In this document: piece after piece, positions 1-64,000 of the stretch | Layout: the number at the start of each line of letters is the position of its first letter | How positions within the stretch are numbered: position 1 is the stretch's first letter | Made by a program: the position numbers and the translations under genes | The notes under the pieces: generated by a model | Databases searched by the model: none | What the model was told of the DNA's origin: nothing | What the model saw: only the letters and a program-made list of their open reading frames with translations | From: Pseudomonadota bacterium | GTDB taxonomy: Bacteria > Desulfobacterota > Desulfobulbia > Desulfobulbales > Desulfocapsaceae | Reading direction: 5' to 3' | Length of the DNA stretch: 64,000 nucleotides | Assembly: GCA_018817385.1 (NCBI GenBank) | Contig: JAHIUA010000085.1 | Coordinates: forward strand, 21,636-85,635

Positions 1-629
1 GTAGTAATGTCTCCAAAAGGACTGAAGGCACCACCAGCATTAGCGGCGACAACGATATTAATACAAGCTAAGCTGATGAATTTCTTATCCTCTTTACCGA
101 TGGCCATCACCACCGCGCACATAAGAAGGGCGGTGGTAAGATTGTCGGCAATTGGAGAGATGAAAAAGGCCAGCAGGCCTGTAATCCAGAACAGTTTTCT
201 GAAAGAGTAGCCGGCATTGACTAGCTTTACCCGAAGCACCTCGAACACCTGTCGCTCTTCCATGGAATTGATGAATGTCATGGCAACCAAGAGAAAGAGA
301 AACAACTCCGCATATTCAAGGATATTATGACGAATCGCTGTCTCTGCCACATGATCAATGCCATGCATCGCATATATCAGGCCAATCATGCCCCAGATAA
401 TACCGGCGGCCAGCAAGACCGGTTTAGATTTTCGCATATGTGTTACTTCTTCAAGCATAACGAAGACATAGGCCAGGACAAAGATTACCAAGGCGACATA
501 TCCTCCCCAGTGCTGGGTAAGGTTCAATGTTTCCTGGATCCCCCCCGTATCAGCCGCGAATGCTGCTCCACCAAGCCCCGCAAAGGTCACGAGAGCTGTT
601 GTAAGGATGGAAATTGCCAATCTATGCAT
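1..629 (-). CDS. nhaD: NhaD-type Na+/H+ antiporter, N-terminal ~209 codons (3' end runs off the window start)
   Basis: Absent from the ORF track because it is open at coordinate 1. My translation from ATG 629-627 (AGGAG 7 nt upstream) gives MHRLAISILTTALVTFAGLGGAAFA, then polytopic membrane sequence ending ...NAGGAFSPFGDITT, an NhaD-family signature. A divergent NhaR-like regulator is adjacent. Confidence 0.75.
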   Translation of the reverse strand, partial: MHRLAISILTTALVTFAGLGGAAFAADTGGIQETLNLTQHWGGYVALVIFVLAYVFVMLEEVTHMRKSKPVLLAAGIIWGMIGLIYAMHGIDHVAETAIRHNILEYAELFLFLLVAMTFINSMEERQVFEVLRVKLVNAGYSFRKLFWITGLLAFFISPIADNLTTALLMCAVVMAIGKEDKKFISLACINIVVAANAGGAFSPFGDIT

Positions 630-1105
630 AACAAAACTCCTGGTTATTTTTGGAAGAACTCTATGCTGCCAAAATTGACCCGCTGGCAGCCTTAGTTGTT
701 GCTGTAATCGGGATTGCAAACATCTCCTTAGCAGTCCACACTGTTGCAGATACCGTTGCCGGGAAAAGATACCTTCGCAGATAAAAAGCTGGAGGATTGT
801 ATCGGAACACTTCTCTCGAAATTGCCTGCATGGGAGCCTGTCGGAATAAGAAAAAATCTGCGCCAAATTTGACAAACCGGCCCAGGATCAATCGTACCTG
901 GCAAACCAGCGGCCGGGAAAGCGTATCGTCTGAACATGCCTGTTGTCTCGTAATGTTACTCTTCATGCAAAACTCCCGGTTAAAAATTAAAACGGAAAAA
1001 GGATTAGGTCAAACAGATAAATTCGTTATAATGGTTCGATAAATACGATACCAAGCAACTCGCCGCAGACGTTGGCGGCATGAAACTCAGGGAGATCAAA
1101 ACACT

Positions 1106-2014
1106 ATGGAATGGCTCAACTATCATCATCTCTTTTATTTCTGGACGGTAATGAAGGAAGGGAGCATCACCGCAGCCAGCAGCAAGCTCAGCTTGGCCCA
1201 GTCAACTGTAAGCGCTCAATTGTCCAAGTTTGAAGACCATTTAGGAGCAAAACTTTTCAAACGTGTGGGCCGAAATCTTGAGCCTACAGACATGGGACAT
1301 CTTGCTTATCGCTATGCAGATGAGATTTTTTCCCTGGGTCGAGAAATGATGGAATCTCTCCATGGCCGGCCTGTAGCAGGTCCTTTATCCCTGAAAGTTG
1401 GTATCGTCGACGTGGTTCCAAAACTCATAGCGAGAAAGCTTCTTGAACCGACAGGAACGTTGTCCGAACAGGTACGACTGATCTGTCACGAGGGGAAAGA
1501 CAAGGATCTGCTTGCCGAATTAGCTTTGCATCACCTCGATGTGGTATTGACAGATACTCCAATGCCTTCAAGTTTAAGTATCAAGGCATACAATCACCTT
1601 CTGGGTGAATGCGGTGTCTCTTTCTTTGCAATAAAAAAGCTGGCCACCCCCCTTCAGAGCAACTTCCCCTATTCCCTTGACAAATCACCCATGCTGCTGC
1701 CTATGCCCCTGAGTTCCTTGCGGCAAAGACTCGATCAGTGGTTTGAAAGAATTGGCGTTCGCCCGATAGTAATGGGTGAGTTTGATGACAATGCCCTGTT
1801 AAAAGTTTTTGGCCAGGCGGGTGAAGGCATCTTTATGGCGCCAACAGTTATTGAGAAAGAAGTTGAACTGCAGTATCAAGTCAAGGTTATCGGACGTACC
1901 AAGAAAATACGGGAAAGGTTTTATGCTATTTCAGTGGAGCGTATTATCAAACATCCGGCAGTAGCAGCTATTTCAGAGGCCGCCCAGCAAAAACTCTTTT
2001 TTGATTACACGTAA
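1106..2014 (+). CDS. nhaR: LysR-family transcriptional activator, NhaR-like
   Basis: N-terminus MEWLNYHHLFYFWTVMKEGSITAAS...LAQSTVSAQLSKFE matches the NhaR-type wHTH (NYNHLYYFW...). It is divergent from the antiporter gene. Confidence 0.75.
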   Translation: MEWLNYHHLFYFWTVMKEGSITAASSKLSLAQSTVSAQLSKFEDHLGAKLFKRVGRNLEPTDMGHLAYRYADEIFSLGREMMESLHGRPVAGPLSLKVGIVDVVPKLIARKLLEPTGTLSEQVRLICHEGKDKDLLAELALHHLDVVLTDTPMPSSLSIKAYNHLLGECGVSFFAIKKLATPLQSNFPYSLDKSPMLLPMPLSSLRQRLDQWFERIGVRPIVMGEFDDNALLKVFGQAGEGIFMAPTVIEKEVELQYQVKVIGRTKKIRERFYAISVERIIKHPAVAAISEAAQQKLFFDYT

Positions 2015-2162
2015 CCATAAAGAAGACCGGAAAAGAAATCGTCAGCAGTGATTGTCGCAAATGAGATTCCCTCTCTCCTTGAAAAATACTCCCGTTGTCC
2101 TGGACCAGTCAGACAAAGAAATATTCTCACTTGCAGAAGAACATTTTCCGCTCATCAGATTT

Positions 2163-2894
2163 TCACATGTTGCCAGTCAAATGTTGAATGATCGAGATAG
2201 CGGCCAGGGTTGCCGTCTCGGCCCGAAGAATACGAGGGCCGAGACTGAGAACTTGAAATCCTGCCTTCCTGGCAACCTCCGCCTCTTCTGCAGCGAAACC
2301 ACCCTCAGGCCCCAGAACAATCTGGAGACCGGCAGCATCAGCAGATAAAGAAACGGTGTGAAGGGAGGCCTTTTTTTCCTCCTCCCAGAACAAAATCCCC
2401 TGCCTTGGCTCCTGCCGCTGCAAGACCATCTCTTCCAAAGAGATGGCCGCTGCCAATTGCATGGGTCTGGGCCTGTTGCACTGTTTACATGCCTCATCAA
2501 TAATTCGCTGCCAGCGGTCCTGTTTTTCTGCAAGCTTTCGCAGCTCTGTTTTCTTGAGCTGACAGCGGCTGCTGGCAAAAGGAATGAACTCCGAGACCCC
2601 CAGTTCCGTACATTTCTGGAGGAGAAATTCCATTTTCTGCCCCTTCAAAATCCCCTGACAGACTCGGAGGGGAATTCCATCCTCTTCCACATAGACAGAA
2701 GAGAGGATACGAAGACGCACTTGTTTTCCCATGGATACTATTTCAGCATCATGGACATTCCCCCTTCCATCAAAAAGTTGCAGGGGCATCCCCACAGGAA
2801 GACGAAGAACCTTTGTCAAATGATGCGATTCTGCCTTTGACAGCAGGACTTCGTGGCTGACCTCGATATCTGGACTTAAGAAAAAACGACGCAT
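2163..2894 (-). CDS. rsmE: 16S rRNA (uracil1498-N3)-methyltransferase RsmE
   Basis: MRRFFLSP... N-terminus, PUA-like region, C-terminal GPEGGF...E motif. The track ORF extends to 2981, but the internal ATG at 2894 gives the canonical start. Confidence 0.85.
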   Translation of the reverse strand: MRRFFLSPDIEVSHEVLLSKAESHHLTKVLRLPVGMPLQLFDGRGNVHDAEIVSMGKQVRLRILSSVYVEEDGIPLRVCQGILKGQKMEFLLQKCTELGVSEFIPFASSRCQLKKTELRKLAEKQDRWQRIIDEACKQCNRPRPMQLAAAISLEEMVLQRQEPRQGILFWEEEKKASLHTVSLSADAAGLQIVLGPEGGFAAEEAEVARKAGFQVLSLGPRILRAETATLAAISIIQHLTGNM

Positions 2895-2910
2895 GAAAGA
2901 AACACAACCA

Positions 2911-3096
2911 TTAGATTTCGGTAACAGTACAGGAGCCGGTGGGACAGACCTCGACACAGGTCTCGCAGCCGATACATTCATCGACGTTGACCGGATCCGC
3001 CTTCCCGTTCACCAATTCGTACACTGAGGCAGGACAAGCAGTTATACATTCCTCACTGCCCTGGCATTTATCCTTATCAACAACTACTTCCCACAT
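2911..3096 (-). CDS. small 4Fe-4S ferredoxin (61 aa)
   Basis: One canonical CIGCETCVEVCP (CxxCxxCxxxCP) motif plus a partial CQGSEECITACP motif. Lies immediately upstream of rsmE on the same strand. Confidence 0.8.
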   Translation of the reverse strand: MWEVVVDKDKCQGSEECITACPASVYELVNGKADPVNVDECIGCETCVEVCPTGSCTVTEI

Positions 3097-3332
3097 AACA
3101 ATCTCTTTTGCTTGAGAGTTAAGACTGCAGCAACCCTGACAACCATCTTCTCATAAAATCCTGCTCATAGCAAAAGAAAATCATTGCAAATGATCGAAAA
3201 GAAATTGCATTCCACCTGTTAAACCGATAACATAGAGAAGAGTTGCCCTTGTCGCTCCGCCAGGGCCATAGACAATAAAAATGCTCCTCTTAATGGTGCT
3301 CCAACCCACTTTGACTCGAGAAGCAGGGGGAA

Positions 3333-3463
3333 CTCTTCAGCAGCACTCCATCTTCGTCCATTGAGGTCTTCTCGAAAAACACGAATATGCTTCGAACCCC
3401 TCACTGCACGAATAGAAAGCACTGCTCAACAGGGACAGAGCTGTTGTTTGCCAATTATTAGGC
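3333..3463 (+). repeat. dispersed intergenic repeat, copy A
   Basis: Aligns by eye to 25515-25641 (same orientation) and, reverse-complemented, to 61045-61160 and 56836-56936. Shared core is CATTGAGGTCTTCTCGAA...GAACGAATAGAAAGCACTGCT. Confidence 0.8.
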
Positions 3464-3502
3464 ATTGCCAGGATAGTTACAAGCAGAGGACATCAGTTTT
3501 TT

Positions 3503-4315
3503 ATGGATAGAGGGTCGCCACTCAGCCTGTCACTGCTTGTGCTTGTCCTTCTCTGCAACAGCTGTTTTGCTGACACCGAAATATTTACGATCAGGAACCG
3601 ACCGGCAAATGAGATCCTGCCGGTGGTCAGAGCTGCACTTTCCCCCGAGGGCAGGGCCGTTGCTGACAATATCGGGAATATGATTATCGTCAATGACAGC
3701 GCCGAGGCCATCGACACCATACGCGTGCTCCTCCTGTCCTCAGATCAAAAAATGATCCAGGTCACGGTCCAGATGGCAGCCGCCTCCTCAGCTCAGGAGC
3801 AGGCCAGGGCCATGAGCAGTGGAGGAAAAAAAACTGGCAGACACCTCTCCACCGAGAACAGCCACTTTCCTGATGCGAGCTCCAGTCAAACCCGAAAGAG
3901 CCGCTCTTTTGTTACTGTCTCCTCCGACAGCAGCGGCTATATCCGTATGGCCGAGGAGATCCAGGTAAGCGAAAAATGGTCATTCTTTTGCAGACAATAC
4001 GGCGTCCCCCTCCTCCTCCAAGGGACCCGAACCATAGAGACCGGCATGGAGATCACACCCGTTGCCACTGGCACCCAGGTCATTGTTACCATTATTCCGC
4101 GCATCAGCTGGATCATGAATGGCAGGGCGAACAGCTTTCGTTTCGTGGATGCCGCAACCCGACTCACCATTCCCCGCTCCCAGTGGATCACCCTTGGCGA
4201 AATACCCAGTTTTTCAAAAACCGACAGCGACATCCTGAGCACCATCCTTTCCACCAGCGAATTCAGGACAAAAGACGATTTTACCATCCAGATCAAAGCC
4301 GACATTAACAAGTAA
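3503..4315 (+). CDS. secreted protein with secretin/NolW-like N-domain
   Basis: Signal peptide (LSLSLLVLVLLCNSCFA). FTIRNRPANEILPVVRAALSPEGRAVADNIGNMIIVNDSAEAIDTIRVLL resembles the Secretin_N fold repeat. No secretin C-domain is present. Confidence 0.55.
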   Translation: MDRGSPLSLSLLVLVLLCNSCFADTEIFTIRNRPANEILPVVRAALSPEGRAVADNIGNMIIVNDSAEAIDTIRVLLLSSDQKMIQVTVQMAAASSAQEQARAMSSGGKKTGRHLSTENSHFPDASSSQTRKSRSFVTVSSDSSGYIRMAEEIQVSEKWSFFCRQYGVPLLLQGTRTIETGMEITPVATGTQVIVTIIPRISWIMNGRANSFRFVDAATRLTIPRSQWITLGEIPSFSKTDSDILSTILSTSEFRTKDDFTIQIKADINK

Positions 4316-4329
4316 AAAAAGGAGACGAA

Positions 4330-4725
4330 ATGTCAAGGGAGCGCAGAGAGCAGGAACGTTATCCATTGCTGATTCAGAGCAAGATGACGGCAGAAACCCT
4401 GTCCGGTCAGACACCGATACTCGAGTTTGTAACCGCCAACATCAGTACCGGCGGTGCCTTTATCGTCACAGACCACCCTCTCCCCCTGGTCAGTAAGGTA
4501 CGCCTGGAATTTCTCATCTCTTTGGAAGAATTAACGACCCTGAAATTTGTCCTTTCCCAAGAAAGTCTCAGAAACTGGAAGGGCCAGCGGATTTGGATCA
4601 GCGCTTCCGGGATTGTCATCAGGCATGAGCCAACAGGTATGGCCATCATGTTTGATGAAAATTATCAGATCCGCCCCATGAACCCCATTACCAAAAATGA
4701 ATCCTCTGCAAAGGGGCATACCTGA
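4330..4725 (+). CDS. PilZ-domain protein (c-di-GMP receptor)
   Basis: RREQER (RxxxR) followed by NISTGG (D/NxSxxG). Starts 15 nt after the previous gene. Confidence 0.75.
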   Translation: MSRERREQERYPLLIQSKMTAETLSGQTPILEFVTANISTGGAFIVTDHPLPLVSKVRLEFLISLEELTTLKFVLSQESLRNWKGQRIWISASGIVIRHEPTGMAIMFDENYQIRPMNPITKNESSAKGHT

Positions 4726-4802
4726 CGCCCTCTCCCTGTCTCTTTTCCAGGCAATGCCCTGAGAGTGCCTTCGTTCTGGCCACGAGCATCACATTTCTGC
4801 CG

Positions 4803-5732
4803 CTAGCGCCGAAACCAGAGAGCAGCCCACTCATCTTGCTGCTCTCTCCCCTGAAGTGTAAAACCGAGGCCTTCGAAGATATGAATAATATTTTCCTCCT
4901 GTTCTCCGTGCAGGAGGCCAGAAAGGACAAGATCTCCACCTTTTTTGAGCAAACGGAAAAAGTCCCCGGCCATGGTGAGGAGAACATCATGGATGATATT
5001 GGCGATAATAAGATCATAACCCGCCTGGACCTGCTCAAGAGGGGTTGCAGCCACCTCCATCACTGATTCCAACTTATTCAACACCACGTTTTCAGTAGCT
5101 GCCCGCACCGCCTCTGGATCATTATCAAGGCCCAGTACTCGTGAAGCACCAAAAAGGGCGGCCCCCATGCCCAGGACACCGGTTCCGGTCCCTACATCCA
5201 GGACACGTATGCCCTTCCCAGACTCGACAATCTGATCCACAAAGGCCAGAGAGAGGGCCGTGGTCCCGTGATGGCCGGTCCCAAATGCCATACCCGGATC
5301 CATGACAATGACCAGTTCTCCCTCTTTGGCATGATACTCTTCCCAAGTGGGGGCTATCACCAATCCAGGGATAATGGGAAATGGCTTAAAATGGACCTTC
5401 CAGTTGCTTGACCAGTCTTGATCCTCAATCTGCTCCCAGGAAATTCGTGGTGGGGGGACCTGAAATATCACGGCCAGCTCATCCAGTTGCGCCCTTACCT
5501 TGTCCTGCAATTCCTGGCGCCGCCCTTCATCGAGATTTTTTTCTTCCAGAAAAACATTCAGACAGAGCTCTGGACCGGGAGTATCCACTGCCTGCTCCAC
5601 AGCTGCCCCAAGGACTCCAACCAGATACTCACTGACTGCCTCTTCCAGGATTGGATCCAGCTCAATAATCGCCTTGCACCAAAAGGAACCACTCTCACTT
5701 TCCGCCATACACTCCTCCACTTTCTCAGACAA
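4803..5732 (-). CDS. prmA: ribosomal protein L11 methyltransferase
   Basis: DPGMAFGTGHHGTTALSL and VLDVGTGTGVLG motifs, about 300 aa. Confidence 0.9.
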   Translation of the reverse strand: MSEKVEECMAESESGSFWCKAIIELDPILEEAVSEYLVGVLGAAVEQAVDTPGPELCLNVFLEEKNLDEGRRQELQDKVRAQLDELAVIFQVPPPRISWEQIEDQDWSSNWKVHFKPFPIIPGLVIAPTWEEYHAKEGELVIVMDPGMAFGTGHHGTTALSLAFVDQIVESGKGIRVLDVGTGTGVLGMGAALFGASRVLGLDNDPEAVRAATENVVLNKLESVMEVAATPLEQVQAGYDLIIANIIHDVLLTMAGDFFRLLKKGGDLVLSGLLHGEQEENIIHIFEGLGFTLQGREQQDEWAALWFRR

Positions 5733-5876
5733 GATGCCCCCAGAAAACGCATCTTCTCCTGAGTCATCTCAAAATTCAACTCCCTGCGAGCCTCGCCTGG
5801 AGTCCGCTAGCAGACCACTCCACCCACCGCACGCCCGCAAATCAATTCTATTTATAGATAGTATCAAATATATTTC

Positions 5877-5904
5877 TTGACAAGGTTTTGCTTCCTGTTA
5901 TTTT
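5877..5904 (+). promoter_or_regulatory. candidate sigma70-type promoter (TTGACA-16 nt-TATTTT)
   Basis: Perfect -35 hexamer at 5877-5882 and an AT-rich -10-like hexamer at 5899-5904, about 45 nt upstream of the RACo start. Confidence 0.35.
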
Positions 5905-5949
5905 TACACTGACTTATCAGCAGCTATTTTTTTGACCAGAGAGAACGCC

Positions 5950-7869
5950 ATGGAACATAACATACATTTTTTACCCGATAACGTCCACGTAACCGTTGAA
6001 GATGGAACAAATCTCCTCACAGCGGCTGCCGCCGCCGGTGTTTACATCCACGCCTACTGCGGTGGAGACGGCGTCTGCGGAAAGTGCAAAGTGCAGCTGG
6101 AAAAAGGAGCTGTAGTCTCCGATAATGCCGCCACCCTGAAACAGAGTGAATACGACAAGGGAATCCGCTTGGCCTGTAAGGCAAAAGTCGTCTCTGATAT
6201 CACCATTCGCATCCCGGACACAATCAAGAGCGACGGACAGGCGTTGAAACGGGAACCAAAGACCACCAGGGCCATATCGGCACGCTCTCTGGAAACCCTG
6301 ATCGGGACCTGGGATGTCGACCCACCGGTGGGCAAAATATTTCTCAAGTTGCCCCCACCAACACTTACAGACAACATCTCCGACATGCAGCGTTTGATGC
6401 GCTCTCTCAAAAACGCCATACCGGAAAATCCCGAGCCCACCTACGATCACCCTGAACTGATCCGTGAACTCTCCCTTGCCCTTCGCGAAGCGAACTGGGA
6501 GGTGACGGTCATCCTCCTCCATGGAAAACGAAAGACTGAACCGGATCGAATCATTGCCGTGGAGCCCGGTGACACCACAGACCGTCTCTACGGACTGGCC
6601 GTAGACATCGGGACCACCACCTGTAGCGGAGTATTGATTGATCTGAACAACGGCGAGATCATTGCCGAGGGTTCCGGCTACAACTCTCAGATCGGCTACG
6701 GGGAAGATGTGATCTCCCGCATGATCTATTCCCAGCGCCCCGGCGGCCTCAAGGGCCTGCAGCAGAAAGTTATCTACACCATCAACAATATCATCGAAGA
6801 AGTGTGCAAGAAGGTCATCATCAGCCCCAGTGATATCAGCTATATCATGACCGCCGGAAATACGGTCATGGCCCATCTGCTGCTGGCCATCAACCCCAAA
6901 TTTTTGCGCGAAGCCCCCTATGTCCCCAGCGTCAGCCAGTTTCCTCTGACCAAGGCTGCAGCTCTGGGTATCATGGCCCATCCATCGGTGAGAATGTTTC
7001 TCTATCCCTGTGTCTCCTCTTATGTAGGCGGGGATATCGTGGCTGGAGTCCACGCCTGCCAGATGCATAAGAATGAAAAGATATCACTCTTTATCGACAT
7101 CGGCACCAACGGTGAGATCGTTATCGGCAACCGGGACTGGATGGTCTGCGCCGCCTGTTCCGCCGGACCAGCCTTTGAGGGCGGTGGCATAAAATACGGC
7201 ATGCGGGCCAGCGCGGGGGCCATTGAAAATTTCCAGATCCACCCCGAAACCTTTGACCCCATGATCGTGACCATAGGTCAAACCAAGCCCCGAGGGATAT
7301 GCGGCTCCGGCCTGATCTCCATCGTCTCAGAGCTTCTGGTCGCCCGGGTTATTGACCCTCAAGGCAAATTCAACCGAAACCTCAACCACCCCCGCATCCG
7401 TGAAGGCGAAAATCGCTGGGAGTATGTCCTGGTCTGGGCCAAGGACTCCATGATCGGTGAAGATATTGTCATCAATGAGGTCGATCTCGACAACCTGATT
7501 CGAGCCAAAGGAGCCATGTATGCCGGATACCAGACCATCCTCGAATCCGTGGGTATGACCTTCTCCGATCTTGACCGAGTCATCCTTGCCGGGAACTTCG
7601 GAGCCTACATTGACCTTGAACGGGCCATTACCATCGGTCTGTTGCCGGATATCGACCGAGATCGCTTCTTCTATCTCGGCAATGCCTCCATGCTCGGCTG
7701 CCAGATCAGCCTTACCGATCATCGCCGTTTCCGGGAGAGAGTGGCAGTGCGAACACTGATGACCAACATGGAACTGTCGGAGAACCCCGACTTTATGAAT
7801 CACTACATGGCAGCGCTCTTTCTTCCCCACACGAATATGAACCTCTTTCCTTCGGTAAAATTGAAGTAA
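5950..7869 (+). CDS. reductive activator of corrinoid proteins (RACo/AcsV-like: 2Fe-2S ferredoxin domain + ASKHA ATPase)
   Basis: N-terminal plant-type 2Fe-2S motif (YCGGDGVCGKCKV...ACK) and ASKHA motifs (LAVDIGTTT, DIGTNGEI). The track start at 5932 is TTG. The ATG at 5950 (MEHNIHFLP) is preferred. Confidence 0.8.
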   Translation: MEHNIHFLPDNVHVTVEDGTNLLTAAAAAGVYIHAYCGGDGVCGKCKVQLEKGAVVSDNAATLKQSEYDKGIRLACKAKVVSDITIRIPDTIKSDGQALKREPKTTRAISARSLETLIGTWDVDPPVGKIFLKLPPPTLTDNISDMQRLMRSLKNAIPENPEPTYDHPELIRELSLALREANWEVTVILLHGKRKTEPDRIIAVEPGDTTDRLYGLAVDIGTTTCSGVLIDLNNGEIIAEGSGYNSQIGYGEDVISRMIYSQRPGGLKGLQQKVIYTINNIIEEVCKKVIISPSDISYIMTAGNTVMAHLLLAINPKFLREAPYVPSVSQFPLTKAAALGIMAHPSVRMFLYPCVSSYVGGDIVAGVHACQMHKNEKISLFIDIGTNGEIVIGNRDWMVCAACSAGPAFEGGGIKYGMRASAGAIENFQIHPETFDPMIVTIGQTKPRGICGSGLISIVSELLVARVIDPQGKFNRNLNHPRIREGENRWEYVLVWAKDSMIGEDIVINEVDLDNLIRAKGAMYAGYQTILESVGMTFSDLDRVILAGNFGAYIDLERAITIGLLPDIDRDRFFYLGNASMLGCQISLTDHRRFRERVAVRTLMTNMELSENPDFMNHYMAALFLPHTNMNLFPSVKLK

Positions 7870-7998
7870 CTCTTCACCACCGTCGGCCAACCTGCCTCCA
7901 TTGACAGGATAGAAAAAACAGATTAAACTAGTTTCCTTATGCACAAAAATGAGGAACACCAAAAATAATCAACAAATCAAATAGTTAAGGAGAAAATC

Positions 7999-8895
7999 AT
8001 GTCTCAGACCGTAAAAGCAATTGCAGAGAGCATCAATATCATGGGAAAACGCAGCGGCGGAGCCATGAAAGAACGTAACCAGGCTCCAGTGCAAGAGATG
8101 GCGAAAGAAGAGACAGCTGCCGGTGCTTCCTACCTTGACCTAAACATCGGACCCGCCCGTAAAGACGGTACCGAGCTCCTGCCCTGGGTTGTCCAGACCG
8201 TTGAAGCGGTTGTTGACACCCCACTCTGTCTGGACACCACCAATACCGATGCCATGACCGCAGGTTTCAAAGTAGTCAAAAACGTCCAGCAGGCGCTTAT
8301 GAACTCCATCTCAGCCCAGCCCGAGCGCATGGAAAAACTGATTCCCGTAGCTGCCGAAGCCAAATGCGACGTCATTGCCCTGCTCTGGGGACCAGATGGC
8401 ATGCCCCGTGACTCTGCCGAACGGGCCGCCATGGCCGTTGACCTGATGATGGCCTTGAACGATGCCGGTATCCCCAACGAAAAAATCCTCTTTGATCCCA
8501 TCGGCACTCCCATTACCCTGGGTGCAGACCAGATCAACGCAGGCCTCGAGTTCATGATGATGCTGCAGGATATCGCCCCCGGTGCCGGTTCCACTGTCGG
8601 CCTCTCCAATGTCTCCAATGGTGTTGCCGAAAATCTGCGCAAGTACCTGGATCGCACCTATCTCATCATGCTCATGAAATATGGCTTAAGCACCGCCATT
8701 GTCAACACCTATGATGCCGAGCTCATGGCCATCTGCAAGGGGGAACGGCAGGAGCATGTCGACATGGTTCATGGGATGATGGACGGCATTGAACCCGACG
8801 CCTCCACACTCTCTGGAGTCGCCCTGGAACACTACAAGACCTACAAGGCACTCTCTGGACAGACCATTTTTTCTGAGTCTTGGCTCAGCCTCTAA
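7999..8895 (+). CDS. methyltetrahydrofolate:corrinoid methyltransferase (pterin-binding, AcsE/MeTr-like)
   Basis: YLDLNIGP...PLCLDTTN...ALMNSIS pattern of pterin-binding TIM-barrel methyltransferases. Adjacent to RACo. Confidence 0.75.
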   Translation: MSQTVKAIAESINIMGKRSGGAMKERNQAPVQEMAKEETAAGASYLDLNIGPARKDGTELLPWVVQTVEAVVDTPLCLDTTNTDAMTAGFKVVKNVQQALMNSISAQPERMEKLIPVAAEAKCDVIALLWGPDGMPRDSAERAAMAVDLMMALNDAGIPNEKILFDPIGTPITLGADQINAGLEFMMMLQDIAPGAGSTVGLSNVSNGVAENLRKYLDRTYLIMLMKYGLSTAIVNTYDAELMAICKGERQEHVDMVHGMMDGIEPDASTLSGVALEHYKTYKALSGQTIFSESWLSL

Positions 8896-8920
8896 CCCCG
8901 GGGGAAGGAAACAAGTATGA

Positions 8921-8957
8921 AAGCCCCTTCCGCAGATGGAGGGGCTTTCTTTTTTTA
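8921..8957 (+). terminator. rho-independent terminator
   Basis: AAGCCCCT / AGGGGCTT stem (8921-8928 / 8940-8947) followed by TCTTTTTTT, 26 nt after the methyltransferase stop. Confidence 0.8.
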
Positions 8958-9103
8958 AGACCTTAAAAATAATTCCTTTTTTTTCGTAGAGAATTATTTT
9001 ACAAAGCTCTCTTTACGGTATATTAACCCTCAAGGGATGTTGAAATGCGTTCAAGGCCTTTACGTGTATAGATTCCAGGTGACTTGGACTCAGGAGTTCT
9101 GCT

Positions 9104-9652
9104 TTGACTGAATTTCGTACCCACCACATGGTCTACGGCACTCTTAAAGATTTTCTCACCGGTGAAGAACTCACCGATACCGATGATGAGAGATTCCGAC
9201 AGCAACTGGCCAGGCTGATGATTGAAGAATTAAAATACCACAAGGAAGAACTGGAGCCGCGACGTTTTATCGAGACCCTCTTCTCCTCCCAGTTTGTCCG
9301 TTCCATAATCGAGCTCACTGCCAGCCTGGAGGGAAAACGCTTTCTGATTCTTCGCTACGGCCCCGGCTCCCTGGTAAGTCGGGAACGTTCTGCCATTGCC
9401 GCAGCCAGGGTCCTGGAAAAAGAGTATCAGATTCCACTGGCCGTGGTGACCAACGGTCGGGATGCAGAACTCCTCGACACGGCCAGCGGAGCAATTCTTG
9501 GCACCGGCATGGCAGCGATCCCTTCCAGAAGCCGGGCCGAAGAAATGATTTCACAGCTCGTGTTCCTCCCCCCTCTTGAAGGGAAAAAAAGGGAACGTGA
9601 ACTCCGAATTTTAAATGCTTTTGACGTAGAGATCTGCTGCAGAACGATATGA
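9104..9652 (+). CDS. HsdR-N-terminal-like domain protein (stand-alone, ~180 aa)
   Basis: HHMVYGTLKDFLTGEELTDTDDERFRQQLARLMIEE... matches my memory of the stand-alone 'type I restriction enzyme HsdR N-terminal domain' family. TTG start lies 7 nt after AGGAG. Confidence 0.55.
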   Translation: MTEFRTHHMVYGTLKDFLTGEELTDTDDERFRQQLARLMIEELKYHKEELEPRRFIETLFSSQFVRSIIELTASLEGKRFLILRYGPGSLVSRERSAIAAARVLEKEYQIPLAVVTNGRDAELLDTASGAILGTGMAAIPSRSRAEEMISQLVFLPPLEGKKRERELRILNAFDVEICCRTI

Positions 9653-9747
9653 AGTCCAACGTCTTCTTCGTCATCTCTCTTTTCAAGCCTTTTTAAATTC
9701 ATTAGATTACTGCCTATAACCCACTTTAATTGCAAGGATAACTAACC

Positions 9748-11097
9748 ATGGGAACCGAAAATAGCAATTGGACAAAAACAAGCTGGCAGAAGCATACAGC
9801 CCTCCAGCAACCGAAATGGCCGGATATGGCTGTACACGATGCAGTGCTTGCCAATCTTTCCCATCTACCACCGCTGGTCTTTGCCGGAGAAATCCGTGAC
9901 CTCAAGGCTATGCTGGCCAAGGCGGTCACCGGAGATGCCTTTCTCCTCCAGGGAGGAGACTGTTCTGAAGATTTCTCTCAGGTTACTGCTCCCAAAATTC
10001 GGGAAACCCTGAAAGTCCTGTTGCAGATGGCAGTCGTTCTTACCTACGCCGGGGGAAAACCTGTGGTCAAGGTTGGCCGTATTGCCGGTCAGTTTGCCAA
10101 GCCACGTTCGGCAGATATGGAAAAGGTGGGCGACATCGAACTCCCCTCCTATCGGGGAGACATGGTCAACAGCCCCGAACCGGTGGAAGCCGCCCGAATT
10201 CCCGATCCAAATCGCATGCTTCAGGGCTATAACATGGCAGCCTGCACCCTGAACCTGCTGCGCGCCTTTACCCGCGGCGGCTTTGCTGCCCTGCACCGGG
10301 TCTCGGCCTGGAATCAAGAGTTTGTCAAACAGTCCCCCATGGGACGCAACTATGAACGACTGGCCAGGCAGATCAACCAGGCCCTGCAGTTCATGGAGAC
10401 CATCGGCATTGATGCCGACAGTCCCCAGATGAAACAGGCCCAGCTTTTCACCTCCCATGAGGCATTGCTCCTGGGCTACGAGACAGCGCTGACCAGGGAA
10501 GACTCAACAGGCGGCGGCTGGTACGACTGTTCCGCCCATATGCTCTGGATCGGCGAGCGAACCCGGCAGATCGATGGTGCCCATGTGGAGTTCCTGCGTG
10601 GAGTCAACAACCCCATCGGGGTCAAAATCGGACCGGACTATGATCTTGACAATGTGAAACAGCTCATCGAGACCCTTAACCCGGAAAATGAGGCTGGGCG
10701 TCTGACTCTGATCACCCGTCTGGGTCTGAAAAATATCGACAAGGTCCTGCCGCCTCTCCTCCGCGAATCTAAAAGAGAAGGATACAATATCGTCTGGAGC
10801 TGTGACCCCATGCACGCTAACACCTATACCGCAGACAGTGGACACAAAACGAGGAACTTTAATGACATCCTCTCTGAGATCACCTGCTTTTTCGAGACCC
10901 ATTGGGCCGAAGGAACGATTCCCGGCGGTATTCATCTGGAGATGACCGGTGAAAATGTCACTGAATGTACGGGCGGAGCCAGAAACATCGTTGATGCCGA
11001 ACTGGCCAATAACTACCTCACTACCTGCGATCCGCGCCTCAATGCCGAACAGAGCCTTGAAGTTGCCTTTCAGATCGCTGATATGATCAGGAGCTGA
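9748..11097 (+). CDS. class II (plant-type) 3-deoxy-7-phosphoheptulonate (DAHP) synthase
   Basis: WQKHTALQQPKWPD, PPLVFAGE, FLLQGGDCSEDF, 449 aa. Ends in TGA. Confidence 0.9.
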   Translation: MGTENSNWTKTSWQKHTALQQPKWPDMAVHDAVLANLSHLPPLVFAGEIRDLKAMLAKAVTGDAFLLQGGDCSEDFSQVTAPKIRETLKVLLQMAVVLTYAGGKPVVKVGRIAGQFAKPRSADMEKVGDIELPSYRGDMVNSPEPVEAARIPDPNRMLQGYNMAACTLNLLRAFTRGGFAALHRVSAWNQEFVKQSPMGRNYERLARQINQALQFMETIGIDADSPQMKQAQLFTSHEALLLGYETALTREDSTGGGWYDCSAHMLWIGERTRQIDGAHVEFLRGVNNPIGVKIGPDYDLDNVKQLIETLNPENEAGRLTLITRLGLKNIDKVLPPLLRESKREGYNIVWSCDPMHANTYTADSGHKTRNFNDILSEITCFFETHWAEGTIPGGIHLEMTGENVTECTGGARNIVDAELANNYLTTCDPRLNAEQSLEVAFQIADMIRS

Positions 11098-11190
11098 TTC
11101 TCTTCTCCACCTCAGCAGGCCAACCAACACGACGACCACTCGTGCGCTGATGGCCTGCTTTCTTATTTTCACTTTAAAAAAGATAGTCGA

Positions 11191-12801
11191 ATGGCTACAC
11201 CAGCTCAAAAAACAGGCTTCCTCGTTTCCATGCTCCTTTGTTTTTTTCTCCCCATCAGCTGGGCTGCCGCCATTCCTGTTTTTCCCCAGGGAACTGATCT
11301 TCGACTCGAGCAGGCATTGTCCGAGACAGAATCCCAGGCCTGGGCCTTGCAAAACCTGAAAGAGCTGCGCCAGCTCTATCAGGCTCGTGGCTACCAAATG
11401 GCCTGGAACGAAACACTCCTGCCCCGCTTAATCACTGCTCTCAATAATGCAACGGAGCACGGGTTGACCCCGTGCGACTATCGGGTCAATCTCCTGGAAA
11501 ATGAGACTGTCGATGCTGTGCGACGTGAACTTATAGCCAGTGATGCCTATTTGACCCTGGCAGGCCATATTCTCTCCGGGAAGGTGGATCCAATCTCCAT
11601 CGCCCCGAACTGGTCCATGGCCAGCCGCCAGAGAGACCTCGTTCAACACCTGGTAACGGCCCTGGAAAGCGGTGAAATCGAAAAGAGTCTCGATGAACTG
11701 GCGCCACGCTCCCATGAATATTCCACCTTAAAAAGCGCCCTTGCCAGCTACCGTAAAATTGCCCACCAGGGAGGCTGGGGCCATATCCCCACCGGCAAGA
11801 TGTTAAAACTCGGAGATCACAATGAACGCGTGGTCCAACTCCGTGACCGTCTCCTGACAAGCGGTGACCTGGCAACAGAACCTTCCGACCAGGATCCGGC
11901 TGAATTTACCGCACAGCTGCAAGAGGCAGTGAAAAAATTTCAAGCCCAGGCCAATCTGGAAAGAGATGGTATCGTTGGCCCAATCACCCTGCGCAACCTG
12001 AACAAAACCCCTTTTGACCGGATCAACACCCTGCGCATCAACATGGAACGATGGCGCTGGCTTCCCGAAGACCTCGGGAAAAAACATATCCGGATCAATG
12101 TGGCCGGATTTTATCTGGAAGCCCATCTTCAGGGAGAGGTTCCCCGGGTCCACAAGGTCATTGTAGGCCTCGATTACCGGCAGACTCCAATCTTTTCCAA
12201 TGCCATCACATATCTGGATTTCAACCCTTACTGGTATGCGCCTAGAAAACTGGCAACCAAGGACAAACTGCCCATGTTCCGCGAGGATCCAAGCTATTTC
12301 GAACGAGGCGGATTCGAACTCCTTGACAAACAAGGTCGAATTGTCAATGCCAAAAAGATTGACTGGAAGCGACTCTCTGAAGACTACTTCCCCTATAAGC
12401 TGCGCCAGCGCCCAGGCCCGAAAAATGCCCTGGGCCAAGTCAAGTTCATCTTTCCCAACCAACACAATGTCTATCTCCACGACACCCCTTCTCAGGAGCT
12501 TTTCACCAAGGCCCAGCGAGTCTTTTCCTCTGGCTGTATCAGGGTCCAGGCCCCACTTGATCTCGCCCTCTGGCTCCTGAGAGACGAGGACGGTTGGAAT
12601 CAAGAACGCATTGATGGCATTATTGCTGGGGGAAAGAACACGCGAATCCTCCTCAAGAAACCTGTTCCCATTCACCTCCTCTATTGGACCGTCCTTGTTG
12701 ATCGAGAAAACGGCGATCTCCGCTTCATAGATGACGGCTACCAGCGGGATGAACGAATTCTCCAGGCACTGGATACCATGTGTCCACTACTTGACAACTA
12801 A
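11191..12801 (+). CDS. L,D-transpeptidase, YcbB/LdtD-like
   Basis: Signal peptide, PG-binding repeat (LQEAVKKFQAQANLERDGIVGPITLRNLN) and YkuD catalytic motif (HDTPSQELF...SSGCIRV). Confidence 0.8.
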   Translation: MATPAQKTGFLVSMLLCFFLPISWAAAIPVFPQGTDLRLEQALSETESQAWALQNLKELRQLYQARGYQMAWNETLLPRLITALNNATEHGLTPCDYRVNLLENETVDAVRRELIASDAYLTLAGHILSGKVDPISIAPNWSMASRQRDLVQHLVTALESGEIEKSLDELAPRSHEYSTLKSALASYRKIAHQGGWGHIPTGKMLKLGDHNERVVQLRDRLLTSGDLATEPSDQDPAEFTAQLQEAVKKFQAQANLERDGIVGPITLRNLNKTPFDRINTLRINMERWRWLPEDLGKKHIRINVAGFYLEAHLQGEVPRVHKVIVGLDYRQTPIFSNAITYLDFNPYWYAPRKLATKDKLPMFREDPSYFERGGFELLDKQGRIVNAKKIDWKRLSEDYFPYKLRQRPGPKNALGQVKFIFPNQHNVYLHDTPSQELFTKAQRVFSSGCIRVQAPLDLALWLLRDEDGWNQERIDGIIAGGKNTRILLKKPVPIHLLYWTVLVDRENGDLRFIDDGYQRDERILQALDTMCPLLDN

Positions 12802-12876
12802 TGTCTTCAGTCTTCCCAAAAACAAATGATTCTCAATCTATTCTCCTGATTTTCTGAAGATAATTCCAGCGCCTGC

Positions 12877-12905
12877 TTGACAAAGGCAAATTTGTCTATT
12901 TTAAT
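12877..12905 (+). promoter_or_regulatory. candidate sigma70-type promoter (TTGACA-17 nt-TTTAAT)
   Basis: Perfect -35 at 12877-12882, about 80 nt upstream of the DUF882 gene. Confidence 0.35.
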
Positions 12906-12985
12906 AGGAAGGGTATATGTAAGGAACTTTTTTCATGAATTGTCCAATAGCGCTGTCCCTTTTCAACATCCTACTATAAAACAAC

Positions 12986-13534
12986 ATGCCGAATCGACAA
13001 TACAATAGACGAAATCTGATCGGAAACTCGATCAAGCTCATCACTGGAGTCGCCCTTCTTGCGCCAACCCTTTCCCTGGCCAGGAAACTCGATGTCCGCG
13101 ATCTCTCCTTTTATCATACCCATACCGGAAAGGAACTTGATGTTACCTATAAGATAGCCGGCAGATATGACCCTACCGCTCTTAAAAAGGTGAACCGTCA
13201 TCTCCAGGATTTTCGCACCCATGAAACGCACCCCATAGACACCAAGCTCCTAGATATACTCTATAAAATAAAGACACATGCCGGTGGAGGAGTCTATGAA
13301 GTAATCTCCGGATATCGCTCTCCCAAGACCAATTCCATGCTCCGCAACAAAAGCAACGGTGTTGCCAAGCGCAGCCTGCATATGAAAGGAATGGCCATTG
13401 ATGTCCGCCTATCAGGAGTCAAAACCAAAGAACTTCGAGATATTGCCCGTTCTATGCGGGGAGGAGGTGTTGGGTATTACCCTCAATCAGATTTTATCCA
13501 TCTCGACACCGGCAAGGTTCGCACCTGGGGATGA
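12986..13534 (+). CDS. DUF882 / peptidase M15A family protein (YcbK/MepK-like murein endopeptidase)
   Basis: Tat-like N-terminus (NRRNLI), SGYRSPKTN, HMKGMAIDV, DFIHLDTG motifs. Same ycbB-ycbK adjacency as in E. coli. Confidence 0.8.
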   Translation: MPNRQYNRRNLIGNSIKLITGVALLAPTLSLARKLDVRDLSFYHTHTGKELDVTYKIAGRYDPTALKKVNRHLQDFRTHETHPIDTKLLDILYKIKTHAGGGVYEVISGYRSPKTNSMLRNKSNGVAKRSLHMKGMAIDVRLSGVKTKELRDIARSMRGGGVGYYPQSDFIHLDTGKVRTWG

Positions 13535-13839
13535 GCCCCCGGGTGCTCTATGACCCGAATTTGAGCCATTCACGTTCTTCCTTAAAGAACTGACAACTGG
13601 TCTCTCAAGGCCCCTCATAACACCGTCCCGGCTAAGAATTATCGGCTCAGCAGGCATTACCCTGAACGTCCTGTCCTCCAGTTTCTATTCTTCTCACCCC
13701 GTTTTTTTAACGCTGCTGTATGCAACTCGCGTTATCTGTAGGCATACACCCTTTCGACAAGATCTTCCTTGGTCTCATTCTGGTCGTCCTCTTAGCAGGA
13801 AAGTGAAGACCATATGGTTCAGCTGCATGTCTCTGTTGA

Positions 13840-14334
13840 TCAGTTCCTGTTCGACAGAGATGATGATATCCCGTGATCAAGGCTGAAAAGAAGGATCCGG
13901 CTTTTGCCCCGTGGACAATAATCCCCCTCGCCATACAAGTCTTTTCCGCAGCAAAGAACAAAAAAATAACCACCACCGACCGCCAGGGAAAGGTCTGTTC
14001 CTTCAGTCGGATGGGACTTTCCGTAGGAGCCGTTATTATAGCGCCTTCACTCTGGATAGGGAACATAGATCTCTCGGAGGAAGCCGCTATCGCCAAGCAT
14101 TGCGCCAAGTTTCACCTGGGAAGCTTTCTCTATATCCATCGACCTGTTGATCAAGTATCCAGGAGGCCAACCCTCCACGCTGCCAAAATCCAGATCCCCA
14201 AACAGAGAAGAAAAGAAGCTGAGCTTTCTCTGTAGGAGCAGAGGTATCCGCGAACCGAACGTTGACGCAGTCTCCTCGTCTGTTTGAGCACTGAGGGGAA
14301 CAGTTTGCCCCCTCTTCCCCATGCAGCAGGCCAT
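13840..14334 (-). pseudogene. possible decayed gene (reading frame continues through an in-frame TGA at 14047-14049)
   Basis: The 95-aa track ORF (14047..14334) continues in the same frame for another 68 codons after the TGA (...YVPYPE*RRYNNGSYGKSHPTEGTDLSLAVGGGYFF...). I could not place a recognisable family or a convincing start. Confidence 0.25.
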
Positions 14335-14545
14335 ACAAGGGACTATTTAAGCAATTATTTTCCACCTATGATTTACAAATACTTTACTGTGCCTGGGAAT
14401 TTTGTTTTTTTTAAAAAATAAATTGGCAAAATGTCCTTGAGGTATTTATTGAAAAGAGTATCCTTTATTATGGATAAAAAAATATCGTTCTCTGATCAAC
14501 TCAATGACTACAGGTTCTTCAGCTCATACATGGCAACGTGGTATT

Positions 14546-15355
14546 ATGAAAATCAAGACTGAACTTATCAACTCCATCTTTATCGTCACCTGTGAAGGAT
14601 CCCGTCTGGACGCCTCGTTTGCCCAAGATTTTCTTACTGCCATGAAGGGATTTATCCAGAAAGGTCATTTAGACATCCTCCTGGACCTGTCAGCAGTCGA
14701 TTTTGTCGACAGCACCGGACTGGGTTCCATTGTCCACTGTCTCAAGGAAATCGACTCTCGTGGTCAATTAGTCCTCTGTGGAGTCAATGAAATGGTTCTC
14801 AGTCTGCTTCAGATGACCCGCCTGGATAAAATATTTATCCAGGCCGCAGATCGCAACAAGGCCTTGACCAACCTCTCCTGGAAAAAAACGAAACGAATCG
14901 GGACAACAATTTCTGCGGTATCTGGAATTCCGCATGAAAATGAAGAAGAGGAGGCGATACTGCTTGAAATAGACAACGGAGAAATTGAAGAAGTCGCCAG
15001 CGATGAACGGAGAAGGCACCGCAGAATAAGACATCAGCAGATACTTGATGAAGAACTCGTCGCCTACTCTACCAATACGAGCACCGGAAAAACCTCCACC
15101 GGCATTATTCTCAACATCAGCCCCGGCGGCCTCCTCATGGTATCAACTTCTCACCACTCCGTTGGTGATGAACTTCTTGTCAGGAGTATCATTGGCAAAA
15201 ACTTCAAGTTAAAGGAACTCGCTGTTGTCCGCTCCTGCTATGATGGAAAATATGGCCTCGAATTTATGAAACCTGCACAAGAAACTGTAACTTTTTTACA
15301 TCAACTTACCGGAGCTGTTACCCTGGAACATGGTGATAGATCCCGTCATTTTTGA
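14546..15355 (+). CDS. STAS (anti-sigma-factor antagonist) domain fused to a C-terminal PilZ domain
   Basis: STAS: MKIKTELINSIFIVTCEGSRLD...VDFVDSTGLGSIV (conserved phospho-Ser context). PilZ: RRRHRRIR (RxxxR) ... LNISPGG (D/NxSxxG). An alternative upstream ATG exists at 14504. Confidence 0.8.
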   Translation: MKIKTELINSIFIVTCEGSRLDASFAQDFLTAMKGFIQKGHLDILLDLSAVDFVDSTGLGSIVHCLKEIDSRGQLVLCGVNEMVLSLLQMTRLDKIFIQAADRNKALTNLSWKKTKRIGTTISAVSGIPHENEEEEAILLEIDNGEIEEVASDERRRHRRIRHQQILDEELVAYSTNTSTGKTSTGIILNISPGGLLMVSTSHHSVGDELLVRSIIGKNFKLKELAVVRSCYDGKYGLEFMKPAQETVTFLHQLTGAVTLEHGDRSRHF

Positions 15356-15505
15356 GCAAATGGCTGAGCACCGGCTTATTCGCCACATTTCCCTGTATTG
15401 CGCCAGCGGAATTTGTCCCGGTCCTCAACGAGCCCTCTCTCATTTTCAATTAGAAAAAGAGGCTGTTTATTGCAATATCTTCCCTCCACACCTTGAGCAA
15501 ACGAC

Positions 15506-15931
15506 GTGATATCTCCAGGTTCATCCATCGCCTTTCGTATTCCTGCCCGACTCAACAATATATGCCTTCTTGGTATCTCCATTCGGGCCCTGTTTTTAAG
15601 CCTTGGTTTTGATAAGACCAAGGCATTTCAACTTGAACTTGCCGTGGTTGAAGCCGCCAACAACATTGTACTGCACGCCTATCAAGAGAAAAAAAATACC
15701 ATCCTCGACATGAAGCTCTCCGTCGCCACCGACAGGGTTACCTGCACCTTTGTGGATCAGGGAAAAGCGGTAGATTTTACCCAGGAACAGCCACCCCTGA
15801 GTCCCTGCGATGAAATAGAGTCGCTCGCAGAAAATAAACGTGGCGTCTCAATTATCTACGAGGTAATGGATGAGGTGAGCTACAGGCAAAAAGATCAGTA
15901 CAATATTCTCACTCTGGTAAAATATCTGTAA
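15506..15931 (+). CDS. RsbW/SpoIIAB-like anti-sigma serine kinase (HATPase_c_2)
   Basis: ELAVVEAANNIVLHAY (N-box-like), about 140 aa, GTG start. Sits between the STAS and PP2C genes. Confidence 0.7.
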   Translation: MISPGSSIAFRIPARLNNICLLGISIRALFLSLGFDKTKAFQLELAVVEAANNIVLHAYQEKKNTILDMKLSVATDRVTCTFVDQGKAVDFTQEQPPLSPCDEIESLAENKRGVSIIYEVMDEVSYRQKDQYNILTLVKYL

Positions 15932-16001
15932 GCGTTTCAGAACAATTTATCCCCCTTCCGTATCATCACGAACCACCTGTTCCACAGGATCAGATACAAA
16001 A

Positions 16002-17204
16002 ATGAACCATCCAGCTACCCTCGCCACAATCCTTGTCGTTGATGATAGTGAATCCATTAGAATTCTGGTCAGAGCCTATCTTCAGGAAGCAGAATACCGT
16101 GTCCTGGAGGCGGTGAACGGGCTCTCAGGACTGGATATCTGTCGCCGGCAGCCCCCCGATTTGATCCTGCTGGACATTTTCATGCCCGAAATGGATGGAT
16201 TTGAGCTGTGTGCCAGACTCCAAAAGGAAAAACTGTTATCCAATATTCCTGTCATCATGCTCACAGCGGTCGATAACAGCGAAACAAAGACAAGGGCCTT
16301 TACTCTCGGGGCAGTTGACTATCTCACAAAGCCATTCAATAAGGAAGAAATTCTGGCGAGAATCCGCACCCATTTAAAAATCAGCAGCCTCAACCATTCA
16401 CTCCAACAGGCAAACAGAGTGCTGCGCGCCAACCAGGAACAACTGATGCAGGGTATCCAGGCGGCGGCAGAACTGCAGAAGAATCTTCTCCCCAAACGAG
16501 TGCCCGATTGCAAGTCCCTGCGCTTTACCTCCTATTTCCGCCCCTGCCAAGGCGTTGGGGGAGATATTTATAACGTTCAGCGCCTTGACGATGAGCATCT
16601 CGCCTTTTCTATCCTTGATGTCAGTGGCCATGGCTTTCCTGCCGCCATAATGACAGCCCTTGCGACCCAGGCCCTCAGTCCGTCTGGCGGAATTGTCAAA
16701 AAAGCCAGCCTCCGCGATAGCCGCCAACACATCACTGCACCCCGAAAAGTTCTCCAGAATCTGGATCGAGAATTTCCCATAGAACGTTTCAATCTTTACA
16801 TGACCATTGCCTATCTCCTCTTGAACACTCGCAACAATACCTTCCACTATTCCTGCGCCGGTCACCCTCCTCCTCTTCACCTGAGCAACGACGGGACAAT
16901 CACTCTTCTCGATACGGGAGGTCCTCCCGCAGGGCTTGGCGGACTTGGTGGTTCATGGCTGGAAGGCCAGGGACATCTCGGCTGCGGAGAGAGAATTTTC
17001 TTTTATACTGACGGCCTCACCCAGCATACAAATGAGGAAAAGGAACTCTACTCCCAGGATCGTCTCATTGACTCAATAAGGAAAAGTCGTGACCTTTCTT
17101 TGCAGGCCGCGGTTCAGAATATCATAGGGGAGTTAAAACAATTTGGCAATCAGGCTGAACCTGATGACGACATCACCCTGCTGGCCGTGGAACGGCTGGA
17201 ATAG
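16002..17204 (+). CDS. response-regulator receiver fused to PP2C/SpoIIE phosphatase (RsbU-like)
   Basis: REC: ILVVDDSE...LILLDIFMPEMDG...TKPF. PP2C: GGDIYNV, ILDVSGHG, FYTDGL, DDITLLAV. Confidence 0.85.
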   Translation: MNHPATLATILVVDDSESIRILVRAYLQEAEYRVLEAVNGLSGLDICRRQPPDLILLDIFMPEMDGFELCARLQKEKLLSNIPVIMLTAVDNSETKTRAFTLGAVDYLTKPFNKEEILARIRTHLKISSLNHSLQQANRVLRANQEQLMQGIQAAAELQKNLLPKRVPDCKSLRFTSYFRPCQGVGGDIYNVQRLDDEHLAFSILDVSGHGFPAAIMTALATQALSPSGGIVKKASLRDSRQHITAPRKVLQNLDREFPIERFNLYMTIAYLLLNTRNNTFHYSCAGHPPPLHLSNDGTITLLDTGGPPAGLGGLGGSWLEGQGHLGCGERIFFYTDGLTQHTNEEKELYSQDRLIDSIRKSRDLSLQAAVQNIIGELKQFGNQAEPDDDITLLAVERLE

Positions 17205-17232
17205 TAGCTGAAAAGGGATACGAAACTGACTG

Positions 17233-17277
17233 TTTTCCCCCCTGACAGGAGTGTTTACCGGGATCAAGGGGGAAAAA
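17233..17277. terminator. possible bidirectional hairpin between convergent genes
   Basis: TTTTCCCCC / GGGGGAAAA 9-bp stem flanked by T/A runs. The ~25-nt loop is long for an intrinsic terminator. Confidence 0.35.
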
Positions 17278-17317
17278 CCAACAGGCCTGGAGGCAGCTCA
17301 TTTTCTCTCAACCTCTT

Positions 17318-18301
17318 TTAACGAAGAGATATCTCCGCATCTCGAGCAGTCTCAGCAATATGAGAGACATAAATTTGAACAAAGGCAGGGTCCTCACCCA
17401 GACCTTTGCTCACCGGAATCACCTCAAACCCTTCTTTTTTCAAGACAGAAAGCCAGGAACCTTCTCCAGGACCTGCCATATCATTCATGACATGATCCCC
17501 TGCCACCACCATAAAGGGTTTCAAGAGCACACGATTCACCCCGGCCTGCTGCAACTGGCTGCGGACATCCTCCAGGCCGGGAAAGCCTTCCACGGTACCA
17601 ATGAGTGTCAGGACATCGGGATAGAGCTCACGCATTCGGGCAGCGAATTCCAGGTAGGGTCCTCCTGAAGGAAAATGATCATTACCATGCCCCATGTACA
17701 CCAGGGCAGCCTCTTCTTTCCTCGCCAGCTCAGCATCAGCAATCAAGGCCTTGGCCGCCTGGCGCACGTCTTTGGCGTAGGAATGGGTAGTACCGAACGT
17801 ACCCAGGGCCGGTCTGCCGACCACCAGATGTTGAAAGGGTTTGTGCCTGGCCTTGATAGTCTTGATTGAAACGAGTCCCTCCACATAGGAACAGAGATCC
17901 AGGAATTCTTCCGCCGGGGCAATATGGGTGGACTGGACAATAATTGAGTCAATCCCTTGATCCTGCAGCCCGGCAATGGTGGCCAGAGGCCCCTGGATTT
18001 GAAAAATATCTTCCGGAATCTGCGGATGGAGCTGCCGGTACGCCTGATCAACACTCCGTTCCTGCCAAATTCCACGAATGATATTGGAGGTAAAGGCCAT
18101 CCGCACCGGGGTCTCCGGATAAGCCTTCTCCACGGCCTCGCGAATATTGAGCAGACTCTGCAATGCCGGCTCAACTGTGGTTCCGAACATGGCCAGAACA
18201 ATTCCATTGGCTTGGGCCGTTTTTCGCTCTGCAGCCGCCAGGGGATGAGTGACAACAAAGGTGAGAAAAAGAATCAAGAAAATCAGAGAACTGCGTTTCA
18301 T
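17318..18301 (-). CDS. cbiK: sirohydrochlorin cobaltochelatase CbiK with signal peptide (periplasmic CbiKP-type)
   Basis: MKRSSLIFLILFLTFVVTHPLAAA signal. LAMFGTT, MAFTSNII, GHGNDH and VVAGDHVMNDMAG are CbiK class II chelatase motifs. Confidence 0.85.
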   Translation of the reverse strand: MKRSSLIFLILFLTFVVTHPLAAAERKTAQANGIVLAMFGTTVEPALQSLLNIREAVEKAYPETPVRMAFTSNIIRGIWQERSVDQAYRQLHPQIPEDIFQIQGPLATIAGLQDQGIDSIIVQSTHIAPAEEFLDLCSYVEGLVSIKTIKARHKPFQHLVVGRPALGTFGTTHSYAKDVRQAAKALIADAELARKEEAALVYMGHGNDHFPSGGPYLEFAARMRELYPDVLTLIGTVEGFPGLEDVRSQLQQAGVNRVLLKPFMVVAGDHVMNDMAGPGEGSWLSVLKKEGFEVIPVSKGLGEDPAFVQIYVSHIAETARDAEISLR

Positions 18302-18449
18302 GGGAAGATGCTCCTAGACTTGAGATCCGGAAATAAAACTCCTGGATCAATTACTATTGATCCGGGATATCCCTGTAAATCCCAGAAAGGTTGCTGTCAT
18401 CTACTCTTCCGGAGCAGACAACCATGATTCAGACAGGTCTTCTGACTCC

Positions 18450-18630
18450 CGGATCAATCCATTACCGCGCCTTCCCATCTAACAGGTAGACAGTGACTTT
18501 GGGATACCTTGAAACATCCTGATTCTTCAAGATATCCTCTGTGCGGAAACAGTCCCCGGTTACAGCGGCGGGCCCGTCCCGGAATGACACCGGGTTCCCT
18601 ATTAAGCCTTGTTACAGGCATCTGAAACAG
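18450..18630 (-). promoter_or_regulatory. cobalamin (B12) riboswitch in the cbiK leader
   Basis: The minus strand reads ...GGCTTAATAGGGAACCCGGTGTCATTCCGGGACGGGCCCGCCGCTGTAACCGGGGAC..., then a B12-box-like AGTCACTGTCTACCTGTT (18481-18498 on +), then GATGGGAAGGCGCGG. Boundaries are approximate. Confidence 0.85.
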
Positions 18631-18888
18631 GAATAAAACTACCGCCAACTCTCTGCTGGGTCAATATTTTTTTCCAAATCCTTTCAAAAGGATGGGTGAC
18701 GCAAGATCAAGGGCCATGGCCGGGGAGAGGAAAAAAGAAACCATAAAGACAAAAAGGCAATTTAAAGATGATAAAAATTCTTTGCTTGCGTATGATGGAC
18801 AGACTGGAGCAATAGAGTCCCCAATGATGACCTCGTGTCCTTTCAGAATCAAGCCACCACCCTACCAAAACCTCACGACTTCTCCAAA

Positions 18889-19785
18889 ATGGAAAATTTA
18901 ATCCTTATCTTCACCTGTCTCACTGCAGGCCTGTTCCTGCAACGATCAACGGTTTTTACCGACAACGCGCCCCTGACCTTGAACCTCTATGTCATCTGGA
19001 TCGCCCTTCCTGCCCTCATCCTGCGCCAGGTACCACCCCTTTCCTTTTCCGCTGATCTCTTTATCTTAGTTCTCATACCCTGGGTCATGACCGGATTGGG
19101 GGCCATCCTGGTATTGATTGCCAGCCGTCTCTGTACCTGGTCAAGAGAGGTCACGGCAGTACTTCTCCTCACTGTTCCTCTCGGCAACACCTCTTTCCTG
19201 GGCATCCCCATGATCGAGGCCTTTTTCAACACTGACATGGTCACCTATGGTATTATCTATGACCAATTCGGATCATTTGTGGCCCTGGCCACCTACGGTT
19301 CCTTCATCCTCGCTCTCTACAGCAAACAGCAGCCTCAGGACATCCGCCTCATTGCCAAAAATATTCTCACCTTTCCCCCCTTTCTCACCCTACTCCTAGC
19401 ACTCCTTTTTGCAAAACAGCTGCAGCAGCCAGCCATTGCCGGAAGCCTGGCCCTGATCGCTTCCTCACTGGTACCCGTGGTCATGTTCGCCATCGGCCTG
19501 CAGCTGAAATTCAAGCTGGCGCCAGGGCAGGGGGTGCCCTTTTGCTTCGCTCTGACAGTAAAATTGCTCATTGCCCCCCTTATTGTTCTGCTCATCTGTC
19601 AAATCCTAGGCCTGGACACACCTGCATCCCGCATTGCCGTCTTTGAGGCTGGCATGCCGCCCATGGTCACGGCAGGGGCCATGGCCATGAGTGCAGGACT
19701 GGCTCCAAGACTGGCTGCCGCCCTGGTTGGCTGGGGCATCCTCCTCTCCTTTGCCAGTCTCACCCTGCTTACCCTGATTCTGTAA
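18889..19785 (+). CDS. AEC (auxin efflux carrier) family transporter
   Basis: About 10 TM segments. MENLILIFTCLTAGLFLQR...LNLYVIWIALPALIL is typical of the AEC N-terminus. The track ORF starts earlier (18835), but the ATG at 18889 fits. Confidence 0.75.
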   Translation: MENLILIFTCLTAGLFLQRSTVFTDNAPLTLNLYVIWIALPALILRQVPPLSFSADLFILVLIPWVMTGLGAILVLIASRLCTWSREVTAVLLLTVPLGNTSFLGIPMIEAFFNTDMVTYGIIYDQFGSFVALATYGSFILALYSKQQPQDIRLIAKNILTFPPFLTLLLALLFAKQLQQPAIAGSLALIASSLVPVVMFAIGLQLKFKLAPGQGVPFCFALTVKLLIAPLIVLLICQILGLDTPASRIAVFEAGMPPMVTAGAMAMSAGLAPRLAAALVGWGILLSFASLTLLTLIL

Positions 19786-19824
19786 AAAAAAATCAACTCT
19801 CATCCATATCAACAAGGCCAAAGC

Positions 19825-20842
19825 ATGAAACTGATCGATTTGAGAAGCGACACCGTCACCAGGCCCTGCACTGCTATGCGTTCTGCCATGGCCCAGGCAG
19901 ACGTTGGTGATGATGTCTTTGGCGAAGACCCGAGTGTCAACCACCTCGAAGAGATGGCCGCGGATATGCTAGGCTTTGAATCCACCCTTTTTGCAGCCAG
20001 CGGCACCCAGACAAATCTTCTGTCCCTGCTCTGCCACTGTGAGCGCGCGGGGACGAATACATCGTCGGCCAACAGGCCCACACCTACAGATATGAAGGGG
20101 GGGGAGCGGCGGTTCTCGGCTCCATCCAGCCACAACCGATTGAATTTGAACCCGACTCGACCTTGGATCTGGCCAAGGTGAAGCGATATATCAAACCAGA
20201 AGATTTTCATTTTGCCCGTACCCGGCTGCTCTGCCTGGAAAATACCCAGGACGGCAAAGCCTACCCATGGACTATCTGGCAGAGGCAGCCTCCTTTGCCA
20301 AGAAAGAAGGAATAGGGATCCACCTCGACGGGGCCAGGATCTTTAATGCAGCCCTGAAGCGTAAGGTGGCGGCATCAGCCATTGCCTCATGCTTCGACTC
20401 CGTGTCTCTCTGTCTCTCAAAAGGCCTTGGAGCACCTGTCGGCTCTCTACTCTATGCAAACAAGGAACTCATCCGGGAAGCCAGGAAATGGCGAAAGATG
20501 CTTGGAGGTGGCATGCGTCAGGCAGGGATAGTGGCAGCCGCAGGGATCTATGCTCTTCAGCACAACAGGCAAAGACTGGCAGAAGATCATGAAAATGCAA
20601 CTCTGCTGGCCCAGGGACGGCAAGAAAGAGATGAGATTGGTGTGGAATTTCACGAGGCCCAGACCAATATGGTCTACGCCGATTTTTCCTCCACAGCGGC
20701 CGCCCTATTGCCCGAATTTCTTCAACAGCGCGGCATTCTGGTCAGCAGCTGGGACAGGGTGCGCCTGGTAACACACTTAGATATTGCAAGGGAAGATATT
20801 TCACGGGTGGTGGAGGCCTACAATGGATTTTTCTCTGGCTGA
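19825..20842 (+). pseudogene. ltaE: low-specificity L-threonine aldolase, disrupted by two frameshifts
   Basis: Three consecutive frames carry contiguous LtaE sequence. These are [14 protein letters not shown]...LLCHCER (frame 1), [32 protein letters not shown]...LENTQDGKAYP (frame 0) and MDYLAEAASFAKKEGIGIHLDGARIFNA... (frame 2). Shifts lie at ~20047-20052 (GCGCGCGGGG tract) and ~20262-20267 (CCC run). Confidence 0.8.
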
Positions 20843-20887
20843 CCGGCGGATTATCTGGTCAGCACAGCCGGCTGGCCCCAAAAACGT

Positions 20888-21271
20888 CTATTTATCACGT
20901 AACATCTGGGGACTGAAAGCAGAACCGTGCGGCACATGACAGGTCAGGCACTTACTCTCGACCTCAGACTCGGTATGCTGGGTCCCCACCCCTTTTTCAT
21001 GACAGGTAAGGCAGATGTCCTTCTCCTTAAGGGTAAATTTTCCAGCCAGGGTGATGGTGCAGGCTGGTCCATTCGGTAGATGGCACATCACACAGCCATC
21101 AGCCCCAGCCATCTCGGCCGCCACTGGCCCATGGACATATTGTACCTGGATCAAATTCTGGTGACAACTGCCATTGAGACAGCCCTTAGCCATTGCCGCA
21201 GCAGGAACCAATAACGACAGGGCCCCAAGGAAAATGAGGGCCGCAGGAAACAAAAGGTATCTTTCACTCAT
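20888..21271 (-). CDS. small tetraheme c-type cytochrome (cytochrome c3-like)
   Basis: Signal peptide plus four haem motifs: CLNGSCH (CX4CH, as occurs in c3-type cytochromes), CVMCH, CLTCH, CLTCH. Start taken at MSERYLL (21271). Confidence 0.8.
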   Translation of the reverse strand: MSERYLLFPAALIFLGALSLLVPAAAMAKGCLNGSCHQNLIQVQYVHGPVAAEMAGADGCVMCHLPNGPACTITLAGKFTLKEKDICLTCHEKGVGTQHTESEVESKCLTCHVPHGSAFSPQMLRDK

Positions 21272-21824
21272 GGCAATATCCTCAGCTATATTGATGGAAG
21301 GAATCAAAGCGATAACAGGCCTACGCTACCCCATCCCCTTCCATCATGGCAAGAGAAAACAGTCCGTTGCCATGTCATGTGCCACATTCCTGCCGAGACA
21401 CCATTGTTTCTCTTCTTTGAGCCTGAGCAACCGCTCTGTGGTCATGCTGGTTCAGGACCTGGAAGCTATAAGCACAATTGGGATGAACTTTCATGAAACT
21501 CGGACAGCCATGGCCTATGCCACTTCGTTGCCTGAATCCACTCCCATGTCAGCAAAGTTTATTCAGTAACCAACTCTCGTGCTTGACGGCAGGAAAGACG
21601 TTCGTTTGAGAAAAAAACAAGCGAGTCTCATTGAGAATGAGTTCACGGCTGGTGGAGACCAGCAAGGAGTTTATCACAAGCTGATCCAGGACAAAGAGTC
21701 ACCTGTTGACAATGGTCAACAGGCACTCTCAAAAAGAACTTTTTTTCATTTTTTTCAGACGGTGCTCACTCTGTGAGCACCTGCCTCTGTTACTATCCCC
21801 CTTAAGACCAAAAAGGAGGATAGG

Positions 21825-22061
21825 ATGATGAAAAAAAAGAGCTGCATCAGTCACAACCAATATCTTCAGGAATCCCTGCCGACAGGAGGCTGGGCCCAGG
21901 ACAGCCGCAACAGAAACAAATCACTCAAACGCCTGTGCCAACGCTATCAGAAAAAAATAGACAGCGCCTTGGCGGCCATGGCCATTGGCCTGATGTTCCT
22001 GGCCGGGATCTCGACATTCCTGATCCAGCTGGCTGAATTCGGCTTTAGGGCCTGTAAGTAA
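21825..22061 (+). CDS. hypothetical small membrane-anchored protein (78 aa)
   Basis: Strong SD (AAGGAGG at ~21813) and one C-terminal TM helix (AAMAIGLMFLAGISTFLIQLA). No family recognised. Confidence 0.4.
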   Translation: MMKKKSCISHNQYLQESLPTGGWAQDSRNRNKSLKRLCQRYQKKIDSALAAMAIGLMFLAGISTFLIQLAEFGFRACK

Positions 22062-22298
22062 ATAAGCGAGCTAATCCTGCATCTTCTCTTCAGGTCAGGT
22101 CTGAATGCGACTCAATCACAAAATCCTCACCGCAGCCCTGCTACGCCTGCGTTGTTTGTGCAATCGCCGCATCCAGACCTGGCCCATCTAAGCGGAATAT
22201 CAGCCGGATTATCCCTTTACTGGGTCTAAGTGACTCAGCAGTTCACTTCCCAGGTAAAACCAATCTGTCTCCACTTCCCTACCGTGACCAAAACCGAT

Positions 22299-22775
22299 TT
22301 ATCCCCGGCCAGCATTCTCCCAGGCCTCGTCCAATCGGGCCTCAACATAGCGGATTAAGCCTTCATCCCGTTCCTCAAGATCAAAACAGACGGCATCTTC
22401 GCCGAGCAGCCCCCCTGGAACAAAGTCGCCTTTTTCTTGTGGATCAGTAATCATGTCACCGTAAAAACAGACCGAAAGCCATCGCGAAGCATCTTCAATG
22501 ACATCAACCATAACAAAAAGATCTTTCCCTTTCTGATCTGCATGAACAGCTCTGAGGGAATAGGTAACACCAGGGCGCGATATGAAATCGAGGCTCACGC
22601 CCTCCTTTTGGCTCAAATAGTCCCTGAAATGGAGAAAAATTTCCTTATTATTGCCAGGTTCTTCTCTCCATTCTTCAATAAAGGTGTTCAGTTTTTGTTC
22701 TGTTTCTTCTCTCACATCCAACCCCTTTAATCCTAGAGATACTCTTATTTCAATTTCTGACCACAGCAGCCCCAT
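22299..22775 (-). CDS. hypothetical cytoplasmic protein
   Basis: Clean ORF with coding-like composition. An internal GTG at 22715 with an AAGGGG SD may be the true start. No family recognised. Confidence 0.5.
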   Translation of the reverse strand: MGLLWSEIEIRVSLGLKGLDVREETEQKLNTFIEEWREEPGNNKEIFLHFRDYLSQKEGVSLDFISRPGVTYSLRAVHADQKGKDLFVMVDVIEDASRWLSVCFYGDMITDPQEKGDFVPGGLLGEDAVCFDLEERDEGLIRYVEARLDEAWENAGRG

Positions 22776-22948
22776 GTTTTCAAAGGGATAACACAGCCAC
22801 TTGTGGACAGGGCCTCAACGACTCCACCCTGCCCTATACCACATTTTTTCTCCAAAGGGAATTGGTGCCGGCAAAGCTACAGGCAAAAAACAATGTTCTC
22901 TGCCTTTCTGAGAGAATGATACTGTGAGAACAACAAGTGAGATTTTGT

Positions 22949-23461
22949 TTATTTTTTCGGCCACACGTTTTCTTGTATGGAAATCGTTTCTCCCCTGACA
23001 GGTCTTTTTTTGTAAAGAGCAAGACCCTGCAGGAAATGGCGAAGAAATTGATCACCACATTCCTTATAATGTTTGTGACCGCTTCTTCTAAAAAAGGCTG
23101 ACAGTTCAGACTTGGAGACCGTAGTTTCGCCTAGCTTGAAGATTTCCAGCATATCTGTATCCTGGTAAGCGAGAGCGATACGAACCTTCCTTAAAATACT
23201 GTTATTATTGAGCTTTATTTGCTCATCAGGTGCTGCAGTTTTGTTCAGGGAACCTCGATAGAAAATGATAAGGCCATCAAGAAACGCATTTAAGAGGGGC
23301 TGCGAACAGAGAACGAAACCTTTCTCATCCTCTTTTTTCAATAGGCTCTTGAGATGAGTCTTCTCAATCTCCTGCCCGGAGGCATGAAATATCTGAATCA
23401 TCTCTGTATCTTTCAAGTTCAGGCTATAGCGAATTTTTCGCAAAAAATCGTTGGCAATCAC
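22949..23461 (-). CDS. DUF1456 (YehS-like) protein
   Basis: Two tandem repeats of the NDFLRKIRYSL.L.D..M..IF / NSILRKVRIALAYQDTDMLEIF type with FLDGLI / FLQGLA. Confidence 0.75.
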   Translation of the reverse strand: MIANDFLRKIRYSLNLKDTEMIQIFHASGQEIEKTHLKSLLKKEDEKGFVLCSQPLLNAFLDGLIIFYRGSLNKTAAPDEQIKLNNNSILRKVRIALAYQDTDMLEIFKLGETTVSKSELSAFFRRSGHKHYKECGDQFLRHFLQGLALYKKRPVRGETISIQENVWPKK

Positions 23462-23621
23462 TGGGAATTTATAAGAAACGTTGAGGGTTATTCTTCACCA
23501 GACAAGGACACAAGAAAAAATCGACGCCAAGCCAAGCCACAAGTTGTATACAAGGGGTTTTCAGAAAAGATTCTTTTTGCAGCTGCTTGCCACATATCCC
23601 GGATAGGTGGCAGAAAAGACC

Positions 23622-23664
23622 AAAAAAAAATCAGGCAGCCCCTCCCATTACGGAAGCGACTGCC
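23622..23664 (-). terminator. rho-independent terminator downstream of aspS
   Basis: Minus strand: GGCAGTCGCTTCC...GGGAGGGGCTGCC hairpin followed by TGATTTTTTTTT, 15 nt after the aspS stop. Confidence 0.75.
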
Positions 23665-23678
23665 ACCAGAGGCAACTA

Positions 23679-25466
23679 TCAGGACTCTTTCCAGTCCGGG
23701 CGCAGATAGAGCTCAGTGAGCTGTTTCCTGGAGACGGAAGCCGGGGCCTCGGTAAGGGGGCAGGTCGCCTTCTGAGTCTTAGGAAAAGCGATGACTTCAC
23801 GGATGGAGTTGCTGCCGGTAATAATCATGAGCAACCGATCCAGACCAAAGGCCAAGCCACCGTGGGGCGGTGCGCCGAGTTCCAGGGCTCGGAGGAGGAA
23901 ACCAAACTTGTCATTGGCCTCTTCTTCGTCTATATCGAGGGCTTTCAAGACCCGGGCCTGGATATCACGGCGGTGGATACGGATTGACCCGCCACCGATC
24001 TCGGTACCGTTTAGCACCAGATCATAGGCCTGGCTGTAGACAGCTGCCGGATCCGTTTCCAGTTTGTCGATATCTTCTTCCTTGGGGGCAGTAAAGGGAT
24101 GATGGAGGGCCTGAAAACGTTTCTTGTTCTCATCATACTCCATCAGAGGGAAATCAGTGACCCAGACAAAGCTAAAGGTTTTCTTGTCCAGGAGCTCCAG
24201 ACGACGAGCCAATTCCACCCGCAACTCACCCAGGACCGGGAAGACCACGGAGACCTTGTCCGCTCCAAAAAAGAGCAGATCTCCTTCCTCGGCATTCAGG
24301 ACCTTATTCATGGCTGCCCGCTCCTCGTCACTAAAGAACTTGGCAATGGGTGACTGCCACTCTCCATCTGCCTTCATCTTTACCCAGGCGAGTCCCTTGG
24401 CTCCAAACTGGGCCACATAGTCAGTAAGGACATCAAGATCCTTGCGAGAAAAATGGGCACACCCTTTGGCATTGATGGCGCGTACAGTTCCTCCACCATC
24501 AACAGTGGAACGGAAGACCTTAAAAGAACAGGTTCGGGCAATCTCGCTCAGGTCCACGAGCTCGAAGCCAAAACGGACATCAGGCCTATCGGTACCAAAC
24601 CGATCCATGGCCTCATCATAGCTGAGACGGGAAAAGGGGAGAGCGACATCGAGATTCAAGGTATCTTTAAAGAGTTTGCTGATCATACCCTCGGTGACTT
24701 CAATGATCTGCTCCTCATTCATGAAGGAAAGCTCCATATCGATCTGAGTGAACTCAGGCTGGCGATCGGCGCGGAGATCCTCATCGCGAAAACATTTGAC
24801 GATCTGGTAATAGCGGTCCATACCAGCAATCATCAGCAGCTGTTTAAAGAGTTGAGGAGACTGAGGCAAGGCATAAAACTTGCCGGCATTGACCCGACTT
24901 GGCACCAGATAGTCCCGAGCCCCTTCCGGGGTGGAACGAGTAAGCATGGGGGTCTCAACCTCAAGGAATTCATTGTCATTGAGATAGGTCCGAATGGACT
25001 GCACCGCCGTATGACGCATGACCAGATTGGACGCCATCTCAGGCCGCCGCAGATCCATATAACGATACTGGAGACGAAGATTTTCGGAAACATCACTCTC
25101 CTCATCCAGAGGGAAGGGTGGGGTTTCTGCGGTATTTAAGATACGTAGTTCATCAACAAAGACTTCAATCTCGCCGCTGGCCAGTTTTTTGTTAGCCATC
25201 CCTTCAAGCCTGGCTGCCACCTTGCCGCGAACAGCAATAACCCATTCACTGCGGAGTTGATGTGCCTTGGCATGGGTTTCGGTATTCACTTCAGGATTAA
25301 AGATTATCTGAGTCAATCCACGGCGATCGCGGAGATCAATAAAGATAACACCACCATGATCCCGCCGGCGCAGAACCCAGCCCATGAGAATTACTTCTTC
25401 ACCAATATTGGCCCTTGTCAGATCGTTACAGGAATGTGTCCTGCGCATTGTTCCCATTGATTCCAT
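23679..25466 (-). CDS. aspS: aspartate--tRNA ligase
   Basis: [10 protein letters not shown]..., class IIb motifs ([31 protein letters not shown]). The true start may be 25448-25457. Confidence 0.95.
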
Positions 25467-25514
25467 GAGTTTTTCTTCTATTGTAAAAGGAATATCTAAT
25501 TAGTTTGAAGGTAT

Positions 25515-25641
25515 GCAGCAGCACTTCATCTTCGTCCGTTGCGGTCTTCTCGAAGAGCATGAGTATACTTCGAAGTCCGCACTGAACGAATAGAAAGCAC
25601 TGCTAAACAGTTACAGAGCGCTTGTTTGCCAATTGTCTGGC
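25515..25641 (+). repeat. dispersed intergenic repeat, copy B
   Basis: Near-colinear with copy A over ~125 bp. Lies between the aspS start and the hisS stop. Confidence 0.8.
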
Positions 25642-25706
25642 CTTACCTGATTAGTTTCATTAGTTTTTTTTATATTTTCTCAAGACTCGCTTGATAACTC
25701 AATTGG

Positions 25707-26993
25707 TCATTGCTCCAAGCTTATCTTTTTTTTCTCAAACGCCTGCAGGAGGAGAGAAAGTAACGCATCAACTCCAGTACCGATGCGGATCTTCTCCTGT
25801 TCCTGGCTCTGCATGTCTCTGAGAACAGCCTGCCCCTCTTCCAATTCAGTATCGCCAATAATCAGAACCCACTTGGCGCCTGCCTTATTCGCCTGTTTCA
25901 TCTGAGACTTCAGGCTACGTCCTTCATAATCCGTGGCTACCTGCAATCCCTTTCGGCGAAGAGCGTGAACCAGAGGAAAGACAAAATTTGTGGCCACCTC
26001 CCCCAGGCCAGCCACAAAGAGATCACTCTCACCTTCAGCGACCTCTTCCCCTTCCTGCTGCTGGAGGAGAAGAACCAGTCGTTCCATGCCCAGAGCAAAA
26101 CCTATGCCAGGAACCTTGGGGCCGCCAAGTTGTTCGATCAAGCCATCGTACCGGCCTCCGGCACCCACTGCTGCCTGAGCACCCAGATCTCCGGTAATAA
26201 ATTCAAAGGTAGTCCGGGTATAATAATCCAGCCCCCGAACCATAAACTTGTTGAGGCTGTAGGGTACTCCAAGTTGCTGCAGTCCTTCCTGAACCACTCC
26301 AAAATGATCACTGCATCCCTGACAGAGATGCTCCTGGATAGAAGGCGCCTCTTCCACCAAGGTGCGGCAGGATGGATTTTTGCAGTCAAGCACCCGCAGG
26401 GGGTTAGACGTGCAACGTCGTTTACAGTCATCACAAAGCGCCTCATGGCGATCTTCCAAAAAAGCGAGCAGGGCCTGACGAAAATCGGGACGGCAGGCAG
26501 GGCAGCCAAGGGAATTCAGTTCCAGGCTCACCGTCAACCCCAGTTCTTCCAGGAGCAGGGCTCCCATGGCCATAAGTTCTGCGTCAACCCTTGGATTCTG
26601 GGCCCCAATCACCTCCACGTCCATCTGGTGAAACTGGCGAAGTCGTCCCTTCTGGGGACGTTCGTGACGAAACATTGGGCCAATGGTAAAGAGCCGCTGA
26701 ATAGGTTTCTGTACATGAAGGCCATGCTGAATATACGCTCGCAGCAAAGATGCGGTGGCCTCTGGTCGCATGGTGATCTGTTTGTCGACAAAGGTATACA
26801 TCTCTTTTTCAACAATATCGGTGCTCTCACCGATGGAACGAGAAAAAAGTTCGGTCTTCTCTAATATAGGCATCCTGATTTCGGAGAAGCTGAAACGCGA
26901 AAAAATTGTCCGGGCTGCGGTTTCCACCCGTTGCCAGAGTTCCACCTCACCCGGCACGATGTCTTTAAAGCCGTTCAGGGCCGTTATCTTCAC
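25707..26993 (-). CDS. hisS: histidine--tRNA ligase
   Basis: GFKDIVPGE, MFRHERPQKGRLRQFHQ, GGRYDGL, FALGMERL motifs. Confidence 0.95.
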   Translation of the reverse strand: MKITALNGFKDIVPGEVELWQRVETAARTIFSRFSFSEIRMPILEKTELFSRSIGESTDIVEKEMYTFVDKQITMRPEATASLLRAYIQHGLHVQKPIQRLFTIGPMFRHERPQKGRLRQFHQMDVEVIGAQNPRVDAELMAMGALLLEELGLTVSLELNSLGCPACRPDFRQALLAFLEDRHEALCDDCKRRCTSNPLRVLDCKNPSCRTLVEEAPSIQEHLCQGCSDHFGVVQEGLQQLGVPYSLNKFMVRGLDYYTRTTFEFITGDLGAQAAVGAGGRYDGLIEQLGGPKVPGIGFALGMERLVLLLQQQEGEEVAEGESDLFVAGLGEVATNFVFPLVHALRRKGLQVATDYEGRSLKSQMKQANKAGAKWVLIIGDTELEEGQAVLRDMQSQEQEKIRIGTGVDALLSLLLQAFEKKKISLEQ

Positions 26994-27327
26994 TGCTGTT
27001 CCTCCAGGATTTTACACATTCCAAAAAGGATAAAATTAAACGTAATTATCCGAAAATGTCAAGCAGATGCGGGCAAATCGTGTAAAATTCGCCACTTCAG
27101 TGGAATTTCACACCCTTTTCCCCTGGACAACCTTGTGCCAAGCCAACGCTTCAAATCTCCTTACCGTTCACCACAGAGTAAGACCTTGACTTTCAGCAAC
27201 TTTTCTCAAAGAGTTTTTATAGACGGTACCCTAATGATAGCAAGCGCTCCATTTTGTAACGTTTCTGCACCCTGCGAAGCAGCAAACAGGAGCTCAAAAA
27301 AATCTTGAGCTATCCCGGAGAGATTCC

Positions 27328-28218
27328 ATGAATAAACGACATTTAATTCTTTTTGCAGTTGTATTCTGCCTCCTCAACTTTTCAGCCCAGGCGGCAGACA
27401 GCATCAAAATAGGCGTCCTCGCCAAAAATGGGCCTGCCAATGCCCTGAAAAAATGATCTGCCACCGGTGAATACCTGACCATTGAACTTGGAAAAAGTGT
27501 TGAAATTGGGCCTCGTAATTTTGCCAAAGTCAATCCGGCCATTGAAGCCAATGCGGTCGATTTTTTCCTCATAAACTTCTCAATGTTTTTCACCGCAAAA
27601 ATAAAGTTTGGCGCAAACGCCATAGCCACCAGGATCAACTCCCGTCAAGACCAGGCACTGAATTCCTTCGGCGGAGTTATCATCACCTCTGCCTACAACG
27701 ACAGTATCAATAGCCTGGAAGATCTCAAGGGCAAGACCTTCATGGCCGTCGAAAAATCCTCCTTTGGGGGATGGCAAATGGCCTATAAGACCATCAAGGA
27801 CGCAGGCCTGGATCCTTTCCAGGATTTTGCCAAAATGGAATTCGGCGGCAAACATGACAATGTTGTTTTTGCCATCCAAAATGAAGCAGTCCAAGCCGGT
27901 ACTGTCCGCACCGACACCCTGGAACGCATGGCAGCCAGCGGTACCATCACCATGGAAGACTTCAAGATCATCAATAAGCAAAACTATGCGAACTTCCCTT
28001 TTATCTGTTCGACTGCCCTCCACCCTGAATGGCCTCTTACAAAGACAAGTGCCACTTCTGATGCCCTGACCCAGAAAGTTGTTGCAGCTCTCAAACAGAT
28101 TACAAAAGACAACCCGGCTGCAGCCAAGGCCAAGATCATCGGCTGGTCTGAGCCCCTTGATTACAGTCCAGTAGAAGAACTGCAGAAGGCCCTCACTGTC
28201 GGGGCATTCGCAAAATAA
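27328..28218 (+). pseudogene. PhnD-like periplasmic substrate-binding protein with in-frame TGA at codon 43
   Basis: The signal peptide plus IKIGVLAKNGPANALKK is in the same frame as the 211-aa track ORF (27583..28218). Only a TGA at 27454-27456 separates them, at the position where this family has Trp (..W.ptaeYL). Confidence 0.7.
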
Positions 28219-28543
28219 CGCACCTTTTCCAGGAAGACAGTTTCCCTCCTGTCTGCCTGGTTCTCTCTTTCTCCTCCTTCTTTCACAATCCCTGTTCCCT
28301 TCTTCCAAAAAACTACCTGCCATCTCGTCACCGCCTGCCCAGACAACATATAACCAATCGATTTTACATTTATATTATCTTGAAATCTAGAAGCGAAGGG
28401 CAGGGCTTCTCAAACTCAATTTGAATGTCTTTATTTGCATTCAGGAGACCAAGATGCGAAGAGGGTATTTTGATCCACCCTTCTGCCTAGTTTTTTCCAT
28501 TACAGAGGACCGTACCATTCCCTTGGTATCTCGCTATCACTAC

Positions 28544-28572
28544 TTGACAAATAGAGGCAAGCAGGGCATTAT
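28544..28572 (+). promoter_or_regulatory. candidate sigma70-type promoter (TTGACA-17 nt-CATTAT)
   Basis: Sequence inspection only. About 45 nt upstream of the ATG at 28615. Confidence 0.35.
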
Positions 28573-28614
28573 TACGGATTGCTCAAAAGAATATACACAG
28601 GAGTATGGAACCAG

Positions 28615-29604
28615 ATGAAGCTACCAGAGTTAAAAATTGCAAATTTCACCGCACGCATTCCCCTGATCCAGGGCGGAATGTCCATTCGTGTTTCAACCTC
28701 TGCACTGGCGGCACCGGTTGCAGACTGTGGTGGAATTGGGGTCATTGGCGGATCAGCCCTGCCCACTGAGGATCTGCGGGCAGACATCCTTAAGGCCAAA
28801 AGCATGACAGACGGCATCGTGGCAGTCAATATTATGTATGCCATGAAAGATTTTTACAACTTGGTAATGACTTCGATTGAATCAGGGATTGACATGATCA
28901 TCACCGGAGCTGGTTTTTCCCGTGATATCTTCAAAATCGGACGTGAACACAATGTTCCTGTTGTCATGATCGTCTCCTCCCCCGGAATCGCCAAACTTGC
29001 TGAAAAAATGGGCGCAGCGGCCATTATTGTCGAATCCTGTGAGGCTGGGGGCCATCTTGGTACCGATCGTCCCTTGCGTGAAATTTTTCCTCCCATTCGT
29101 GAGATCATCAGCAAAGTCCCCCTCATCGCTGCCGGTGGAATTACGAACGGCTATGAAATGGCCGAGATGATGGACAAGTATGGGGCAGACGGGATACAAA
29201 TCGCCTCCCGTTTTGTCCTCAGTGAAGAATGCGACGTGGATGACAATTTCAAACAGGCCTATTTGAATGCCACCAAGGAAGATATTGTCATCACCTCTTC
29301 TCCAGTGGGCATGCCGGGCCGGGCGATCAACACCAAATTTGTCAGTTCCATGGCTCAAGGGGCGGATACAAAGGTCAAGAAATGCCTCCACAAGTGTTTG
29401 AAGAAATGTGACCATCACTACTGCATCAGCGAACGACTGCTGAGCGCCCGTGCCGGCAAGCTCGACGATGGCCTCTTTTTTTCTGGTGCCAACACCTACA
29501 AGATGAAAGAGATCTTACCCGTAGCCGAGATTTTCCGACAATTTGTCACCCAGGCGGAATCAGTGTATAAAGAAGGGCGGGGCTTCGACCCGATTGCCTC
29601 CTGA
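28615..29604 (+). CDS. nitronate monooxygenase / FabK-like FMN oxidoreductase family protein
   Basis: IPLIQGGMS...GGIGVIG...ESCEAGGHLG...AAGGI motifs of the NMO (2-nitropropane dioxygenase) TIM barrel. Confidence 0.8.
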   Translation: MKLPELKIANFTARIPLIQGGMSIRVSTSALAAPVADCGGIGVIGGSALPTEDLRADILKAKSMTDGIVAVNIMYAMKDFYNLVMTSIESGIDMIITGAGFSRDIFKIGREHNVPVVMIVSSPGIAKLAEKMGAAAIIVESCEAGGHLGTDRPLREIFPPIREIISKVPLIAAGGITNGYEMAEMMDKYGADGIQIASRFVLSEECDVDDNFKQAYLNATKEDIVITSSPVGMPGRAINTKFVSSMAQGADTKVKKCLHKCLKKCDHHYCISERLLSARAGKLDDGLFFSGANTYKMKEILPVAEIFRQFVTQAESVYKEGRGFDPIAS

Positions 29605-29617
29605 TCGCCTTCTGCCC

Positions 29618-30955
29618 ATGACCTTTTCCAAAGAACCTCTCATCATCACCCCTGACGATCATCCCATTCGTCATCACATGATTGACAGGGATGCCATGCA
29701 TGTGATGCGTGTCCTCCGTGACAATGGGTACGCCGGATACCTGGTGGGCGGTGGAGTCCGCGACCTCTATCTGGGGAAGACACCCAAAGATTTTGACATC
29801 AGCACTAACGCCCGTCCCGGACAGATCCGTAAACTCTTTCGCAACAGTCGCACCATCGGCAGGCGCTTCCGCCTGGTCCAGATTCTTTTCCATGGCAAAG
29901 AAATTGAGCTCTCTACCCTGCGCTCCTTAAGCGAGTATGACATCGACGGCCCCGAGGAAGTACTGGCCCCCAACAATACCTACGGCAGCCTGGATGAAGA
30001 TGCCCAACGCCGAGATCTCACCATCAACTCCCTGTTTTATGAGATCGAGAATAATACCATTATTGATTATGTTGGCGGTATCGATGACCTTGACCATTCC
30101 ATCATCCGTATCGTCGGCGACCCGGAACGGCGCATTACCAGAGATCCGGTACGGATGCTGCGGGCCATCCGTCATGCTGCCAGGTTACATTTCAAGATTG
30201 CCGCGGAAAGTTGGCAGGCCATCTGTTCCCATCATGAAAAGCTCACCCTCTGTCCGCCTTCGCGGATTCGCGACGAATTCATCAAGGATCTGCACAGTGG
30301 GGCCTTTGCTGAATGGCTCGACCTGGCCCTGGAATCCGAACTCTTTTTTGATATTCTGGGACTCTACAAAAAGACACTGTTCAAAAACGCACAACCAGGA
30401 GAGCTCCCCTACCGGGAACAACTGACTGCTCTCGCGAAAGTCATTGACCGCAGTGCACTGCTGACAAAAGAATCAGGACAACAAGGGCTGGCCAACGACT
30501 TTCTCCTCGCCTTTCTTCTCATCCCCTGGGCCAATGCCCGCTTTGACCTGGTTCAGCAAAATTTGAAAGGAGCAGCAGCCTTTCGATTTTCAAAAATCAT
30601 CCGAGAGCAGCTCGACAGGGAGCTGGGAGTACAGCTGAATTTACGTCGCTCTACCCGTCAGGAGATGGTTGTCCTGCTTTCCAACCTGCCCCAATTTCTC
30701 CGTCACCAGGAAAATGATACCTGGCCTAAATGGATGAAGAAAAAGAGCTACTTCAAGTCCTGCTCTCTGTTCTGTGACCTGTATTCAGAGTCGATCACCG
30801 GCAACCTGGCCGATATCCAACTTCCCTCTCTGAAAAATGCGCCCCCTCCACCAGAGAGAGATCATTCTCCGTCCAAAGGTCGCGGAGGGGGTAAAAAACG
30901 ATATCGTCCGGCATTTACATCAAAAAAGAAAGGGGTGTTCGGCCTCAAGAAATAA
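29618..30955 (+). CDS. pcnB: poly(A) polymerase I
   Basis: YLVGGGVRDLYLGKTPKDFDIST...RRFRLVQILF...RRDLTINSLFY nucleotidyltransferase motifs and a basic C-terminal tail. The ATG at 29618 is preferred to the track start. Confidence 0.85.
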   Translation: MTFSKEPLIITPDDHPIRHHMIDRDAMHVMRVLRDNGYAGYLVGGGVRDLYLGKTPKDFDISTNARPGQIRKLFRNSRTIGRRFRLVQILFHGKEIELSTLRSLSEYDIDGPEEVLAPNNTYGSLDEDAQRRDLTINSLFYEIENNTIIDYVGGIDDLDHSIIRIVGDPERRITRDPVRMLRAIRHAARLHFKIAAESWQAICSHHEKLTLCPPSRIRDEFIKDLHSGAFAEWLDLALESELFFDILGLYKKTLFKNAQPGELPYREQLTALAKVIDRSALLTKESGQQGLANDFLLAFLLIPWANARFDLVQQNLKGAAAFRFSKIIREQLDRELGVQLNLRRSTRQEMVVLLSNLPQFLRHQENDTWPKWMKKKSYFKSCSLFCDLYSESITGNLADIQLPSLKNAPPPPERDHSPSKGRGGGKKRYRPAFTSKKKGVFGLKK

Positions 30956-31322
30956 GGCAATCAACCTCTGCAGAGAAGTAGGCTCCAGGGTAAAGGGAGA
31001 AGAATACATCTCGATTTATGCTACCCTTTCCACAGGACCAGCACACCTCTCATTACAACTCTCCACTCTTTTCCTCCGACCTCCCCCCTGAACCACTCCT
31101 TCCTCTGCCGCCACTCCCTTTTCTTCAGAAGATAGCTCTGTGAGGCTCCAGGAAACGACTGACCTCTTCATTCCCGCTCTTGTCCTGTAACTCTACCTGG
31201 TAAGCGGATTTTCAGGTCTTGGAAACAGGGCTGTGGATACTCAGTCCACTTGCCAGTCATTCTCCTTGTAAACGACCAGCCATTTTCAATGGCTGCTTTC
31301 TCTGGAAGGCTCGTCGGTCAAG

Positions 31323-31625
31323 TCAATGAGTCCTTTGCCCTGGATGCTGATAAAGCCGATCCCCAGAACAAGGGAGTCGTTGCAGCGCGGCAAGTAAAAA
31401 TTTGCTATGCTGCGTGGTGTGCTTGCTTTCTTCCACTGCTACGGCAATGGCGGAGACAATTTCATTGACGCTGTTGATGACCTTACTGATTTCACGGGCC
31501 GCCTTGCCAAGGTTGTTGACCTTGGTGGAGGAATTCTTGGCAGAGTTTACCGCCTCACCGGTCATGGTGCTGGCCATTGCCGTATTGGTTGCTATTTCCG
31601 GAATAGCAACGGACATCTCCTCCAT
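31323..31625 (-). pseudogene. remnant of a methyl-accepting chemotaxis protein signalling domain
   Basis: MEEMSVAIPEIATNTAMASTMTGEAVNSAKNSSTKVNNLGKAAREISKVINSVNEIVSAIAVAVEE.....TTQ has the MCP heptad pattern (..EEMS..I.EI...; IA.AVEEQ...TQEI). A stop lies directly upstream and there are no sensor, TM or HAMP parts. Confidence 0.5.
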
Positions 31626-31670
31626 GGCAGCTTATGTCTTCATGGAATCCTCTTCATTTCTCAGCAGCAG

Positions 31671-31824
31671 GGTCGCTCTATTCATCATCTGCTGATGTGG
31701 TACTTTATTCTCTTTGCCTTTACCCATGCCTACATGCTAGTCTGGAATGACCTGAAGACAACGGAAGGATTAATTGCTTCCCATTGTCAGCGGAAATAAA
31801 TGTAAAGAGAAGGATGGGGGATAA
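31671..31824 (+). pseudogene. C-terminal remnant (~50 codons, frameshifted) of a Ni/Fe-hydrogenase b-type cytochrome subunit (HyaC/HupC-like)
   Basis: GRSIHHLLMWYFILFAFTHAYMLVWNDLKTTEGLIAS, then +1 frame IVSGNK. Compare the HyaC C-terminus ...H.LGMW.I.AFV..HVYMA.REDI.....IS.MV.GYR. No upstream part of the gene is present. Confidence 0.55.
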
Positions 31825-31946
31825 AACCCTTACAGGCCGAAGCTGACGATGGCTCAATAACAAACGCATATGTGAGGCATGCACCTTTGAAGAAATGAGG
31901 CCTAAAAAAGTTGGCCTCAATGACTGAGAATTTGTAACCACCCTAA

Positions 31947-34295
31947 ATGAAGAATTTTTCCAACCCCGTCAGGGTGGAAATCATCGTACTGGGCACGGTC
32001 CAGGGTGTTGGTTTTCGTCCCTTCGTCTATCGTCTGGCAAAACAGTTTGCCCTTAGCGGTACCATTGTCAATACAGACCAAGGCGTGGTCATCGAGGCAC
32101 AAGGAGAACAACATTCCATTCAAGGCTTCACCGATAGACTCTCTTCTGCACCACCGCCACTGGCCCACATCACTTCCTTACAGCAGCGCCCCTTGCCCGC
32201 CCTGAAGAAAATCACCGGGTTTTCCATCCTCACAAGCATCTGCACAGAGAGCAGCAAGACCCTCATCCCGGCCGACATTGCTCTCTGCCAGGAATGTCTT
32301 CAGGATATTCTTGACCCGAACAACAGGCGTTTTGAATACCCGTTCACCAACTGCACCAACTGTGGACCGCGCCTCACCATTGTCGAATCTATCCCCTATG
32401 ACCGTCCCAGTACCTCCATGCGCCACTTCCCCTTCTGCTCTGCCTGCAGAGAGGAATATGAAAATCCGGAAGACCGTCGATTCCATGCCCAGCCCAACGC
32501 CTGTCCGGACTGCGGACCCCAGGTTTCCTGGCATGATAACCGTGGCACCCGAGTTCCTGTCTCTTCTCCCCTGGGAGAAGCAGCTCAGGCCTTGAGACAG
32601 GGCAAGATTGTGGCCCTCAGAGGGCTGGGTGGATTTCATCTCACCGCTGCTGCAGACTTGGAGCAGGCAATAGAGAGACTGCGACAACGCAAGGGACGAA
32701 AATCAAAACCCCTGGCTGTGATGGCTGCAAACATGGCAGAGGCAGAGAGGATCTGTCACCTGAACCCTGAGGCGGTCAGCCTCCTCTCAGGAGCAGAGCG
32801 CCCCATAGTCCTCCTTCCCCGCAAGAAGGGACAACTGGTTGCGAACCTCACCCCCGGGATTGATGAAATCGGGGTTATGCTTCCTTATACCCCTCTCCAT
32901 CAGCTTCTCTTCCAGGAGAAAGAATGTCCTCAGACCCTGGTCATGACCAGCGGCAACATGAGTGGAGCCCCAATATTCACCGCCAATGATGCTGCCGTAG
33001 CTGGCCTTTCCGGGATTGCCGACTGTTTTCTTCTCCACAACAGGGAGATCGTCACCCGGGTTGATGATTCTGTGGCAAGAATCACCCCCAGAGGACCTCA
33101 ACTCCTGCGTCGAGCCCGTGGTTATGTCCCGGCAGCAACACCCCTTCCCTGGCCCTTACCACCGCTTCTGGCCTGCGGCAGCGGACTCAAATCCACCTTC
33201 TGTCTGACCCGAGATCAAGATGCCTTTCTCAGTCAACACATTGGAGACCTTTTCAACCTGGAATCACTGGATTTTTACAAGGAGAGTATCTCTCACTTCA
33301 AAAGGCTCCTCCAGGTAGAACCTGTTGCAGCGGTCTGCGACCTCCATCCCGACTACCTAAGCAGCCGTTATGCCAAGAGCCTGGATCTCCCCCTCTATGC
33401 AGTACAACACCATCACGCCCACGTAGCGGCAGTCCTGGTTGAACATGGGATTCAGGAAAAAGTTCTGGCTCTGGTCCTTGACGGAACTGGACTTGGTGAC
33501 GACAATACAGTGTGGGGAGGAGAGATTCTGGAAGCGGATTGTTTCGGCTACAGACGTATCGGCTCCCTGTCACCTATGCTTCTTCCTGGTGGAGATGCTG
33601 CAGCCCAGGCGCCATGGCGCATGGGCTTGTCCCTCATCCACCATGCCTTTGGGAGCCAGGGCATGGTGACCTGTGAGCTGCCCCAGGGACTGGAGAAGGT
33701 CGAGGAGAAAAAACGAGAGACCCTATACCAGATGATGAGCCAGGGATTCAACTGCCCTCTTACCTCCAGTTGCGGTCGCCTCTTTGATGGCATCGCAGCC
33801 CTCCTCGGCATCTGTCTGGAGGCAGACTATGAAGGTCAGGCCGCCATGGAACTGGAAGCCTTGGCCACTCAGGCAAAGGGCAAACGTCCCCTGAACGGGC
33901 TTCTTGGCCGGTGTTCCTGGAAGCCTGAGATCGAACTGATTGACAATCGCCTGGTGCTCCAGCAGACCGGGCTGATCCAACTCGTGCTGGAGCAAATGGC
34001 AGCGAGGAGAAATCCGGCAGACATTGCCCTTGAATTTCACCTCTGCCTCATTCAAAGCCTGTCTTTTTGCCTGCGCCAGCTTGCGGAAGAAACAGGGATA
34101 AGCAGGATCGTCCTTACCGGTGGCTGCATGCAGAACAGACTTCTACTTGAAGGTCTTTTTATTCTTCTGAAACAGGAAGACTTCACTGTCCATACCGGGG
34201 AAAAGATCCCGGTCAATGATGGCGGCATCTCTCTGGGACAGGTAATTATTGGAGGTTTACGCCATGTGTCTGGCAGTACCCATGAAAGTTATTGA
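31947..34295 (+). CDS. hypF: [NiFe]-hydrogenase maturation carbamoyltransferase HypF
   Basis: Acylphosphatase domain (VQGVGFRPFVYRLA), two Zn-finger motifs (CQECLQD...NCTNCGPR; CSACREEY...CPDCGP), YrdC and Kae1-like domains. Confidence 0.95.
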   Translation: MKNFSNPVRVEIIVLGTVQGVGFRPFVYRLAKQFALSGTIVNTDQGVVIEAQGEQHSIQGFTDRLSSAPPPLAHITSLQQRPLPALKKITGFSILTSICTESSKTLIPADIALCQECLQDILDPNNRRFEYPFTNCTNCGPRLTIVESIPYDRPSTSMRHFPFCSACREEYENPEDRRFHAQPNACPDCGPQVSWHDNRGTRVPVSSPLGEAAQALRQGKIVALRGLGGFHLTAAADLEQAIERLRQRKGRKSKPLAVMAANMAEAERICHLNPEAVSLLSGAERPIVLLPRKKGQLVANLTPGIDEIGVMLPYTPLHQLLFQEKECPQTLVMTSGNMSGAPIFTANDAAVAGLSGIADCFLLHNREIVTRVDDSVARITPRGPQLLRRARGYVPAATPLPWPLPPLLACGSGLKSTFCLTRDQDAFLSQHIGDLFNLESLDFYKESISHFKRLLQVEPVAAVCDLHPDYLSSRYAKSLDLPLYAVQHHHAHVAAVLVEHGIQEKVLALVLDGTGLGDDNTVWGGEILEADCFGYRRIGSLSPMLLPGGDAAAQAPWRMGLSLIHHAFGSQGMVTCELPQGLEKVEEKKRETLYQMMSQGFNCPLTSSCGRLFDGIAALLGICLEADYEGQAAMELEALATQAKGKRPLNGLLGRCSWKPEIELIDNRLVLQQTGLIQLVLEQMAARRNPADIALEFHLCLIQSLSFCLRQLAEETGISRIVLTGGCMQNRLLLEGLFILLKQEDFTVHTGEKIPVNDGGISLGQVIIGGLRHVSGSTHESY

Positions 34296-34539
34296 AATCC
34301 AGGGCAGTCCCGATGATTTCTTCTCCGACCAGATCGCTGTGGTCGATGCTGACGGCATCAGAAAAAAAACCCGCCTTGATGTCGTAGACCACTGGCCTGT
34401 TCTTGGTGACTATCTTATTATCCATGCCGGATTTGCTATCCACACCCTGGACCCGCAAGAGGCAGAGACCAATCTTCGTCTCCTCCGGGAACTTGCCGAA
34501 AATGTACTCGCTGTGGAGAATGGGGACGACAGATCATGA
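34264..34539 (+). CDS. hypC: hydrogenase assembly chaperone HypC
   Basis: Canonical MCLAVPMKV N-terminus. Overlaps the hypF 3' end. Confidence 0.9.
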   Translation: MCLAVPMKVIEIQGSPDDFFSDQIAVVDADGIRKKTRLDVVDHWPVLGDYLIIHAGFAIHTLDPQEAETNLRLLRELAENVLAVENGDDRS

Positions 34540-35618
34540 AATATCTCGATGAATTCCGAGATCAAGATCTGGCCAAACCTCTCCTTAAGGAACTGCGGCA
34601 CTCCGTGACCAGACCTTTGCGGGTGATGGAGGTTTGCGGCACTCATACCATGGCCATTTTTCGTAATGGTCTCCGATCGCTTCTTCCTGACGGACTGGAA
34701 TTAATCTCCGGCCCTGGTTGTCCTGTCTGCGTCACCTCCGCATCCCACATTGATGCCATCCTGGACATGGCCGAACGACCCCAGGTACGAATCGCCCTCT
34801 TTGGCGACCTGTTTCGAGTCCCGGGCAGCAGCGGCCTGTCCCTGGCCCATGCCTCTTCCCATGGGGCTAAAGTGGACATTGTCTACTCCCCCATGGACAG
34901 CCTCGAACTTGCCAAAAAACACCCTCAAGAGTTGGTAATTTTTCTTGGTGTCGGTTTTGAGACCACCACCCCAGGAATCGCAGCAACCATCATGGCTGCC
35001 CAAAACAGCGGTGTTGACAACTTCGCTGTCTTTTCCACCCACAAGGTCATGCCCCCTCCGCTCATCTCCCTCCTCAACGATCCTGAGCTGCAGATTGACG
35101 GACTCCTCTGCCCTGGCCATGTGAGTACTATTATCGGGGCTAGAGCCTACCAACCCCTGGTGGAAAAATACAATCTGGCCTGCGTCGTCGCGGGCTTTGA
35201 ACCGGCAGACATTCTCCAGGCCCTGATCATGCTCGCCAGACAGGTGAGCCAGGGAGAAGCCCGAGTGGAAAATGCCTATACTCGAGCTGTAAGCTGGGAA
35301 GGAAATGAGAGGGCTCAGCAGATGGTCAATAAAATTTTTGAGCCCGTTGATATGGAATGGCGCGGCCTGGGCACAATTCCGCTCAGTGGCCTGGCCATTC
35401 GCGAAAGCTGCTGCCACTTTGATGCTGAAAAAAGATTAGATATCAAGCTGATACCCGCAGCAGAACCCCCTGGCTGCCGTTGCGGAGAAATCCTCAAAGG
35501 CAAGGAACGTCCTCCCCAGTGTCCTCTATTCGGCAGCCGTTGCACCCCCGGCAACCCAGTAGGCCCCTGTATGGTCTCCAGTGAAGGAACCTGTGCCGCT
35601 TTTTATAAATACGGATGA
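34536..35618 (+). CDS. hypD: hydrogenase formation protein HypD
   Basis: MEVCGTHT, GPGCPVCV, GFETT, PCMVSSEGTC motifs. ATGA overlap with hypC. Confidence 0.95.
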   Translation: MKYLDEFRDQDLAKPLLKELRHSVTRPLRVMEVCGTHTMAIFRNGLRSLLPDGLELISGPGCPVCVTSASHIDAILDMAERPQVRIALFGDLFRVPGSSGLSLAHASSHGAKVDIVYSPMDSLELAKKHPQELVIFLGVGFETTTPGIAATIMAAQNSGVDNFAVFSTHKVMPPPLISLLNDPELQIDGLLCPGHVSTIIGARAYQPLVEKYNLACVVAGFEPADILQALIMLARQVSQGEARVENAYTRAVSWEGNERAQQMVNKIFEPVDMEWRGLGTIPLSGLAIRESCCHFDAEKRLDIKLIPAAEPPGCRCGEILKGKERPPQCPLFGSRCTPGNPVGPCMVSSEGTCAAFYKYG

Positions 35619-35653
35619 TGGCGGTTTGCGGTTTAAAATAATATATTTGTGGA

Positions 35654-36688
35654 ATGGTGTGTAAGACAATGAACCCTAAAAACAGTATTCTCCTTGATCA
35701 TGGCAGTGGTGGCATTGCCAGCCAGGAGTTGATTTCCGGACTTTTCCTCAAGCACCTGGATAATGCCGTCCTCGCCTCTCTGGAAGACAGTGCCGTACTT
35801 GACAACCATCCAGGAAAGCTGGCCTTTAGTACAGACAGTTATGTCGTTGATCCGATCTTTTTTCCGGGCGGAGATATCGGTACCCTGGCCGTTCATGGTA
35901 CCATCAATGATCTGGCCATGCGTGGCGCCCGCCCTCTCTGTCTCAGCCTGGCACTGATCCTGGAAGAGGGACTGGATCTGGATGATCTTGAACGTGTCAT
36001 CGTCTCCATTGGAACTGCCTGCAAAGAATCCGGGGTCCCCATTGTCACCGGCGACACCAAAGTCGTTCCCAGAGGGAAAGCCGATAAAATTTTCATTAAC
36101 ACTTCCGGCATCGGGATTATCGCAGAGAAGGTCAACATCTCCTCCACCATGGCTCGGGCAGGCGATGTTATTATCCTCTCCGGTTCCATGGCAGACCATG
36201 GGATCACCATCATGACCCGTCGCGCCGGGATCAGCCTCGATGGAGACCTTGCCAGTGATTCAGCCTCCCTTCATGAACTGGTGGCCCTCCTCCTTGACGG
36301 CCTTCCCCCCGGCAGCCTGCATACCCTCCGTGATCCGACTCGAGGCGGGGTGGCCACTTCACTGAATGAAATTGCCGCAGCCGCTCGCCTCATGGCCGAA
36401 ATTGAGGAAACAGCCATCCCGGTACACAAAGGGGTACGTGCTGCCTGCGAGATCATGGGCCTGGATCCACTTTACCTGGCCAATGAAGGAAAGTGCCTTG
36501 TTATTGTTGCTCCCGAGCAGGCAGAGGAAACGCTAAGCCTGATGCGGTCCACTTCCGTGGGAAAAGAAAGTGCTATTATCGGCAGCCTGAAGACAGGAAC
36601 AGCAGGCCAGGTTGTCCTCCGAACAGGCATAGGTGGTTCCAGAATCATCACTCCCCTGCATGGAGAACCTCTGCCCAGAATCTGTTAA
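35654..36688 (+). CDS. hypE: hydrogenase expression/formation protein HypE
   Basis: LDHGSGG, PurM-like fold motifs, C-terminal PRIC. Confidence 0.95.
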   Translation: MVCKTMNPKNSILLDHGSGGIASQELISGLFLKHLDNAVLASLEDSAVLDNHPGKLAFSTDSYVVDPIFFPGGDIGTLAVHGTINDLAMRGARPLCLSLALILEEGLDLDDLERVIVSIGTACKESGVPIVTGDTKVVPRGKADKIFINTSGIGIIAEKVNISSTMARAGDVIILSGSMADHGITIMTRRAGISLDGDLASDSASLHELVALLLDGLPPGSLHTLRDPTRGGVATSLNEIAAAARLMAEIEETAIPVHKGVRAACEIMGLDPLYLANEGKCLVIVAPEQAEETLSLMRSTSVGKESAIIGSLKTGTAGQVVLRTGIGGSRIITPLHGEPLPRIC

Positions 36689-36697
36689 GGAGCCAGA

Positions 36698-37225
36698 ATG
36701 GACAACGAAAACAAAAAGACTGGAATTCTCGGAATCGGCAATCTGCTCCTTTCTGACGAGAGCTTTGGAATCCATGTTACCCGTTATCTTGAGGCACAGT
36801 ACCGTTTTCCCGATTCCGTCACTATCCTTGACGGAGGAACAGCAGGCATCTACATGGCACCCTTTATTGAAACCCATGACCCGGTGTTTGTGGTTGATGT
36901 GGTCAACCTCAAGGGTGCAGCTCCCGGCAGTCTCTATACCTTCACGGCCGATGAGGCCAGAAATGGCTCCATGCAGAGCCGAATGTCACCCCATCAATTG
37001 GGAATTTTAGACATACTTGATATCTGTAAGCTGCGCGACATCAGTCCTGAAACCGTGGAATTTTTCTGTGTAGTCCCGGAAAGCCTGGCAACCGGACTTG
37101 AAATGTCTGCTTCAGTGGCAGCACAAATTGGAAAAATTGGCGATCTTCTCGTCCAACGACTTAAGGGACTGGGCCACACCATAGATCCACAGATGATCAA
37201 AAGGGAGAAACGCTGTCATGCATGA
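36698..37225 (+). CDS. hydrogenase maturation endopeptidase (HyaD/HybD/HoxM family)
   Basis: ILGIGNLLLSDESFG, DGGTAG, SPHQLG motifs. Confidence 0.85.
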   Translation: MDNENKKTGILGIGNLLLSDESFGIHVTRYLEAQYRFPDSVTILDGGTAGIYMAPFIETHDPVFVVDVVNLKGAAPGSLYTFTADEARNGSMQSRMSPHQLGILDILDICKLRDISPETVEFFCVVPESLATGLEMSASVAAQIGKIGDLLVQRLKGLGHTIDPQMIKREKRCHA

Positions 37226-37562
37226 GATGTCACTGGTTCAGGGCCTCCTCAACCAGCTTCACGATCTGGCCCGAGAGCACAATAAGACAAAGGTCATCAG
37301 CGTGTGTATGGATATCGGCCCCCTTTCCGGGGTGGTCATGGACTCATTTCAATTCGGCTTTGATATCCTCTCTCAAGAAAACCCATTGACCCGGGGCGCC
37401 AGACTGGAGATAGTCAGTTCCCCCGTCATCTACCGCTGCAGTGGCTGTGACGCCAAAATAGAGGAAGAATCGAAACCACAGGCCTGTCCGGCCTGCTCCG
37501 AAACCCTTCTCTATCCGGAAGGGGGGGATGATATAATCCTGCGTCAGGTTCAGATGGAATAA
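37218..37562 (+). CDS. hypA: hydrogenase nickel incorporation protein HypA
   Basis: MHEMSL N-terminus (Ni site) and CSGC...CPAC zinc site. Confidence 0.9.
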   Translation: MHEMSLVQGLLNQLHDLAREHNKTKVISVCMDIGPLSGVVMDSFQFGFDILSQENPLTRGARLEIVSSPVIYRCSGCDAKIEEESKPQACPACSETLLYPEGGDDIILRQVQME

Positions 37563-37728
37563 CAGTTGCTTTTCACTGAGAGTCAATCCTCTCCCTGATG
37601 CGCAAAGGAAATGCAAGGGAAACAAAACGGTACAATGGAGGATTGCCCATTTAAGGGCAACCTATGCTAATTCGATTTCTGCTAACAGGCCGCCTCGGCT
37701 GCCATATTTTTTTAAACAAGGTGTATTT

Positions 37729-38463
37729 ATGTGCGATTCATGCGGCTGTGATTTGAACCACGGCCACTCCCACGACCATTCCCATGACCATTCCCACGAT
37801 GCAAAGGTGATTGAAGTCCACCAGAGCCTGCTTGCTGCCAACACGGCCATGGCAGAAAAAAACAGGGCCCATATTGAAAAGATGGGGGCAGTAGCCATCA
37901 ACATGATTTCCAGCCCTGGTTCGGGAAAAACGACGCTCCTGGAAAAGACCATTGAAGCCATTGGAGACAGCCTCAGAATCGGTGTCATAGAGGGAGATAT
38001 CGAAACAGACAGGGATGCCGCACGCATTCGGGCCAAGGGAGTCCCCGTGATCCAGCTCACCACCGGCGGGGCCTGTCACCTGGACGCAGCCCTGGTCCAC
38101 AAAGGGCTGCATCTCCTGGAGAAAGAACCGGGCGGAGACCAACTCGACCTCCTCGTTATTGAAAACGTGGGCAACCTGGTCTGCCCGGCCACCTTTGACT
38201 TGGGAGAACATCACCGCATAGTCCTGGTTTCGGTCCCGGAAGGACCGGACAAACCGGCAAAATACCCCAAGGCCTTTATCAGCTCCCAGGTCTTCATTAT
38301 TTCCAAGACCGATCTCCTTCCCTACTTTGACTTCCCGGTTGAGGAGGCCAGGGCCGAGGCCTTGCAGCTGAACCCCAAATTGCTGGTCATGGACCTTTCT
38401 GCCACCAGCGGCCAAGGGTTCGAGCAGTGGTTGGACTATTTAAAAGGAATATGCCGCAAATAA
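37729..38463 (+). CDS. hypB: hydrogenase nickel incorporation GTPase HypB
   Basis: MCDSCGC high-affinity site, HGHSHDHSHDHSHD His-rich stretch, GSGKTTLL P-loop, ENVGNLVCP. Confidence 0.95.
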   Translation: MCDSCGCDLNHGHSHDHSHDHSHDAKVIEVHQSLLAANTAMAEKNRAHIEKMGAVAINMISSPGSGKTTLLEKTIEAIGDSLRIGVIEGDIETDRDAARIRAKGVPVIQLTTGGACHLDAALVHKGLHLLEKEPGGDQLDLLVIENVGNLVCPATFDLGEHHRIVLVSVPEGPDKPAKYPKAFISSQVFIISKTDLLPYFDFPVEEARAEALQLNPKLLVMDLSATSGQGFEQWLDYLKGICRK

Positions 38464-38475
38464 TGTCAGCGCCAC

Positions 38476-39099
38476 CTATTCTCCTGTCTCTTGGTGAGCG
38501 TATATTTCTGGAGGAATAATGGAAAATTCCGTGGCCCCGGGAGGCTGCCAGTAGAGTTTCAAGGTGGCTGACCCCTTACGTTGAAAATAGCGAATAAGGA
38601 TCGGATACCAGCCACCTGCGCCAACATCAGCAATCCCCACAGGGGACAATCTGTCACTGTGGACGAGGGGATCCTCAAATAAGAGGTTGCCACCAAGGGA
38701 AAACTCTATGCCGTCATTGGCCAGAGCCTGAAATCGGTACTCGCCGGGTTTGGCAAGATGGAGACAACCGGCCAGCAGCATGCCGACCCCTTTGGCCGCA
38801 CCGGAATCAAAAACCAGTCCGCCAGGGGAAAACTGATGATTGAGCTGGCTGATAGGTTTACCAGGCCTTCCCTGGGACTGTGCCTCTAAAAGAGTGGGCA
38901 TCTCTCCAACCCTACGATAGAATTTATCAAGGTAGAAGACAGCGAGTCCGGGAGAAAGCTCTGCAACCGTCACTGCTGCAGGTAGCGAAAATTGCTGTCT
39001 GAGTAGCGCTTGCGGAGCACAGCCAGCCAAGCTGCTGAGTATCAGGATCATCAGGCAAATACGGGAAATAGAAGTTGCTCCTCTGAAAAACCCTTTCAT
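38476..39099 (-). CDS. PA14-domain lipoprotein
   Basis: Lipobox LSSLAGC. GEYRFQALANDGIEFSLGGNLLFED...ATLKLYW resembles the PA14 fold. Strong GAGGAGG SD before the ATG at 39099. Confidence 0.65.
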   Translation of the reverse strand: MKGFFRGATSISRICLMILILSSLAGCAPQALLRQQFSLPAAVTVAELSPGLAVFYLDKFYRRVGEMPTLLEAQSQGRPGKPISQLNHQFSPGGLVFDSGAAKGVGMLLAGCLHLAKPGEYRFQALANDGIEFSLGGNLLFEDPLVHSDRLSPVGIADVGAGGWYPILIRYFQRKGSATLKLYWQPPGATEFSIIPPEIYAHQETGE

Positions 39100-39189
39100 C
39101 AGATAAGGCCTCCTCGCATAAAGATTTTTGTAAGGCAATGCCGCCACAAACAGAAAACAGCCATTCAAGCGGGTGCGACATGCTCTGGC

Positions 39190-40122
39190 TCATCCCTGGA
39201 TACGTCGCACCTGCGCCAATATCTCGCGTCCACCGTTATTCAAAATATATTTCCCCAGACGCTGTCCCAATTCATCGGCATCAGCTCTGGAACCTTTTTC
39301 TGTCTGCACCAGAATCGTTTTACCATCAAGGCTGGCCAGGCCCCCACGCAGGACAAGTTGCTGTCCATCAAGAATAGCCAGGGCAAAGGCAGGGATGGAG
39401 CAGCCTCCTTCCATGGTTCGCAGGTAAGCACGTTCAGCAAGCAGGCAGTCTTCAGAATCCGGATTATTGAGACAGGTCCGAATCAGCTCCTGTTTTTCGG
39501 CATCCAGACTCTCTGCCGCCTCGATGGCAATACACCCCTGGCCCACTGGGGGAATGAACTCCTCCTCTGAAAACACCTTGATAATCATGTCCTCATATTC
39601 CATCCGTTTGACCCCGGCATAGGCAAGAATAAGGGCATCGCAGGTACCTTCCTCCATTTTCCTGATCCTGGTCTGCAGGTTTCCACGCATATCTACGGTC
39701 TCAACATGGGGATAGTAGTGTTTGAGGAGGGCAATACGCCGTACCGAGGAAGTGCCGACCCGAATTTTACGACTTTGGTCTTCTATGTCTATGGACTTGT
39801 CCAGGGACAGGAGGACATCATTGACTTTTTCCCGGTCAGTGAAAGCGATGAGGCCAAACCCCGGAGGCAGGATGGACTGCATATCTTTGGCGCTGTGAAC
39901 AGCTATATCGGTGGCTCCACCGGCCAATTGCTCTTCAAGCTCTTCGGTGAAAACGCCTTTACTGCCGATCTTGGCGATGGAAACATCAAGAATCTTATCG
40001 CCCTTGGTCTCCATGGAGCTGATCACCGTCTCTAAACCGCTCTTTTCCAGAAGGGCAGCAACGGTCTCTGTCTGCCACATGGCTAGTTTACTCTTTCTCG
40101 ATCCGATATGTATTGTGGTCAT
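39190..40122 (-). CDS. hemC: hydroxymethylbilane synthase (porphobilinogen deaminase)
   Basis: IGSRKSKLAMWQTE, ETKGDKILD, TRIRKM, GGCSIP motifs. Confidence 0.95.
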   Translation of the reverse strand: MTTIHIGSRKSKLAMWQTETVAALLEKSGLETVISSMETKGDKILDVSIAKIGSKGVFTEELEEQLAGGATDIAVHSAKDMQSILPPGFGLIAFTDREKVNDVLLSLDKSIDIEDQSRKIRVGTSSVRRIALLKHYYPHVETVDMRGNLQTRIRKMEEGTCDALILAYAGVKRMEYEDMIIKVFSEEEFIPPVGQGCIAIEAAESLDAEKQELIRTCLNNPDSEDCLLAERAYLRTMEGGCSIPAFALAILDGQQLVLRGGLASLDGKTILVQTEKGSRADADELGQRLGKYILNNGGREILAQVRRIQG

Positions 40123-40435
40123 GATTTTTCCTGTCTGATTAAATCTGTCTCATTCTCTTTTACCAGTGAAGTGGCACTGTACCATATGAGATATAGAGAA
40201 AAAAGCTAAGAGTTCACCAGCCCCCCATCTTCTTGGCCAAGAAAGGTCCGCTCGGCATGTGATCCGCCTGCTCAGAGAGCAGAAGTCAGAGATTCAGTAA
40301 AAGGCTTGTCCTCGCCGAAACAGGGGCAAACGCCTCTTCGGGACCACTACTCTGACACATGCCTGGTCGCGCAGATAATATATCCTGGAAAAAGGCATGA
40401 TTGCAAAGCGGTGCAGAAACAGCTATCATGGCCGC

Positions 40436-41167
40436 ATGCGATTTTTACTCTACAATATACGGTATGGCACAGGTCACGGAAAGAGATACCACCTCCCCCT
40501 TCCCTTCACCGGTTTTTTTAAACAGACCGGGAGCACCCTGGAACAGATCACTGCCTTTATCCGCTCTGTTAAACCGGATATCATTGGTCTTATTGAAGTT
40601 GATTCAGGCTCTTATCGTTGCGGAAGATGTTGTCAGGCTGAGGCCATTGCCAGAGATCTGAACCACTTTCATGTGGTGGAAACCAAGTATGGGAACAACT
40701 CACTGGCCAAACGAATCCCCGTCCTCAATAAACAGAGCAATGCCCTCCTCACCAATCAGACCATCAACAGTTCCCACTTTCATTATTTTAATGAGGGGGT
40801 CAAACGCCTGGTTATCGAAGTAGAACTTGATGAAGTCTGTATTTTTATCGTCCACCTCTCCCTGAAATTCAAACACAGGCAGCAACAGCTCGAGCACCTC
40901 CACCGCATCCTTTCCCACTCCACAAAACCAGTGATCGTGGCTGGGGACTTCAACGCCTTTGGCGGGAATCGCGAACTCCAGCTTTTTATGGCCGCGTCCA
41001 GACTGTGCAACGCCAATCTCACGAGCCAGCCATCACATCCCAGCCATGCCCCGAAACGTCACCTGGATTTCATCCTCCACAGTCCGGAACTCATCGCCTC
41101 AAATTTTTCCATCCCCAACATTTGCCTCTCCGATCATGCGCCGCTGCTCTGTGATTTCAACCTTTAA
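40436..41167 (+). CDS. endonuclease/exonuclease/phosphatase (EEP) family protein
   Basis: MRFLLYNIRYG...IIGLIEVD...VAGDFNA...SDHAPL are EEP catalytic motifs. Confidence 0.75.
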   Translation: MRFLLYNIRYGTGHGKRYHLPLPFTGFFKQTGSTLEQITAFIRSVKPDIIGLIEVDSGSYRCGRCCQAEAIARDLNHFHVVETKYGNNSLAKRIPVLNKQSNALLTNQTINSSHFHYFNEGVKRLVIEVELDEVCIFIVHLSLKFKHRQQQLEHLHRILSHSTKPVIVAGDFNAFGGNRELQLFMAASRLCNANLTSQPSHPSHAPKRHLDFILHSPELIASNFSIPNICLSDHAPLLCDFNL

Positions 41168-41319
41168 AAGCTCCATAACGGCTCTTTTGGGCCCGTAATT
41201 ATTCAGGTAACGGCCACTAACAGGCAAACAACCGCTCTTTACCTGTGCAAAAGTGCCTTCTATTCGTCCAGTTAGGACTTCTCGAAAGCAGCAGGCGGCT
41301 CGCCATAAAGGATCTCTCT

Positions 41320-42699
41320 TCAACTGGCCAGCAGGGGCAAACGGACAATAAAGCAGGATCCCTCCCGAATTTTACTCTTCACCTGAACCTCCCCTCCATG
41401 GGCTTCGACCACGGCCTTGACATAATTCAAGCCCAGCCCCAGTCCCTGACGACTGCGACTGCGATCCCCCCGATAGAGTCGATCCCAGATGCGATTGATC
41501 TCTGTCTCCGAAATTCCCATACCGTCGTCATAAAAACGGACTATGGCTGATTTCTCTTTTTTCTCTACGCAAATCCTCACTGTTCCTGATTCATGCCCAT
41601 ATTTTATGCCATTATCAAGAAGATTGGCCCAGACCTGACAAAGACGGGTCTGGTCAGCATGAACAAACAGCCCCTTTTCTCCTGCACAGGAAACAGTTAT
41701 CTGCTCTTCTTCAGCAACATACTGATAGAGGCCTATCACATCCTCCAGAGTTTTGGTGAGATCCAATTTTTCCAATTCCAGACGCATGGTGCCGGCCTCT
41801 GCCTCGGCTACACTCATCATAACCTTGAGCATGGACATGACCCGTTCCGATTCTTCCAGGCAGTCGGAAAGGGCGTTGCGATACAGTTCTGGTTCACTCT
41901 TTTCTGACTGCAGGGCATACTCCGCCACGGCCCGCAGCCTGCTCATCGGTGTTCTCAGATCGTGGGCAACATTGTCCAGAGAAGACTGCATCTCGTTGAT
42001 TAATTGGCGATTTTGCTGAAATACACGCCCCAACTGTTGATACAGGGGCGCCAGTTCAGCATCCTTGGGACGACGGTCAGGGAACGGCAGCGACCTTTGC
42101 TGCAAGGTCCTTTCTATATCATCCTGGAGTTCCTGCAACGGTTTCCTGATGAGGGAGGTAAAAAAAAGAGAAAAGAAAAGAGCAGGGACAGAGGCCAGGC
42201 AAAAACTCCAAAAAGAGACAGACACCGCTCTCTTATAGATGGCAATTCCAGCACTCCTATCATCATTGCCGGCTTGAACAACTCCTCCACTCATCTTCCT
42301 GGATACCAGAATCCAGGTCCCGGAATTTTCTGGCTGGAAAAGATCTATCCAAACTCCATGAGTATATGGATCCAGATCCACCAGCCCTGTGAAATTCATC
42401 GTCGTGTTGCCAGTGAGAAGAAGTTGCTCCCGTCCCCTGACAAGACGGATAAAATCCACCTCCCGGGGAGGTTCACTCTCCAGGACAAACTTTCCGCCGG
42501 AATTGAGTGCGCTTCGCCGCAAATAGGTATCGAGTCCCAGCTCCAAACGCTGCACCTCTAATTTCTGGATTTGATTTTTGAGGAACTGGAGATGAAAAAA
42601 GAGAAAAAGGGCACACAGCAGCCAGAGAATAAGGAAAAAAAGGAGGAGGCGACCTGGCCTGAGACCTTGCCGCAGTCGTTTATTCAGTGCGAAGGACAT
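41320..42699 (-). CDS. two-component sensor histidine kinase (2 TM, HAMP, HisKA, HATPase)
   Basis: H-box LDNVAHDLRTPMSRL, N/G boxes (NLLDNGIKY, DDGMGI, GLGLGL). Start is uncertain (42699 or 42735) and overlaps the regulator gene. Confidence 0.85.
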   Translation of the reverse strand: MSFALNKRLRQGLRPGRLLLFFLILWLLCALFLFFHLQFLKNQIQKLEVQRLELGLDTYLRRSALNSGGKFVLESEPPREVDFIRLVRGREQLLLTGNTTMNFTGLVDLDPYTHGVWIDLFQPENSGTWILVSRKMSGGVVQAGNDDRSAGIAIYKRAVSVSFWSFCLASVPALFFSLFFTSLIRKPLQELQDDIERTLQQRSLPFPDRRPKDAELAPLYQQLGRVFQQNRQLINEMQSSLDNVAHDLRTPMSRLRAVAEYALQSEKSEPELYRNALSDCLEESERVMSMLKVMMSVAEAEAGTMRLELEKLDLTKTLEDVIGLYQYVAEEEQITVSCAGEKGLFVHADQTRLCQVWANLLDNGIKYGHESGTVRICVEKKEKSAIVRFYDDGMGISETEINRIWDRLYRGDRSRSRQGLGLGLNYVKAVVEAHGGEVQVKSKIREGSCFIVRLPLLAS

Positions 42700-43360
42700 A
42701 GCCCATGCCTCTGACAGTATGGATGAGCTTGACACTATACTCCTTATCTATCCGGTTGCGCAGACGACAGACAAGGACATCGACTACATTGGTCTGGGGA
42801 TCGAAGTTGTACTCATAGATCCGCTCCAAGATGGATGTCTTGGAAAGAACTCGCCCAGGATTACGCATCAACAGCTCCAGAAGGGCATACTCCTTGGCCG
42901 GAAGTTCAATCTTTCCTCCCTGGCGTCTCACTTCACGTTTAAGGAGATCGAGCTGCAGCTCCCCGACGATGAGTTTTCCAGAGTCGCCACACTTCTGCCC
43001 CCTTCGCAGCAGGGCCTGAACACGGGCCAGCAGTTCGTTAAAAGAAAAGGGCTTGACCATGTAGTCATCCCCTCCGCGCTGTAACCCTTCAATGCGATCA
43101 TCCACAGACTGGCGGGCACTGAGAATGAGGACAGGCATCTCGATTCCCCGTCCCCGAATACGCTCAATCAGACTCAAACCATTGAGACCGGGCAACATAA
43201 TATCAACCACTGCAGCCTCATAGGGCTCAGTCAAGGCAAGAGAGAGGCCAGTAAGACCGTCGTAACAGACATCGACGCTAAATCCGGCTTCCTGCAGGCC
43301 CTTTTCCAGAAAAGCAGCTATTTTCTTATCATCTTCAACAACGAGAAGGCGCATAATCAT
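42680..43360 (-). CDS. OmpR-family response regulator
   Basis: LLVVEDD...VVDIMLPGLNG...KPF receiver plus wHTH (IHTVRGMGY). Confidence 0.9.
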   Translation of the reverse strand: MIMRLLVVEDDKKIAAFLEKGLQEAGFSVDVCYDGLTGLSLALTEPYEAAVVDIMLPGLNGLSLIERIRGRGIEMPVLILSARQSVDDRIEGLQRGGDDYMVKPFSFNELLARVQALLRRGQKCGDSGKLIVGELQLDLLKREVRRQGGKIELPAKEYALLELLMRNPGRVLSKTSILERIYEYNFDPQTNVVDVLVCRLRNRIDKEYSVKLIHTVRGMGYVLRTE

Positions 43361-43425
43361 TGTAACAGTGCAAAATTTTGAGTGGAGAGTGGTAATTCAA
43401 AAAAGGCACCCGCACACCACCTACC

Positions 43426-44193
43426 TCAACCTGCGGTTCCTCCATACCGATCTTTTACCAGCCCAATCACTGTGGCACAGCGCCCCGTCCGTCCGTCGCC
43501 CTGGCGGCAGGCACGGCGATAGGAAAAATGATCTGCTGAGCATGAGGTACACTGGCCAGCTAGTCTGATATGTGCCGCATCAAGACCTGCCTGCAGCAGT
43601 TGTATTCTCGAGATCTCCCAGAAGTTAAAATAATTCTTTCGCTCTTGAAAGGCAAGAAAGGCGGGAGGCAATTCCCGGGCGTGATTGACGAACTCTGCAC
43701 AACAGGGGCCGAGGGAGGGACTGATGTAGGCCTTTATTACTGACGCTGGCGTATCATACCAGTCATGCATGGCCTGCACTGTTTTTCCAAGAATGTTGCG
43801 GACACTGCCCTGCCAACCGCAATGGACTGCCGCTATTGCCGGGTGTGTGGGATCATAGAGCATCACTGCCTGGCAATCGGCCTGCTGGATCAGCAAGCCG
43901 ATGCCTGCTCTCTCTGTCATCAGGGCATCATAGCCATCCACCTCAAGATCTGCACTGAAAACCTCTTGGGCCACAAAGATAGCATCACCATGAACCTGCC
44001 TGGCGGAAAGAAAATGGGCAAAGGGGCCGAGGGTCTTGAGTCGCTGACGATTTTCAGCAACACACTGTGGATCATCTCCAACTCCGTAACTGAGGTTTAG
44101 GGATTTATAGGGAAAATGACTGACTCCTCCCTGGCGATGGCTGGAAATAATGATCCTGCCGCCTTCTCTGTCGTCTCGCAGATGATTTGCCAT
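43426..44193 (-). CDS. pgeF: PgeF/YfiH (DUF152, laccase-domain) purine nucleoside phosphorylase family protein
   Basis: RQVHGD, ADCQAV, AAVHCGWQG, CTSC motifs. Start at MANHL (44193) gives the typical ~255 aa. Confidence 0.8.
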   Translation of the reverse strand: MANHLRDDREGGRIIISSHRQGGVSHFPYKSLNLSYGVGDDPQCVAENRQRLKTLGPFAHFLSARQVHGDAIFVAQEVFSADLEVDGYDALMTERAGIGLLIQQADCQAVMLYDPTHPAIAAVHCGWQGSVRNILGKTVQAMHDWYDTPASVIKAYISPSLGPCCAEFVNHARELPPAFLAFQERKNYFNFWEISRIQLLQAGLDAAHIRLAGQCTSCSADHFSYRRACRQGDGRTGRCATVIGLVKDRYGGTAG

Positions 44194-44281
44194 ATTCGCA
44201 TCATGAACAATAAAAAAAAGGGGAAGGTCCCCAAAAAGGAACCTTCCCCGGAATACTACAGAGTTTGAAGCAGAAATCGAC

Positions 44282-45799
44282 CTAGAAATATGCCTCAAAG
44301 GTCAGATAAATCTGATCTGCACTCTCAACAGGATCCATACCTAACATCTGCAGGTACTGCTTGTCCATGGCATCGCCAAGGTCATAGGGCCGCAGATTCC
44401 AGTCCATGGAACCGGAGTAGTCATACTCATAACGCTGATACCCGAAACGGACAAAGGTCTTGGCGTATTTGGAAATGGCCTCACCGGAAGGCAGGTCATA
44501 GATTCCGTATACCTCAAAGACGTTACCACGGGCAGCGAGTTTGGCCTGGTACATGTCGTCATGGCCGGGAGTCAGGCCAATCCAGTACTCTGAACCGTAG
44601 TTCCACTCAGCACCAAGTTTCAGGCCAATGGAATCAATGTCATAACGGGCACCAAGATAAACAGAGTAGCCGTTTTCATCATCGGTATTGGCACCAGCGG
44701 TACCCATCATCATGGCAATGGGATCGTTGAACATACCATTGTCATTGGGATTGGACTGAGACCAGCCAACGGCACCAAAGAAGTTAACATCACCAATTTT
44801 ATCCTGGTATACACCAGAGGAGTGCATGATATTACCTATCTGAGTCTGCGTACCAAACATAGCCGGGGCGAAGGCATTGACTAAGTCACTCTCAAAGGTA
44901 GGATAGTTAAAGATATTGAAAGCCATGAAAGACTGGAGGGTCAGGAAACGATCTCCCTTTTTCATAACATCCCAGCTTAAACCGGCAAAATCCGTATCGC
45001 TCAGATATCCCTCAGTACCATCCTCGGCCTCTAAGCCATCCTCAAAACCACGTCCGTAACAGAAACGAATACGGCCGGTTCCCATGGCCTCCATTCCCCA
45101 ACGATAGGCATAACCCGCAGAGATACCATCAAATGGCCAGTCCATGAAGGCGGTGGGAGTTGCCATACGTTCATCGGTTCCCATACGGACCTGAGCTGGA
45201 GGACCATCAGTGGTGGGACGACGACCAACAGAGAACCAGAGCGGAACGCCACCGATGTTATTCCAGTTTACAAAGGCACGATCAACGCGCAGGGCACTGT
45301 CTGCTGGCTGACGGGTCATGTTACCATCCCACATCGGATAGCCGGCACCAAGTCCATCAGGTGTGGTTTGCATACCCCAAGCCTTGTACATGGCAAGACG
45401 GGCCTTGACCTCGACATTTTCTGTGGCCTTGACGCGCATATTCAGACGAAAACGATTGGTCCAGAGGGTATCGTTGTCGTAACTCTGCCCAGAGACACCA
45501 TCGGCGCTGTAGTAGTCCATACGGGCCCGAAAATCACCGTAGAATTTGATACGGGCAGCCAGATCCCAGCTATCGGAACGCTCTTCCATACCACCAACGG
45601 TATCAGACAGGGCAGCAAAATCTGACTGGCTCACGCCCTCACCTTTCTCTGCCATCTGAGCTTTCAGCTGGTCCAGCTGCTGGCTCAACTCTTCAATTTT
45701 TCGTTCCAGATCAGTGGCATTTGCTCCACCACTTGCAGATGCAACTGCAGGCAATGCGATCAGCCCGGCAAGGGCCAACATGGAAATTTTTTTCACCAT
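44282..45799 (-). CDS. outer-membrane beta-barrel/porin-like protein with N-terminal coiled coil (DUF3373-like, from memory)
   Basis: Signal peptide MVKKISMLALAGLIALPAVASA, coiled coil (LERKIEELSQQLDQLKAQM), alternating beta-strand pattern, C-terminal ...TFEAYF. GGAGG SD present. Confidence 0.65.
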   Translation of the reverse strand: MVKKISMLALAGLIALPAVASASGGANATDLERKIEELSQQLDQLKAQMAEKGEGVSQSDFAALSDTVGGMEERSDSWDLAARIKFYGDFRARMDYYSADGVSGQSYDNDTLWTNRFRLNMRVKATENVEVKARLAMYKAWGMQTTPDGLGAGYPMWDGNMTRQPADSALRVDRAFVNWNNIGGVPLWFSVGRRPTTDGPPAQVRMGTDERMATPTAFMDWPFDGISAGYAYRWGMEAMGTGRIRFCYGRGFEDGLEAEDGTEGYLSDTDFAGLSWDVMKKGDRFLTLQSFMAFNIFNYPTFESDLVNAFAPAMFGTQTQIGNIMHSSGVYQDKIGDVNFFGAVGWSQSNPNDNGMFNDPIAMMMGTAGANTDDENGYSVYLGARYDIDSIGLKLGAEWNYGSEYWIGLTPGHDDMYQAKLAARGNVFEVYGIYDLPSGEAISKYAKTFVRFGYQRYEYDYSGSMDWNLRPYDLGDAMDKQYLQMLGMDPVESADQIYLTFEAYF

Positions 45800-46144
45800 A
45801 GTGTTTCCTCCATCCTCTTTGATTGTTCCTACCCGACCCTCCTGAAAAGTCGGGCCAACGTCCAAGCTGCTATAAAGACTTTTGAATAATAGATTAACAC
45901 AGCTTAAACTCTTCAGTATTGCATGTCTATCTGTTCGGTACAGATTTCTCTCTCGTACAAATTTTTTTACTTCAATTTCTTGTACTATCTTATTTGATCT
46001 TCCATGTCAACTAATTATCGCCTCTTTTTCAATGGTTTCATTTATTTTTTCCATTACCAGCCACAAAGTGTTACTTTCTTTTTCTGAACCACTACATATA
46101 GTAGTAAAAATAACTTTTCTTCCCACAGTCATTGGTACTATTTC

Positions 46145-46927
46145 ATGAACATTCCCATTGTCATAACTGCATTTGGCACAACCTCCAGAGCCCTGAGCAC
46201 CTATTCTTTTCTCGATACATTGATCCGGAACCGTTTTCCCGAACACGAAGTTTTGTGGAGCTTTTCTTCTCGAGCCATCACCGCAGAAAGAAAAGGCACT
46301 AATGCGTTAGGGCACCCTGCCCCAGAGTTTGTCCTTCAACAACTCAGTGAACAGGGACACAAGTACGCAATACTCCAGTCCGCACACCTGTGGCCTGGTC
46401 ACGAATTTCATAAACTTGTCAAGATAGGACACCGCTGTCCCCTCACCGTTTCCCTGGGTATGCCCCTGCTCAGCTCCCCTCTTGATTATGAAAAACTCTG
46501 TCCCTGCCTGGACAACATTGCCCATGCGCACAAGAACCGAGCCCTGATTATTGCTGGCCATGGAACCAGTCATCCGGCATGGAGCGGATATTTTGCCTTG
46601 GATCATTTTCTCCGTAAACGTTTTGGCAATCATATATTTATGGCCCTGCTCAAGGGCTACCCAACTCCAGCAGAAATGATCCAACAGGTCAAAGATGCCG
46701 GCTTTGACTCTGCCTGTCTACTTCCCTTCATGCTCGTAGCAGGCAGACATTTTGAGCGAGAGTTGACCGGGTCCGGTCCTGATTCATGGCAGTCGCAATT
46801 GTCCAGGGCAGGAATTTCCCTCCAGGCCATAGATCATGGCCTGGGAATGATGGAGGGAGTGGCAGAGATTTTTTGCGATCACATCAGCGAAGCACTGGCT
46901 CATGCCCATCTCTCTGACAGCAGATAA
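46145..46927 (+). CDS. cbiK: sirohydrochlorin cobaltochelatase CbiK (cytoplasmic paralogue)
   Basis: IVITAFGTT, WSFSSRAI, AGHGTSH, LVAGRHF motifs. No signal peptide. Confidence 0.8.
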   Translation: MNIPIVITAFGTTSRALSTYSFLDTLIRNRFPEHEVLWSFSSRAITAERKGTNALGHPAPEFVLQQLSEQGHKYAILQSAHLWPGHEFHKLVKIGHRCPLTVSLGMPLLSSPLDYEKLCPCLDNIAHAHKNRALIIAGHGTSHPAWSGYFALDHFLRKRFGNHIFMALLKGYPTPAEMIQQVKDAGFDSACLLPFMLVAGRHFERELTGSGPDSWQSQLSRAGISLQAIDHGLGMMEGVAEIFCDHISEALAHAHLSDSR

Positions 46928-46937
46928 CGCCCGGGGT

Positions 46938-47456
46938 TCAAGGGGCAGATGCCTGAACAAGACTCCCTGCCAGCACTGTTTTTTCCACTCCATGACGGAC
47001 GGTGGTTCCCAGGACAACGTAGTGAAAATAGCGCTGATACCACTCCGCCATCTGCCGGGTCACGATCCAGACCCCCTGTCGACCACAGGCTTGAGCCCAC
47101 TCTTCCCAGCGTTGAACAAGGATACGGGCAACACCCCGGCGGCGGTATTCAGGGAGGACCATGAGCCCGGTGCCGCAGGCATACTCTTGGAGAAGATTGG
47201 CAGCAGTCTCAGCCATGGTTAGCGGGACTTCGGCCCGCTCGATGATGGTGGCAAAGCCGATTATTTTACCGGCGGATTCGGCAAAGAAAAGCGCCCGATC
47301 CGGTTTGGCCGCATACCGTTGCAGTTTATCAAGGAAAACATAGACCAGATTCGGATCCATATCCCTGCTCAGGTCGTGCACCCCCCTGTCCACATCACTT
47401 GGCCGTGCTGACAGAATTCGACAGGGGAATGAATGGGGAGAATCAGAGCGCATCAA
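46938..47456 (-). CDS. GNAT family N-acetyltransferase
   Basis: Motif A LMVLPEYRRRGVARILV. Confidence 0.7.
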   Translation of the reverse strand: MMRSDSPHSFPCRILSARPSDVDRGVHDLSRDMDPNLVYVFLDKLQRYAAKPDRALFFAESAGKIIGFATIIERAEVPLTMAETAANLLQEYACGTGLMVLPEYRRRGVARILVQRWEEWAQACGRQGVWIVTRQMAEWYQRYFHYVVLGTTVRHGVEKTVLAGSLVQASAP

Positions 47457-48015
47457 GGATTACAGTCTTTTTCCGCTCATATTCTTCCTGAGTGATAAGC
47501 TGTTGCTTATGAAGTAGATCAAGGACCTGCAGTCGTTGTTGCGGCGATTGACCTTGAACGGAAGATGGTGGGGAAGCCGATGCCGGCAGCCGGGTATCAC
47601 GCACGGGAAGGGCACGCAGGGCGAAAGAAACAACCTGTTCCACCCAGTCACAACCACCCATTTTAAAACTGCAGTAGGCACCCTTACTGTCATCGGTTTC
47701 AGCTGCCCATACCCAGTTTTCGCGAATAGTGATCGATCCTTTGTCCGTCCGAATCCCGGCCTTAAAAAGGGCATCGAGCTCTATTTTTTTGGGCAACCGC
47801 CAATCGTGGTAGCCGCCGCCTCTATAGGAGTTGCAGTATTCCTGTGCCTCCGCCCAAGTCAGCCCCTGGCCGTTATCAGCAGCAGCCCACATGAGCCCAC
47901 TTTCCGTATCGAGTACCGTTCCATCACTATTGACCAGAAAGCGTTCACTCTCGCCGCCTAACTGCGCACAGCTGGAAAGCAGGAGCAGAAACAAAAGCAA
48001 CAGGTTTCTTCCCAT
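47443..48015 (-). CDS. lipoprotein with DUF1566 (Lcl C-terminal-like) domain and C-terminal SHOCT motif
   Basis: Lipobox LLLSSC. GLMWAA...LTWAEAQEYC...GGGYHDWRLP (DUF1566). LITQEEYERKKTVIL (SHOCT). Confidence 0.65.
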   Translation of the reverse strand: MGRNLLLLFLLLLSSCAQLGGESERFLVNSDGTVLDTESGLMWAAADNGQGLTWAEAQEYCNSYRGGGYHDWRLPKKIELDALFKAGIRTDKGSITIRENWVWAAETDDSKGAYCSFKMGGCDWVEQVVSFALRALPVRDTRLPASASPPSSVQGQSPQQRLQVLDLLHKQQLITQEEYERKKTVILDAL

Positions 48016-48096
48016 CAGAGTTCTCCCTGAAAAAATTGATCGAATTATCACCTTTTTTTGTACCCCATAGCTCCCGGGAATGCCAGGGAGAAGCAT

Positions 48097-48534
48097 CTAG
48101 CACAACTGGTCCAGATTTTTTATGAAATCTCGTATCTCCAGACAAACTCGTCGATAACAGGCCAACTTAGCTTCCTCACTGCTGGCATCTTTGGCCAGTT
48201 GCGGGGGATCATCAAAGCCGTGATGAATGACTTTCGTGGTCCCTGGAAACAGAGGACAATTCTCATCCGCATGACCGCAGACGGTGATCACCAGATCAAA
48301 ATCCTGGCCCGCCAGCTCATCCACATGTTTTGACCAGTGCTTGCTGATATCCACTCCCGCTTCCTGCATGACCCTGACCGCCATGGGATTCAGGCCATGC
48401 ACCTCTATGCCCGCAGACCAGACATCAATCCGCTCACCATGGAGGTGGCGAGCCCAGCCCTCGGCCATCTGACTGCGACAGGAGTTGCCAGTACAGAGAA
48501 AGAGGATTTTTTTTCGTTTTCCAATCATGAGCAT
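48097..48534 (-). CDS. arsC: arsenate reductase, thioredoxin-coupled LMW-PTPase type
   Basis: LFLCTGNSCRSQMAEG (P-loop Cys) and VITVCGHADENCP (the Cys82/Cys89 equivalents). Confidence 0.9.
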   Translation of the reverse strand: MLMIGKRKKILFLCTGNSCRSQMAEGWARHLHGERIDVWSAGIEVHGLNPMAVRVMQEAGVDISKHWSKHVDELAGQDFDLVITVCGHADENCPLFPGTTKVIHHGFDDPPQLAKDASSEEAKLACYRRVCLEIRDFIKNLDQLC

Positions 48535-48547
48535 CCAATTATTTTTC

Positions 48548-48775
48548 TCAAGAGATGGGAATCGGTACCCCAAGTATCTCGTTCACCGCCCGGCGAACAT
48601 CAGCCAGACATCATTTCCCCTTTGGATTTAAATCCTTGCAGTGACACCTGCCGGCGCGAGAAGAGGATATGATCTCTTCCATGATGGTGGACCTGCCATT
48701 TTTTCTGATATCCTGCTCAATATCTTCGCGGCTGTGGGAAAAGCAATAACAGAGTAATTCTTCTTTTGTCTCCAT
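48548..48775 (-). CDS. candidate selenoprotein: 75-codon Cys-rich BFD/CopZ-zinc-finger-like protein with in-frame TGA (codon 55)
   Basis: Not in the ORF track. AAGGAGAG SD lies 6 nt before the ATG at 48775. Sequence is METKEELLCYCFSHSREDIEQDIRKNGRSTIMEEIISSSRAGRCHCKDLNPKGK-TGA-CLADVRRAVNEILGVPIPIS-stop. The second stop is 14 nt before the arsC start. A hairpin lies downstream of the TGA. Confidence 0.5.
48581..48598 (-). promoter_or_regulatory. SECIS-like hairpin
   Basis: GUUCGCC-GGGC-GGUGAAC, a 7-bp stem including one G-U. It begins 13 nt after the UGA at 48613-48611, and its G-rich tetraloop lies 20-23 nt downstream. Confidence 0.4.
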
Positions 48776-48894
48776 GAAAATCTCTCCTTATATCGATCCC
48801 GGACTGTTACCTTACCCTGAAGGGAAAGACCAAAGCCCTACGGCCTGCAGCACCTTAATCTTTTCCCCCAGTATTTCGACTCAGTTTCAACATG

Positions 48895-49911
48895 TTACAT
48901 CATGTTACCAAAACTTCCCGTTCCCTTTCTGATCCGTTCAAGCTGATCTGCCAGATCACCTATCTCAGCCTGCCAATATTCCGCCGACCCAAAGCCGGGA
49001 ACAATGGGGGCAGTACCGTCAGCCAGATACTGATAGGTCAGCCAGGCAATATAATGCAGGAAACGCATGGCACGCAGGGGCTCAATAAGGCGAAAGCTGC
49101 GGCGATCGAAATGATGGAAGGTCTCATAGCCCTCGAGAAAGAGGTCAATTTCGAGGAGCGATTCCTCAGGAACTCCGGGAAGGAGCATCCACAGGTCCTG
49201 GACCGGCAGTCCCATGCACATGTCGTCAAAATCAATGAGAAAAAAGGACTCTCCAGGGCGATGGATGATATTGGAAAAATGACAGTCCCCGTGAATTCTA
49301 CTCAGGGTCATCCCCTTGAACAGGGGAGTAATTTCAGCAATGAGTTCCTCGCACAGGGAGGAAAATCGGGCAGCCGTCTCCGCTTGGCCAATGACTCCGC
49401 CCTCCAGAATAAAACGTACCTGCTCACGGGTGGAATGGTTCGGCACCATCTGCAGCCTCTCTTTTGCAGGATGAATAGCCCCCACTGCATGGCAGCGACC
49501 AAGCAGACGTCCTATCTCCAGCCACTGATCTTCGTTGAATTCATCATAACTACGGCCCCCGCAACGGGGAAAAACAGTGAAGCAGAGGCCCTCATGCTCA
49601 CCAAGGGTTCTCCCATTGGCCAGGGTTAAGGGCGGGATTACCGGAATCTCGCGCTGGTGCAGCTCGAGGAGGAAATCGTGTTCATCCTCTAATGCAGTTT
49701 TTGACCAACGGCCCGGCCTGTAAAATTTCACCACCAGCCCTCTTCCGTCCACGGCCTTCAGCTCAAAAACCCGGTTGATATAGCTGTTAAATTGCCTGCA
49801 GAGATTCGTACATGGGATCCCAAGACCCGCTTCCACAATATTGAGCACGGTGTCTGGCCCAAGTTCCGGAAAAGCTCCGGGATGTTGTCTCTTTTTCTTC
49901 TTGTCAATCAT
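48895..49911 (-). CDS. srkA: stress-response serine/threonine kinase SrkA/YihE (aminoglycoside phosphotransferase fold)
   Basis: NRVFEL, KFYRPGRW, IHGDCHFSNI, LIDFDD motifs. Confidence 0.85.
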   Translation of the reverse strand: MIDKKKKRQHPGAFPELGPDTVLNIVEAGLGIPCTNLCRQFNSYINRVFELKAVDGRGLVVKFYRPGRWSKTALEDEHDFLLELHQREIPVIPPLTLANGRTLGEHEGLCFTVFPRCGGRSYDEFNEDQWLEIGRLLGRCHAVGAIHPAKERLQMVPNHSTREQVRFILEGGVIGQAETAARFSSLCEELIAEITPLFKGMTLSRIHGDCHFSNIIHRPGESFFLIDFDDMCMGLPVQDLWMLLPGVPEESLLEIDLFLEGYETFHHFDRRSFRLIEPLRAMRFLHYIAWLTYQYLADGTAPIVPGFGSAEYWQAEIGDLADQLERIRKGTGSFGNMM

Positions 49912-50600
49912 GGCTTATAGCCTCTGTCCTCGGGCAACTCGTCTTTTCTGGCATTTTCCACCGCCAGTTGATCGCAACGTTCGTTGAGAGGGTGACCTGC
50001 ATGTCCCCTAACCCAGTGGAAACTGACATTCAACCCCTCAATAAGATCCAGCAACCGAGACCAGAGATCCGCATTGAGGGCCGGTTTGCCGTCGGACTTC
50101 AGCCAGCCGCGCCTGCGCCACCCCCTGGCCCAGCCTTTACTGATACCGTTGACCACGTAGCTGGAATCAGAGAAGAGTGCGATCGCCTTATCATGAGTCG
50201 ACAGGGCAGCAATGGCCTTGATACAGGCCATGAGCTCCATCCGATTATTTGTCGTCAGCCGATACCCACCTGAGAGTTCCCGCTCCTCTCCCTCTTCAAG
50301 AATAATCGCCCCATAACCGCCCGGGCCTGGATTATTGATGGCCCCGCCGTCGGTATAGATTTCCACCCGGTCAACAGGAATTGCAGGCTGCTTATGCTCC
50401 ACTCCTGCCTTTCCAACTGTTGTCTTTTCTTTCTTCTGCCCCTCTGGATTTTCCATCCAGACCTCGGCCTCTGAACGCTTGGCAAAGCCCTTGTACCTGG
50501 CGCCGCCATATCCCTTAACCTGGGCTTCAGCATCCGGCCAGGAGGTATAGACCCCCGTCCTTCGCCCCCTGGCCACTGCATAAAATTTTTTCCCAGCCAT
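49908..50600 (-). CDS. rnhA: ribonuclease HI with N-terminal hybrid-binding (RNase H1 N-terminal) domain
   Basis: KFYAVARGRRTGVYTSWPDAEAQVKGYGGARYKGF plus RNase H motifs (IYTDGG, TNNRMEL, SDS, GHAG..NE.D). ATGA overlap with srkA. Confidence 0.9.
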   Translation of the reverse strand: MAGKKFYAVARGRRTGVYTSWPDAEAQVKGYGGARYKGFAKRSEAEVWMENPEGQKKEKTTVGKAGVEHKQPAIPVDRVEIYTDGGAINNPGPGGYGAIILEEGEERELSGGYRLTTNNRMELMACIKAIAALSTHDKAIALFSDSSYVVNGISKGWARGWRRRGWLKSDGKPALNADLWSRLLDLIEGLNVSFHWVRGHAGHPLNERCDQLAVENARKDELPEDRGYKP

Positions 50601-50623
50601 TCCCCCACCACTGACGTAAAAAC

Positions 50624-50662
50624 AAAAAAACCGCCAAGGAGCTATGCCCCAGGCGGTTTTTT
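50624..50662. terminator. bidirectional rho-independent terminator
   Basis: AAAAAAACCGCC...GGCGGTTTTTT, with A- and T-runs on either side. Confidence 0.7.
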
Positions 50663-50684
50663 GTCATTTTGTTCAATTACTATT

Positions 50685-50804
50685 TCAGTTGATCATACCA
50701 ATCACAAATAATCCAACAATGACGAAGACAAAGAAAATTCCAACCTTGATACAGATTGAGTGATCTTCTTCCGGTTTCTCATGTCCATGCCCATGTCCGC
50801 TCAT
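50685..50804 (-). CDS. 39-aa His-rich single-TM peptide
   Basis: Not in the track. AAGGAGG SD lies 6 nt before the ATG. MSGHGHGHEKPEEDHSICIKVGIFFVFVIVGLFVIGMIN, followed by the terminator at 50624-50662. Confidence 0.5.
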   Translation of the reverse strand: MSGHGHGHEKPEEDHSICIKVGIFFVFVIVGLFVIGMIN

Positions 50805-51049
50805 CGAAGTCCTCCTTCCTTTATTCTGATTCTATCAAACATCCCATTACTACCTATATGAACAATTTTAAAAGGATTTGTCGATCTCTTTTTTCAGGCC
50901 GACAAAATTAGCCACAAATAATTCCCCTGCCTGACCAAAACACCCACTCCTCCGCAAAATCAGCGAGTAACAGGCCTTGACCTCTGCCCAGGAATCATGG
51001 CACAGTGAGCCATGGCCCCTCAACTGACTCATTACCCAAGGGAATAAAA

Positions 51050-52672
51050 ATGAAAGCGACCCGAATCATTCTTTTTTCAGTACTCTGTATTCTTGGCCTC
51101 GGCTGGTCGAGTCCATCTGCAGCTCCCTCCATGACCGCAGGTGCTTCGCAGCTGACCTTCCTCGGCACAGCCGATCTCCAGGGGCAACTGGAACCAAGCC
51201 TTCGATCCATCGCCCTTGACGCGGGAGGGGAAAAAATTGCAGTTGTTGGCGGCATAGCCCGGATTGCGACCCTGATTAAGGAAATCAGAAAAGAGAGTCA
51301 GGGGCCTGTCATCATCCTCTCCGCAGGGGATGACCTGATGGGACGCTATTTCCACACCTTTAACGGTCACGCCATCTTTACCCTTCTTGGCAGAGCAGGC
51401 TATGAAATTCTGGCCCTGGGCAATCACGAGTTTGATCGGGGTCCAGGCCTCCTTGCTGAAGCCTTGGAAGAGACCACTTTTGTTCCCCTCTGTTCGGACC
51501 TGGCAATCAAAGATACGGTGCTGGAAGGTTCCTGCCAGCCTCTGCTGATCAGGCAATACCAGTCAGTCAGCATTGGCTTTTTTTCCCTGATGACCCCCAA
51601 TTTCCCCTTTATAACCACCACTGGCAAGGTCTCTTTGAGCGGTTCACCCGCTGCCGTCGCCCAACAGATGGTCTCGGAGCTGCGGGCCCAGGGGACCGAC
51701 CTGGTGGTGGCCATAACCCATATTGGAGCCGACCTTGACCGTCAGCTCGCGGCCGAGGTTGAAGGGATTGATATTATCTTTGGCGGCCACTCCCATGCCT
51801 ACCTTCCCAAGCTGGAAACGGTGAACAAGAGCCTGATCGTCAATGGTGGAGAAAAGGGGGCTGCCCTTGTCCGCCTCGATGTGAAACTCAGCAGTGACAG
51901 GAAGATCATTCCGGAATCCGCAGCATACACCCTCATTCCAGTGACGGAATCGATTTCGCAAGACCAGGAAACAGCTCAACACCTGCAACACTTCAGCGAC
52001 CAACTCCCTGCAGCCATTGTCCTGGGCAAGACCGAAAGCACCTGGCTGCTCGACAAGAACGCTGTCAGGTCAGGAGAATCCACAGTGGCCGACATGATAA
52101 ATGATTTGATCTTAGATAAATTTCAAGTGGATTTCGTGCTCAATAACGCCGGGGCCTTCCGCGGCAACAAGGAATACCCGCCCGGGCCGATCACAGACAC
52201 CATGCTCCACGAAATCGATGAGTTTGAAAATGACGTCTACCTCCTGAAAATAAAAGGGAAATATCTGTACCCTATCCTGGAGCACTCTGCGGCCCTCGTT
52301 GACCAGGGCGGTTTTCTCCAGGTGGCCGGCCTGCGCCTGTCAATCAACCCAGGCAAGAGGGCGCAGGAGATTTCCCAAAGAGGAGAGGACTGGCAGGTGG
52401 TCAAACCGGGAGAGCGAATAATTGAGGCCCAAATCCGCAACAGAGATGGATCCTACGGACCCATCGAAGCAGAAAAAGAATATGCCCTGGCCACCAACGC
52501 CTATCTGGCGCAAAACGAAGGTGACCAGTACTACTGGTTTAAAAAGTATGGTCGCGACCAGGTAAACACCTATACCACCCTTTACTCACTGCTGGCTGAA
52601 AAACTCAACACGAGCCAAGTGCTCAATCCACCTCCCCCGGACGGACGGATCCGCCTGCTCACGGCCGACTGA
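51050..52672 (+). CDS. periplasmic bifunctional metallophosphatase/5'-nucleotidase (UshA-like)
   Basis: Signal peptide, GTADLQG, GDDLMG, GNHEFD, GGHSH, C-terminal nucleotidase domain. Confidence 0.85.
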   Translation: MKATRIILFSVLCILGLGWSSPSAAPSMTAGASQLTFLGTADLQGQLEPSLRSIALDAGGEKIAVVGGIARIATLIKEIRKESQGPVIILSAGDDLMGRYFHTFNGHAIFTLLGRAGYEILALGNHEFDRGPGLLAEALEETTFVPLCSDLAIKDTVLEGSCQPLLIRQYQSVSIGFFSLMTPNFPFITTTGKVSLSGSPAAVAQQMVSELRAQGTDLVVAITHIGADLDRQLAAEVEGIDIIFGGHSHAYLPKLETVNKSLIVNGGEKGAALVRLDVKLSSDRKIIPESAAYTLIPVTESISQDQETAQHLQHFSDQLPAAIVLGKTESTWLLDKNAVRSGESTVADMINDLILDKFQVDFVLNNAGAFRGNKEYPPGPITDTMLHEIDEFENDVYLLKIKGKYLYPILEHSAALVDQGGFLQVAGLRLSINPGKRAQEISQRGEDWQVVKPGERIIEAQIRNRDGSYGPIEAEKEYALATNAYLAQNEGDQYYWFKKYGRDQVNTYTTLYSLLAEKLNTSQVLNPPPPDGRIRLLTAD

Positions 52673-52853
52673 GCCAGCCCTTGCCACCCCACCACTGAAG
52701 AACCATTACTGTGGCCTGATTTCGATTCCCACCACCGATGGTTTGCAAGGATAGGTCGATCTCCTCTGACTCGCACCATTGTCAGGCGATGGGATGGCAG
52801 GCGGTGATGCAGCTGAAGGCCGAAGAGGTACAGGCTGACTTCAAAAAACATTG

Positions 52854-55800
52854 TCAAGGCAGGGAAAGAAAACGGAACTCCGATCTCACCGTTTTCACTC
52901 TGTTTTCCCAGAGCGGACACTGTTTGCGAATACACTCCCGGTTTTTGGGATACTGGCCACAGCGGAGTATCCCCTGTGCCTCCATGGTCACAGGCAGGAT
53001 CTGGGCTGAAAGTCTGGCTGTTTCAGTGAGGGCAATCCATGTCTCACGCTGGCAGCAGCGGCCGCCACGGTAGTGGGCAATGGCTGCCAGGACCTTTGCG
53101 CTGAAAGCCTGGGCAGTCTGTCGGGATAGGGGAGTCAGGGGGGTGGCCGCCAGGATGGTGGCCACCGCTATCCCGGCACCAACGGCTGCCCCGCAGGCCC
53201 CCCAGAAGCCACAGACCCCGCCGGGGATATCGGCCCCTCGACTGATCCCACTCAAAATACTCTCGGTCTTGAGTGCTCCCCCGCAGTTCCGATAACAGGC
53301 CAGGATGATACCCGGAATCATGGCATGGTGCTCCGGGCCATGCATGGGGATGGCCGGATGACTGCGAATCAGCTCGAGCAAGGTGAGAAGATCTTTCTCC
53401 ATCGTAGTAGTGCAAATCGCTTTAATCACCTCGATTCCGTTTTCCTGGTGACAGCTGTCACAGACAAAATGGTCCTGGCCACAGCAACCGTTGGCTGACT
53501 GGACACGTCCGCAGTAGCTGCAGCACATATCCCGAAAATCGGTGAAGTATTGCAGTTCGCCGCCACAGACCATACAGCCTTCACCTTTTCGTTCTTTCTC
53601 CGGCAGCTCTTCTCCACTGTCACAACACCCTCCCTTTTCAGGTGCACAGCAACTCTGGACTGCACCGATCTCTGCCTGCGGAGCACAACAGGAATTCTCC
53701 ATCACCAAGTTGGTCACTGCCCCTTTGCCATCAAGGACAAAGACAGAGTCATCGAGCAAAGCCACCTCTGCTGCCGGAAGAGACGTACGTCTCCCCTTGA
53801 CCAGAAGGATGCCGGATGCCGTATGCACTGCCCCAAAGGGGCCTCTGTAGACCACGTCCACCTTCCCCTTTGCCTTAGCGGAAAAGGGCGGCCGTTCCGC
53901 CTGATAGGTGAGTGAAAAAAAATCCATACCCTCGACCTGGCGATAGGGAAACCGTTTGAGTAAGCGGATGGAAGTAAACCCTGCCGCCTCCATCATGGCC
54001 ACCAGTTCCTCCTGCTGCATGGCCCCACCCAGACATTCGCCCCGATAGCGGATGTTGTTCCTGATTCCTGGGGGAATAGCCGTGTCAGTGACAATATCTG
54101 AGACCACAACCCTGCCTCCCGGCCTGAGGATACGAAAAATTTCCTGGTAGGTCATCCGCTTGTCAGGACTGAGATTGATTACGCAGTTGGAGATGACCAC
54201 ATCCGCCACCCCATCGTCCAGAGGGATCTGCTCAAGAAATCCTTTACGGAATTCTACATTGGCATAGCCCAGCCGCCCTGCCACCTCTGCTCGGGCCTCG
54301 TTGGCCAGGTGCAGCATTTCATCTGTCATATCAATCCCGTACACCTTACCACCCTGGCCAACCGCAGAAGAGGCCATGAAACACTCGACCCCGGAACCAG
54401 AACCGAGGTCAACCAGGGTCTCTCCCTCTTGCGGGCCACCATCGGTCACCGGGCTGCCGCAGCCGTAGGAACGCTTCCGGGTTTCACCGGGAATAAAATC
54501 CGCCTCTGCCTGGGCAGGAGCAAGGGGATTGATGATATCCTCATTGGCAGCCACTGCTGCCTGGCCATAAAATTCTCGAACCGAATTGTGTCCAAGTCCA
54601 GAAGCCAGAGATATAAGACAGTTGCAGTGGGTCAAGTCCACTGCAGAACTGCTTTCTGCATCAGGACAATCATGGCGGACATCTCCCATGCGCAGGCGGA
54701 TGGCACTCTTTTCCTGACGCCGGTAGCGATTGGCCTGATCGATAATGAGCTGGAGGGCAAGTCGATTATAGAGCTCCACATAGGGGTCATGCCCCACCCA
54801 CTGTCCACTGTGCATGAAACTGTGGTCAATATCGCCACCGCCCACCAGAAACTTGAGTGGATTGAGTTGATAGGCAGGCGAATCAATCAGAGAACTGCGG
54901 CGCAGTTCTTCCAGGACCGGACTCGTCTGCCAGACCTCTGCCAATCCCTGCTCCAGACTGCCGCAGGCACATTCCTCCAGACCAACCAGGGCCGGCGAAG
55001 GATAGATTGTATTATCCGGTCCCACAGCCAGAGATTCCCAACCGGTGTTAGAGAGGTCATAACGGGTGCCCGGGGTAGAAAAGACCTGGCTGCGCAAGGT
55101 CTCGACATTATCGATGCTCAGGCCCAGTTCCTCTGCCCGCCGCCAGGCGGCAAGAAACTGAGGAAAGATGGTATCGCAGTCAATAAACTGCTCCCGGCTC
55201 CCCTTTCCCCGAATAAAGTGATAGAGGAGATGGATACTTGCGGCCCCCACTCCTGCGGCCACCTCCACCAGCTGCGGCAGGTCCTCTATATTTTCCCGAC
55301 TGAGCGCCACCGAAAGGGTGAACGGAATCCCAGCCCCCTGCAGGGCGCGAAGGTTTCCCATGAGTTTCCGGTGGGTTCCTTTCCCCCGCAACCTGTCATG
55401 GGCAGCCTCCATCCCGTCAAGACTCACCTGGAGATGGAGACGGTCTATGCCCTTGAGTTCATCAAGATACCTCTCCAGCAACATACCATTGGTCAGAATG
55501 GCAACATGGACATCCGGGTTGCTCTGCAGCAGCCCGTGCAGGAAAGGAAGAAAATCAGGATAGAGAAAGGGCTCGCCTCCGGTGAAAGAAAAGAGACGAC
55601 ACCCCAGAACCAGGGCCTGATCCACCGTCTCCTGAAGACGTTCAGGTGCGAGACTGCGTGTTTTGGCAGGGGAGGCGGCAAAGAGACAGTGATGACAGCT
55701 CAGATTGCAGGCGTCGGTGAGATGAAACCAGCACTCTTTGAGACGATCCAGGTGCAGCGCCGAGGCCCGTCCCCGATAGGGGCGCATGGGCTCTACCTCC

Positions 55801-56006
55801 AGAGCCGCAACAAGCCGATCCTGGGCATAAAAAGTGTCAGAACCCTGGCAGCCGCTCCTCAGCAAACGGTCACTTGCGGCAGAGACAACGATCCAGTCCG
55901 GAATATCCGCTTGGACGTAGAGCGCCTGTCCTTCCCATTCAAGACGCTGCCAGCCCAGGGTCTCGGCAAGGGTTTTTTCAACTCTATTTTTTTCCATTTC
56001 CATCAA
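52854..56006 (-). CDS. multidomain fusion: radical SAM + degenerate SPASM-like + ArsM-type SAM methyltransferase + vicinal-Cys linker + Cys-rich C-terminal domain (1,050 aa)
   Basis: aa 100-107 CNLSCHHC, FTGGEPF, LTNG, SLDG (rSAM). aa 513-660 SYGCGSP, LVDLGSGSG, GIDMT, ISNCVINLSPDK, GECLGGA (ArsM). aa 773-795 three CC pairs. aa 811-852 CMVCGG/CCSYCG/CDSCH. aa 855-1030 helical Cys-rich domain (HGPEHH, GFWGACGA), DUF5714-like from memory. Confidence 0.85.
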   Translation of the reverse strand: MMEMEKNRVEKTLAETLGWQRLEWEGQALYVQADIPDWIVVSAASDRLLRSGCQGSDTFYAQDRLVAALEVEPMRPYRGRASALHLDRLKECWFHLTDACNLSCHHCLFAASPAKTRSLAPERLQETVDQALVLGCRLFSFTGGEPFLYPDFLPFLHGLLQSNPDVHVAILTNGMLLERYLDELKGIDRLHLQVSLDGMEAAHDRLRGKGTHRKLMGNLRALQGAGIPFTLSVALSRENIEDLPQLVEVAAGVGAASIHLLYHFIRGKGSREQFIDCDTIFPQFLAAWRRAEELGLSIDNVETLRSQVFSTPGTRYDLSNTGWESLAVGPDNTIYPSPALVGLEECACGSLEQGLAEVWQTSPVLEELRRSSLIDSPAYQLNPLKFLVGGGDIDHSFMHSGQWVGHDPYVELYNRLALQLIIDQANRYRRQEKSAIRLRMGDVRHDCPDAESSSAVDLTHCNCLISLASGLGHNSVREFYGQAAVAANEDIINPLAPAQAEADFIPGETRKRSYGCGSPVTDGGPQEGETLVDLGSGSGVECFMASSAVGQGGKVYGIDMTDEMLHLANEARAEVAGRLGYANVEFRKGFLEQIPLDDGVADVVISNCVINLSPDKRMTYQEIFRILRPGGRVVVSDIVTDTAIPPGIRNNIRYRGECLGGAMQQEELVAMMEAAGFTSIRLLKRFPYRQVEGMDFFSLTYQAERPPFSAKAKGKVDVVYRGPFGAVHTASGILLVKGRRTSLPAAEVALLDDSVFVLDGKGAVTNLVMENSCCAPQAEIGAVQSCCAPEKGGCCDSGEELPEKERKGEGCMVCGGELQYFTDFRDMCCSYCGRVQSANGCCGQDHFVCDSCHQENGIEVIKAICTTTMEKDLLTLLELIRSHPAIPMHGPEHHAMIPGIILACYRNCGGALKTESILSGISRGADIPGGVCGFWGACGAAVGAGIAVATILAATPLTPLSRQTAQAFSAKVLAAIAHYRGGRCCQRETWIALTETARLSAQILPVTMEAQGILRCGQYPKNRECIRKQCPLWENRVKTVRSEFRFLSLP

Positions 56007-56138
56007 TTAACAACTCCTTTCCTAGGACTTCGCCCCTGCCCTACTCTCCCCACTCCCTGCTTGAACAAGGGACCAGGGTCACAGACTTACCCTGTCTGCC
56101 TGGGCACAGTGAGGGTTTTATGAAGCTTCAGCGCACAC

Positions 56139-56762
56139 TCACACCACCTTATCAGCAGGTGGTGGAGGCGGAGGCGGAGGCATGGTAGACTGCCCGATGA
56201 CAGCCTGTTTTCCCTGTAAGCGTTCTTCATAGACAGACAGGACCACAAAAGTAGCCAAAGGTTGGGTGAAAAGTGCGGCTACGGCAATGGATCCGCCCAC
56301 GGAGAGAATGACCAGGTAGAGAACCATGAGGATCATCTGATCGGCCAGGGGATCTCTCGTCGCCATTTGCCAGGACCCTTTCACGGCCTCAATCAAACCC
56401 ATCTTCTGATCCGTCATCAAGGGCACAACATAGATGGTGGCAAAGACGAGGAAACCGACGACAAGAAAACCCGGGAGAATAAGGAGGACGAACCCTAAGC
56501 TCACGGCCAGCATGGACAGAAGGCCAAAGACAAAGAGAGGGAGGAAGAGCTGCATCTCGGAAAAGAGATCACCGAGCTTTGGCTCACGCCCCTCACGCAG
56601 GGCCAGAAGCAGGGACTGCATATAGCCGGCGGTCGTGACAGGGAGCAGAATACCGAAACTGAAAACCGATACCACTATTTGAACCAGGGTCAACAGAATA
56701 AGCGGAACGATAAACTGGAGAGTATGTTCCCAGGCAGTCTGCAGATGCATCTTAAAATCCAT
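56139..56762 (-). CDS. polytopic membrane protein with C-terminal poly-proline tail
   Basis: About 5 TM helices. Ends in MPPPPPPPPADKVV. Co-directional with the rSAM-ArsM fusion and 132 nt upstream of it. Start taken at MDFKMHL (GAGGGG SD). Confidence 0.65.
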   Translation of the reverse strand: MDFKMHLQTAWEHTLQFIVPLILLTLVQIVVSVFSFGILLPVTTAGYMQSLLLALREGREPKLGDLFSEMQLFLPLFVFGLLSMLAVSLGFVLLILPGFLVVGFLVFATIYVVPLMTDQKMGLIEAVKGSWQMATRDPLADQMILMVLYLVILSVGGSIAVAALFTQPLATFVVLSVYEERLQGKQAVIGQSTMPPPPPPPPADKVV

Positions 56763-56835
56763 AATCCCCTCTCTGACAAAATTTATTCGTAATGATTCAG
56801 GTAAGGCCCACCAATTGGGAAACAACTGCTCTATA

Positions 56836-56936
56836 ATTGTTCAGCAGTGTTTTGTCTTCGTTGGCTTAGGACTTCCTAACATACTCGTGCTATTCGAGAA
56901 GACCTCAATGAACAAAGACCAATTGCTGCTCACAAG
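56836..56936 (-). repeat. dispersed intergenic repeat, copy D (most diverged)
   Basis: Contains TTCGAGAAGACCTCAATGAAC, identical to copy C, and is flanked by CAGCAGTG...TGCTGCT ends. Confidence 0.7.
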
Positions 56937-57242
56937 TTACCGTTATACTTCTTTTTTGCCCAGCATAAGGAACCTGTCCTCTTCTCCTCCCTTTCTCAGC
57001 CGCTCTCCTGAAGCCCTGAAAAGAGCACCAAAAAGGCAGGAGAAAAAAAAGCCATTGGATGGCGAACAGAAAGTGTCAGGTCGGAGAAGGAGCCCGAACA
57101 GATTATTGCAAAATCCCTGTGGAGAGGAAGAAGACCCTTAATAGATGGCAATAACTTACTATTTTATTTTATTACTGTAGTTTTTATCTCAGAAAAAGCA
57201 AACCAATTCCTCACAAAGACACTCCGGAGCTTCGACATGCCG

Positions 57243-58607
57243 TCAGCCCACAAATGCCTCCAGGGCCTCGACCAGACTGGATACGGGGACAATCTCCAAG
57301 CCCGCAACCGCTTGCTGCGGCGCATTGGCCCTGGGGATTATAGCCCGGCGAAAGCCATGCTTGGCAGCCTCTTTTAATCTGGCCTCGCCGTTGGCCACCG
57401 GCCGAATCTCGCCGCTGAGACCAATCTCGCCAAAATAGAGGGAGTCGTGGGGGATAACTCTGTCCCTCAGGCTGGAGACAATGCCCATGACCGCTGCCAG
57501 ATCAGAACTGGTCTCATAAATTCGAATTCCACCCACTACGTTGACATACACCTCATCGCTGGCCGTTCCCATCCCCCCGTGCTTGGCCAGAACTGCCAGG
57601 AGCATTGCGATCCTGTTCTGATCCATGCCCACCGCCAACCGCCTGGGATTGCCAGACTGGCTTTCGGTGACCAGGGCCTGGATCTCCACCAGCAGTGGCC
57701 TTGTGCCCTCCCAGATTACGGTCACCACACTGCCGGAAGAAGAGCTCCCGGAACGGGAAAGAAACATGGCGGAAGGATTTTTCACCTCCCGGAGGCCGGT
57801 ATCGGTCATGGCAAAAAATCCAAGTTCACCAACACTGCCAAAACGATTCTTATCCGCCCGCAGGATCCGGTAACGGGCATCATCCGTGGAAGAAAGGACC
57901 ACCTGGGCATCGACAATATGGCTCAGAGTCATCGGCCCAGCCAGGGAGTGATCCTTGGTCACATGGCCCACCATGAAGATGGAAGTATTGGTTTCTTTGG
58001 CATACTGGGTCAGTGCGGCAGCAGATTCACGTACCTGGGAGATAGAACCAGGGGCCGATTCGGATGCACTGGTATGCACAACCTGGATGGAATCAATGAC
58101 CACGATCTGCGGTTTTTCCTCTTCGAGCACGGCACAGATCTCTTCAACAGAGGTCTCTGCCAGCATTTTGATATTATCTGCTGGCAGACCAAGACGATAG
58201 GCCCGTTCAGCTATCTGCTGGGGAGACTCCTCCCCGGAGACATAGAGAACCGGTATTCCGGCATGAGCGCTATTGGCCAAAGCCTGGAGGAGGAGTGTCG
58301 ATTTCCCTGCTCCGGGAGCGCCGCCGATAAGGACCACCGAACCGCAGACAATTCCCTGCCCCAAAACCCGATCAAACTCGACAATGCCGGTTGAAATTCT
58401 TTCAGCACGGCTCCGGTCAACCTCAGAAAGGAGCTGGACAGGAGCACGTTTCCCACTGTAGCCGGGAGCACGGCCAACAGGACTCCTCCCCAGACGCACC
58501 TCTTTCACCGTATTCCACTCTCTGCAGACACTGCACTGGCCAAGCCAGCGGCTGAAATCCGCTCCGCAGTCAGTACAGACAAAGGCCTTTTCCTGTTTCT
58601 TTCCCAT
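57243..58607 (-). CDS. radA: DNA repair protein RadA/Sms
   Basis: N-terminal Zn finger (CTDCG...CSVC), GGAPGAGKSTL Walker A, KNRFG, Lon-like C-domain. Confidence 0.95.
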   Translation of the reverse strand: MGKKQEKAFVCTDCGADFSRWLGQCSVCREWNTVKEVRLGRSPVGRAPGYSGKRAPVQLLSEVDRSRAERISTGIVEFDRVLGQGIVCGSVVLIGGAPGAGKSTLLLQALANSAHAGIPVLYVSGEESPQQIAERAYRLGLPADNIKMLAETSVEEICAVLEEEKPQIVVIDSIQVVHTSASESAPGSISQVRESAAALTQYAKETNTSIFMVGHVTKDHSLAGPMTLSHIVDAQVVLSSTDDARYRILRADKNRFGSVGELGFFAMTDTGLREVKNPSAMFLSRSGSSSSGSVVTVIWEGTRPLLVEIQALVTESQSGNPRRLAVGMDQNRIAMLLAVLAKHGGMGTASDEVYVNVVGGIRIYETSSDLAAVMGIVSSLRDRVIPHDSLYFGEIGLSGEIRPVANGEARLKEAAKHGFRRAIIPRANAPQQAVAGLEIVPVSSLVEALEAFVG

Positions 58608-58624
58608 ACAACTCCAGTTCCTTA

Positions 58625-58817
58625 ACTAATACCGGTGATGAACGGTAAGCCGGCACTCAGTACAGTACCCCCATACAAGGGGTGAAAGTACCTTCACTAA
58701 ATTCTTTTCAAAAACACCAAAAGAATTTCTAAGGTACTAATACCGGTGATGAACGGTAAGCCGGCATAAGTACCTTCACTAAATTCTTTTCAAAAACACC
58801 AAAAGAATTTCTAAGGT
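58625..58817. repeat. tandem direct repeat (111 bp + 82 bp units) carrying palindromes
   Basis: ACTAATACCGGTGATGAACGGTAAGCCGGCA...AGTACCTTCACTAAATTCTTTTCAAAAACACCAAAAGAATTTCTAAGGT occurs twice. Unit 1 has a 29-bp insertion. Each unit holds AATTCTTTT-N10-AAAAGAATT. Confidence 0.9.
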
Positions 58818-58971
58818 ACTAATACTCACAGTTCCGAACAACAACAGGACTCTAGCATATCCCCCTGCAAAAGAACAGTATCGCCCTTTACTCCCTTGCC
58901 AAAAAGTCCTATTGTGTACGAAATTTGCTTTTCATGACCCTTATAACACTCACCCAAAAGACATCTCTCCC

Positions 58972-59769
58972 ATGGACAAAAGCAACATCCCAAAAATCTC
59001 GGCACCGGCAAAATGGATCCCACTCTCCTACTCTTTTACCTTTATTCTCCGTTCCAAACGCTTAATGGCCTGGAGTGTTTTCCTCATCCTGATAACCATG
59101 GCCTTTACCTGGGCAGGCTACCTCTTCACCGTTGATTTTGTCGACGGCCTTACTGGAAATTTTTTCCTTGCTCAACCTGAAGCCGCAGGCATCTGGGGAT
59201 GGACAAAATATGTGGGATGGGTGGGTATCAAGTGGCTTTTTCTCATTATCAGCCGCATTGTCGCCTTTTATCTGGCCTTTCTCATTGCCTACACGCTTTC
59301 GTCTCCCGGCTATGTCTTTCTCAGTACGACAGCAGAAAAAATACAGGCAGGGGAGCATTTTGAGGCAGATGCGGCCCTGAACATCAAGGGCATCCTTATT
59401 GATCTTCTTGAGGGAGTCAAAATTTCCGCTTTCGGAATTCTGGTGACCATAGCGGCATTGACGGCCAACGTCATCCCTGGAATCGGCCAGGTAATAGTGT
59501 TTCTCCTCTACACCTACTACTCGACCCTCATGTTTCTCGACTATCCGACCTCTCGCCGGCGTTGGAGTCTGGGCCAAAAGATCAACTGGTTACGCAAACA
59601 CAGCACACCATCCTTGCGACTGGGTATTTTTCCGGCCCTGATCAGTATTGTCCCTGTTCTCAACATCTTTCTCATGGCCCTGATCTTTCCCCTGATGACA
59701 GTCCACAGCACCCTTAACTTCGCAGCCATTGAAGAGGCCATGCACCGCAAACAACAGGCAAAAGGGTAA
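58972..59769 (+). CDS. EI24/CysZ-like integral membrane protein
   Basis: Several TM helices and a topology resembling the CysZ/EI24 family. Weak recognition only. Confidence 0.5.
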   Translation: MDKSNIPKISAPAKWIPLSYSFTFILRSKRLMAWSVFLILITMAFTWAGYLFTVDFVDGLTGNFFLAQPEAAGIWGWTKYVGWVGIKWLFLIISRIVAFYLAFLIAYTLSSPGYVFLSTTAEKIQAGEHFEADAALNIKGILIDLLEGVKISAFGILVTIAALTANVIPGIGQVIVFLLYTYYSTLMFLDYPTSRRRWSLGQKINWLRKHSTPSLRLGIFPALISIVPVLNIFLMALIFPLMTVHSTLNFAAIEEAMHRKQQAKG

Positions 59770-59819
59770 GCAGAGGCTGGAACAAGGGAAGCAGAAACTG
59801 CGAGAGTCAGGGACAGGCA

Positions 59820-60980
59820 TTAGGAGGCAAGGCTAGCGTGCAAGTGAGAGGATAAACTGTTTGTCCTGGCCTCAGGGATGACCACTCTCTTTTTTTTCGC
59901 AGTCAGGGTATAACAGCCCACCGGTTCCAGACGATTTTTCATATGTAATTCCTGCCTCTTGCCAACATACATCACCGGCGGAAGATGCTTACAGGTGCGC
60001 TCACCTATAACCACTTCCCTTTCTCCGGCGTGTTTCTCAAGGCGGGCGGCCGCATTCACCGTATCTCCGATCACGGTGTAATCTTTTCTGTTTTCTGAGC
60101 CGACACTGCCGAGAATGGCACTGCCGGTGTTGATACCGATACCGATCTCGAATACAGGCAGCCCATCCCTGGCTCGTTTCTCCATCAAGGCAACAGCCGC
60201 ATTCTGCATCTCAAATGCGGCCCGGACCGCAGCCCTGGCCCCCTTCCTTTCACTGGACAGGTGACCAAATACCGCCATAATCTGATCACCCACCAACTTG
60301 TCAAGCATCCCCTCATATTTGAAGACAATGTCCACCATAATAGTAAAATATTCATTGAGCATGGCCAGGACCTCTTCAGGCTCTATCTGCTCAGCAATCG
60401 CTGTAAAAGAGCGAATATCGGCAAACATGACAGTCACAATTCTTCTCTCATTTTTTAACAGGTTACTGTCGTTGGAGACCATGAGTTTTTCGACAAGATC
60501 CTTGCCAACATACCGACAGAGATGCACACGGAGTTGATTCTCACTCTCCAGCTGCTCGTAGGAATCGGACAGACTTCTGGCAAATTCCCTGAGTTGAACA
60601 CTCCGGCTCTGTATATCCCGGTTCGCCTGGTTGAGCTGTGCGACCATACGATTAAAGTTGGTGGCAATATCTTTCAACTCACCTTCAACCTCCATCTGAA
60701 GAGGTAAAGGAACATCGCCAGGCCCAGGCAGAGAGATCTCCCTGGCCAGAGAGGTCAGCTGATCTGACGATTTCCGGAGGAGGACAAAGCCCATGAGGAT
60801 ACTGAACAGGACCAGAGCTGCACTGACGATCACTGTCTGACTCGGGGTCTCCACCTCCTGTAAGAGTAGATACATAGCCAGCAGAAATGGAAGAATCCCC
60901 ATCAATCCCAGGCTGATCCTTATTTTTCTGTAAAAACTGAGTTCCTGCTTTTTCGTTCTCATACTGCCCTGCTCTCTCAT
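59820..60980 (-). CDS. membrane-anchored class III adenylate/guanylate cyclase with HAMP-like linker
   Basis: VTVMFADIRSFT, KLVGDQIMAVFG, IGINTGSAILGSVG, YTVIGDTVNAAARLE. Confidence 0.85.
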   Translation of the reverse strand: MREQGSMRTKKQELSFYRKIRISLGLMGILPFLLAMYLLLQEVETPSQTVIVSAALVLFSILMGFVLLRKSSDQLTSLAREISLPGPGDVPLPLQMEVEGELKDIATNFNRMVAQLNQANRDIQSRSVQLREFARSLSDSYEQLESENQLRVHLCRYVGKDLVEKLMVSNDSNLLKNERRIVTVMFADIRSFTAIAEQIEPEEVLAMLNEYFTIMVDIVFKYEGMLDKLVGDQIMAVFGHLSSERKGARAAVRAAFEMQNAAVALMEKRARDGLPVFEIGIGINTGSAILGSVGSENRKDYTVIGDTVNAAARLEKHAGEREVVIGERTCKHLPPVMYVGKRQELHMKNRLEPVGCYTLTAKKKRVVIPEARTNSLSSHLHASLAS

Positions 60981-61044
60981 CCTTTAGTACAAAAGATACA
61001 ACCAAAATATTGGCCGGAATCGCCCTTTCCTGAAAAGTTTTTCC

Positions 61045-61160
61045 CCTGCCTGCTCTTTACCTGTTTAGCAGTACTTTATATTCGTTCAGTGAGAAATTGG
61101 AAGCATACTAGTGCTCTTCGAGAAGACCTCAATGAACGAAGATGGAGTGCTGCTGAAGAG
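61045..61160 (-). repeat. dispersed intergenic repeat, copy C
   Basis: The reverse complement aligns with copies A/B (CTCTTCAGCAGCACTCCATCTTCGTTCATTGAGGTCTTCTCGAAGAGCA...). Confidence 0.8.
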
Positions 61161-61342
61161 TTACAAAAACATTACCGTTTTCCTGACCAGAAGTCTAACG
61201 CTTTCCTGACAGCACCGTCCTGGGACATGAGAGCGCAGCAGGTTGACCAAGGCAGCTCCTGTGCCTATCCAGTTCTTTCTGCTCTTTCTTGGTCTGTTCC
61301 CAGGAGCCGCTCACCTCGCTGCTGCCCCTTTCATTACCCGGC

Positions 61343-62725
61343 TCAACCAAGCTTGCGATGCACCTCCGACTTTCTCAATGACCAGGCACTGAAACAAACG
61401 ATCAGTCCCAGAATGGAGAGGGTATACCAGGGAAACCAGGCAATGGCGTCCCGAAAGGCCTGGCCCTCCACCAAGGGCATGGACAGATCAGGCCGGGAAA
61501 TGGCTCCACTCCTGCGCAACTCCTGCATCAGGGCCGCAAAAAGAACCCCGATCACGCCATAGGCCAGGTTGAAGGCTAGTCCTTTAAAGCTGAGTACCGT
61601 TGCCCGCTGGTGCGATTCGGTGATCCGGTTCAGGTAGTGACTGGTAAAAAAGGAGGTCAGCATCATCCCGCAGTAGACCAAGGCCATGGGCAACAGGCCA
61701 AGATAGGGGACAAAAGCAGTCAAACTCCAGAGGGCGACAAGGGTGATTGTGCCAAGATAAATCGCATTTCTGAGTGGGCTGTTGCGACGCACCATCTCTC
61801 TGGCCAGTTTCGGGACGACAAACCCCAGGCTGGCAAACACCGCCCCGATAAGACCAAAACTGGCCTCAGGCAGATCAATGAGACGAAAATACTGGCTGGT
61901 CATGGTCACGATCATACGCAGCACATGGTCATAACCCATACCAAAAAGAATCACAGCCAGGGCAAAAGGATTTCCGACTATCCAGCCCCCGGCCTGCCAA
62001 GTCTTCCGTCCCGCCTGCCAGAGGGTGCTGAAAAAGGAATTCTCTGCCTCAGAAATATGACGAAGTGGAACCGGATCCTTCATCATCAGACTGCTTAACA
62101 GAGCCCCCAGGCTGAGAAGCAGGGTGAGATAGATGGGATAACGCATGCTCATCTGCTGGCTCACCTCTGTCTCCAGCCCCAGCCAATGAATAACGGAGTT
62201 GACCACCTGCGGATCGTAAACCAGCGCTCCCACGATCATGGTAATCACAGTCCCCAGGGATTTGGCCCGCATCTGGATATCCAGCACCTTGGGCCAGTCA
62301 TCAGGGTTCCCCTCTTCCACCAGTGTATCGTAGGCCAAGGCCTCGTCTGCGCCGCTGGCCATGGCCTCAGCCAGGCCACTGAGAACACGATTAAGGAGAA
62401 AGGCCCAAAAGATAAGGCTGCCGTTTCCCAGGGGAACAAAGGCAATGAGGAGCATCTCCATGAACATGAGGACAGCGGTCGCCACCAGGAGGTACTTGCG
62501 TCCCACCACATCGGCCAGGGCCCCTGAAGGCACCTCAGAAAGGACGATAGTCAAGGCCCAGACCGTATTCAGCAAGGCAAACTGTTCAATGCTCAAGCCA
62601 AAATCGAGAAAGAGAATCGTAAAGACCGGATAATAGAAACGGCAGTTAAAAAGGACGCGCAGGGCTATAAAGAGGCGGATGTTCGGAAGTGAAAACGGAG
62701 AACTCTTGCCCACACTACTGTTCAT
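61343..62725 (-). CDS. MFS transporter
   Basis: About 12 TM helices. GALADVVGRK is an MFS loop 2-3 motif. Confidence 0.8.
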   Translation of the reverse strand: MNSSVGKSSPFSLPNIRLFIALRVLFNCRFYYPVFTILFLDFGLSIEQFALLNTVWALTIVLSEVPSGALADVVGRKYLLVATAVLMFMEMLLIAFVPLGNGSLIFWAFLLNRVLSGLAEAMASGADEALAYDTLVEEGNPDDWPKVLDIQMRAKSLGTVITMIVGALVYDPQVVNSVIHWLGLETEVSQQMSMRYPIYLTLLLSLGALLSSLMMKDPVPLRHISEAENSFFSTLWQAGRKTWQAGGWIVGNPFALAVILFGMGYDHVLRMIVTMTSQYFRLIDLPEASFGLIGAVFASLGFVVPKLAREMVRRNSPLRNAIYLGTITLVALWSLTAFVPYLGLLPMALVYCGMMLTSFFTSHYLNRITESHQRATVLSFKGLAFNLAYGVIGVLFAALMQELRRSGAISRPDLSMPLVEGQAFRDAIAWFPWYTLSILGLIVCFSAWSLRKSEVHRKLG

Positions 62726-62860
62726 AGTATTTTTAATAGCAAACCTTATGCAAGCTTAGAGAGGAGTTGGATAGATGGTCACGCCATTCTATTGAAAATA
62801 AAGTCCCCTGGCCAACTATTTTCTGCTGAAAACAGGTCCTATCGCTCTCGCTCACCGTCT

Positions 62861-63370
62861 CTACCGCTCTTTTTTGTATTTTTTGGGCCAGTCAAAAAAG
62901 AGTAAGCGGCCCGTATTCGGCTCGACCTGCTGCCAGGAATCAAGGTCAAACTTCATGGCCACAATGCCACAGGTGGGTATGTTTTCAATCTGAGTCCCGG
63001 ATATGCTCACTGCAAAATCGGTGATACCAAAATTATGGCCCACCAGCAAGAGACTGTTTACCCTGTCGTCACAGGAACGAAGGATCCGGTAGAGTCCATT
63101 CTCATCTGCCAAATAAATTGCCTCGCTAAAATAGATACGCTTTTGGGGGTAGGCGATGGCCTTAGCCAGTATCTGGACAGTCTGTTCCGCTCGTTTAGCC
63201 GAACTCGATATGATAAAATCGGGCTTGATTTTTCGCTCCGCCAGTTTTTTTCCCATAAAGGGGGCATCTCGCCTTCCCCTCTTGTTCAGCGGGCGGTCGA
63301 AGTCTCTCAAGGTCGGATCCGCCCAGCTCGATTTGGCATGACGGATGAGATAAAGTTTTTTCATCAGCAT
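62861..63370 (-). CDS. histidine phosphatase family protein (SixA-like)
   Basis: LYLIRHAKS (RHG motif variant), RPLNKRG, LLLVGHN. Confidence 0.8.
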   Translation of the reverse strand: MLMKKLYLIRHAKSSWADPTLRDFDRPLNKRGRRDAPFMGKKLAERKIKPDFIISSSAKRAEQTVQILAKAIAYPQKRIYFSEAIYLADENGLYRILRSCDDRVNSLLLVGHNFGITDFAVSISGTQIENIPTCGIVAMKFDLDSWQQVEPNTGRLLFFDWPKKYKKER

Positions 63371-63373
63371 TAC

Positions 63374-63592
63374 TCAAAAACGCGATTTCGGTTTATACAG
63401 AGATGATCTGGACTGTTCTTTTTTGCCCTCCATCATCTTACGGATCTGATCCAACTCGGCCTTTGCCTGACGCAAAAGATCCTTCACCTTCTCCTGCTCC
63501 GAATTTGAATCCGCCTCCAGAAGCTGCTGTTCAAGGCTCTCCACCTCTTTCTGACTGCGATACAAATCTCTTGCCAACGCGGGAAGATACAT
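63374..63592 (-). CDS. hypothetical 72-aa coiled-coil protein
   Basis: Charged heptad-like sequence. Its stop is 3 nt before the SixA-like start, suggesting translational coupling. No family recognised. Confidence 0.45.
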   Translation of the reverse strand: MYLPALARDLYRSQKEVESLEQQLLEADSNSEQEKVKDLLRQAKAELDQIRKMMEGKKEQSRSSLYKPKSRF

Positions 63593-64000
63593 CTCAACTC
63601 CTTCTTTTCAATTCTGGAACACCGATCTGGACAGTTCCTCAACACATGTCTGTCCGGAGCGGAAATATTTCGTATGCTCGCCTCCCTCATCTCAGTGGAG
63701 GCGCCCACCATGGGACCACAGCTGCCCCCTCCAGAAACCACCAAACCGCGGCCACAAGTGTCATCGGGGGCGTTTCTGTGGATGTTCAGAGGATTATATT
63801 GTCATTAACGAGGTAAGGAGAAACTCCGAAACTAAGGGTAAAAGAGCTTACTCATGGACAGACAGAAATCAACAGACAAAACAGCCAGCCAAGAATTACC
63901 ATACTGACGACCATTGTGGCAAACACCAATTTTGCACCAAATTGCATATCACAGCTATACAAATGACAGCCACGCAGGAGAGGCCCTGGAGTCCCTTCTC

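What the first reader, a model, noticed from the sequence alone, without database searches (positions are those of the whole stretch)
14504..17204. Partner-switching module whose STAS antagonist is fused to a PilZ c-di-GMP domain, with a REC-PP2C phosphatase and no sigma factor
Seen in sequence: three co-directional genes. The first is STAS (conserved DSTGLG phospho-serine context) fused C-terminally to a PilZ domain (RRRHRRIR ... LNISPGG). The second is an RsbW-like serine kinase. The third is a receiver-domain PP2C phosphatase. No sigma factor or obvious kinase target is adjacent. Established knowledge: RsbV/RsbW/RsbU-type modules switch partners via Ser phosphorylation, and in Pseudomonas the HptB-HsbR-HsbA module links to c-di-GMP through a diguanylate cyclase. 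Inference: here c-di-GMP could be read directly by the antagonist itself. That would integrate a phosphorelay input (REC) and a second-messenger input (PilZ) on one switch protein, with an unknown output.
Basis: partly seen in the sequence, partly recalled or inferred. Interest (0 to 1): 0.65.

Follow-up and report, generated by a model that had tools for sequence, protein, structure and literature searches.

The report
Phospho-switch protein fused to c-di-GMP sensor
A small three-gene signalling operon in a Desulfocapsa-like sulfur bacterium encodes a switch protein that appears built to sense two signals at once, phosphorylation on a serine and the second messenger c-di-GMP; I found no published description of this domain combination, and its downstream target is unknown.

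Summary
Three co-directional genes encode:
- STAS-PilZ, 14504/14546-15355. The real start is probably Met15, at 14546.
- An RsbW-like GHKL serine kinase, 15506-15931.
- A REC-PP2C phosphatase, 16002-17204.

Pfam, an AlphaFold model and Foldseek all support a SpoIIAA-like STAS domain, a disordered acidic linker and a canonical PilZ barrel.

Across 120 homologue clusters the c-di-GMP-binding residues are essentially invariant: RxxxR in 119/120, and [D/N]xSxxG in 120/120. The phospho-serine position is Ser or Thr in 116/120.

The family is small and was seen only in Desulfocapsaceae/Desulfobulbaceae-type genomes. It has about 14 clusters at 50% identity among 1.84 billion representative proteins.

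The three-gene unit recurs in about 17 distinct loci. None has a sigma factor gene among the flanking genes examined. Some loci have a hybrid histidine kinase with an Hpt domain, or a GGDEF cyclase, next to the unit. An orphan paralogue with a longer linker also exists.

The PilZ cassette's closest relatives outside the family are hemerythrin-PilZ proteins.

My best reading is a partner-switching module of the HsbR/HsbA or RsbY type. Its antagonist is itself a c-di-GMP receptor and probably carries the output. Ligand binding, phosphorylation and the output are all untested. This is a new variant of a known kind, of moderate interest.

The parts
14405..14545 (+). Conserved upstream stretch, a putative promoter or 5' leader of the operon
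   Evidence: This is the only part of the 13535-14545 gap that is conserved at DNA level with L001 and L002 (75-87% identity). No Rfam family matches it, including c-di-GMP riboswitches. No convincing sigma-70 site was found. Its function is not shown.
14504..15355 (+). STAS-PilZ gene. The longest ORF starts at 14504; the probable real start is Met15 at 14546.
   Evidence: There are 120 full-length homologue clusters at 40-83% identity.
14549..14899 (+). STAS (SpoIIAA/RsbV-like) domain, residues 16-132
   Evidence: Pfam STAS 55.3 bits. TIGR00377 anti-sigma factor antagonist scores 59.4 bits against a cut-off of 53.45. Foldseek matches SpoIIAA 1th8_B (TM 0.83) and RsbV 6m36_B (TM 0.85).
14711..14713 (+). 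Codon of Ser70 (Ser56 from Met15), the predicted phospho-acceptor in DSTGLG
   Evidence: It aligns with the first Ser of 'FMDSSGLG' in SpoIIAA. That is the residue replaced in the 1tid_B variant. The position is Ser in 112 and Thr in 4 of 120 clusters.
14900..15001 (+). Acidic, predicted-disordered linker, residues 133-166
   Evidence: pLDDT is 30-46. Length varies from 27 to 89 residues across the family, with a median of about 42 in operon-linked proteins and about 70 in orphans. Leu153 is nearly invariant.
15005..15313 (+). PilZ domain with its C-terminal helix, residues 168-270
   Evidence: Pfam PilZ 22.9 bits against a cut-off of 22.5. The AlphaFold barrel has pLDDT 89-96. Foldseek matches the BcsA PilZ domain 4i86 (TM 0.68), Alg44 4rt0, 4xrn, MapZ 5xly and YcgR 5y6g.
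15008..15025 (+). RRxxxR c-di-GMP-binding motif (R169, R170 ... R174)
   Evidence: R170 and R174 are each present in 119 of 120 clusters. R169 is Arg in 109 and Lys in 8.
15113..15130 (+). [D/N]xSxxG c-di-GMP-binding motif (N204-I-S206-P-G-G209)
   Evidence: N/D204, S206 and G209 are each present in 120 of 120 clusters.
15506..15931 (+). RsbW-like GHKL serine kinase gene (GTG start)
   Evidence: HATPase_c_2 69.4 bits. RsbW NCBIfam models score 63-68 bits, below their cut-offs of 145-155. 6m36_A RsbW matches at E 4e-14. The N-box E..NN..H and G1 DxG are conserved, but G2 is 'RG[IV]' in 15 of 15 orthologues. The clade is isolated: 68 clusters at 47% identity or more, then a drop to 36%.
16002..17204 (+). 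REC-PP2C phosphatase gene. REC covers residues 10-122 (16029-16367) and PP2C covers residues 196-398 (16587-17195).
   Evidence: Response_reg 111 bits and SpoIIE 125 bits. Among 12 orthologues, D58 is conserved in 12, K110 in 11, and PP2C residues D188, D206, D337, D389 and D390 in all 12.

Best explanation
This is a chromosomal three-gene partner-switching operon of a Desulfocapsa-like bacterium.

The RsbW-like kinase phosphorylates Ser70 of the STAS domain. The REC-PP2C phosphatase removes that phosphate, and a phosphorelay acting on its receiver Asp58 controls it. In relatives the likely source is a hybrid sensor kinase with an Hpt domain encoded next door.

The switch protein is also a c-di-GMP receptor. 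A canonical PilZ domain is tethered to the STAS domain by a flexible acidic linker. Its RRxxxR and [D/N]xSxxG motifs bind c-di-GMP, probably as an intercalated dimer.

The protein therefore combines two inputs. The phosphorylation state sets whether the STAS domain is held by, or released from, the kinase. c-di-GMP sets whether the PilZ cassette engages its own target.

I favour the STAS-PilZ protein itself as the carrier of the output, as HsbA and SypA are. On this view the kinase is a modifier rather than an anti-sigma factor.

What is shown: domain identities, motif conservation, gene linkage, and the lack of any sigma factor gene in the flanks examined.
What is inferred: ligand binding, phosphotransfer, the order of events and the output.
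For: Domains:
- HMM hits.
- AlphaFold model with a confident STAS domain and PilZ barrel joined by a disordered linker.
- Foldseek matches to SpoIIAA and RsbV, and to c-di-GMP-bound PilZ structures.

Selection on both input sites:
- RxxxR in 119/120 clusters.
- [D/N]xSxxG in 120/120 clusters.
- Ser or Thr at the phospho-site in 116/120 clusters.
- The phospho-site is Ser in 74/74 clusters of the two classes whose nearest sequence with known context has the kinase next door.

Phosphatase competence: receiver D58 and the PP2C Asp residues are conserved in 12/12 orthologues.

Linkage: the three-gene unit is present in about 17 distinct loci at 47-82% identity, and the flanks differ.

Phosphorelay input: a hybrid HisKA-HATPase-REC-Hpt kinase lies directly upstream in L084 and L169, and a related one lies divergently in L021.

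c-di-GMP context:
- A dCache-HAMP-GGDEF gene lies beside the unit in L085.
- REC-PAS-GGDEF-EAL or GGDEF genes lie near the orphan paralogues in L016 and L083.

Output carried by STAS-PilZ:
- No sigma factor domain in any flank gene examined.
- Orphan paralogues lack an adjacent kinase or phosphatase.
- L084 has lost the kinase gene but keeps STAS-PilZ and REC-PP2C.
- The same PilZ cassette is joined to a hemerythrin sensor domain, or stands alone, in other proteins. That suggests a self-contained effector module.

Precedent: HsbA switches between HsbR, FlgM and the cyclase HsbD according to phosphorylation of Ser56 (PMC5085249).
Against: - Nothing here measures c-di-GMP binding, phosphorylation or any interaction.
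- The window protein's own PilZ score only just clears the Pfam cut-off (22.9 against 22.5).
- A sequence-only PDB search with the PilZ part found no PilZ structure.
- The kinase's G2 ATP-lid motif is degenerate: RG[IV] instead of GxG in all 15 orthologues. It might bind the STAS domain without phosphorylating it.
- The linker is long, disordered and variable (27-89 residues). That argues against tight allosteric coupling between the two domains, so the two inputs may act independently rather than as a gate.
- No candidate target was found in conserved gene neighbourhoods.
- A sigma factor encoded elsewhere cannot be excluded. In the window, no histidine kinase or Hpt protein lies next to the operon.
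Confidence: 0.55

Rival explanations
1. This is a classical anti-sigma module. The RsbW-like protein sequesters a sigma factor encoded elsewhere in the genome. Unphosphorylated STAS-PilZ releases it, and c-di-GMP modulates how well STAS-PilZ competes for or is phosphorylated by the kinase. The output is then transcriptional.
For: The best family and structure matches of the kinase are anti-sigma-B RsbW and anti-sigma-F SpoIIAB. The STAS domain passes the TIGR00377 anti-sigma factor antagonist superfamily cut-off. From general knowledge, several partner-switching systems have their sigma gene at another locus, for example in Chlamydia and mycobacteria.
Against: No sigma-factor domain was found in the flank genes examined, in about 25 related loci or in the window. 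The RsbW equivalog models are far below their cut-offs (63-68 bits against 145-155). L084 keeps STAS-PilZ and REC-PP2C without the kinase. Orphan paralogues and hemerythrin-PilZ relatives point to a function of the PilZ cassette that does not depend on the kinase.
Confidence: 0.3
2. The PilZ domain does not bind c-di-GMP. It serves only as a protein-protein adaptor, like the non-binding PilZ proteins of Xanthomonas and Pseudomonas. The module is then an ordinary phospho-switch with an extra docking domain.
For: The Pfam score of the window protein is marginal. 16 of 120 relatives have no precomputed PilZ hit. No PilZ structure was found by sequence alone.
Against: Non-binding PilZ domains lack RxxxR and [D/N]xSxxG (established knowledge; see the review 10.1101/814665). 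Here both motifs are invariant in 119-120 of 120 clusters. The fold matches ligand-bound PilZ structures.
Confidence: 0.1
3. STAS-PilZ works with the REC-PP2C protein as a cofactor pair of the RssB/RssC type, delivering a target to proteolysis or to another machine. The phosphatase fold would serve mainly as a scaffold and the kinase would be accessory.
For: The best NCBIfam hit of the REC-PP2C is the Pseudomonas RssB model (142 bits). The L084 variant consists only of a hybrid kinase, STAS-PilZ and REC-PP2C. That Pseudomonas RssB is encoded next to a STAS protein is recalled from memory and was not tested here.
Against: The RssB score of 142 bits is far below the equivalog cut-off of 700. All PP2C metal-binding Asp residues are invariant, which argues for real catalysis. 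The kinase is present in about 19 of about 20 operon-type loci.
Confidence: 0.05

Closest known systems
Pseudomonas aeruginosa HptB-HsbR-HsbA pathway with the diguanylate cyclase HsbD (PMC5085249)
   Same: Both have a receiver-controlled PP2C phosphatase and an RsbW-like kinase acting on one STAS protein at a Ser (Ser56 in HsbA; Ser56 here when counted from Met15). Neither has a cognate sigma gene in the module. Input comes through hybrid kinases and an Hpt domain, which lies adjacent in L084 and L169. Both are linked to c-di-GMP signalling, and in both the STAS protein itself selects the downstream partners.
   Different: HsbR is one polypeptide (REC-PP2C-kinase). Here the kinase and REC-PP2C are separate genes. 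HsbA is a single-domain STAS protein that influences c-di-GMP synthesis by binding HsbD. Here the STAS protein carries a PilZ receptor, so c-di-GMP would be an input rather than, or as well as, an output. The window has no flagellar or FlgM context.
Bacillus cereus RsbK-RsbY-RsbV-RsbW-sigma B, and B. subtilis RsbU/RsbV/RsbW and SpoIIE/SpoIIAA/SpoIIAB (from established knowledge)
   Same: The three activities are the same: a STAS antagonist with a DSxGLG serine, a GHKL kinase and a PP2C phosphatase. RsbY is also a REC-PP2C fed by a hybrid kinase. Structural similarity to SpoIIAA, RsbV and RsbW was confirmed.
   Different: Those modules sit in operons with their sigma factor, and their antagonists are single-domain proteins. 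Here no sigma gene is nearby, the antagonist has a PilZ domain, and the kinase's G2 box is atypical. The equivalog models for RsbW, SpoIIAB and SpoIIAA are not met.
Canonical single-function PilZ adaptors and two-domain PilZ receptors (MapZ/PA4608, Alg44, BcsA, YcgR; review 10.1101/814665)
   Same: The beta-barrel with a C-terminal helix is shared, as are the RxxxR and [D/N]xSxxG motifs at the N-terminal edge of the barrel. PilZ commonly acts as a ligand-dependent protein-binding adaptor.
   Different: [quoted passage not shown] Full-text searches for STAS together with PilZ found no description of the fusion.
Hemerythrin-PilZ proteins (P0137, P0138, P0145), uncharacterised
   Same: They are the closest relatives of the PilZ cassette outside the family. 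They share the motif-bearing segment, the barrel and the C-terminal helix.
   Different: Their N-terminal input domain is a hemerythrin (a likely O2, NO or iron sensor) instead of a phosphorylatable STAS domain. No kinase or phosphatase partners are adjacent.

Membership tests
Partner-switching module (RsbV/RsbW/RsbU type) | STAS antagonist with a conserved phosphorylatable Ser in the DSxGLG loop | tested here: met
   STAS 55.3 bits. TIGR00377 scores 59.4 against a cut-off of 53.45. The Ser aligns with the SpoIIAA phospho-Ser. The position is Ser or Thr in 116/120 clusters.
Partner-switching module (RsbV/RsbW/RsbU type) | GHKL serine kinase with intact N, G1 and G2 boxes | tested here: inconclusive
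   HATPase_c_2 69.4 bits. The N-box E..NN..H and G1 DxG are conserved, but G2 reads RG[IV] instead of GxG in 15/15 orthologues.
Partner-switching module (RsbV/RsbW/RsbU type) | PP2C phosphatase with metal-binding Asp residues | tested here: met
   SpoIIE 124.7 bits. D188, D206, D337, D389 and D390 are conserved in 12/12 orthologues.
Partner-switching module (RsbV/RsbW/RsbU type) | Conserved genetic linkage of the three components | tested here: met
   About 17 distinct loci have the same gene order and different flanks.
Partner-switching module (RsbV/RsbW/RsbU type) | A sigma factor or other partner sequestered by the kinase, encoded in or near the module | tested here: not met
   No sigma-factor domain in the flank genes examined, in the window or in related loci. 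A partner encoded elsewhere cannot be tested here.
Partner-switching module (RsbV/RsbW/RsbU type) | Demonstrated Ser phosphorylation and dephosphorylation, and a change of partner | not testable with these tools
   Needs biochemistry.
Canonical c-di-GMP-binding PilZ domain (PF07238) | Match to the family model at the curated threshold | tested here: met
   22.9 bits against 22.5, which is marginal. 104/120 relatives carry a precomputed PF07238 hit. Relatives score up to 38 bits.
Canonical c-di-GMP-binding PilZ domain (PF07238) | RxxxR motif just before the barrel | tested here: met
   R170 and R174 are each present in 119/120 clusters.
Canonical c-di-GMP-binding PilZ domain (PF07238) | [D/N]xSxxG motif | tested here: met
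   N/D204, S206 and G209 are each present in 120/120 clusters.
Canonical c-di-GMP-binding PilZ domain (PF07238) | Beta-barrel followed by a C-terminal helix | tested here: met
   The AlphaFold model has strands over 185-254 and a helix at 259-270, with pLDDT 89-96. Foldseek matches 4i86, 4rt0, 4xrn, 5xly and 5y6g. This is a predicted structure only.
Canonical c-di-GMP-binding PilZ domain (PF07238) | Measured c-di-GMP binding | not testable with these tools
   Needs ITC, DRaCALA or MST.
HptB-HsbR-HsbA type system | REC-PP2C-kinase on one polypeptide | tested here: not met
   The kinase (15506-15931) and REC-PP2C (16002-17204) are separate genes, with the kinase first.
HptB-HsbR-HsbA type system | Hpt-mediated phosphorelay input | tested here: inconclusive
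   No Hpt or hybrid kinase lies next to the operon in the window. A hybrid kinase with an Hpt domain lies directly upstream in L084 and L169.
Pseudomonas RssB (NF045505) / RsbW (TIGR01924, NF003144) / SpoIIAA (TIGR02886) equivalogs | Score at or above the curated equivalog cut-off | tested here: not met
   142 against 700, 63-68 against 145-155, and 42 against 115.

The most novel reading that the evidence does not exclude
The STAS-PilZ protein is a true coincidence detector. Its partner choice requires a particular combination of serine phosphorylation state, set by a phosphorelay through REC-PP2C, and c-di-GMP occupancy of its own PilZ domain. This would be the first partner-switching antagonist that is itself a second-messenger receptor. 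The same PilZ cassette, also joined to hemerythrin sensors, would act on a so far unknown target in sulfur-disproportionating Desulfocapsaceae.
Probability: 0.35. Interest if true: 0.7.

Novelty: new variant of a known kind. Interest (0 to 1): 0.52.

Why it matters
Partner-switching modules and c-di-GMP signalling are two of the most widespread bacterial decision circuits. Known links between them are indirect: HsbA activating the cyclase HsbD, or c-di-GMP stabilising the RsiG-sigma WhiG complex.

A STAS antagonist that binds c-di-GMP itself would place both signals on one small protein. That gives a compact, testable model of how a cell combines an environmental phosphorelay with its global second-messenger level. 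The experiments are straightforward: binding assays, Phos-tag gels and pull-downs with S70A, S70D and RxxxR mutants.

The finding also adds STAS to the list of PilZ fusion partners. It shows that the PilZ cassette is exchanged between a phospho-switch domain and a hemerythrin sensor.

Its reach is limited. The family was seen only in one small, mostly uncultured lineage, and the output is unknown.

Tried and rejected
- **c-di-GMP riboswitch or other RNA element.** I looked upstream of the operon and in the 150-bp gap between genes 1 and 2. Rfam found nothing above noise. The only Rfam hit in the window is an unrelated cobalamin riboswitch.
- **Promoter and terminator scan of 13400-17500.** There were fewer hits than in shuffled sequence, and none on the + strand.
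- **Sequence-only PDB search with the PilZ part.** No PilZ hit. The fold-level search was needed.
- **Literature.** Five searches combining STAS, anti-sigma antagonist, partner-switching and PilZ found no description of the fusion. The first 'PilZ'+'STAS' search was swamped by unrelated words.
- **Finding the output through conserved neighbours.** The flanks differ between loci: VWA protein, rhodanese, ABC transporter, NrfD, PgaA, DsrE, tRNA synthetases. This reflects a shared chromosomal position between DAHP synthase and the AspRS/HisRS genes, not a functional partner.
- **Finding an outgroup of the kinase to see what its nearest relatives pair with.** The clade is isolated: identity drops from 47% to 36%. 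No inference was possible.
- **Metagenome scan for more loci.** It added only a few new family members.
- **Hidden gene in the 970-bp gap (13535-14503).** Rejected. The ORFs there have no conserved counterpart.
- **Gene-fusion artefact.** Rejected. 120 clusters share the continuous ORF.
- **"Phospho-site varies only where no kinase is adjacent."** I first thought so. L169 shows that the P0066-like clade, which includes Thr and Glu variants, can have the kinase. I do not claim this.


Full report
**1. What is in the sequence**

Three co-directional ORFs occupy 14504-17204 on the + strand.

- **Gene 1 (283 aa).** Pfam finds STAS at 55.3 bits over residues 17-111. It finds PilZ at 22.9 bits over residues 168-263, just above the gathering score of 22.5.
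- **Gene 2 (141 aa, GTG start directly after an in-frame stop).** Pfam finds HATPase_c_2 at 69.4 bits.
- **Gene 3 (400 aa).** Pfam finds Response_reg at 111 bits and SpoIIE/PP2C at 125 bits.
- **NCBIfam.** Gene 1 falls in the anti-sigma factor antagonist superfamily (TIGR00377, 59.4 against a cut-off of 53.45). Gene 2 scores nearest to RsbW and gene 3 nearest to Pseudomonas RssB, but all equivalog cut-offs are missed by a wide margin.
- **Motifs.** Ser70 of DSTGLG (codon 14711-14713) aligns with the phospho-serine position of SpoIIAA.

In an alignment of 30 family members, 27 sequences start at the Met that corresponds to Met15. The real start is therefore probably 14546.

**2. Is the weak PilZ call real?**

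Yes, for three reasons.

- 104 of the 120 homologue clusters returned by the large protein search carry a precomputed PF07238 hit.
- An AlphaFold model built on the family alignment shows four elements:
  - a STAS fold over residues 16-132;
  - a disordered acidic linker over 133-166, with pLDDT 30-46;
  - a beta-barrel over 185-254, with pLDDT 89-96;
  - a C-terminal helix over 259-270.
- Foldseek against the PDB recovers SpoIIAA (1th8_B, TM 0.83) and RsbV (6m36_B, 0.85) for the first domain. For the second domain it recovers c-di-GMP-related PilZ structures: BcsA 4i86 (TM 0.68), Alg44 4rt0, 4xrn, MapZ 5xly and YcgR 5y6g.

Across all 120 clusters the conservation is as follows:

| Position | Conservation |
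|---|---|
| R170 and R174 (RxxxR) | each 119/120 |
| N/D204, S206, G209 ([D/N]xSxxG) | each 120/120 |
| Phospho-site (Ser70) | Ser 112, Thr 4 |
| R169 | Arg or Lys in 117 |

R169 makes the motif RRxxxR. From published PilZ structures, recalled from memory and not tested here, that form goes with binding of an intercalated c-di-GMP dimer.

**3. The enzymes**

The REC-PP2C protein keeps the following residues among 12 orthologues:

- receiver Asp58 in 12/12;
- Lys110 in 11/12;
- Ser or Thr at position 88 in 11/12;
- the PP2C metal-binding Asp residues D188, D206, D337, D389 and D390 in 12/12.

It looks like a receiver-controlled, catalytically competent phosphatase.

The kinase keeps the N-box (E..NN..H) and the D-x-G of the G1 box. 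Where RsbW has GGLGL and SpoIIAB has SGMGF, all 15 orthologues read RG[IV]. This departure is conserved across the family. It is a reason not to take kinase activity for granted.

The kinase clade is isolated. It holds 68 clusters at 47% identity or more, and the next hit is at 36%.

**4. Distribution**

A profile search of 1.84 billion representative proteins found only about 14 full-length clusters at the 50% level. No other STAS-PilZ architecture appeared among the best 150 hits, apart from one distant orphan, P0132.

In the species-level genome collection, full-length matches occur only in genomes labelled Desulfocapsa, Desulfocapsaceae, Desulfobulbaceae or Thermodesulfobacteriota, or carrying the legacy label 'Proteobacteria bacterium' (L002). 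All other hits match the STAS domain only.

The window's closest relative is a Desulfocapsa metagenome-assembled genome, at about 80% protein identity across the operon and its downstream genes.

**5. Gene context**

The order STAS-PilZ, kinase, REC-PP2C recurs in about 17 distinct loci, counting the window.

The operon usually lies between the DAHP synthase gene and the AspRS/HisRS genes, as in the window. The genes in between differ from genome to genome, so the three-gene unit is what is conserved.

No sigma-factor domain was found in any flank gene examined. The informative variants are:

- **Hybrid kinase.** A hybrid kinase (HisKA-HATPase-REC-Hpt, about 855 aa) lies directly upstream in L169 and L084. 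The two kinases are 82% identical. A related kinase lies divergently in L021.
- **Kinase loss.** L084 lacks the kinase gene.
- **Phosphatase not adjacent.** L011 and L012 lack an adjacent phosphatase.
- **Cyclases.** L085 has a dCache-HAMP-GGDEF gene next to the operon. L006 and L018 have a REC-adenylate/guanylate cyclase downstream.
- **Orphan paralogue clade.**
  - It has a longer linker (median about 70 residues against about 42) and sits alone elsewhere.
  - In one genome it is about 300 kb away on the same contig.
  - It sometimes lies near GGDEF or GGDEF-EAL genes.

**6. The PilZ cassette is shared**

After the family itself, the best matches to the PilZ half of the profile are 250-280 aa proteins with an N-terminal hemerythrin domain. 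Some 190-aa proteins have only a low-complexity N-terminus.

These relatives share the motif segment, the barrel and the C-terminal helix. One of them lies beside REC-HD-GYP, REC, FapA and a PAS hybrid kinase.

This suggests that the cassette is a self-contained, c-di-GMP-dependent effector, with different input domains attached to it.

**7. Mechanism**

- **Shown.** The parts, their conservation and their linkage.
- **Inferred from established knowledge of RsbV/RsbW/RsbU, SpoIIAA/AB/E and HptB-HsbR-HsbA (PMC5085249).**
  - The kinase phosphorylates Ser70.
  - REC-PP2C reverses this under the control of a phosphorelay.
  - The phosphorylation state decides whether the STAS domain is bound by the kinase.
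- **Inferred from PilZ biology (10.1101/814665).** c-di-GMP orders the RxxxR segment onto the barrel and creates or removes a protein-binding surface.

I favour the STAS-PilZ protein as the carrier of the output, with both signals converging on it. The reasons are that no sigma gene was found nearby, that the switch protein persists as orphans and in a kinase-less locus, and that its PilZ cassette is reused with other sensors.

The long, variable, disordered linker argues for tethering rather than rigid allostery. How strongly the two inputs are coupled is therefore open.

The main rival is a classical anti-sigma role for the kinase, with the sigma gene elsewhere. I give that about 0.3.

**8. 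Comparison and novelty**

The system works like HptB-HsbR-HsbA and like RsbK-RsbY-RsbV-RsbW. It is not a member of any curated equivalog family. It differs in two ways: the enzymes are split, and above all the antagonist is fused to PilZ.

[quoted passage not shown] Full-text searches found no paper describing the combination. Where public sources name these proteins at all, the names are generic, such as 'STAS domain-containing protein', 'anti-sigma B factor antagonist' or 'PilZ domain-containing protein'.

I rate it a new variant of a known kind. It is a real, conserved, lineage-restricted architecture with a clear and testable hypothesis. It has no experimental support and no known output.

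Noticed in passing
window 19813-20839 (+): A threonine-aldolase-like (Beta_elim_lyase) gene is split over three reading frames (19813-20046, 20046-20312, 20255-20839) compared with the intact 368-aa ORF in L001. It is either a pseudogene or carries two assembly or sequencing frameshifts.
   Followed up: partly
window 18415-18640 (-): A cobalamin riboswitch (RF00174, 103.5 bits) lies upstream of the CbiK cobalt chelatase gene at 17318-18301 (-). This is an expected arrangement.
   Followed up: no
L088 6001-6840; proteins P0137, P0138, P0145: Hemerythrin-PilZ proteins share the whole PilZ cassette of the STAS-PilZ family. One lies next to REC-HD-GYP, REC, FapA and a PAS hybrid kinase. The same c-di-GMP module seems to be combined with different sensor domains.
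   Followed up: partly
L169 235-2802; L084 5278-7848; L021 321-2591 (-): A hybrid histidine kinase (HisKA-HATPase-REC-Hpt, with dCache in L084) lies directly upstream of STAS-PilZ in two relatives, and a related one lies divergently in a third. It is the likely phosphorelay input. L084 has lost the RsbW-like gene altogether.
   Followed up: partly
L013-L016, L083, L086, L094, L096: An orphan STAS-PilZ paralogue clade has a longer linker (median about 70 residues) and no adjacent kinase or phosphatase. It occurs in the same genomes as the operon copy, about 300 kb away on one contig. A few members have Asn, Ala or Gly at the phospho-site.
   Followed up: partly
L081 7895-9554: In one relative, an extra 91-aa ORF, a second HATPase_c_2 protein (147 aa) and a TPR protein lie just upstream of the operon. 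This may be a second small switch pair.
   Followed up: no
L019 8001-8441: A 146-aa STAS-only protein is 62% identical to the STAS half of the family. It has no PilZ remnant and sits between a CHASE2 kinase, a LuxR-type regulator and a hybrid kinase, in a genome that also has a full STAS-PilZ gene (L011).
   Followed up: no
window 13535-14400: About 870 bp upstream of the operon has no conserved ORF and no DNA similarity to the related loci. Only 14405-14536 is conserved with the two closest relatives.
   Followed up: partly
L008 5411-6617 (= L099): The REC-PP2C gene of this relative is split into two overlapping frames. This is a frameshift or an assembly error.
   Followed up: no

What the first reader, a model, noticed from the sequence alone, without database searches (positions are those of the whole stretch)
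48548..48775. Unannotated small ORF upstream of arsC with in-frame UGA at a Cys-Cys position and a SECIS-like hairpin: candidate selenoprotein
Seen in sequence: the ATG at 48775 has an AAGGAGAG SD 6 nt upstream. The ORF reads METKEELLCYCFSHSREDIEQDIRKNGRSTIMEEIISSSRAGRCHCKDLNPKGK, then TGA (48613-48611), then continues in frame as CLADVRRAVNEILGVPIPIS to a TGA at 48550-48548. That second stop lies only 14 nt before the arsC ATG. Starting 13 nt after the first UGA is GUUCGCC-GGGC-GGUGAAC (48598-48581), a 7-bp stem with a G-rich tetraloop 20-23 nt downstream. This fits the generic bacterial SECIS geometry. Established knowledge and memory: the CxC...CxC...NP.G.CC pattern occurs in small BFD-like/CopZ-zinc-finger-like metal-binding proteins, where the position of the UGA is the first Cys of a CC pair. 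Sec/Cys exchange at redox or metal-binding Cys is the hallmark of bacterial selenoproteins, which are common in Desulfobacterota. Inference: this is a U-C containing metal/metalloid-binding partner of thioredoxin-type ArsC.
Basis: partly seen in the sequence, partly recalled or inferred. Interest (0 to 1): 0.7.

Follow-up and report, generated by a model that had tools for sequence, protein, structure and literature searches.

The report
Small iron-sulfur selenoprotein beside arsC
The small gene upstream of arsC very probably encodes a 75-residue selenocysteine-containing iron-sulfur protein whose UGA is read through with help from a conserved RNA hairpin, but it belongs to a selenoprotein family that is already catalogued, so it is a correct yet fairly ordinary find.

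Summary
ORF 48775-48548 (-) has an in-frame TGA at 48613-48611, 20 more in-frame codons, and a hairpin at 48598-48581.

It is far more than chance. Among 150 distant homologues plus the window's own product (151 sequences), 106 end exactly at this position, 27 have Cys-Cys there and 4 have 'WC'. All eight independently sampled 'truncated' homologues stop at TGA and continue as C-[LMV]-x-[DE]-V-R. A DNA pattern across the UGA found at least 120 genomic copies, all in this family and mostly in Desulfobacterota.

The hairpin is kept at 92% pairing, against 30-60% in slid controls. It shows a compensatory C-G/U-A switch and near-frozen synonymous sites inside the stem. It meets the published bacterial SECIS criteria.

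The product is a BFD-like / CopZ-N-terminal-like [2Fe-2S] domain, with Sec at the first Cys of the 'CC' pair.

Two reviews already list this family: '(2Fe-2S)-binding protein, CopZ family, form 1, GxUC'. So this is a new member of a known kind. GenBank and RefSeq annotate members as truncated 51-54 aa proteins.

A link to arsenic or metal resistance recurs but is not universal (24 of 120 loci). The function is unknown. Sec machinery could not be checked, because the window holds none.

The parts
48782..48789 (-). Shine-Dalgarno-like AAGGAGAG, 6 nt upstream of the ATG
   Evidence: Read directly from the sequence.
48548..48775 (-). Full selenoprotein CDS: 75 residues (Met1 to Ser75) plus the terminal TGA. 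Cys9, Cys11, Cys44, Cys46, Sec55, Cys56.
   Evidence: Translation. NCBIfam NF047645 scores 54.8 bits for the read-through against 40 bits for the truncated form. Homologues continue past the UGA.
48611..48613 (-). In-frame UGA read as selenocysteine (residue 55), in the motif G-K-U-C
   Evidence: Aligned to Cys in 27 Cys-form homologues and to the point where 106 of 151 sequences end. It is TGA in all sampled homologues. It aligns with the first Cys of the CC pair of 2hu9.
48551..48610 (-). Post-UGA coding extension, CLADVRRAVNEILGVPIPIS (residues 56-75). It carries Cys56 and a predicted C-terminal helix.
   Evidence: C-[LIM]-x-[DE]-V-R-x-[VA]-x is conserved in 120 of 120 genomic copies and in the pattern-independent samples. 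In the AF2 model of a Cys-form ortholog, a confident helix follows the CC pair directly.
48581..48598 (-). bSECIS-type hairpin: 5' arm 48598-48592, loop GGGC 48591-48588, 3' arm 48587-48581. There are 19 nt between the UGA and the loop.
   Evidence: 92.2% of cells pair, against 30-60% in slid controls, with 19 double-sided changes (0 of 500 shuffles reach this). Pair 17:30 is C-G 93, U-A 23, U-G 6, C-U 1, C-A 0. Stem third-codon positions carry 0.07-0.21 bits, against 1.6-1.9 bits outside the stem. Energy is -8.6 to -10.1 kcal/mol.
48097..48534 (-). Thioredoxin-type (LMWPc) arsenate reductase arsC. It starts 13 nt after the selenoprotein stop and is probably co-transcribed.
   Evidence: Pfam LMWPc 5.4e-19 and TIGR02691 3.1e-44 (150 bits, below its cut-off of 174). 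No terminator-like site lies between the two genes. The same gene pair is found in L006 and in the syntenic L064.

Best explanation
The ORF at 48775-48548 (-) is one gene for a 75-residue selenoprotein. The hairpin at 48598-48581 lies inside the coding sequence, 12 nt after the UGA. By analogy with characterised bacterial SECIS elements, it recruits SelB with Sec-tRNA(Sec), so that the UGA at 48613-48611 is decoded as selenocysteine and translation runs on to the TGA at 48550-48548.

The product is a stand-alone BFD-like / CopZ-N-terminal-type domain. It belongs to the catalogued selenoprotein family '(2Fe-2S)-binding protein (CopZ family) form 1, motif GxUC'.

Inferred, not shown: Cys9, Cys11, Cys46 and Cys56 hold a [2Fe-2S] cluster, as the aligned cysteines do in A. 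fulgidus CopZ-NT. Sec55, possibly together with Cys44, sits beside the cluster as the reactive site, acting in redox chemistry or in binding soft metals or metalloids.

The gene is very probably co-transcribed with the thioredoxin-type arsC 13 nt downstream. Its most likely role is in arsenic or soft-metal detoxification, either handling As(III) as a selenol/thiol chaperone or passing electrons. That role is the weakest step.
For: Recoding:
- 106 of 151 sequences end exactly at the U position, 27 have CC and 4 have WC.
- Eight independent homologues, picked without any DNA pattern, all stop at TGA and continue in frame as C[LMV]x[DE]VR.
All 120 lie at the end of a family-type domain.
- There are near-identical Sec/Cys ortholog pairs, for example P0218 against L118.
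- TGA is a normal stop for 14 of 31 long ORFs in the window.
- Identical DNA occurs in two other assemblies.

SECIS:
- Pairing, covariation and frozen synonymous sites support the stem.
- All four published bSECIS constraints are met.

Family:
- NF047645 gives 1.2e-14 over model positions 83-137, and the extension adds 15 bits.
- The family profile hits 2hu9 at E = 9.8e-4, with U aligned to the first C of CC.
- A Cys-form ortholog folds with pLDDT 89.7, with a helix right after the CC pair. The top structural neighbour is Bfd.
- Reviews list the family with the motif GxUC.

Context: an adjacent LMWPc arsC, ArsP_1, ArsR, Acr3, ArsD/ArsA, MerA-like, MerT and HMA fusions recur.
Against: - No selA, selB, selC or selD and no tRNA are present in the 64-kb window. 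Sec competence of this genome is inferred only from the intact UGA, SECIS and extension, and from the lineage of the relatives.
- No Rfam SECIS family matched.
- In the window sequence a competing hairpin is slightly more stable.
- Pfam Fer2_BFD is below its gathering score (20.9 against 26 bits). The Foldseek matches to Bfd are not significant (E = 1.6).
- Cluster binding and the ligand assignment rest on alignment plus my recollection of the 2HU9 paper, which could not be read.
- Most family loci (96 of 120) show no ars gene within three ORFs, so an arsenic-specific role is not general.
- No experimental datum exists for any member.
Confidence: 0.85

Rival explanations
1. The UGA is a true stop. 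The gene encodes only the 54-aa protein that GenBank annotates, and the downstream 60 nt are an untranslated spacer before arsC.
For: This is how GenBank, RefSeq and metagenome gene callers annotate this gene and its homologues. TGA is a frequent stop in this genome.
Against: The truncated product would lack Cys56, which is invariant in all full-length relatives, and the helix that follows it. The 'spacer' keeps an open frame of 12-40 codons with a conserved C-L-x-[DE]-V-R motif in more than 120 genomes. Cys-form orthologs read straight through. The read-through scores 15 bits more than the truncated form against NF047645.
Confidence: 0.03
2. The UGA is recoded, but not as Sec. Candidates are Trp or Gly under an alternative genetic code, near-cognate Cys or Trp read-through, or a hairpin that merely stimulates generic stop-codon read-through.
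For: Some database entries show W at this position. Sec machinery could not be shown for this genome.
Against: The window uses TGA as a stop in 14 of 31 long ORFs, including aspS, hisS and hypF, so no code reassignment is in play. The aligned residue in non-TGA homologues is Cys (27 cases), never a genuine TGG Trp in any locus examined at DNA level. The hairpin meets the SelB-type bSECIS geometry with G-G/U in the loop. Carriers are almost all Desulfobacterota; that this is a Sec-rich clade rests on established knowledge and the cited reviews, not on a test run here.
Confidence: 0.03
3. It is a selenoprotein, but not an arsenic-specific partner of ArsC. It would be a general small Fe-S redox or soft-metal (Hg, Cu, Cd) handling module that sits next to arsC in this lineage by operon shuffling.
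For: 96 of 120 loci have no ars gene nearby, and 375 of 539 neighbouring ORFs are singletons. Other contexts include MerR, MerT, MerA-like oxidoreductases, MoeA, HMA fusions and thioredoxin/DsbD-like genes. The solved relative is part of a copper chaperone.
Against: ars genes are the single most frequent theme: ArsP_1 11, ArsR 10, ArsC 9, Acr3 6 and ArsM-like 4 loci, plus an Acr3-ArsD-ArsA-Trx-[gene] operon. The gene-arsC pair is conserved between the window, L006 and L064 despite 60-80% protein divergence.
Confidence: 0.35

Closest known systems
[quoted passage not shown] 2022 (PMC9312934) and 2026 (PMC13188914)
   Same: Same domain assignment (CopZ-like Fer2_BFD-like) and the same Sec motif: the window has G-K-U-C.
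   Different: Nothing differs in kind; the window gene is one more member. The example sequence could not be fetched for a direct comparison. The paper the reviews cite (GOS 2008) does not describe the family in its main text. No function or experiment is reported. The arsC adjacency and the SECIS covariation shown here are not in those lists.
NCBIfam NF045877, CopZ_Nterm_CU, 'Csac_0668 family 2Fe-2S cluster-binding (seleno)protein' (form 2)
   Same: Homologous C-terminal Cys-rich domain, with Sec inside the same Cys pair.
   Different: Sec is the second residue of the pair (C-U) there and the first (U-C) here. That family is about 161 aa with an N-terminal zinc-ribbon part which the window protein lacks. 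The score is 27 bits against a cut-off of 190.
NCBIfam NF047645, CopZ_Nterm_CC, 'putative iron-sulfur cluster-binding metallochaperone', and the A. fulgidus CopZ N-terminal domain (PDB 2HU9)
   Same: The CxC ... C ... NPxGxCC arrangement aligns residue for residue. The A. fulgidus domain binds a [2Fe-2S] cluster and mediates Cu(II) reduction.
   Different: Those proteins are Cys forms of about 130-140 aa, with an extra zinc-binding N-terminal half and, in A. fulgidus, a fused HMA domain. The window protein is only the C-terminal half (model positions 83-137), has Sec for the first Cys of the pair and has an extra Cys44.
Bacterioferritin-associated ferredoxin Bfd / Pfam Fer2_BFD (PF04324)
   Same: Small helical [2Fe-2S] domain starting with CxC. 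It is the top structural neighbour of the model (TM 0.52-0.64), and there is a sub-threshold Pfam hit.
   Different: Bfd uses CxC...CxxC and has no CC or UC pair. The Pfam score is below the gathering threshold and the Foldseek E-value is not significant. Bfd works with bacterioferritin, which is not in this context.
Bacterial SECIS elements (E. coli fdhF/fdnG type; bSECIS consensus model)
   Same: A stem-loop immediately downstream of the UGA inside the CDS, with a 4-nt loop starting G-G, a 7-bp stem and 19 nt spacing. All model constraints are met.
   Different: Compared with my recollection of the fdhF element (not checked here), this one is short and has no bulged U. No Rfam covariance model recognises it. 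The family consensus loop is A/G-G-G-U, and the window has the minority GGGC.
ArsD arsenic metallochaperone (functional analogy only)
   Same: A small Cys-rich protein encoded in ars operons. That ArsD hands As(III) to an efflux system is established knowledge. One family member sits in an Acr3-ArsD-ArsA-Trx operon.
   Different: No sequence relationship. ArsD has no Fe-S cluster or Sec. The analogy is inference only.

Membership tests
Bacterial selenoprotein gene (Sec-UGA plus bSECIS) | The in-frame UGA aligns with Cys in homologues (a Sec/Cys pair) | tested here: met
   27 CC-form homologues, and close ortholog pairs such as P0218 (Cys) against L118 (TGA).
Bacterial selenoprotein gene (Sec-UGA plus bSECIS) | The reading frame and protein sequence downstream of the UGA are conserved | tested here: met
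   C-[LIMV]-x-[DE]-V-R... is found in 8 of 8 pattern-independent homologues and in 120 of 120 genomic hits.
Bacterial selenoprotein gene (Sec-UGA plus bSECIS) | bSECIS model: loop 3-9 nt, upper stem 4-16 bp, G in the first two loop positions, 16-37 nt between UGA and loop, MFE <= -7.5 kcal/mol (PMC13188914) | tested here: met
   Loop GGGC (4 nt), 7-bp stem, 19 nt spacing, -8.6 kcal/mol (18-mer) or -10.1 kcal/mol in context. Conserved with covariation.
Bacterial selenoprotein gene (Sec-UGA plus bSECIS) | The genome encodes selA, selB, selC (tRNA-Sec) and selD | not testable with these tools
   None of these is in the 64-kb window.
Bacterial selenoprotein gene (Sec-UGA plus bSECIS) | Selenium is incorporated into the protein | not testable with these tools
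   This needs an experiment (75Se labelling or MS).
(2Fe-2S)-binding protein (CopZ family) form 1 selenoprotein | Sec motif GxUC | tested here: met
   Residues 53-56 are G-K-U-C. The motif is as listed.
(2Fe-2S)-binding protein (CopZ family) form 1 selenoprotein | CopZ-like Fer2_BFD-like domain (cd10141) | tested here: inconclusive
   CDD was not available. The proxies agree: NF047645 at 1.2e-14 over its C-terminal domain, 2hu9 at E = 9.8e-4 with the family profile, and Pfam Fer2_BFD at 20.9 bits, below its GA of 26.
NCBIfam NF047645 CopZ_Nterm_CC (equivalog) | Whole-protein score >= 100 bits over the full 138-position model, including the N-terminal zinc-binding half | tested here: not met
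   54.8 bits, and only model positions 83-137 are matched. The window protein has no N-terminal half.
NCBIfam NF045877 CopZ_Nterm_CU (Csac_0668 family) | Score >= 190 bits, with Sec as the second residue of the pair (CU) | tested here: not met
   27 bits. The window has U-C, not C-U.
Pfam PF04324 Fer2_BFD | Score at or above the gathering threshold (26 bits) | tested here: not met
   20.9 bits for the read-through and 23.3 bits for the truncated form. The structural neighbour is Bfd, but at E = 1.6.
[2Fe-2S] cluster protein | Four conserved Cys ligands in the CopZ-NT arrangement | tested here: met
   C9, C11, C46 and C56 align with C75, C77, C109 and C119 of 2hu9 and are invariant in the family. 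Which of them ligate the cluster in 2HU9 is from my memory of Sazinsky et al. 2007, which could not be read.
[2Fe-2S] cluster protein | The protein actually binds an Fe-S cluster | not testable with these tools
   This needs purified protein (UV-vis, EPR).

The most novel reading that the evidence does not exclude
Sec55, with the family-specific Cys44, forms a selenol/thiol site in direct contact with the [2Fe-2S] cluster. The 75-residue protein would then be a new type of cluster-coupled selenium centre. It could capture As(III) from ArsC and hand it to ArsP- or Acr3-type exporters. Alternatively it could re-reduce thioredoxin-type ArsC in one-electron steps without thioredoxin. Either way it would be an Fe-S/selenium module dedicated to metalloid detoxification that has been overlooked because gene callers truncate it almost everywhere.
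Probability: 0.15. Interest if true: 0.6.

Novelty: new member of a known kind. Interest (0 to 1): 0.3.

Why it matters
For this window, it corrects an annotation. MBU0946137.1 (54 aa) should be a 75-residue selenoprotein with U at position 55.

More broadly, the session shows that this catalogued but uncharacterised family is large. There are 1517 clusters at 90% identity with E <= 1e-5, and at least 120 TGA-containing copies in species-representative genomes. Public records annotate it as truncated: the three exact-sequence look-ups, two of them RefSeq, gave 51-aa proteins, and none of the 120 best family hits is named a selenoprotein. NCBIfam has models only for the two sibling forms.

The family also carries an unusually clean, short SECIS whose stem visibly constrains synonymous codon positions. 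That makes it a convenient model for SECIS-coding overlap.

Its recurring placement in ars and mer-like operons, and its fusions with HMA domains, give a testable lead on what selenium does next to an Fe-S cluster in metal and metalloid resistance. None of this changes a concept, because the kind of element is known.

Tried and rejected
- **Rfam:** the gathering scan of the window and a permissive scan of 48400-48900 found no SECIS family, only chance hits at E > 1.
- **Single-sequence folding:** z = -1.4, and the MFE uses a different hairpin (4-10 / 19-25 after the UGA). I tested that alternative across the family and rejected it. Its median energy is -4.3 against -10.1 kcal/mol, and there is no synonymous-site constraint (position 8 carries 1.69 bits).
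- **Word-indexed protein search:** the read-through peptide found only the gene's own truncated product.
- **The search for related loci:** the 38-sequence alignment was too divergent, so I used a degenerate DNA pattern instead. That pattern forces N-P..G..TGA-C..[DE]-V-R and is biased by construction. Pattern-independent samples were therefore added.
- **Sec machinery:** there is no tRNA, selA, selB or selD in the window.
- **Other Sec candidates in the window:** none of the 77 in-frame-TGA-near-Cys sites other than this one looked real. Two sites at 21375-21551 lie in a stretch with stops in all frames.
- **Literature:** the GOS 2008 paper, cited by both reviews for this family, does not list it. 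Peng 2016 has nothing on it. Haft 2023, Haft 2025 and Sazinsky 2007 are not held.
- **Single-sequence PDB search:** not significant for 2hu9 (E = 1). The profile search was needed.
- **Foldseek:** matches are weak.
- **Promoter and terminator scan:** uninformative.
Full report
**What is in the sequence.** On the minus strand an ATG at 48775 is preceded by AAGGAGAG (48789-48782) with a 6-nt spacer. The frame reads METKEELLCYCFSHSREDIEQDIRKNGRSTIMEEIISSSRAGRCHCKDLNPKGK, then TGA (48613-48611), then CLADVRRAVNEILGVPIPIS, then TGA (48550-48548). The first ATG of a thioredoxin-type LMWPc arsenate reductase follows 13 nt later, at 48534 (Pfam LMWPc 5.4e-19; TIGR02691 3.1e-44). Two Logan assemblies from other samples (L001, L002) are identical over 451 nt including the TGA, so it is not an assembly error. 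TGA ends 14 of the 31 longest ORFs of the window, among them aspS, hisS, hypF and hypD. The organism therefore uses the standard code, and any recoding is local.

**Is it more than chance?** On the window alone the case is weak. The 44-66 nt after the UGA fold no better than shuffles (z = -1.4). The MFE uses a different hairpin. No Rfam family matches. The comparative evidence settles it.

An exhaustive HMMER search with the 54-aa product found 536 representatives at E <= 1e-3. I classified 151 sequences: the best 150 hits plus the window's own product. Of these, 106 end exactly at the residue before the UGA position, typically ...NPKGR or ...NPKGK. Another 27 carry Cys-Cys there and continue CCLG[DE]V.... 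Four continue W-C-L-x-D-V-R, which is TGA called as Trp.

I then fetched the contigs of eight such 'truncated' homologues, chosen without reference to their DNA. They include divergent HP-type variants. Every one stops at TGA and continues in frame as C-[LMV]-x-[DE]-V-R-[RQ]-... for 15-28 codons.

My information-content estimate of the chance expectation is about 4. In 110 of the 120, the full CxC...CxC...NPxxx domain lies immediately upstream. The other ten are cut by a contig end or carry a variant Cys, so there are no chance hits. Near-identical Sec/Cys ortholog pairs exist, for example P0218 ...NPKGRCCLADVRQVVDRTLGR against L118 ...NPKGR-TGA-CLADVRQVVDRTLGR.

**The hairpin.** Positions are numbered with the U of UGA as 0. 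The stem pairs 15-21 with 26-32, and the loop is 22-25. Across 123 distinct sequences, 74 have 7 of 7 pairs, 42 have 6 of 7 and 7 have 5 of 7.

The stem lies in codons for V-R-[RQ]-V-V-[DN], so amino-acid conservation alone would give some pairing. The informative sites are the synonymous ones. Third-codon positions inside the stem are almost frozen: position 20 is C in 119 and U in 4, and position 29 is G in 122 of 123 (0.21 and 0.07 bits). Third positions outside the stem carry 1.6-1.9 bits.

Position 17 is a four-fold degenerate Val site, yet it is only ever C or U, and it covaries with position 30, the first base of the Asp or Asn codon. The counts are C-G 93, U-A 23, U-G 6, C-U 1 and C-A 0 (Fisher p about 1e-19; this is inflated by relatedness, but the Asn variants are scattered among otherwise dissimilar sequences). 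The window itself carries the U-A version.

The pair counter gives 92.2% of cells paired, against 30-60% with partners slid by 1-3 columns. It finds 19 double-sided changes, which 0 of 500 shuffles reach.

The competing MFE hairpin of the window (4-10 with 19-25) is not supported.

Against the published bSECIS model, the window element has a 4-nt loop GGGC, a 7-bp stem, 19 nt between UGA and loop, and -8.6 to -10.1 kcal/mol. The model requires a loop of 3-9 nt, a stem of 4-16 bp, G in the first two loop positions, 16-37 nt spacing and MFE <= -7.5 kcal/mol, so all four constraints are met. The family loop consensus is A/G-G-G-U, and the window's GGGC is a minority form (6 of 123).

A further hint comes from the Cys forms, which need no SECIS. 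They keep C-L-G-[DE]-V but not the following R-x-V-V-D. The extra conservation in the Sec forms is therefore plausibly imposed by the RNA.

**What the protein is.** With Cys substituted for U, the 75-residue product hits NCBIfam NF047645, CopZ_Nterm_CC ('putative iron-sulfur cluster-binding metallochaperone'), at 1.2e-14 and 54.8 bits. The match covers only model positions 83-137 of 138. The truncated form scores 40 bits, so the extension contributes. The product also hits NF045877, CopZ_Nterm_CU ('Csac_0668 family 2Fe-2S cluster-binding (seleno)protein'), at 3.6e-6. Both are far below their curated cut-offs, because the window protein lacks the N-terminal zinc-binding half. Pfam Fer2_BFD is just below its gathering score.

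A profile of the family finds the A. fulgidus CopZ N-terminal domain, 2hu9, at E = 9.8e-4. In that alignment C9/C11 match C75/C77, C46 matches C109, and U55-C56 matches C118-C119. That domain binds an Fe-S cluster and mediates Cu(II) reduction. From my recollection of Sazinsky et al. 2007, which is not held, the cluster ligands are C75, C77, C109 and C119. C118, the position of the Sec, would be the spare cysteine next to the cluster. This point is memory, not a tool result.

C44 is invariant in the family but absent from the A. fulgidus protein. The domain therefore has two residues beyond the four presumed ligands, C44 and U55.

AlphaFold2 on a 70-aa Cys-form ortholog (P0180) gives mean pLDDT 89.7 and pTM 0.75. 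A confident helix (residues 54-65) starts right after the CC pair. The post-UGA tail is thus an integral part of the fold, and a product ending at residue 54 would lack both it and an invariant Cys. Foldseek ranks P. aeruginosa Bfd first (TM 0.52-0.64), but without statistical significance.

**Context.** In the window the gene is followed after 13 nt by arsC, with no terminator-like site between them. The same pair occurs in L006 and in L064, a syntenic relative whose CbiK-like, GNAT, Lcl_C-like and ArsC genes are 62-82% identical at protein level.

I clustered the three ORFs on each side of the gene in the 120 genomic loci and named the clusters with Pfam:

| Neighbour | Loci |
|---|---|
| ArsP_1 permease | 11 |
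| ArsR | 10 |
| LMWPc ArsC | 9 |
| MerA-like pyridine-nucleotide disulfide oxidoreductase with C-terminal CC | 9 |
| Acr3 | 6 |
| Thioredoxin_3 | 5 |
| PF04060 FeS | 5 |
| ArsM-like methyltransferase | 4 |
| MerT | 3 |
| MerR | 3 |

Of the 120 loci, 24 have at least one ars gene and 43 have some metal or redox gene. However, 375 of 539 neighbouring ORFs are singletons. One divergent member sits in an Acr3-ArsD-x-ArsA-thioredoxin-[gene]-DsbD-like operon. Another sits in arsR-arsC-ArsP-[gene]. Fusions with HMA domains exist.

For a single gene family, a 7-9% rate of adjacency to arsC or ArsP is well above what a random gene would show. My rough estimate for a random gene is below 1%. Still, it is a minority theme, so the 'ArsC partner' idea is a lead rather than a finding.

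[quoted passage not shown] The window protein has G-K-U-C, so it is a form-1 member.

Both reviews cite the GOS 2008 paper for these families. Its main text lists seven other new families and never mentions this one. I could not find a primary description, and no experimental work is cited.

Public annotation truncates members. Exact-sequence look-ups of the predicted products of three family loci found each as a 51-aa protein. They are WP_136815760.1 ('BFD-like (2Fe-2S) protein', Desulfopila sp. IMCC35006), a Maridesulfovibrio cluster with WP_320176400.1 ('hypothetical protein'), and HID70995.1 ('hypothetical protein', Desulfobacterales MAG). None of the best 120 of 1517 family clusters is named a selenoprotein. 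NCBIfam has no model that reaches its cut-off for form 1.

**Verdict.** The element is a genuine Sec-UGA/SECIS unit in a small BFD-like Fe-S protein. It is a new, mis-annotated member of an already catalogued selenoprotein family, so it is not surprising to a specialist.

Several things remain open. Sec competence of this genome could not be tested here. Fe-S binding is unproven. So is the chemical role of a selenol next to the cluster, and so is any real functional link to arsenate reduction.

Noticed in passing
P0175, P0189, P0198, P0202, P0207, P0214 (metagenome proteins, not in the window): Fusion proteins of about 170 aa, HMA (PF00403) plus this domain, read 'GMTWxGWE' where HMA domains have GMTCxxC, and 'NPKGRWCLADVR' at the Sec site. 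If each W is a TGA called as Trp, these would be three-Sec proteins, HMA(UxxU)-BFD(UC). This was not checked at DNA level.
   Followed up: no
window 52854-56006 (-): A 1050-aa fusion of a radical SAM domain, an ArsM-like Methyltransf_31 domain and DUF5714, about 4 kb upstream of the selenoprotein-arsC pair on the same strand. It may be organoarsenic-related, but it is separated from the pair by unrelated genes (APH-like kinase, RNase H, 5'-nucleotidase).
   Followed up: partly
window 18415-18640 (-): A cobalamin riboswitch (Rfam RF00174, 103.5 bits), placed upstream of the ORF at 17318-18301 (-). That ORF was not scanned against any family library. A separate gene at 46145-46927 (+) carries the Pfam CbiK family in the precomputed annotation of the identical contig L001.
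   Followed up: no
window 21307-22299: About 1 kb with stops in every frame and no ORF of 66 aa or more lying within it (a 131-aa plus-strand ORF at 21174-21569 overlaps its left edge). It lies between an ORF with several CxxCH motifs that looks like a multihaem cytochrome by eye (20888-21307, -) and the ORF at 22299-22775 (-). Two in-frame TGAs near Cys/His residues there do not look coding. It could hold a regulatory region or a non-coding RNA; Rfam found nothing.
   Followed up: partly
window 31947-38463 (+): A run of ORFs that look, by eye from their translations, like a complete hydrogenase maturation cluster (hypF, hypC, hypD, hypE, maturation protease, hypA, hypB). They were not scanned against any family library. 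No hydrogenase structural genes are in the window.
   Followed up: no
L132/L133 3001-3162; L003/L004: Family members sit inside full ars operons: Acr3-ArsD-x-ArsA-thioredoxin-[gene]-DsbD_TM and ArsR-ArsC-ArsP_1-[gene]-x-DsbD_TM. A DsbD-like membrane protein recurs immediately downstream.
   Followed up: partly
public annotation of L077, L018, L028 and the window gene: Exact-sequence look-ups of the predicted products of L077, L018 and L028 found each in the collection as a 51-aa protein: WP_136815760.1, a cluster with WP_320176400.1, and HID70995.1. The window product is held as 54 aa (MBU0946137.1). Annotation therefore truncates the family at the Sec codon. Both reviews cite GOS 2008 for the family, but that paper's main text does not mention it.
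   Followed up: yes
P0064, P0092, P0228, P0278: A few homologues have Arg or Gly at the Sec position (R-C-L... or G-C-L...). CGA and GGA are each one base change from TGA. These could be real substitutions, sequencing variants or decaying copies.
   Followed up: no

What the first reader, a model, noticed from the sequence alone, without database searches (positions are those of the whole stretch)
52854..56006. Single 1,050-aa polypeptide fusing a radical-SAM enzyme, a cysteine-less SPASM-like module, an ArsM-type methyltransferase, ArsD-like vicinal cysteines and a Cys-rich C-terminal domain
Seen in sequence: one uninterrupted minus-strand ORF. aa 92-310 carry CNLSCHHC (CxxxCxxC; nt ~55686-55709), FTGGEPF, LTNG and SLDG, which is a radical-SAM core. 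aa ~320-400 keep the spacing and Gly/aromatic pattern of a SPASM/twitch module (GPDNTIYPS...GSLEQGLAEVW...VGGGD). However, the auxiliary-cluster cysteines are replaced (YPS instead of YPC, and no CxxCx5Cx3C). aa ~475-705 (nt ~53892-54584) have VREFYG, SYGCGSP, LVDLGSGSG, GIDMT, ISNCVINLSPDK and GECLGGA. These are the SAM motifs of As(III) S-adenosylmethionine methyltransferase, and the three Cys positions fall at 516/608/658. The 608-to-658 spacing of 50 aa matches ArsM as I recall it. aa 773-795 have three CC pairs (SCCAPQ...SCCAPEKGGCC). aa 811-852 look like a zinc ribbon, and aa 855-1030 form a helical Cys-rich domain. Established knowledge: the two known C-As bond-forming pathways pair ArsM with a separate radical-SAM protein (ArsS for arsenosugars, ArsL for arsinothricin), and vicinal Cys pairs bind As(III) in ArsD/ArsR. 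Inference: this fusion may be a self-contained organo-arsenical (or other soft-metalloid) biosynthesis or detoxification enzyme. Supporting context is a co-directional membrane protein 132 nt upstream (56139-56762, possible exporter) and arsC plus a candidate Sec/Cys protein ~4 kb away. I am not aware of this architecture being characterised.
Basis: partly seen in the sequence, partly recalled or inferred. Interest (0 to 1): 0.8.

Follow-up and report, generated by a model that had tools for sequence, protein, structure and literature searches.

The report
Radical-SAM / ArsM-type methyltransferase / DUF5714 fusion enzyme
This is a real, widely conserved but uncharacterised 1,050-residue enzyme that joins a radical-SAM domain, an arsenite-methyltransferase-type domain with its three arsenic-binding cysteines intact, and a cysteine-rich domain of unknown fold; it may make carbon-metalloid bonds in one protein, but unlike ordinary arsM genes it is never next to arsenic-resistance genes.

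Summary
There is one uninterrupted minus-strand ORF at 52854-56006. It holds a radical-SAM core with CX3CX2C, a SPASM-fold module whose cluster cysteines are all replaced, an ArsM-type methyltransferase, a disordered linker with vicinal Cys pairs, a zinc ribbon and DUF5714. Query C516/C608/C658 align with CmArsM C72/C174/C224.

The protein is not a one-off. At least 118 full-length homologues (54-84% identity) exist in Desulfobulbales-type genomes. The same architecture recurs at 30-60% identity in MAGs assigned to Eisenbacteria, Chitinivibrionales, Pirellulaceae and Desulfobacteraceae, with a partial match in Acidobacteriota. Every catalytic motif is kept.

The arsenic interpretation is only partly supported. 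The methyltransferase groups with ArsM rather than UbiE, but it scores below NCBIfam's cut-off and lacks the fourth ArsM cysteine. In 24 fusion loci plus the window I found no arsR or acr3, whereas 35 of 64 stand-alone arsM-like loci have an arsR-type neighbour. The nearby arsC and the upstream membrane gene are not conserved partners.

DUF5714 has no PDB fold match and recurs as a C-terminal partner of other radical-SAM enzymes.

Best guess (about 0.35): a self-contained SAM enzyme acting on a thiolate-bound trivalent metalloid. I found no paper describing it.

The parts
52854..56006 (-). Whole ORF, 1050 aa from the TTG (1049 aa from the ATG at 56003), stop codon included
   Evidence: identical public protein P0001; an AGGAG lies 7 nt before the TTG/ATG
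55737..56006 (-). N-terminal domain, aa 1-90. Predicted as three beta strands plus helices. It carries the invariant W18, P35-D36-W37 and Y76-x-G78-R79. Function unknown; the topology is reminiscent of a peptide-recognition (RRE) domain.
   Evidence: AF2 secondary structure with block-mean pLDDT about 62-91 over aa 11-90. No Pfam or PDB sequence hit even with a family profile.
55077..55733 (-). Radical-SAM core, aa 92-310: C100-x3-C104-x2-C107, FTGGEPF, LTNG, SLDG
   Evidence: Pfam PF04055 at 90.8 bits; cysteines invariant; fold matches SkfB, anSMEcpe, ChlB and SuiB
54807..55076 (-). SPASM-fold module without auxiliary-cluster cysteines, aa 311-400
   Evidence: hhalign against true-SPASM proteins P0196 and P0218 gives Prob 98-98.6%, with template Cys aligned to S/S/Y/N/V/D. 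No Pfam SPASM hit.
54585..54806 (-). Linker, aa 401-474. It has invariant C447 and C463 and the motif T-H-[C/S]-N-C-[L/V]-I-S. AF2 confidence is low (<50) over 445-475.
   Evidence: Some stand-alone ArsM homologues carry CxC or CC motifs at the equivalent N-terminal position.
53712..54584 (-). ArsM-type class I SAM methyltransferase plus ArsM-like C-terminal subdomain, aa 475-765: VREFYG, SYGC516GSP, DLGSGSG, GIDMT, ISNC608VINLSPDK, GEC658LGGA
   Evidence: NCBIfam PRK11873 at 224 bits (cut-off 263). PDB 5evj E 3.5e-37 and 4fr0 E 2.1e-34, with C72/C174/C224 aligned. Foldseek top 13 hits are all ArsM or AS3MT.
53592..53711 (-). Disordered Cys-pair linker, aa 766-805 (SCC...SCC...GGCC)
   Evidence: pLDDT below 50 over 768-802. 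CC773-774 is invariant in the family and nearly so across phyla. It aligns with the N-terminal part of the NCBIfam MbdU model (model positions 5-271); MbdU is listed with a CU motif (PMC13188914).
53439..53591 (-). Zinc-ribbon-like beta hairpins, aa 806-856 (C811, C814, C829, C832; C842, H846, C849, C852, H853)
   Evidence: Invariant Cys and His. Predicted beta strands with block-mean pLDDT 84-92 in the C-terminal model.
52908..53426 (-). DUF5714, aa 861-1033. A helical bundle with invariant HGPEHH, GGxCGFWGxCGAAxG, RCCQRE and C1016/C1025/C1030.
   Evidence: Pfam PF18978 at 194 bits. AF2 mean pLDDT 85 for the C-terminal model. No PDB fold match; best E 0.93.
56139..56762 (-). Co-directional small membrane protein (207 aa, poly-Pro tail), probably co-transcribed. 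It is not a conserved partner of the fusion.
   Evidence: Only weak YciC, UPF0259 and BPSS1780 hits. Homologues are upstream only in the closest loci L001-L003, and a UPF0259-type gene sits upstream in L092. A terminator-like site after radA lies at 57063-57051.

Best explanation
The ORF encodes a self-contained, multi-domain SAM-utilising enzyme that belongs to a conserved, uncharacterised family.

Shown: it has one radical-SAM [4Fe-4S] site on a SPASM-type scaffold that has lost every auxiliary-cluster cysteine. It has an ArsM-type methyltransferase whose three As(III)-binding cysteines are intact and invariant. It has a flexible linker with vicinal cysteines, and a Zn-ribbon/DUF5714 module rich in invariant Cys and His.

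Inferred: a trivalent soft metalloid, with As(III) as the precedent and Sb(III) also possible, is captured on thiolates. The CC pairs may act as a swinging arm that hands the metalloid to the Cys516/608/658 site. C447/C463 of the linker may stand in for the missing fourth ArsM cysteine. The metalloid would be methylated by SN2 attack on SAM. The radical-SAM domain would then carry out a second, radical step on the same bound species. That step could add a 5'-deoxyadenosyl or another SAM-derived radical to the metalloid, as ArsS and ArsL do, or it could activate the new methyl group.

DUF5714 probably holds a metal or Fe-S centre that supplies electrons or the substrate. The gene is a constitutive chromosomal gene, not part of an ArsR-controlled resistance operon. 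Its role is therefore more likely biosynthetic or housekeeping than classical detoxification.
For: ArsM affinity. The best NCBIfam hit is arsenite methyltransferase at 224 bits, followed by arsinothricin ArsM, ArsM-fusion selenoprotein models and, further down, arsenosugar ArsM. The PDB best hits are CrArsM and CmArsM, with C72/C174/C224 aligned. The Foldseek top 13 are all ArsM or AS3MT, aligned over 267-302 columns and so including the ArsM C-terminal subdomain.

Conservation. The Cys triad, the radical-SAM triad, C447, C463, CC773/774 and all Zn-ribbon and DUF5714 cysteines are invariant or nearly so from 84% down to about 30% identity and across phyla.

Self-containment. No neighbour is conserved across 19-24 loci.

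Precedents. ArsM works with the radical-SAM enzymes ArsS or ArsL in C-As bond formation, and ArsL uses a Cys-rich RCCLKC tail to bind As(III) (bioRxiv 10.1101/2024.02.01.577332). DUF5714 carries an invariant RCCxR motif.

Module behaviour. The NCBIfam MbdU model ('metal-binding double selenoprotein', listed with a CU motif) covers the CC linker, Zn ribbon and DUF5714. DUF5714 is a recurrent C-terminal partner of three different radical-SAM types.
Against: No arsR or acr3 occurs in the window or in 24 fusion loci (422 kb), whereas 35 of 64 stand-alone arsM-like loci have an arsR-type neighbour. The methyltransferase scores below the NCBIfam cut-off (224 < 263) and lacks the CmArsM C44 equivalent.

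The radical-SAM domain is closest to SPASM peptide maturases (MftC, ScmF, StsB, PqqE). ArsS and ArsL models are not among the 25 listed hits out of 70.

Stand-alone DUF5714 genes (more than 3,700 clusters) sit in heterogeneous contexts unrelated to arsenic. No activity data exist.
Confidence: 0.35

Rival explanations
1. Metallocofactor or Fe-S-linked chemistry. The Cys triad and DUF5714 would hold a metal or cluster-bound sulfur rather than a free metalloid. The methyltransferase would methylate that soft ligand, and the radical-SAM domain would then abstract H from the methyl group. This is the NifB, RlmN/Cfr and MiaB paradigm of 'methylate a soft nucleophile, then activate it with 5'-dA radical'. 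The result would be maturation of a cofactor or a modified cluster.
For: DUF5714 is fused to TrsS-type and SPASM-type radical-SAM enzymes, and also to GGDEF, PLP-enzyme and kinase proteins. That pattern suggests a generic metal, redox or ligand module. In the Thermoanaerobaculia locus L023 the fusion lacks DUF5714 and is followed by an overlapping CobW/G3E metallochaperone GTPase gene. The gene sits in a core-genome, syntenic position among housekeeping genes. The paradigm itself is established radical-SAM knowledge, recalled rather than tested here.
Against: No client protein or cofactor pathway gene is conserved nearby. The CobW neighbour is a single case. All three ArsM As(III) ligands are kept exactly, with the ArsM spacing of 92 and 50 residues, which is most simply read as an ArsM-like substrate.
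Confidence: 0.2
2. Peptide- or protein-modifying enzyme (RiPP-like or self-modifying). The radical-SAM part descends from SPASM peptide maturases and keeps an N-terminal recognition domain. The methyltransferase would methylate a Cys or another residue of a peptide, or of the enzyme's own Cys-rich linker.
For: The best radical-SAM matches are peptide maturases: MftC, ScmF, StsB and PqqE by sequence, and SkfB, SuiB, ChlB and anSMEcpe by fold. The nearest DUF5714-bearing relatives, P0196 and P0218, are SPASM RiPP-maturase-like. The N-terminal three-strand-plus-helices domain has RRE-like topology.
Against: No conserved small ORF or precursor gene lies next to the fusion in 19-24 loci. All SPASM auxiliary-cluster cysteines are lost. 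The N-terminal domain has no detectable similarity to PqqD/RRE or to any PDB chain. The ArsM triad is conserved, which a peptide methyltransferase would not need.
Confidence: 0.15
3. Ordinary arsenic detoxification. The protein would be an ArsM that carries accessory domains, is induced by arsenite, and works with the neighbouring membrane protein as exporter and with arsC.
For: The ArsM-type domain has the catalytic Cys triad. A thioredoxin-type arsC lies at 48097-48573, scoring 149.9 bits against TIGR02691 (cut-off 174.3).
Against: There are 0 arsR and 0 acr3 in the fusion loci, against 35/64 and 5-7/64 around stand-alone arsM-like genes. The arsC is separated by 5'-nucleotidase, RNase H and APH-kinase genes and is absent from four more distant fusion loci annotated with Pfam. 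The membrane protein is conserved only in the closest relatives and is not a known transporter. Detoxification would not need strictly conserved radical-SAM and DUF5714 modules.
Confidence: 0.1

Closest known systems
ArsM / AS3MT, As(III) S-adenosylmethionine methyltransferase (CmArsM 4fr0/4fsd, CrArsM 5evj, human AS3MT 8xt7)
   Same: Class I SAM fold plus the ArsM C-terminal subdomain. The motifs YGCG, DLGSGSG, ISNCVINLS and GECLGGA are present. Cysteines align with C72/C174/C224 at the same 92 and 50 residue spacing. These are the top sequence and fold hits.
   Different: It is embedded in a 1050-aa fusion. The C44-equivalent cysteine is deleted. It scores below the NCBIfam cut-off (224 < 263). 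It is not linked to arsR or acr3.
ArsM + ArsS (arsenosugar) and ArsM + ArsL (arsinothricin) two-protein pathways
   Same: An ArsM-type methyltransferase is combined with a CX3CX2C radical-SAM enzyme. A Cys-rich segment could bind As(III), as the RCCLKC tail of ArsL does.
   Different: Here the two are one polypeptide. The radical-SAM domain is of the SPASM-maturase lineage, and ArsS and ArsL models are not among the 25 listed NCBIfam hits. There is no ars-operon context.
SPASM/twitch radical-SAM maturases (anSMEcpe, ChlB, SkfB, SuiB, MftC, PqqE)
   Same: Radical-SAM barrel plus C-terminal SPASM fold. Foldseek TM-score normalised to the target is 0.71-0.74 for anSMEcpe and ChlB, and the profile alignment runs through the SPASM region.
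   Different: All SPASM positions where the two templates (P0196, P0218) carry cluster cysteines are non-Cys here (S, S, Y, N, V, D). No auxiliary clusters are therefore expected, and there is no partner peptide gene.
NCBIfam NF045648 MbdU 'metal-binding double selenoprotein' and stand-alone Zn-ribbon + DUF5714 proteins (PF18978)
   Same: The segment with vicinal Cys (CU in MbdU), the Zn ribbon and DUF5714 aligns to model positions 5-271. The invariant motifs HGPEHH, CGFxGxCG, RCCxR and C...N.EC....CP are shared.
   Different: It scores 128-132 bits against a cut-off of 600. It lacks the C-terminal roughly 200 residues of MbdU and has Cys instead of Sec. Here the module is appended to two enzymes.
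Radical-SAM-DUF5714 fusions without a methyltransferase (TrsS-type P0137; SPASM-type P0196 and P0218)
   Same: The order is the same: radical SAM, then Zn ribbon and DUF5714. P0196 and P0218 align with this protein's radical-SAM and SPASM region at Prob 98-98.6%.
   Different: They keep the SPASM cysteines (TIGR04085 hit) and have no ArsM-type domain inserted.

Membership tests
Radical SAM superfamily (PF04055) | CX3CX2C motif for the SAM-binding [4Fe-4S] cluster | tested here: met
   C100-x3-C104-x2-C107 is invariant in 118 homologues and across phyla.
Radical SAM superfamily (PF04055) | Profile match above the curated cut-off and a partial TIM-barrel fold | tested here: met
   PF04055 scores 90.8 bits against a cut-off of 29.5. 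Foldseek hits SkfB, anSMEcpe, BlsE, ChlB and SuiB.
SPASM/twitch subfamily | C-terminal SPASM fold following the barrel | tested here: met
   hhalign aligns through the SPASM region of P0196 and P0218 at Prob 98-98.6%. anSMEcpe and ChlB align over about 375-385 columns.
SPASM/twitch subfamily | Cysteines that ligate one or two auxiliary [4Fe-4S] clusters (Cx9-15Gx4C...Cx2Cx5Cx3C...C) | tested here: not met
   Template cysteines align with S, S, Y, N, V and D. There is no PF13186 or TIGR04085 hit.
ArsM / AS3MT arsenite methyltransferase | Class I SAM-binding fold and motifs | tested here: met
   Methyltransf_31 scores 104.5 bits. DLGSGSG and GIDMT are invariant. The Foldseek top hits are ArsM structures.
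ArsM / AS3MT arsenite methyltransferase | Three As(III)-binding cysteines equivalent to CmArsM C72, C174 and C224 | tested here: met
   The phmmer alignment to 4kw7/4fr0 places query C516, C608 and C658 on them. They are invariant across phyla.
ArsM / AS3MT arsenite methyltransferase | Fourth conserved cysteine (CmArsM C44), needed for the first methylation of As(III) | tested here: not met
   The query has a deletion where CrArsM and stand-alone bacterial homologues carry the Cys or CC. Invariant C447 and C463 upstream might substitute, but this is untested.
ArsM / AS3MT arsenite methyltransferase | Score at or above the curated family cut-off (NCBIfam PRK11873, methyl_ArsM, AsSugarArsM) | tested here: not met
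   224 against 263, 170 against 500, and 105 against 400.
ArsM / AS3MT arsenite methyltransferase | Genomic association with ars genes (arsR, acr3/arsB). This is common but not obligatory. | tested here: not met
   0 of 24 fusion loci plus the window, against 35/64 for arsR and 5-7/64 for acr3 around stand-alone homologues.
ArsM / AS3MT arsenite methyltransferase | SAM-dependent methylation of As(III) or MAs(III) | not testable with these tools
   Needs enzyme assays or in vivo speciation.
ArsS (TIGR04167) / ArsL (NF040542, RCCLKC-tail) C-As bond-forming radical-SAM enzymes | Sequence membership of the radical-SAM domain | tested here: not met
   Neither model is among the 25 listed hits out of 70 for aa 1-470. 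All listed hits score 52 bits or more and are SPASM, MoaA or HpnH-type families.
ArsS (TIGR04167) / ArsL (NF040542, RCCLKC-tail) C-As bond-forming radical-SAM enzymes | Cys-rich tail that binds As(III) (RCCLKC in ArsL) | tested here: inconclusive
   There is no RCCLKC. The CC pairs at 773-795 and the invariant RCCQRE in DUF5714 are only reminiscent.
DUF5714 (PF18978) | Profile match above the cut-off over the full model length | tested here: met
   194 bits against a cut-off of 26.2, covering model positions 1-173 of 173.
MbdU metal-binding double selenoprotein (NF045648) | Score at or above 600 bits, full 468-residue architecture, two Sec residues | tested here: not met
   128-132 bits, covering model positions 5-271 only, with Cys instead of Sec.
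ArsD metallochaperone | Homology to ArsD (thioredoxin-like fold with C12-C13, C112-C113 and C119-C120) | tested here: not met
   No ArsD family was hit in Pfam or NCBIfam scans of the whole protein or of the C-terminal part. The vicinal cysteines are an analogy only.

The most novel reading that the evidence does not exclude
A single polypeptide would build an organo-metalloid, such as a methylated and adenosylated or otherwise alkylated arsenic or antimony compound. It would combine SN2 methyl transfer and radical SAM chemistry on one thiolate-bound atom, using a previously unknown Cys-rich fold (DUF5714) as a built-in metal, electron or substrate module. Because the gene is a constitutive core gene of Desulfobulbales (with a homologue in a Ca. 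Electrothrix MAG), with patchy spread to other anaerobic phyla, the product would be a physiological metabolite rather than a detoxification product. That would be a third, convergent route to C-As bonds.
Probability: 0.2. Interest if true: 0.85.

Novelty: new variant of a known kind. Interest (0 to 1): 0.62.

Why it matters
Only two enzymatic routes are known that form carbon-arsenic bonds other than methyl-arsenic: ArsS for arsenosugars and ArsL for arsinothricin. Both use a separate ArsM. This family fuses an ArsM-type domain to a radical-SAM enzyme of a different lineage, and to a Cys-rich domain whose fold matches nothing in the PDB. It is abundant in sulfur-cycling anaerobes from sediments and groundwater, where arsenic speciation matters for water quality.

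If the family makes organo-metalloids, it would reveal unrecognised arsenic or antimony biochemistry in anoxic environments and a compact biocatalyst. If it does not, it shows that an intact 'arsenic-binding' Cys triad does not reliably predict arsenic methylation. That matters because arsM-like sequences are used as functional markers in metagenomics.

The work also gives DUF5714 its first functional lead: it is a recurrent partner of radical-SAM enzymes. DUF5714 has more than 3,700 clusters at the 90% identity level.

Tried and rejected
(1) Conserved neighbours. I clustered ORFs from 21 fusion loci; the fusion ORF itself was recovered in 19. Only synteny among close relatives appeared (RNase H, EI24, RadA, APH, and a third family seen in L007/L011/L016). 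No functional partner emerged. Pfam on 10 immediate neighbours of distant loci gave unrelated families: CobW, TPR, MatE and Pyr_redox_2.

(2) Upstream membrane protein as exporter. Homologues lie upstream only in L001-L003, with a UPF0259-type gene upstream in L092. Only weak YciC, UPF0259 and BPSS1780 hits were found. Rejected as a conserved partner.

(3) Function of DUF5714 from its fold. The model is confident (pLDDT 85) but has no PDB match; best E 0.93.

(4) Function of DUF5714 from the context of stand-alone genes. Three loci gave heterogeneous neighbours (PMT_2, HAD, amidohydrolase), and one look-up found nothing.

(5) A selenocysteine variant as a pointer to the key Cys. The apparently truncated homologue P0084, followed by a DUF5714 ORF, is a frameshift and not a TGA-Sec site.

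(6) N-terminal domain as an RRE. There was no Pfam or PDB sequence hit even with a family profile at E up to 10. Only the topology is suggestive.

(7) Literature. 'DUF5714' returned 0 papers. Searches combining radical SAM, ArsM, fusion and DUF2284 found nothing on this architecture.

(8) Promoter and terminator scan. It was uninformative apart from a terminator-like site after radA.

(9) Rfam and tRNA scans. Nothing was found near the gene.

(10) Assembly chimera or pseudogene. Rejected, because identical or near-identical full-length genes occur on independent contigs from JGI and ENA samples, and there are at least 118 full-length homologues.

Full report
OBSERVATION

The window has one uninterrupted minus-strand ORF at 52854-56006, 1050 codons from a TTG. 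An AGGAG lies 7 nt upstream. The public gene call starts one codon later at the ATG and gives 1049 aa; it is found 100% identical on independent JGI and ENA contigs.

Pfam finds Radical_SAM at 96-248 (90.8 bits), Methyltransf_31 at 527-676 (104.5 bits) and DUF5714 at 861-1033 (194 bits).

DOMAIN BY DOMAIN

(i) aa 1-90. AlphaFold2 predicts three beta strands followed by helices. Block-mean pLDDT is about 62-91 over aa 11-90. The family keeps W18, P35-D36-W37 and Y76-x-G-R. Neither Pfam nor a profile search of the PDB finds any relative.

(ii) aa 92-310. This is a canonical radical-SAM core. C100/C104/C107 are invariant.

(iii) aa 311-400.
- A profile-profile alignment of the family against two relatives that do carry a true SPASM domain (P0196 and P0218, TIGR04085 hit) runs through the SPASM region with probability 98-98.6%.
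- It puts their cluster cysteines opposite S, S, Y, N, V and D of this protein.
- Foldseek aligns about 375-385 columns with anSMEcpe and ChlB, with TM-score 0.71-0.74 normalised to the target.
- The 'cysteine-less SPASM' reading is therefore correct.

(iv) aa 401-474. This linker is modelled with low confidence. It contains C447 and C463, which are invariant even across phyla, in a T-H-[C/S]-N-C-[L/V]-I-S motif.

(v) aa 475-765.
- The best NCBIfam model is arsenite methyltransferase PRK11873 (224 bits, cut-off 263). Next come arsinothricin ArsM, ArsM-fusion selenoprotein models and, further down, arsenosugar ArsM. Pfam UbiE scores 55.6 bits.
- The best PDB sequence hits are CrArsM (E 3.5e-37) and CmArsM. 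In the printed alignment, query C516, C608 and C658 fall on CmArsM C72, C174 and C224.
- The 13 best fold matches are all ArsM or AS3MT, and they cover the ArsM C-terminal subdomain.
- The fourth ArsM cysteine (C44) has no counterpart. The query has a deletion where CrArsM and many stand-alone bacterial homologues have Cys or CC.

(vi) aa 766-805. This linker is disordered and carries CC pairs. The first pair is invariant, the second is kept in 81-86% of members and the third in about 46%.

(vii) aa 806-856. Beta hairpins with invariant CxxC...CxxC and C...H..C..CH.

(viii) DUF5714. An eight-helix bundle in a C-terminal model of mean pLDDT 85. It has invariant HGPEHH, GGxCGFWGxCGAAxG and RCCQRE motifs and three C-terminal cysteines. 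It has no fold match in the PDB; best E 0.93.

DISTRIBUTION

- At least 118 full-length homologues of 54-84% identity were returned, from MAGs named Desulfocapsa, Desulfocapsaceae, Desulfurivibrionaceae, Desulfoarculaceae and Thermodesulfobacteriota.
- A scan of species-representative genomes found the full architecture at 30-61% identity in two cultured strains, Hydrosulfovibrio ferrireducens CB1MN and Desulfogranum japonicum DSM 18378.
- It also found it in MAGs assigned to Ca. Electrothrix, Desulfobacteraceae, Eisenbacteria, Chitinivibrionales and Pirellulaceae.
- An Acidobacteriota MAG (L021) gave a match covering only aa 3-762, truncated near the contig end.
- At 50% clustering, at least 20 representative clusters keep CX3CX2C, YGCG, SNC and GEC at the ArsM spacing of 92 and 50 residues; most of them also keep HGPEHH.
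- All catalytic cysteines survive this divergence.

CONTEXT

In the window and its closest relatives the gene lies between radA plus a small membrane gene on one side and 5'-nucleotidase, RNase H and APH-kinase genes on the other. More distant Desulfobulbales loci keep parts of this synteny. Beyond that the neighbours differ. The rest of the window is housekeeping: AspRS, HisRS, HypF, CCA-adding enzyme, RACo and CbiK.

Clustering ORFs from 21 fusion loci found no partner conserved beyond close relatives. The upstream membrane protein has homologues only in the nearest loci and gives only weak YciC/UPF0259-type hits. The arsC at 48097-48573 is thioredoxin-type (TIGR02691, 149.9 bits against a cut-off of 174.3). 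It is 4 kb away behind unrelated genes, and it is absent from four more distant fusion loci annotated with Pfam.

As a control I analysed the 64 stand-alone arsM-like loci returned by the same scan.
- 35 have a neighbouring ArsR-family regulator (HTH_5 and HTH_20 confirmed); a single-sequence tblastn finds 24.
- 5-7 have an Acr3-type (SBF family) permease.
- The same queries find nothing in the window plus 24 fusion loci, 422 kb in all.
The fusion is therefore not an ars-operon gene.

THE DUF5714 MODULE

A full-library search with the C-terminal 291 residues found 981 relatives. Most are stand-alone proteins of about 230-250 aa made of the Zn ribbon plus DUF5714. These occur in Clostridia, Thermoplasmata, Myxococcales and other groups, with more than 3,700 clusters at 90% identity. 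Their contexts are heterogeneous.

Other architectures include:
- a TrsS-type radical-SAM enzyme plus DUF5714 (NF045646, 543 bits, above its cut-off);
- SPASM peptide-maturase-type radical-SAM enzymes plus DUF5714;
- occasional fusions to GGDEF, to a PLP enzyme, and to a kinase with a solute-binding domain.

NCBIfam's only related model is MbdU, 'metal-binding double selenoprotein'. A 2026 review (PMC13188914) lists it with a CU motif and predicts it by bioinformatics only. In one Thermoanaerobaculia genome the fusion ends after the CC motif, and an overlapping gene for a CobW/G3E GTPase follows.

DUF5714 thus looks like a portable Cys/His-rich metal or Fe-S module that often accompanies radical-SAM enzymes. 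The SPASM-type DUF5714 fusions align with this protein's radical-SAM and SPASM region. This suggests that the present family arose from such a fusion by inserting an ArsM-type domain and losing the auxiliary clusters. That is an inference.

MECHANISM

Shown: two SAM-using active sites with intact catalytic residues, an ArsM-type tri-thiolate site, mobile vicinal cysteines and a Cys-rich accessory module, all under strong purifying conservation in a stand-alone gene.

Inferred, in order:
1. A trivalent metalloid is bound by thiolates.
2. It is methylated by SN2 attack, as in ArsM.
3. It is then subjected to a radical step by the adjacent radical-SAM domain.

The precedents are ArsS (5'-deoxyadenosyl transfer) and ArsL (3-amino-3-carboxypropyl transfer, with a Cys-rich RCCLKC tail that binds As(III); bioRxiv 10.1101/2024.02.01.577332). 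I give this 0.35.

Rivals:
- a metallocofactor or cluster-ligand methylation-then-radical mechanism of the NifB, RlmN or MiaB kind (0.2);
- a peptide- or self-modifying enzyme (0.15);
- plain arsenic detoxification (0.1).

NOVELTY

Every individual domain type is known, and ArsM working with a radical-SAM enzyme is an established pairing. The fusion itself is not described in the searchable literature. Nor is the maturase-lineage radical-SAM part with a cluster-less SPASM, or the DUF5714 module. Databases call the protein only 'DUF5714 domain-containing' or 'methyltransferase domain-containing'.

I class it as a new variant of a known kind. Its arsenic interpretation is plausible for the chemistry but not supported by context.

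Noticed in passing
window 54618-54644 (aa 455-463, linker) compared with 54168-54197 (aa 604-613): The invariant linker motif L-T-H-[C/S]-N-C-[L/V]-I-S-L resembles the methyltransferase active-site motif V-I-S-N-C-V-I-N-L-S that carries the As-binding C608. In several distant homologues it reads SNC[VI] exactly. It could be a remnant duplication or a pseudo-active-site or hand-off element.
   Followed up: partly
L023 7668-10199 and 10193-11344: In a Thermoanaerobaculia MAG the fusion (843 aa) stops right after the CC motif and lacks the Zn ribbon and DUF5714. An overlapping downstream gene encodes a CobW/G3E-family GTPase with a GCFCC motif, a metallochaperone type. This may be a functional replacement of DUF5714.
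   Followed up: partly
window 50685-50804 (-): A conserved 37-41 aa ORF with a His/Glu-rich N-terminus and one transmembrane helix (MSGHGHGHEKPEEDHSICIKVGIFFVFVIVGLFVIGMIN). It lies upstream of the RNase H gene in four Desulfobulbales-type loci (L001, L003, L004, L005). It is an unannotated small membrane protein.
   Followed up: partly
window 18415-18640 (-) and 17318-18301 (-): A cobalamin riboswitch (Rfam RF00174, 103.5 bits) lies directly upstream of a CbiK-type cobalt chelatase gene. A second CbiK-family gene lies at 46145-46927 (+), and a RACo corrinoid-activation gene at 5932-7869 (+).
   Followed up: partly
window 48097-48573 (-): A thioredoxin-type arsC (CTGNSCRS and VCGHADENCP motifs; TIGR02691 at 149.9 bits, just below the cut-off of 174.3). 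It stands alone, without arsR or acr3 nearby.
   Followed up: yes
window 56139-56762 (-): The small membrane protein upstream of the fusion ends in a run of nine prolines (PPPPPPPPP). It has only weak YciC, UPF0259 and BPSS1780 similarity.
   Followed up: partly
L092 5401-6111: A marine-metagenome homologue appears split into an 848-aa gene plus a 181-aa DUF5714 gene. The junction looks like a frameshift in the assembly, not a selenocysteine codon.
   Followed up: yes
proteins P0286, P0182, P0332 (stand-alone DUF5714, about 235 aa): Some public records name stand-alone DUF5714 proteins 'SAM-dependent methyltransferase' although they contain no methyltransferase domain. This is probably annotation carried over from fusions like this one.
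   Followed up: no
L001 1-773, about 10 kb from the fusion on the source contig and just beyond the window end: A NifB-like gene (Radical_SAM plus the Nitro_FeMo-Co domain) and a DsrE-family gene lie upstream on the same contig. No link to the fusion was examined.
   Followed up: no
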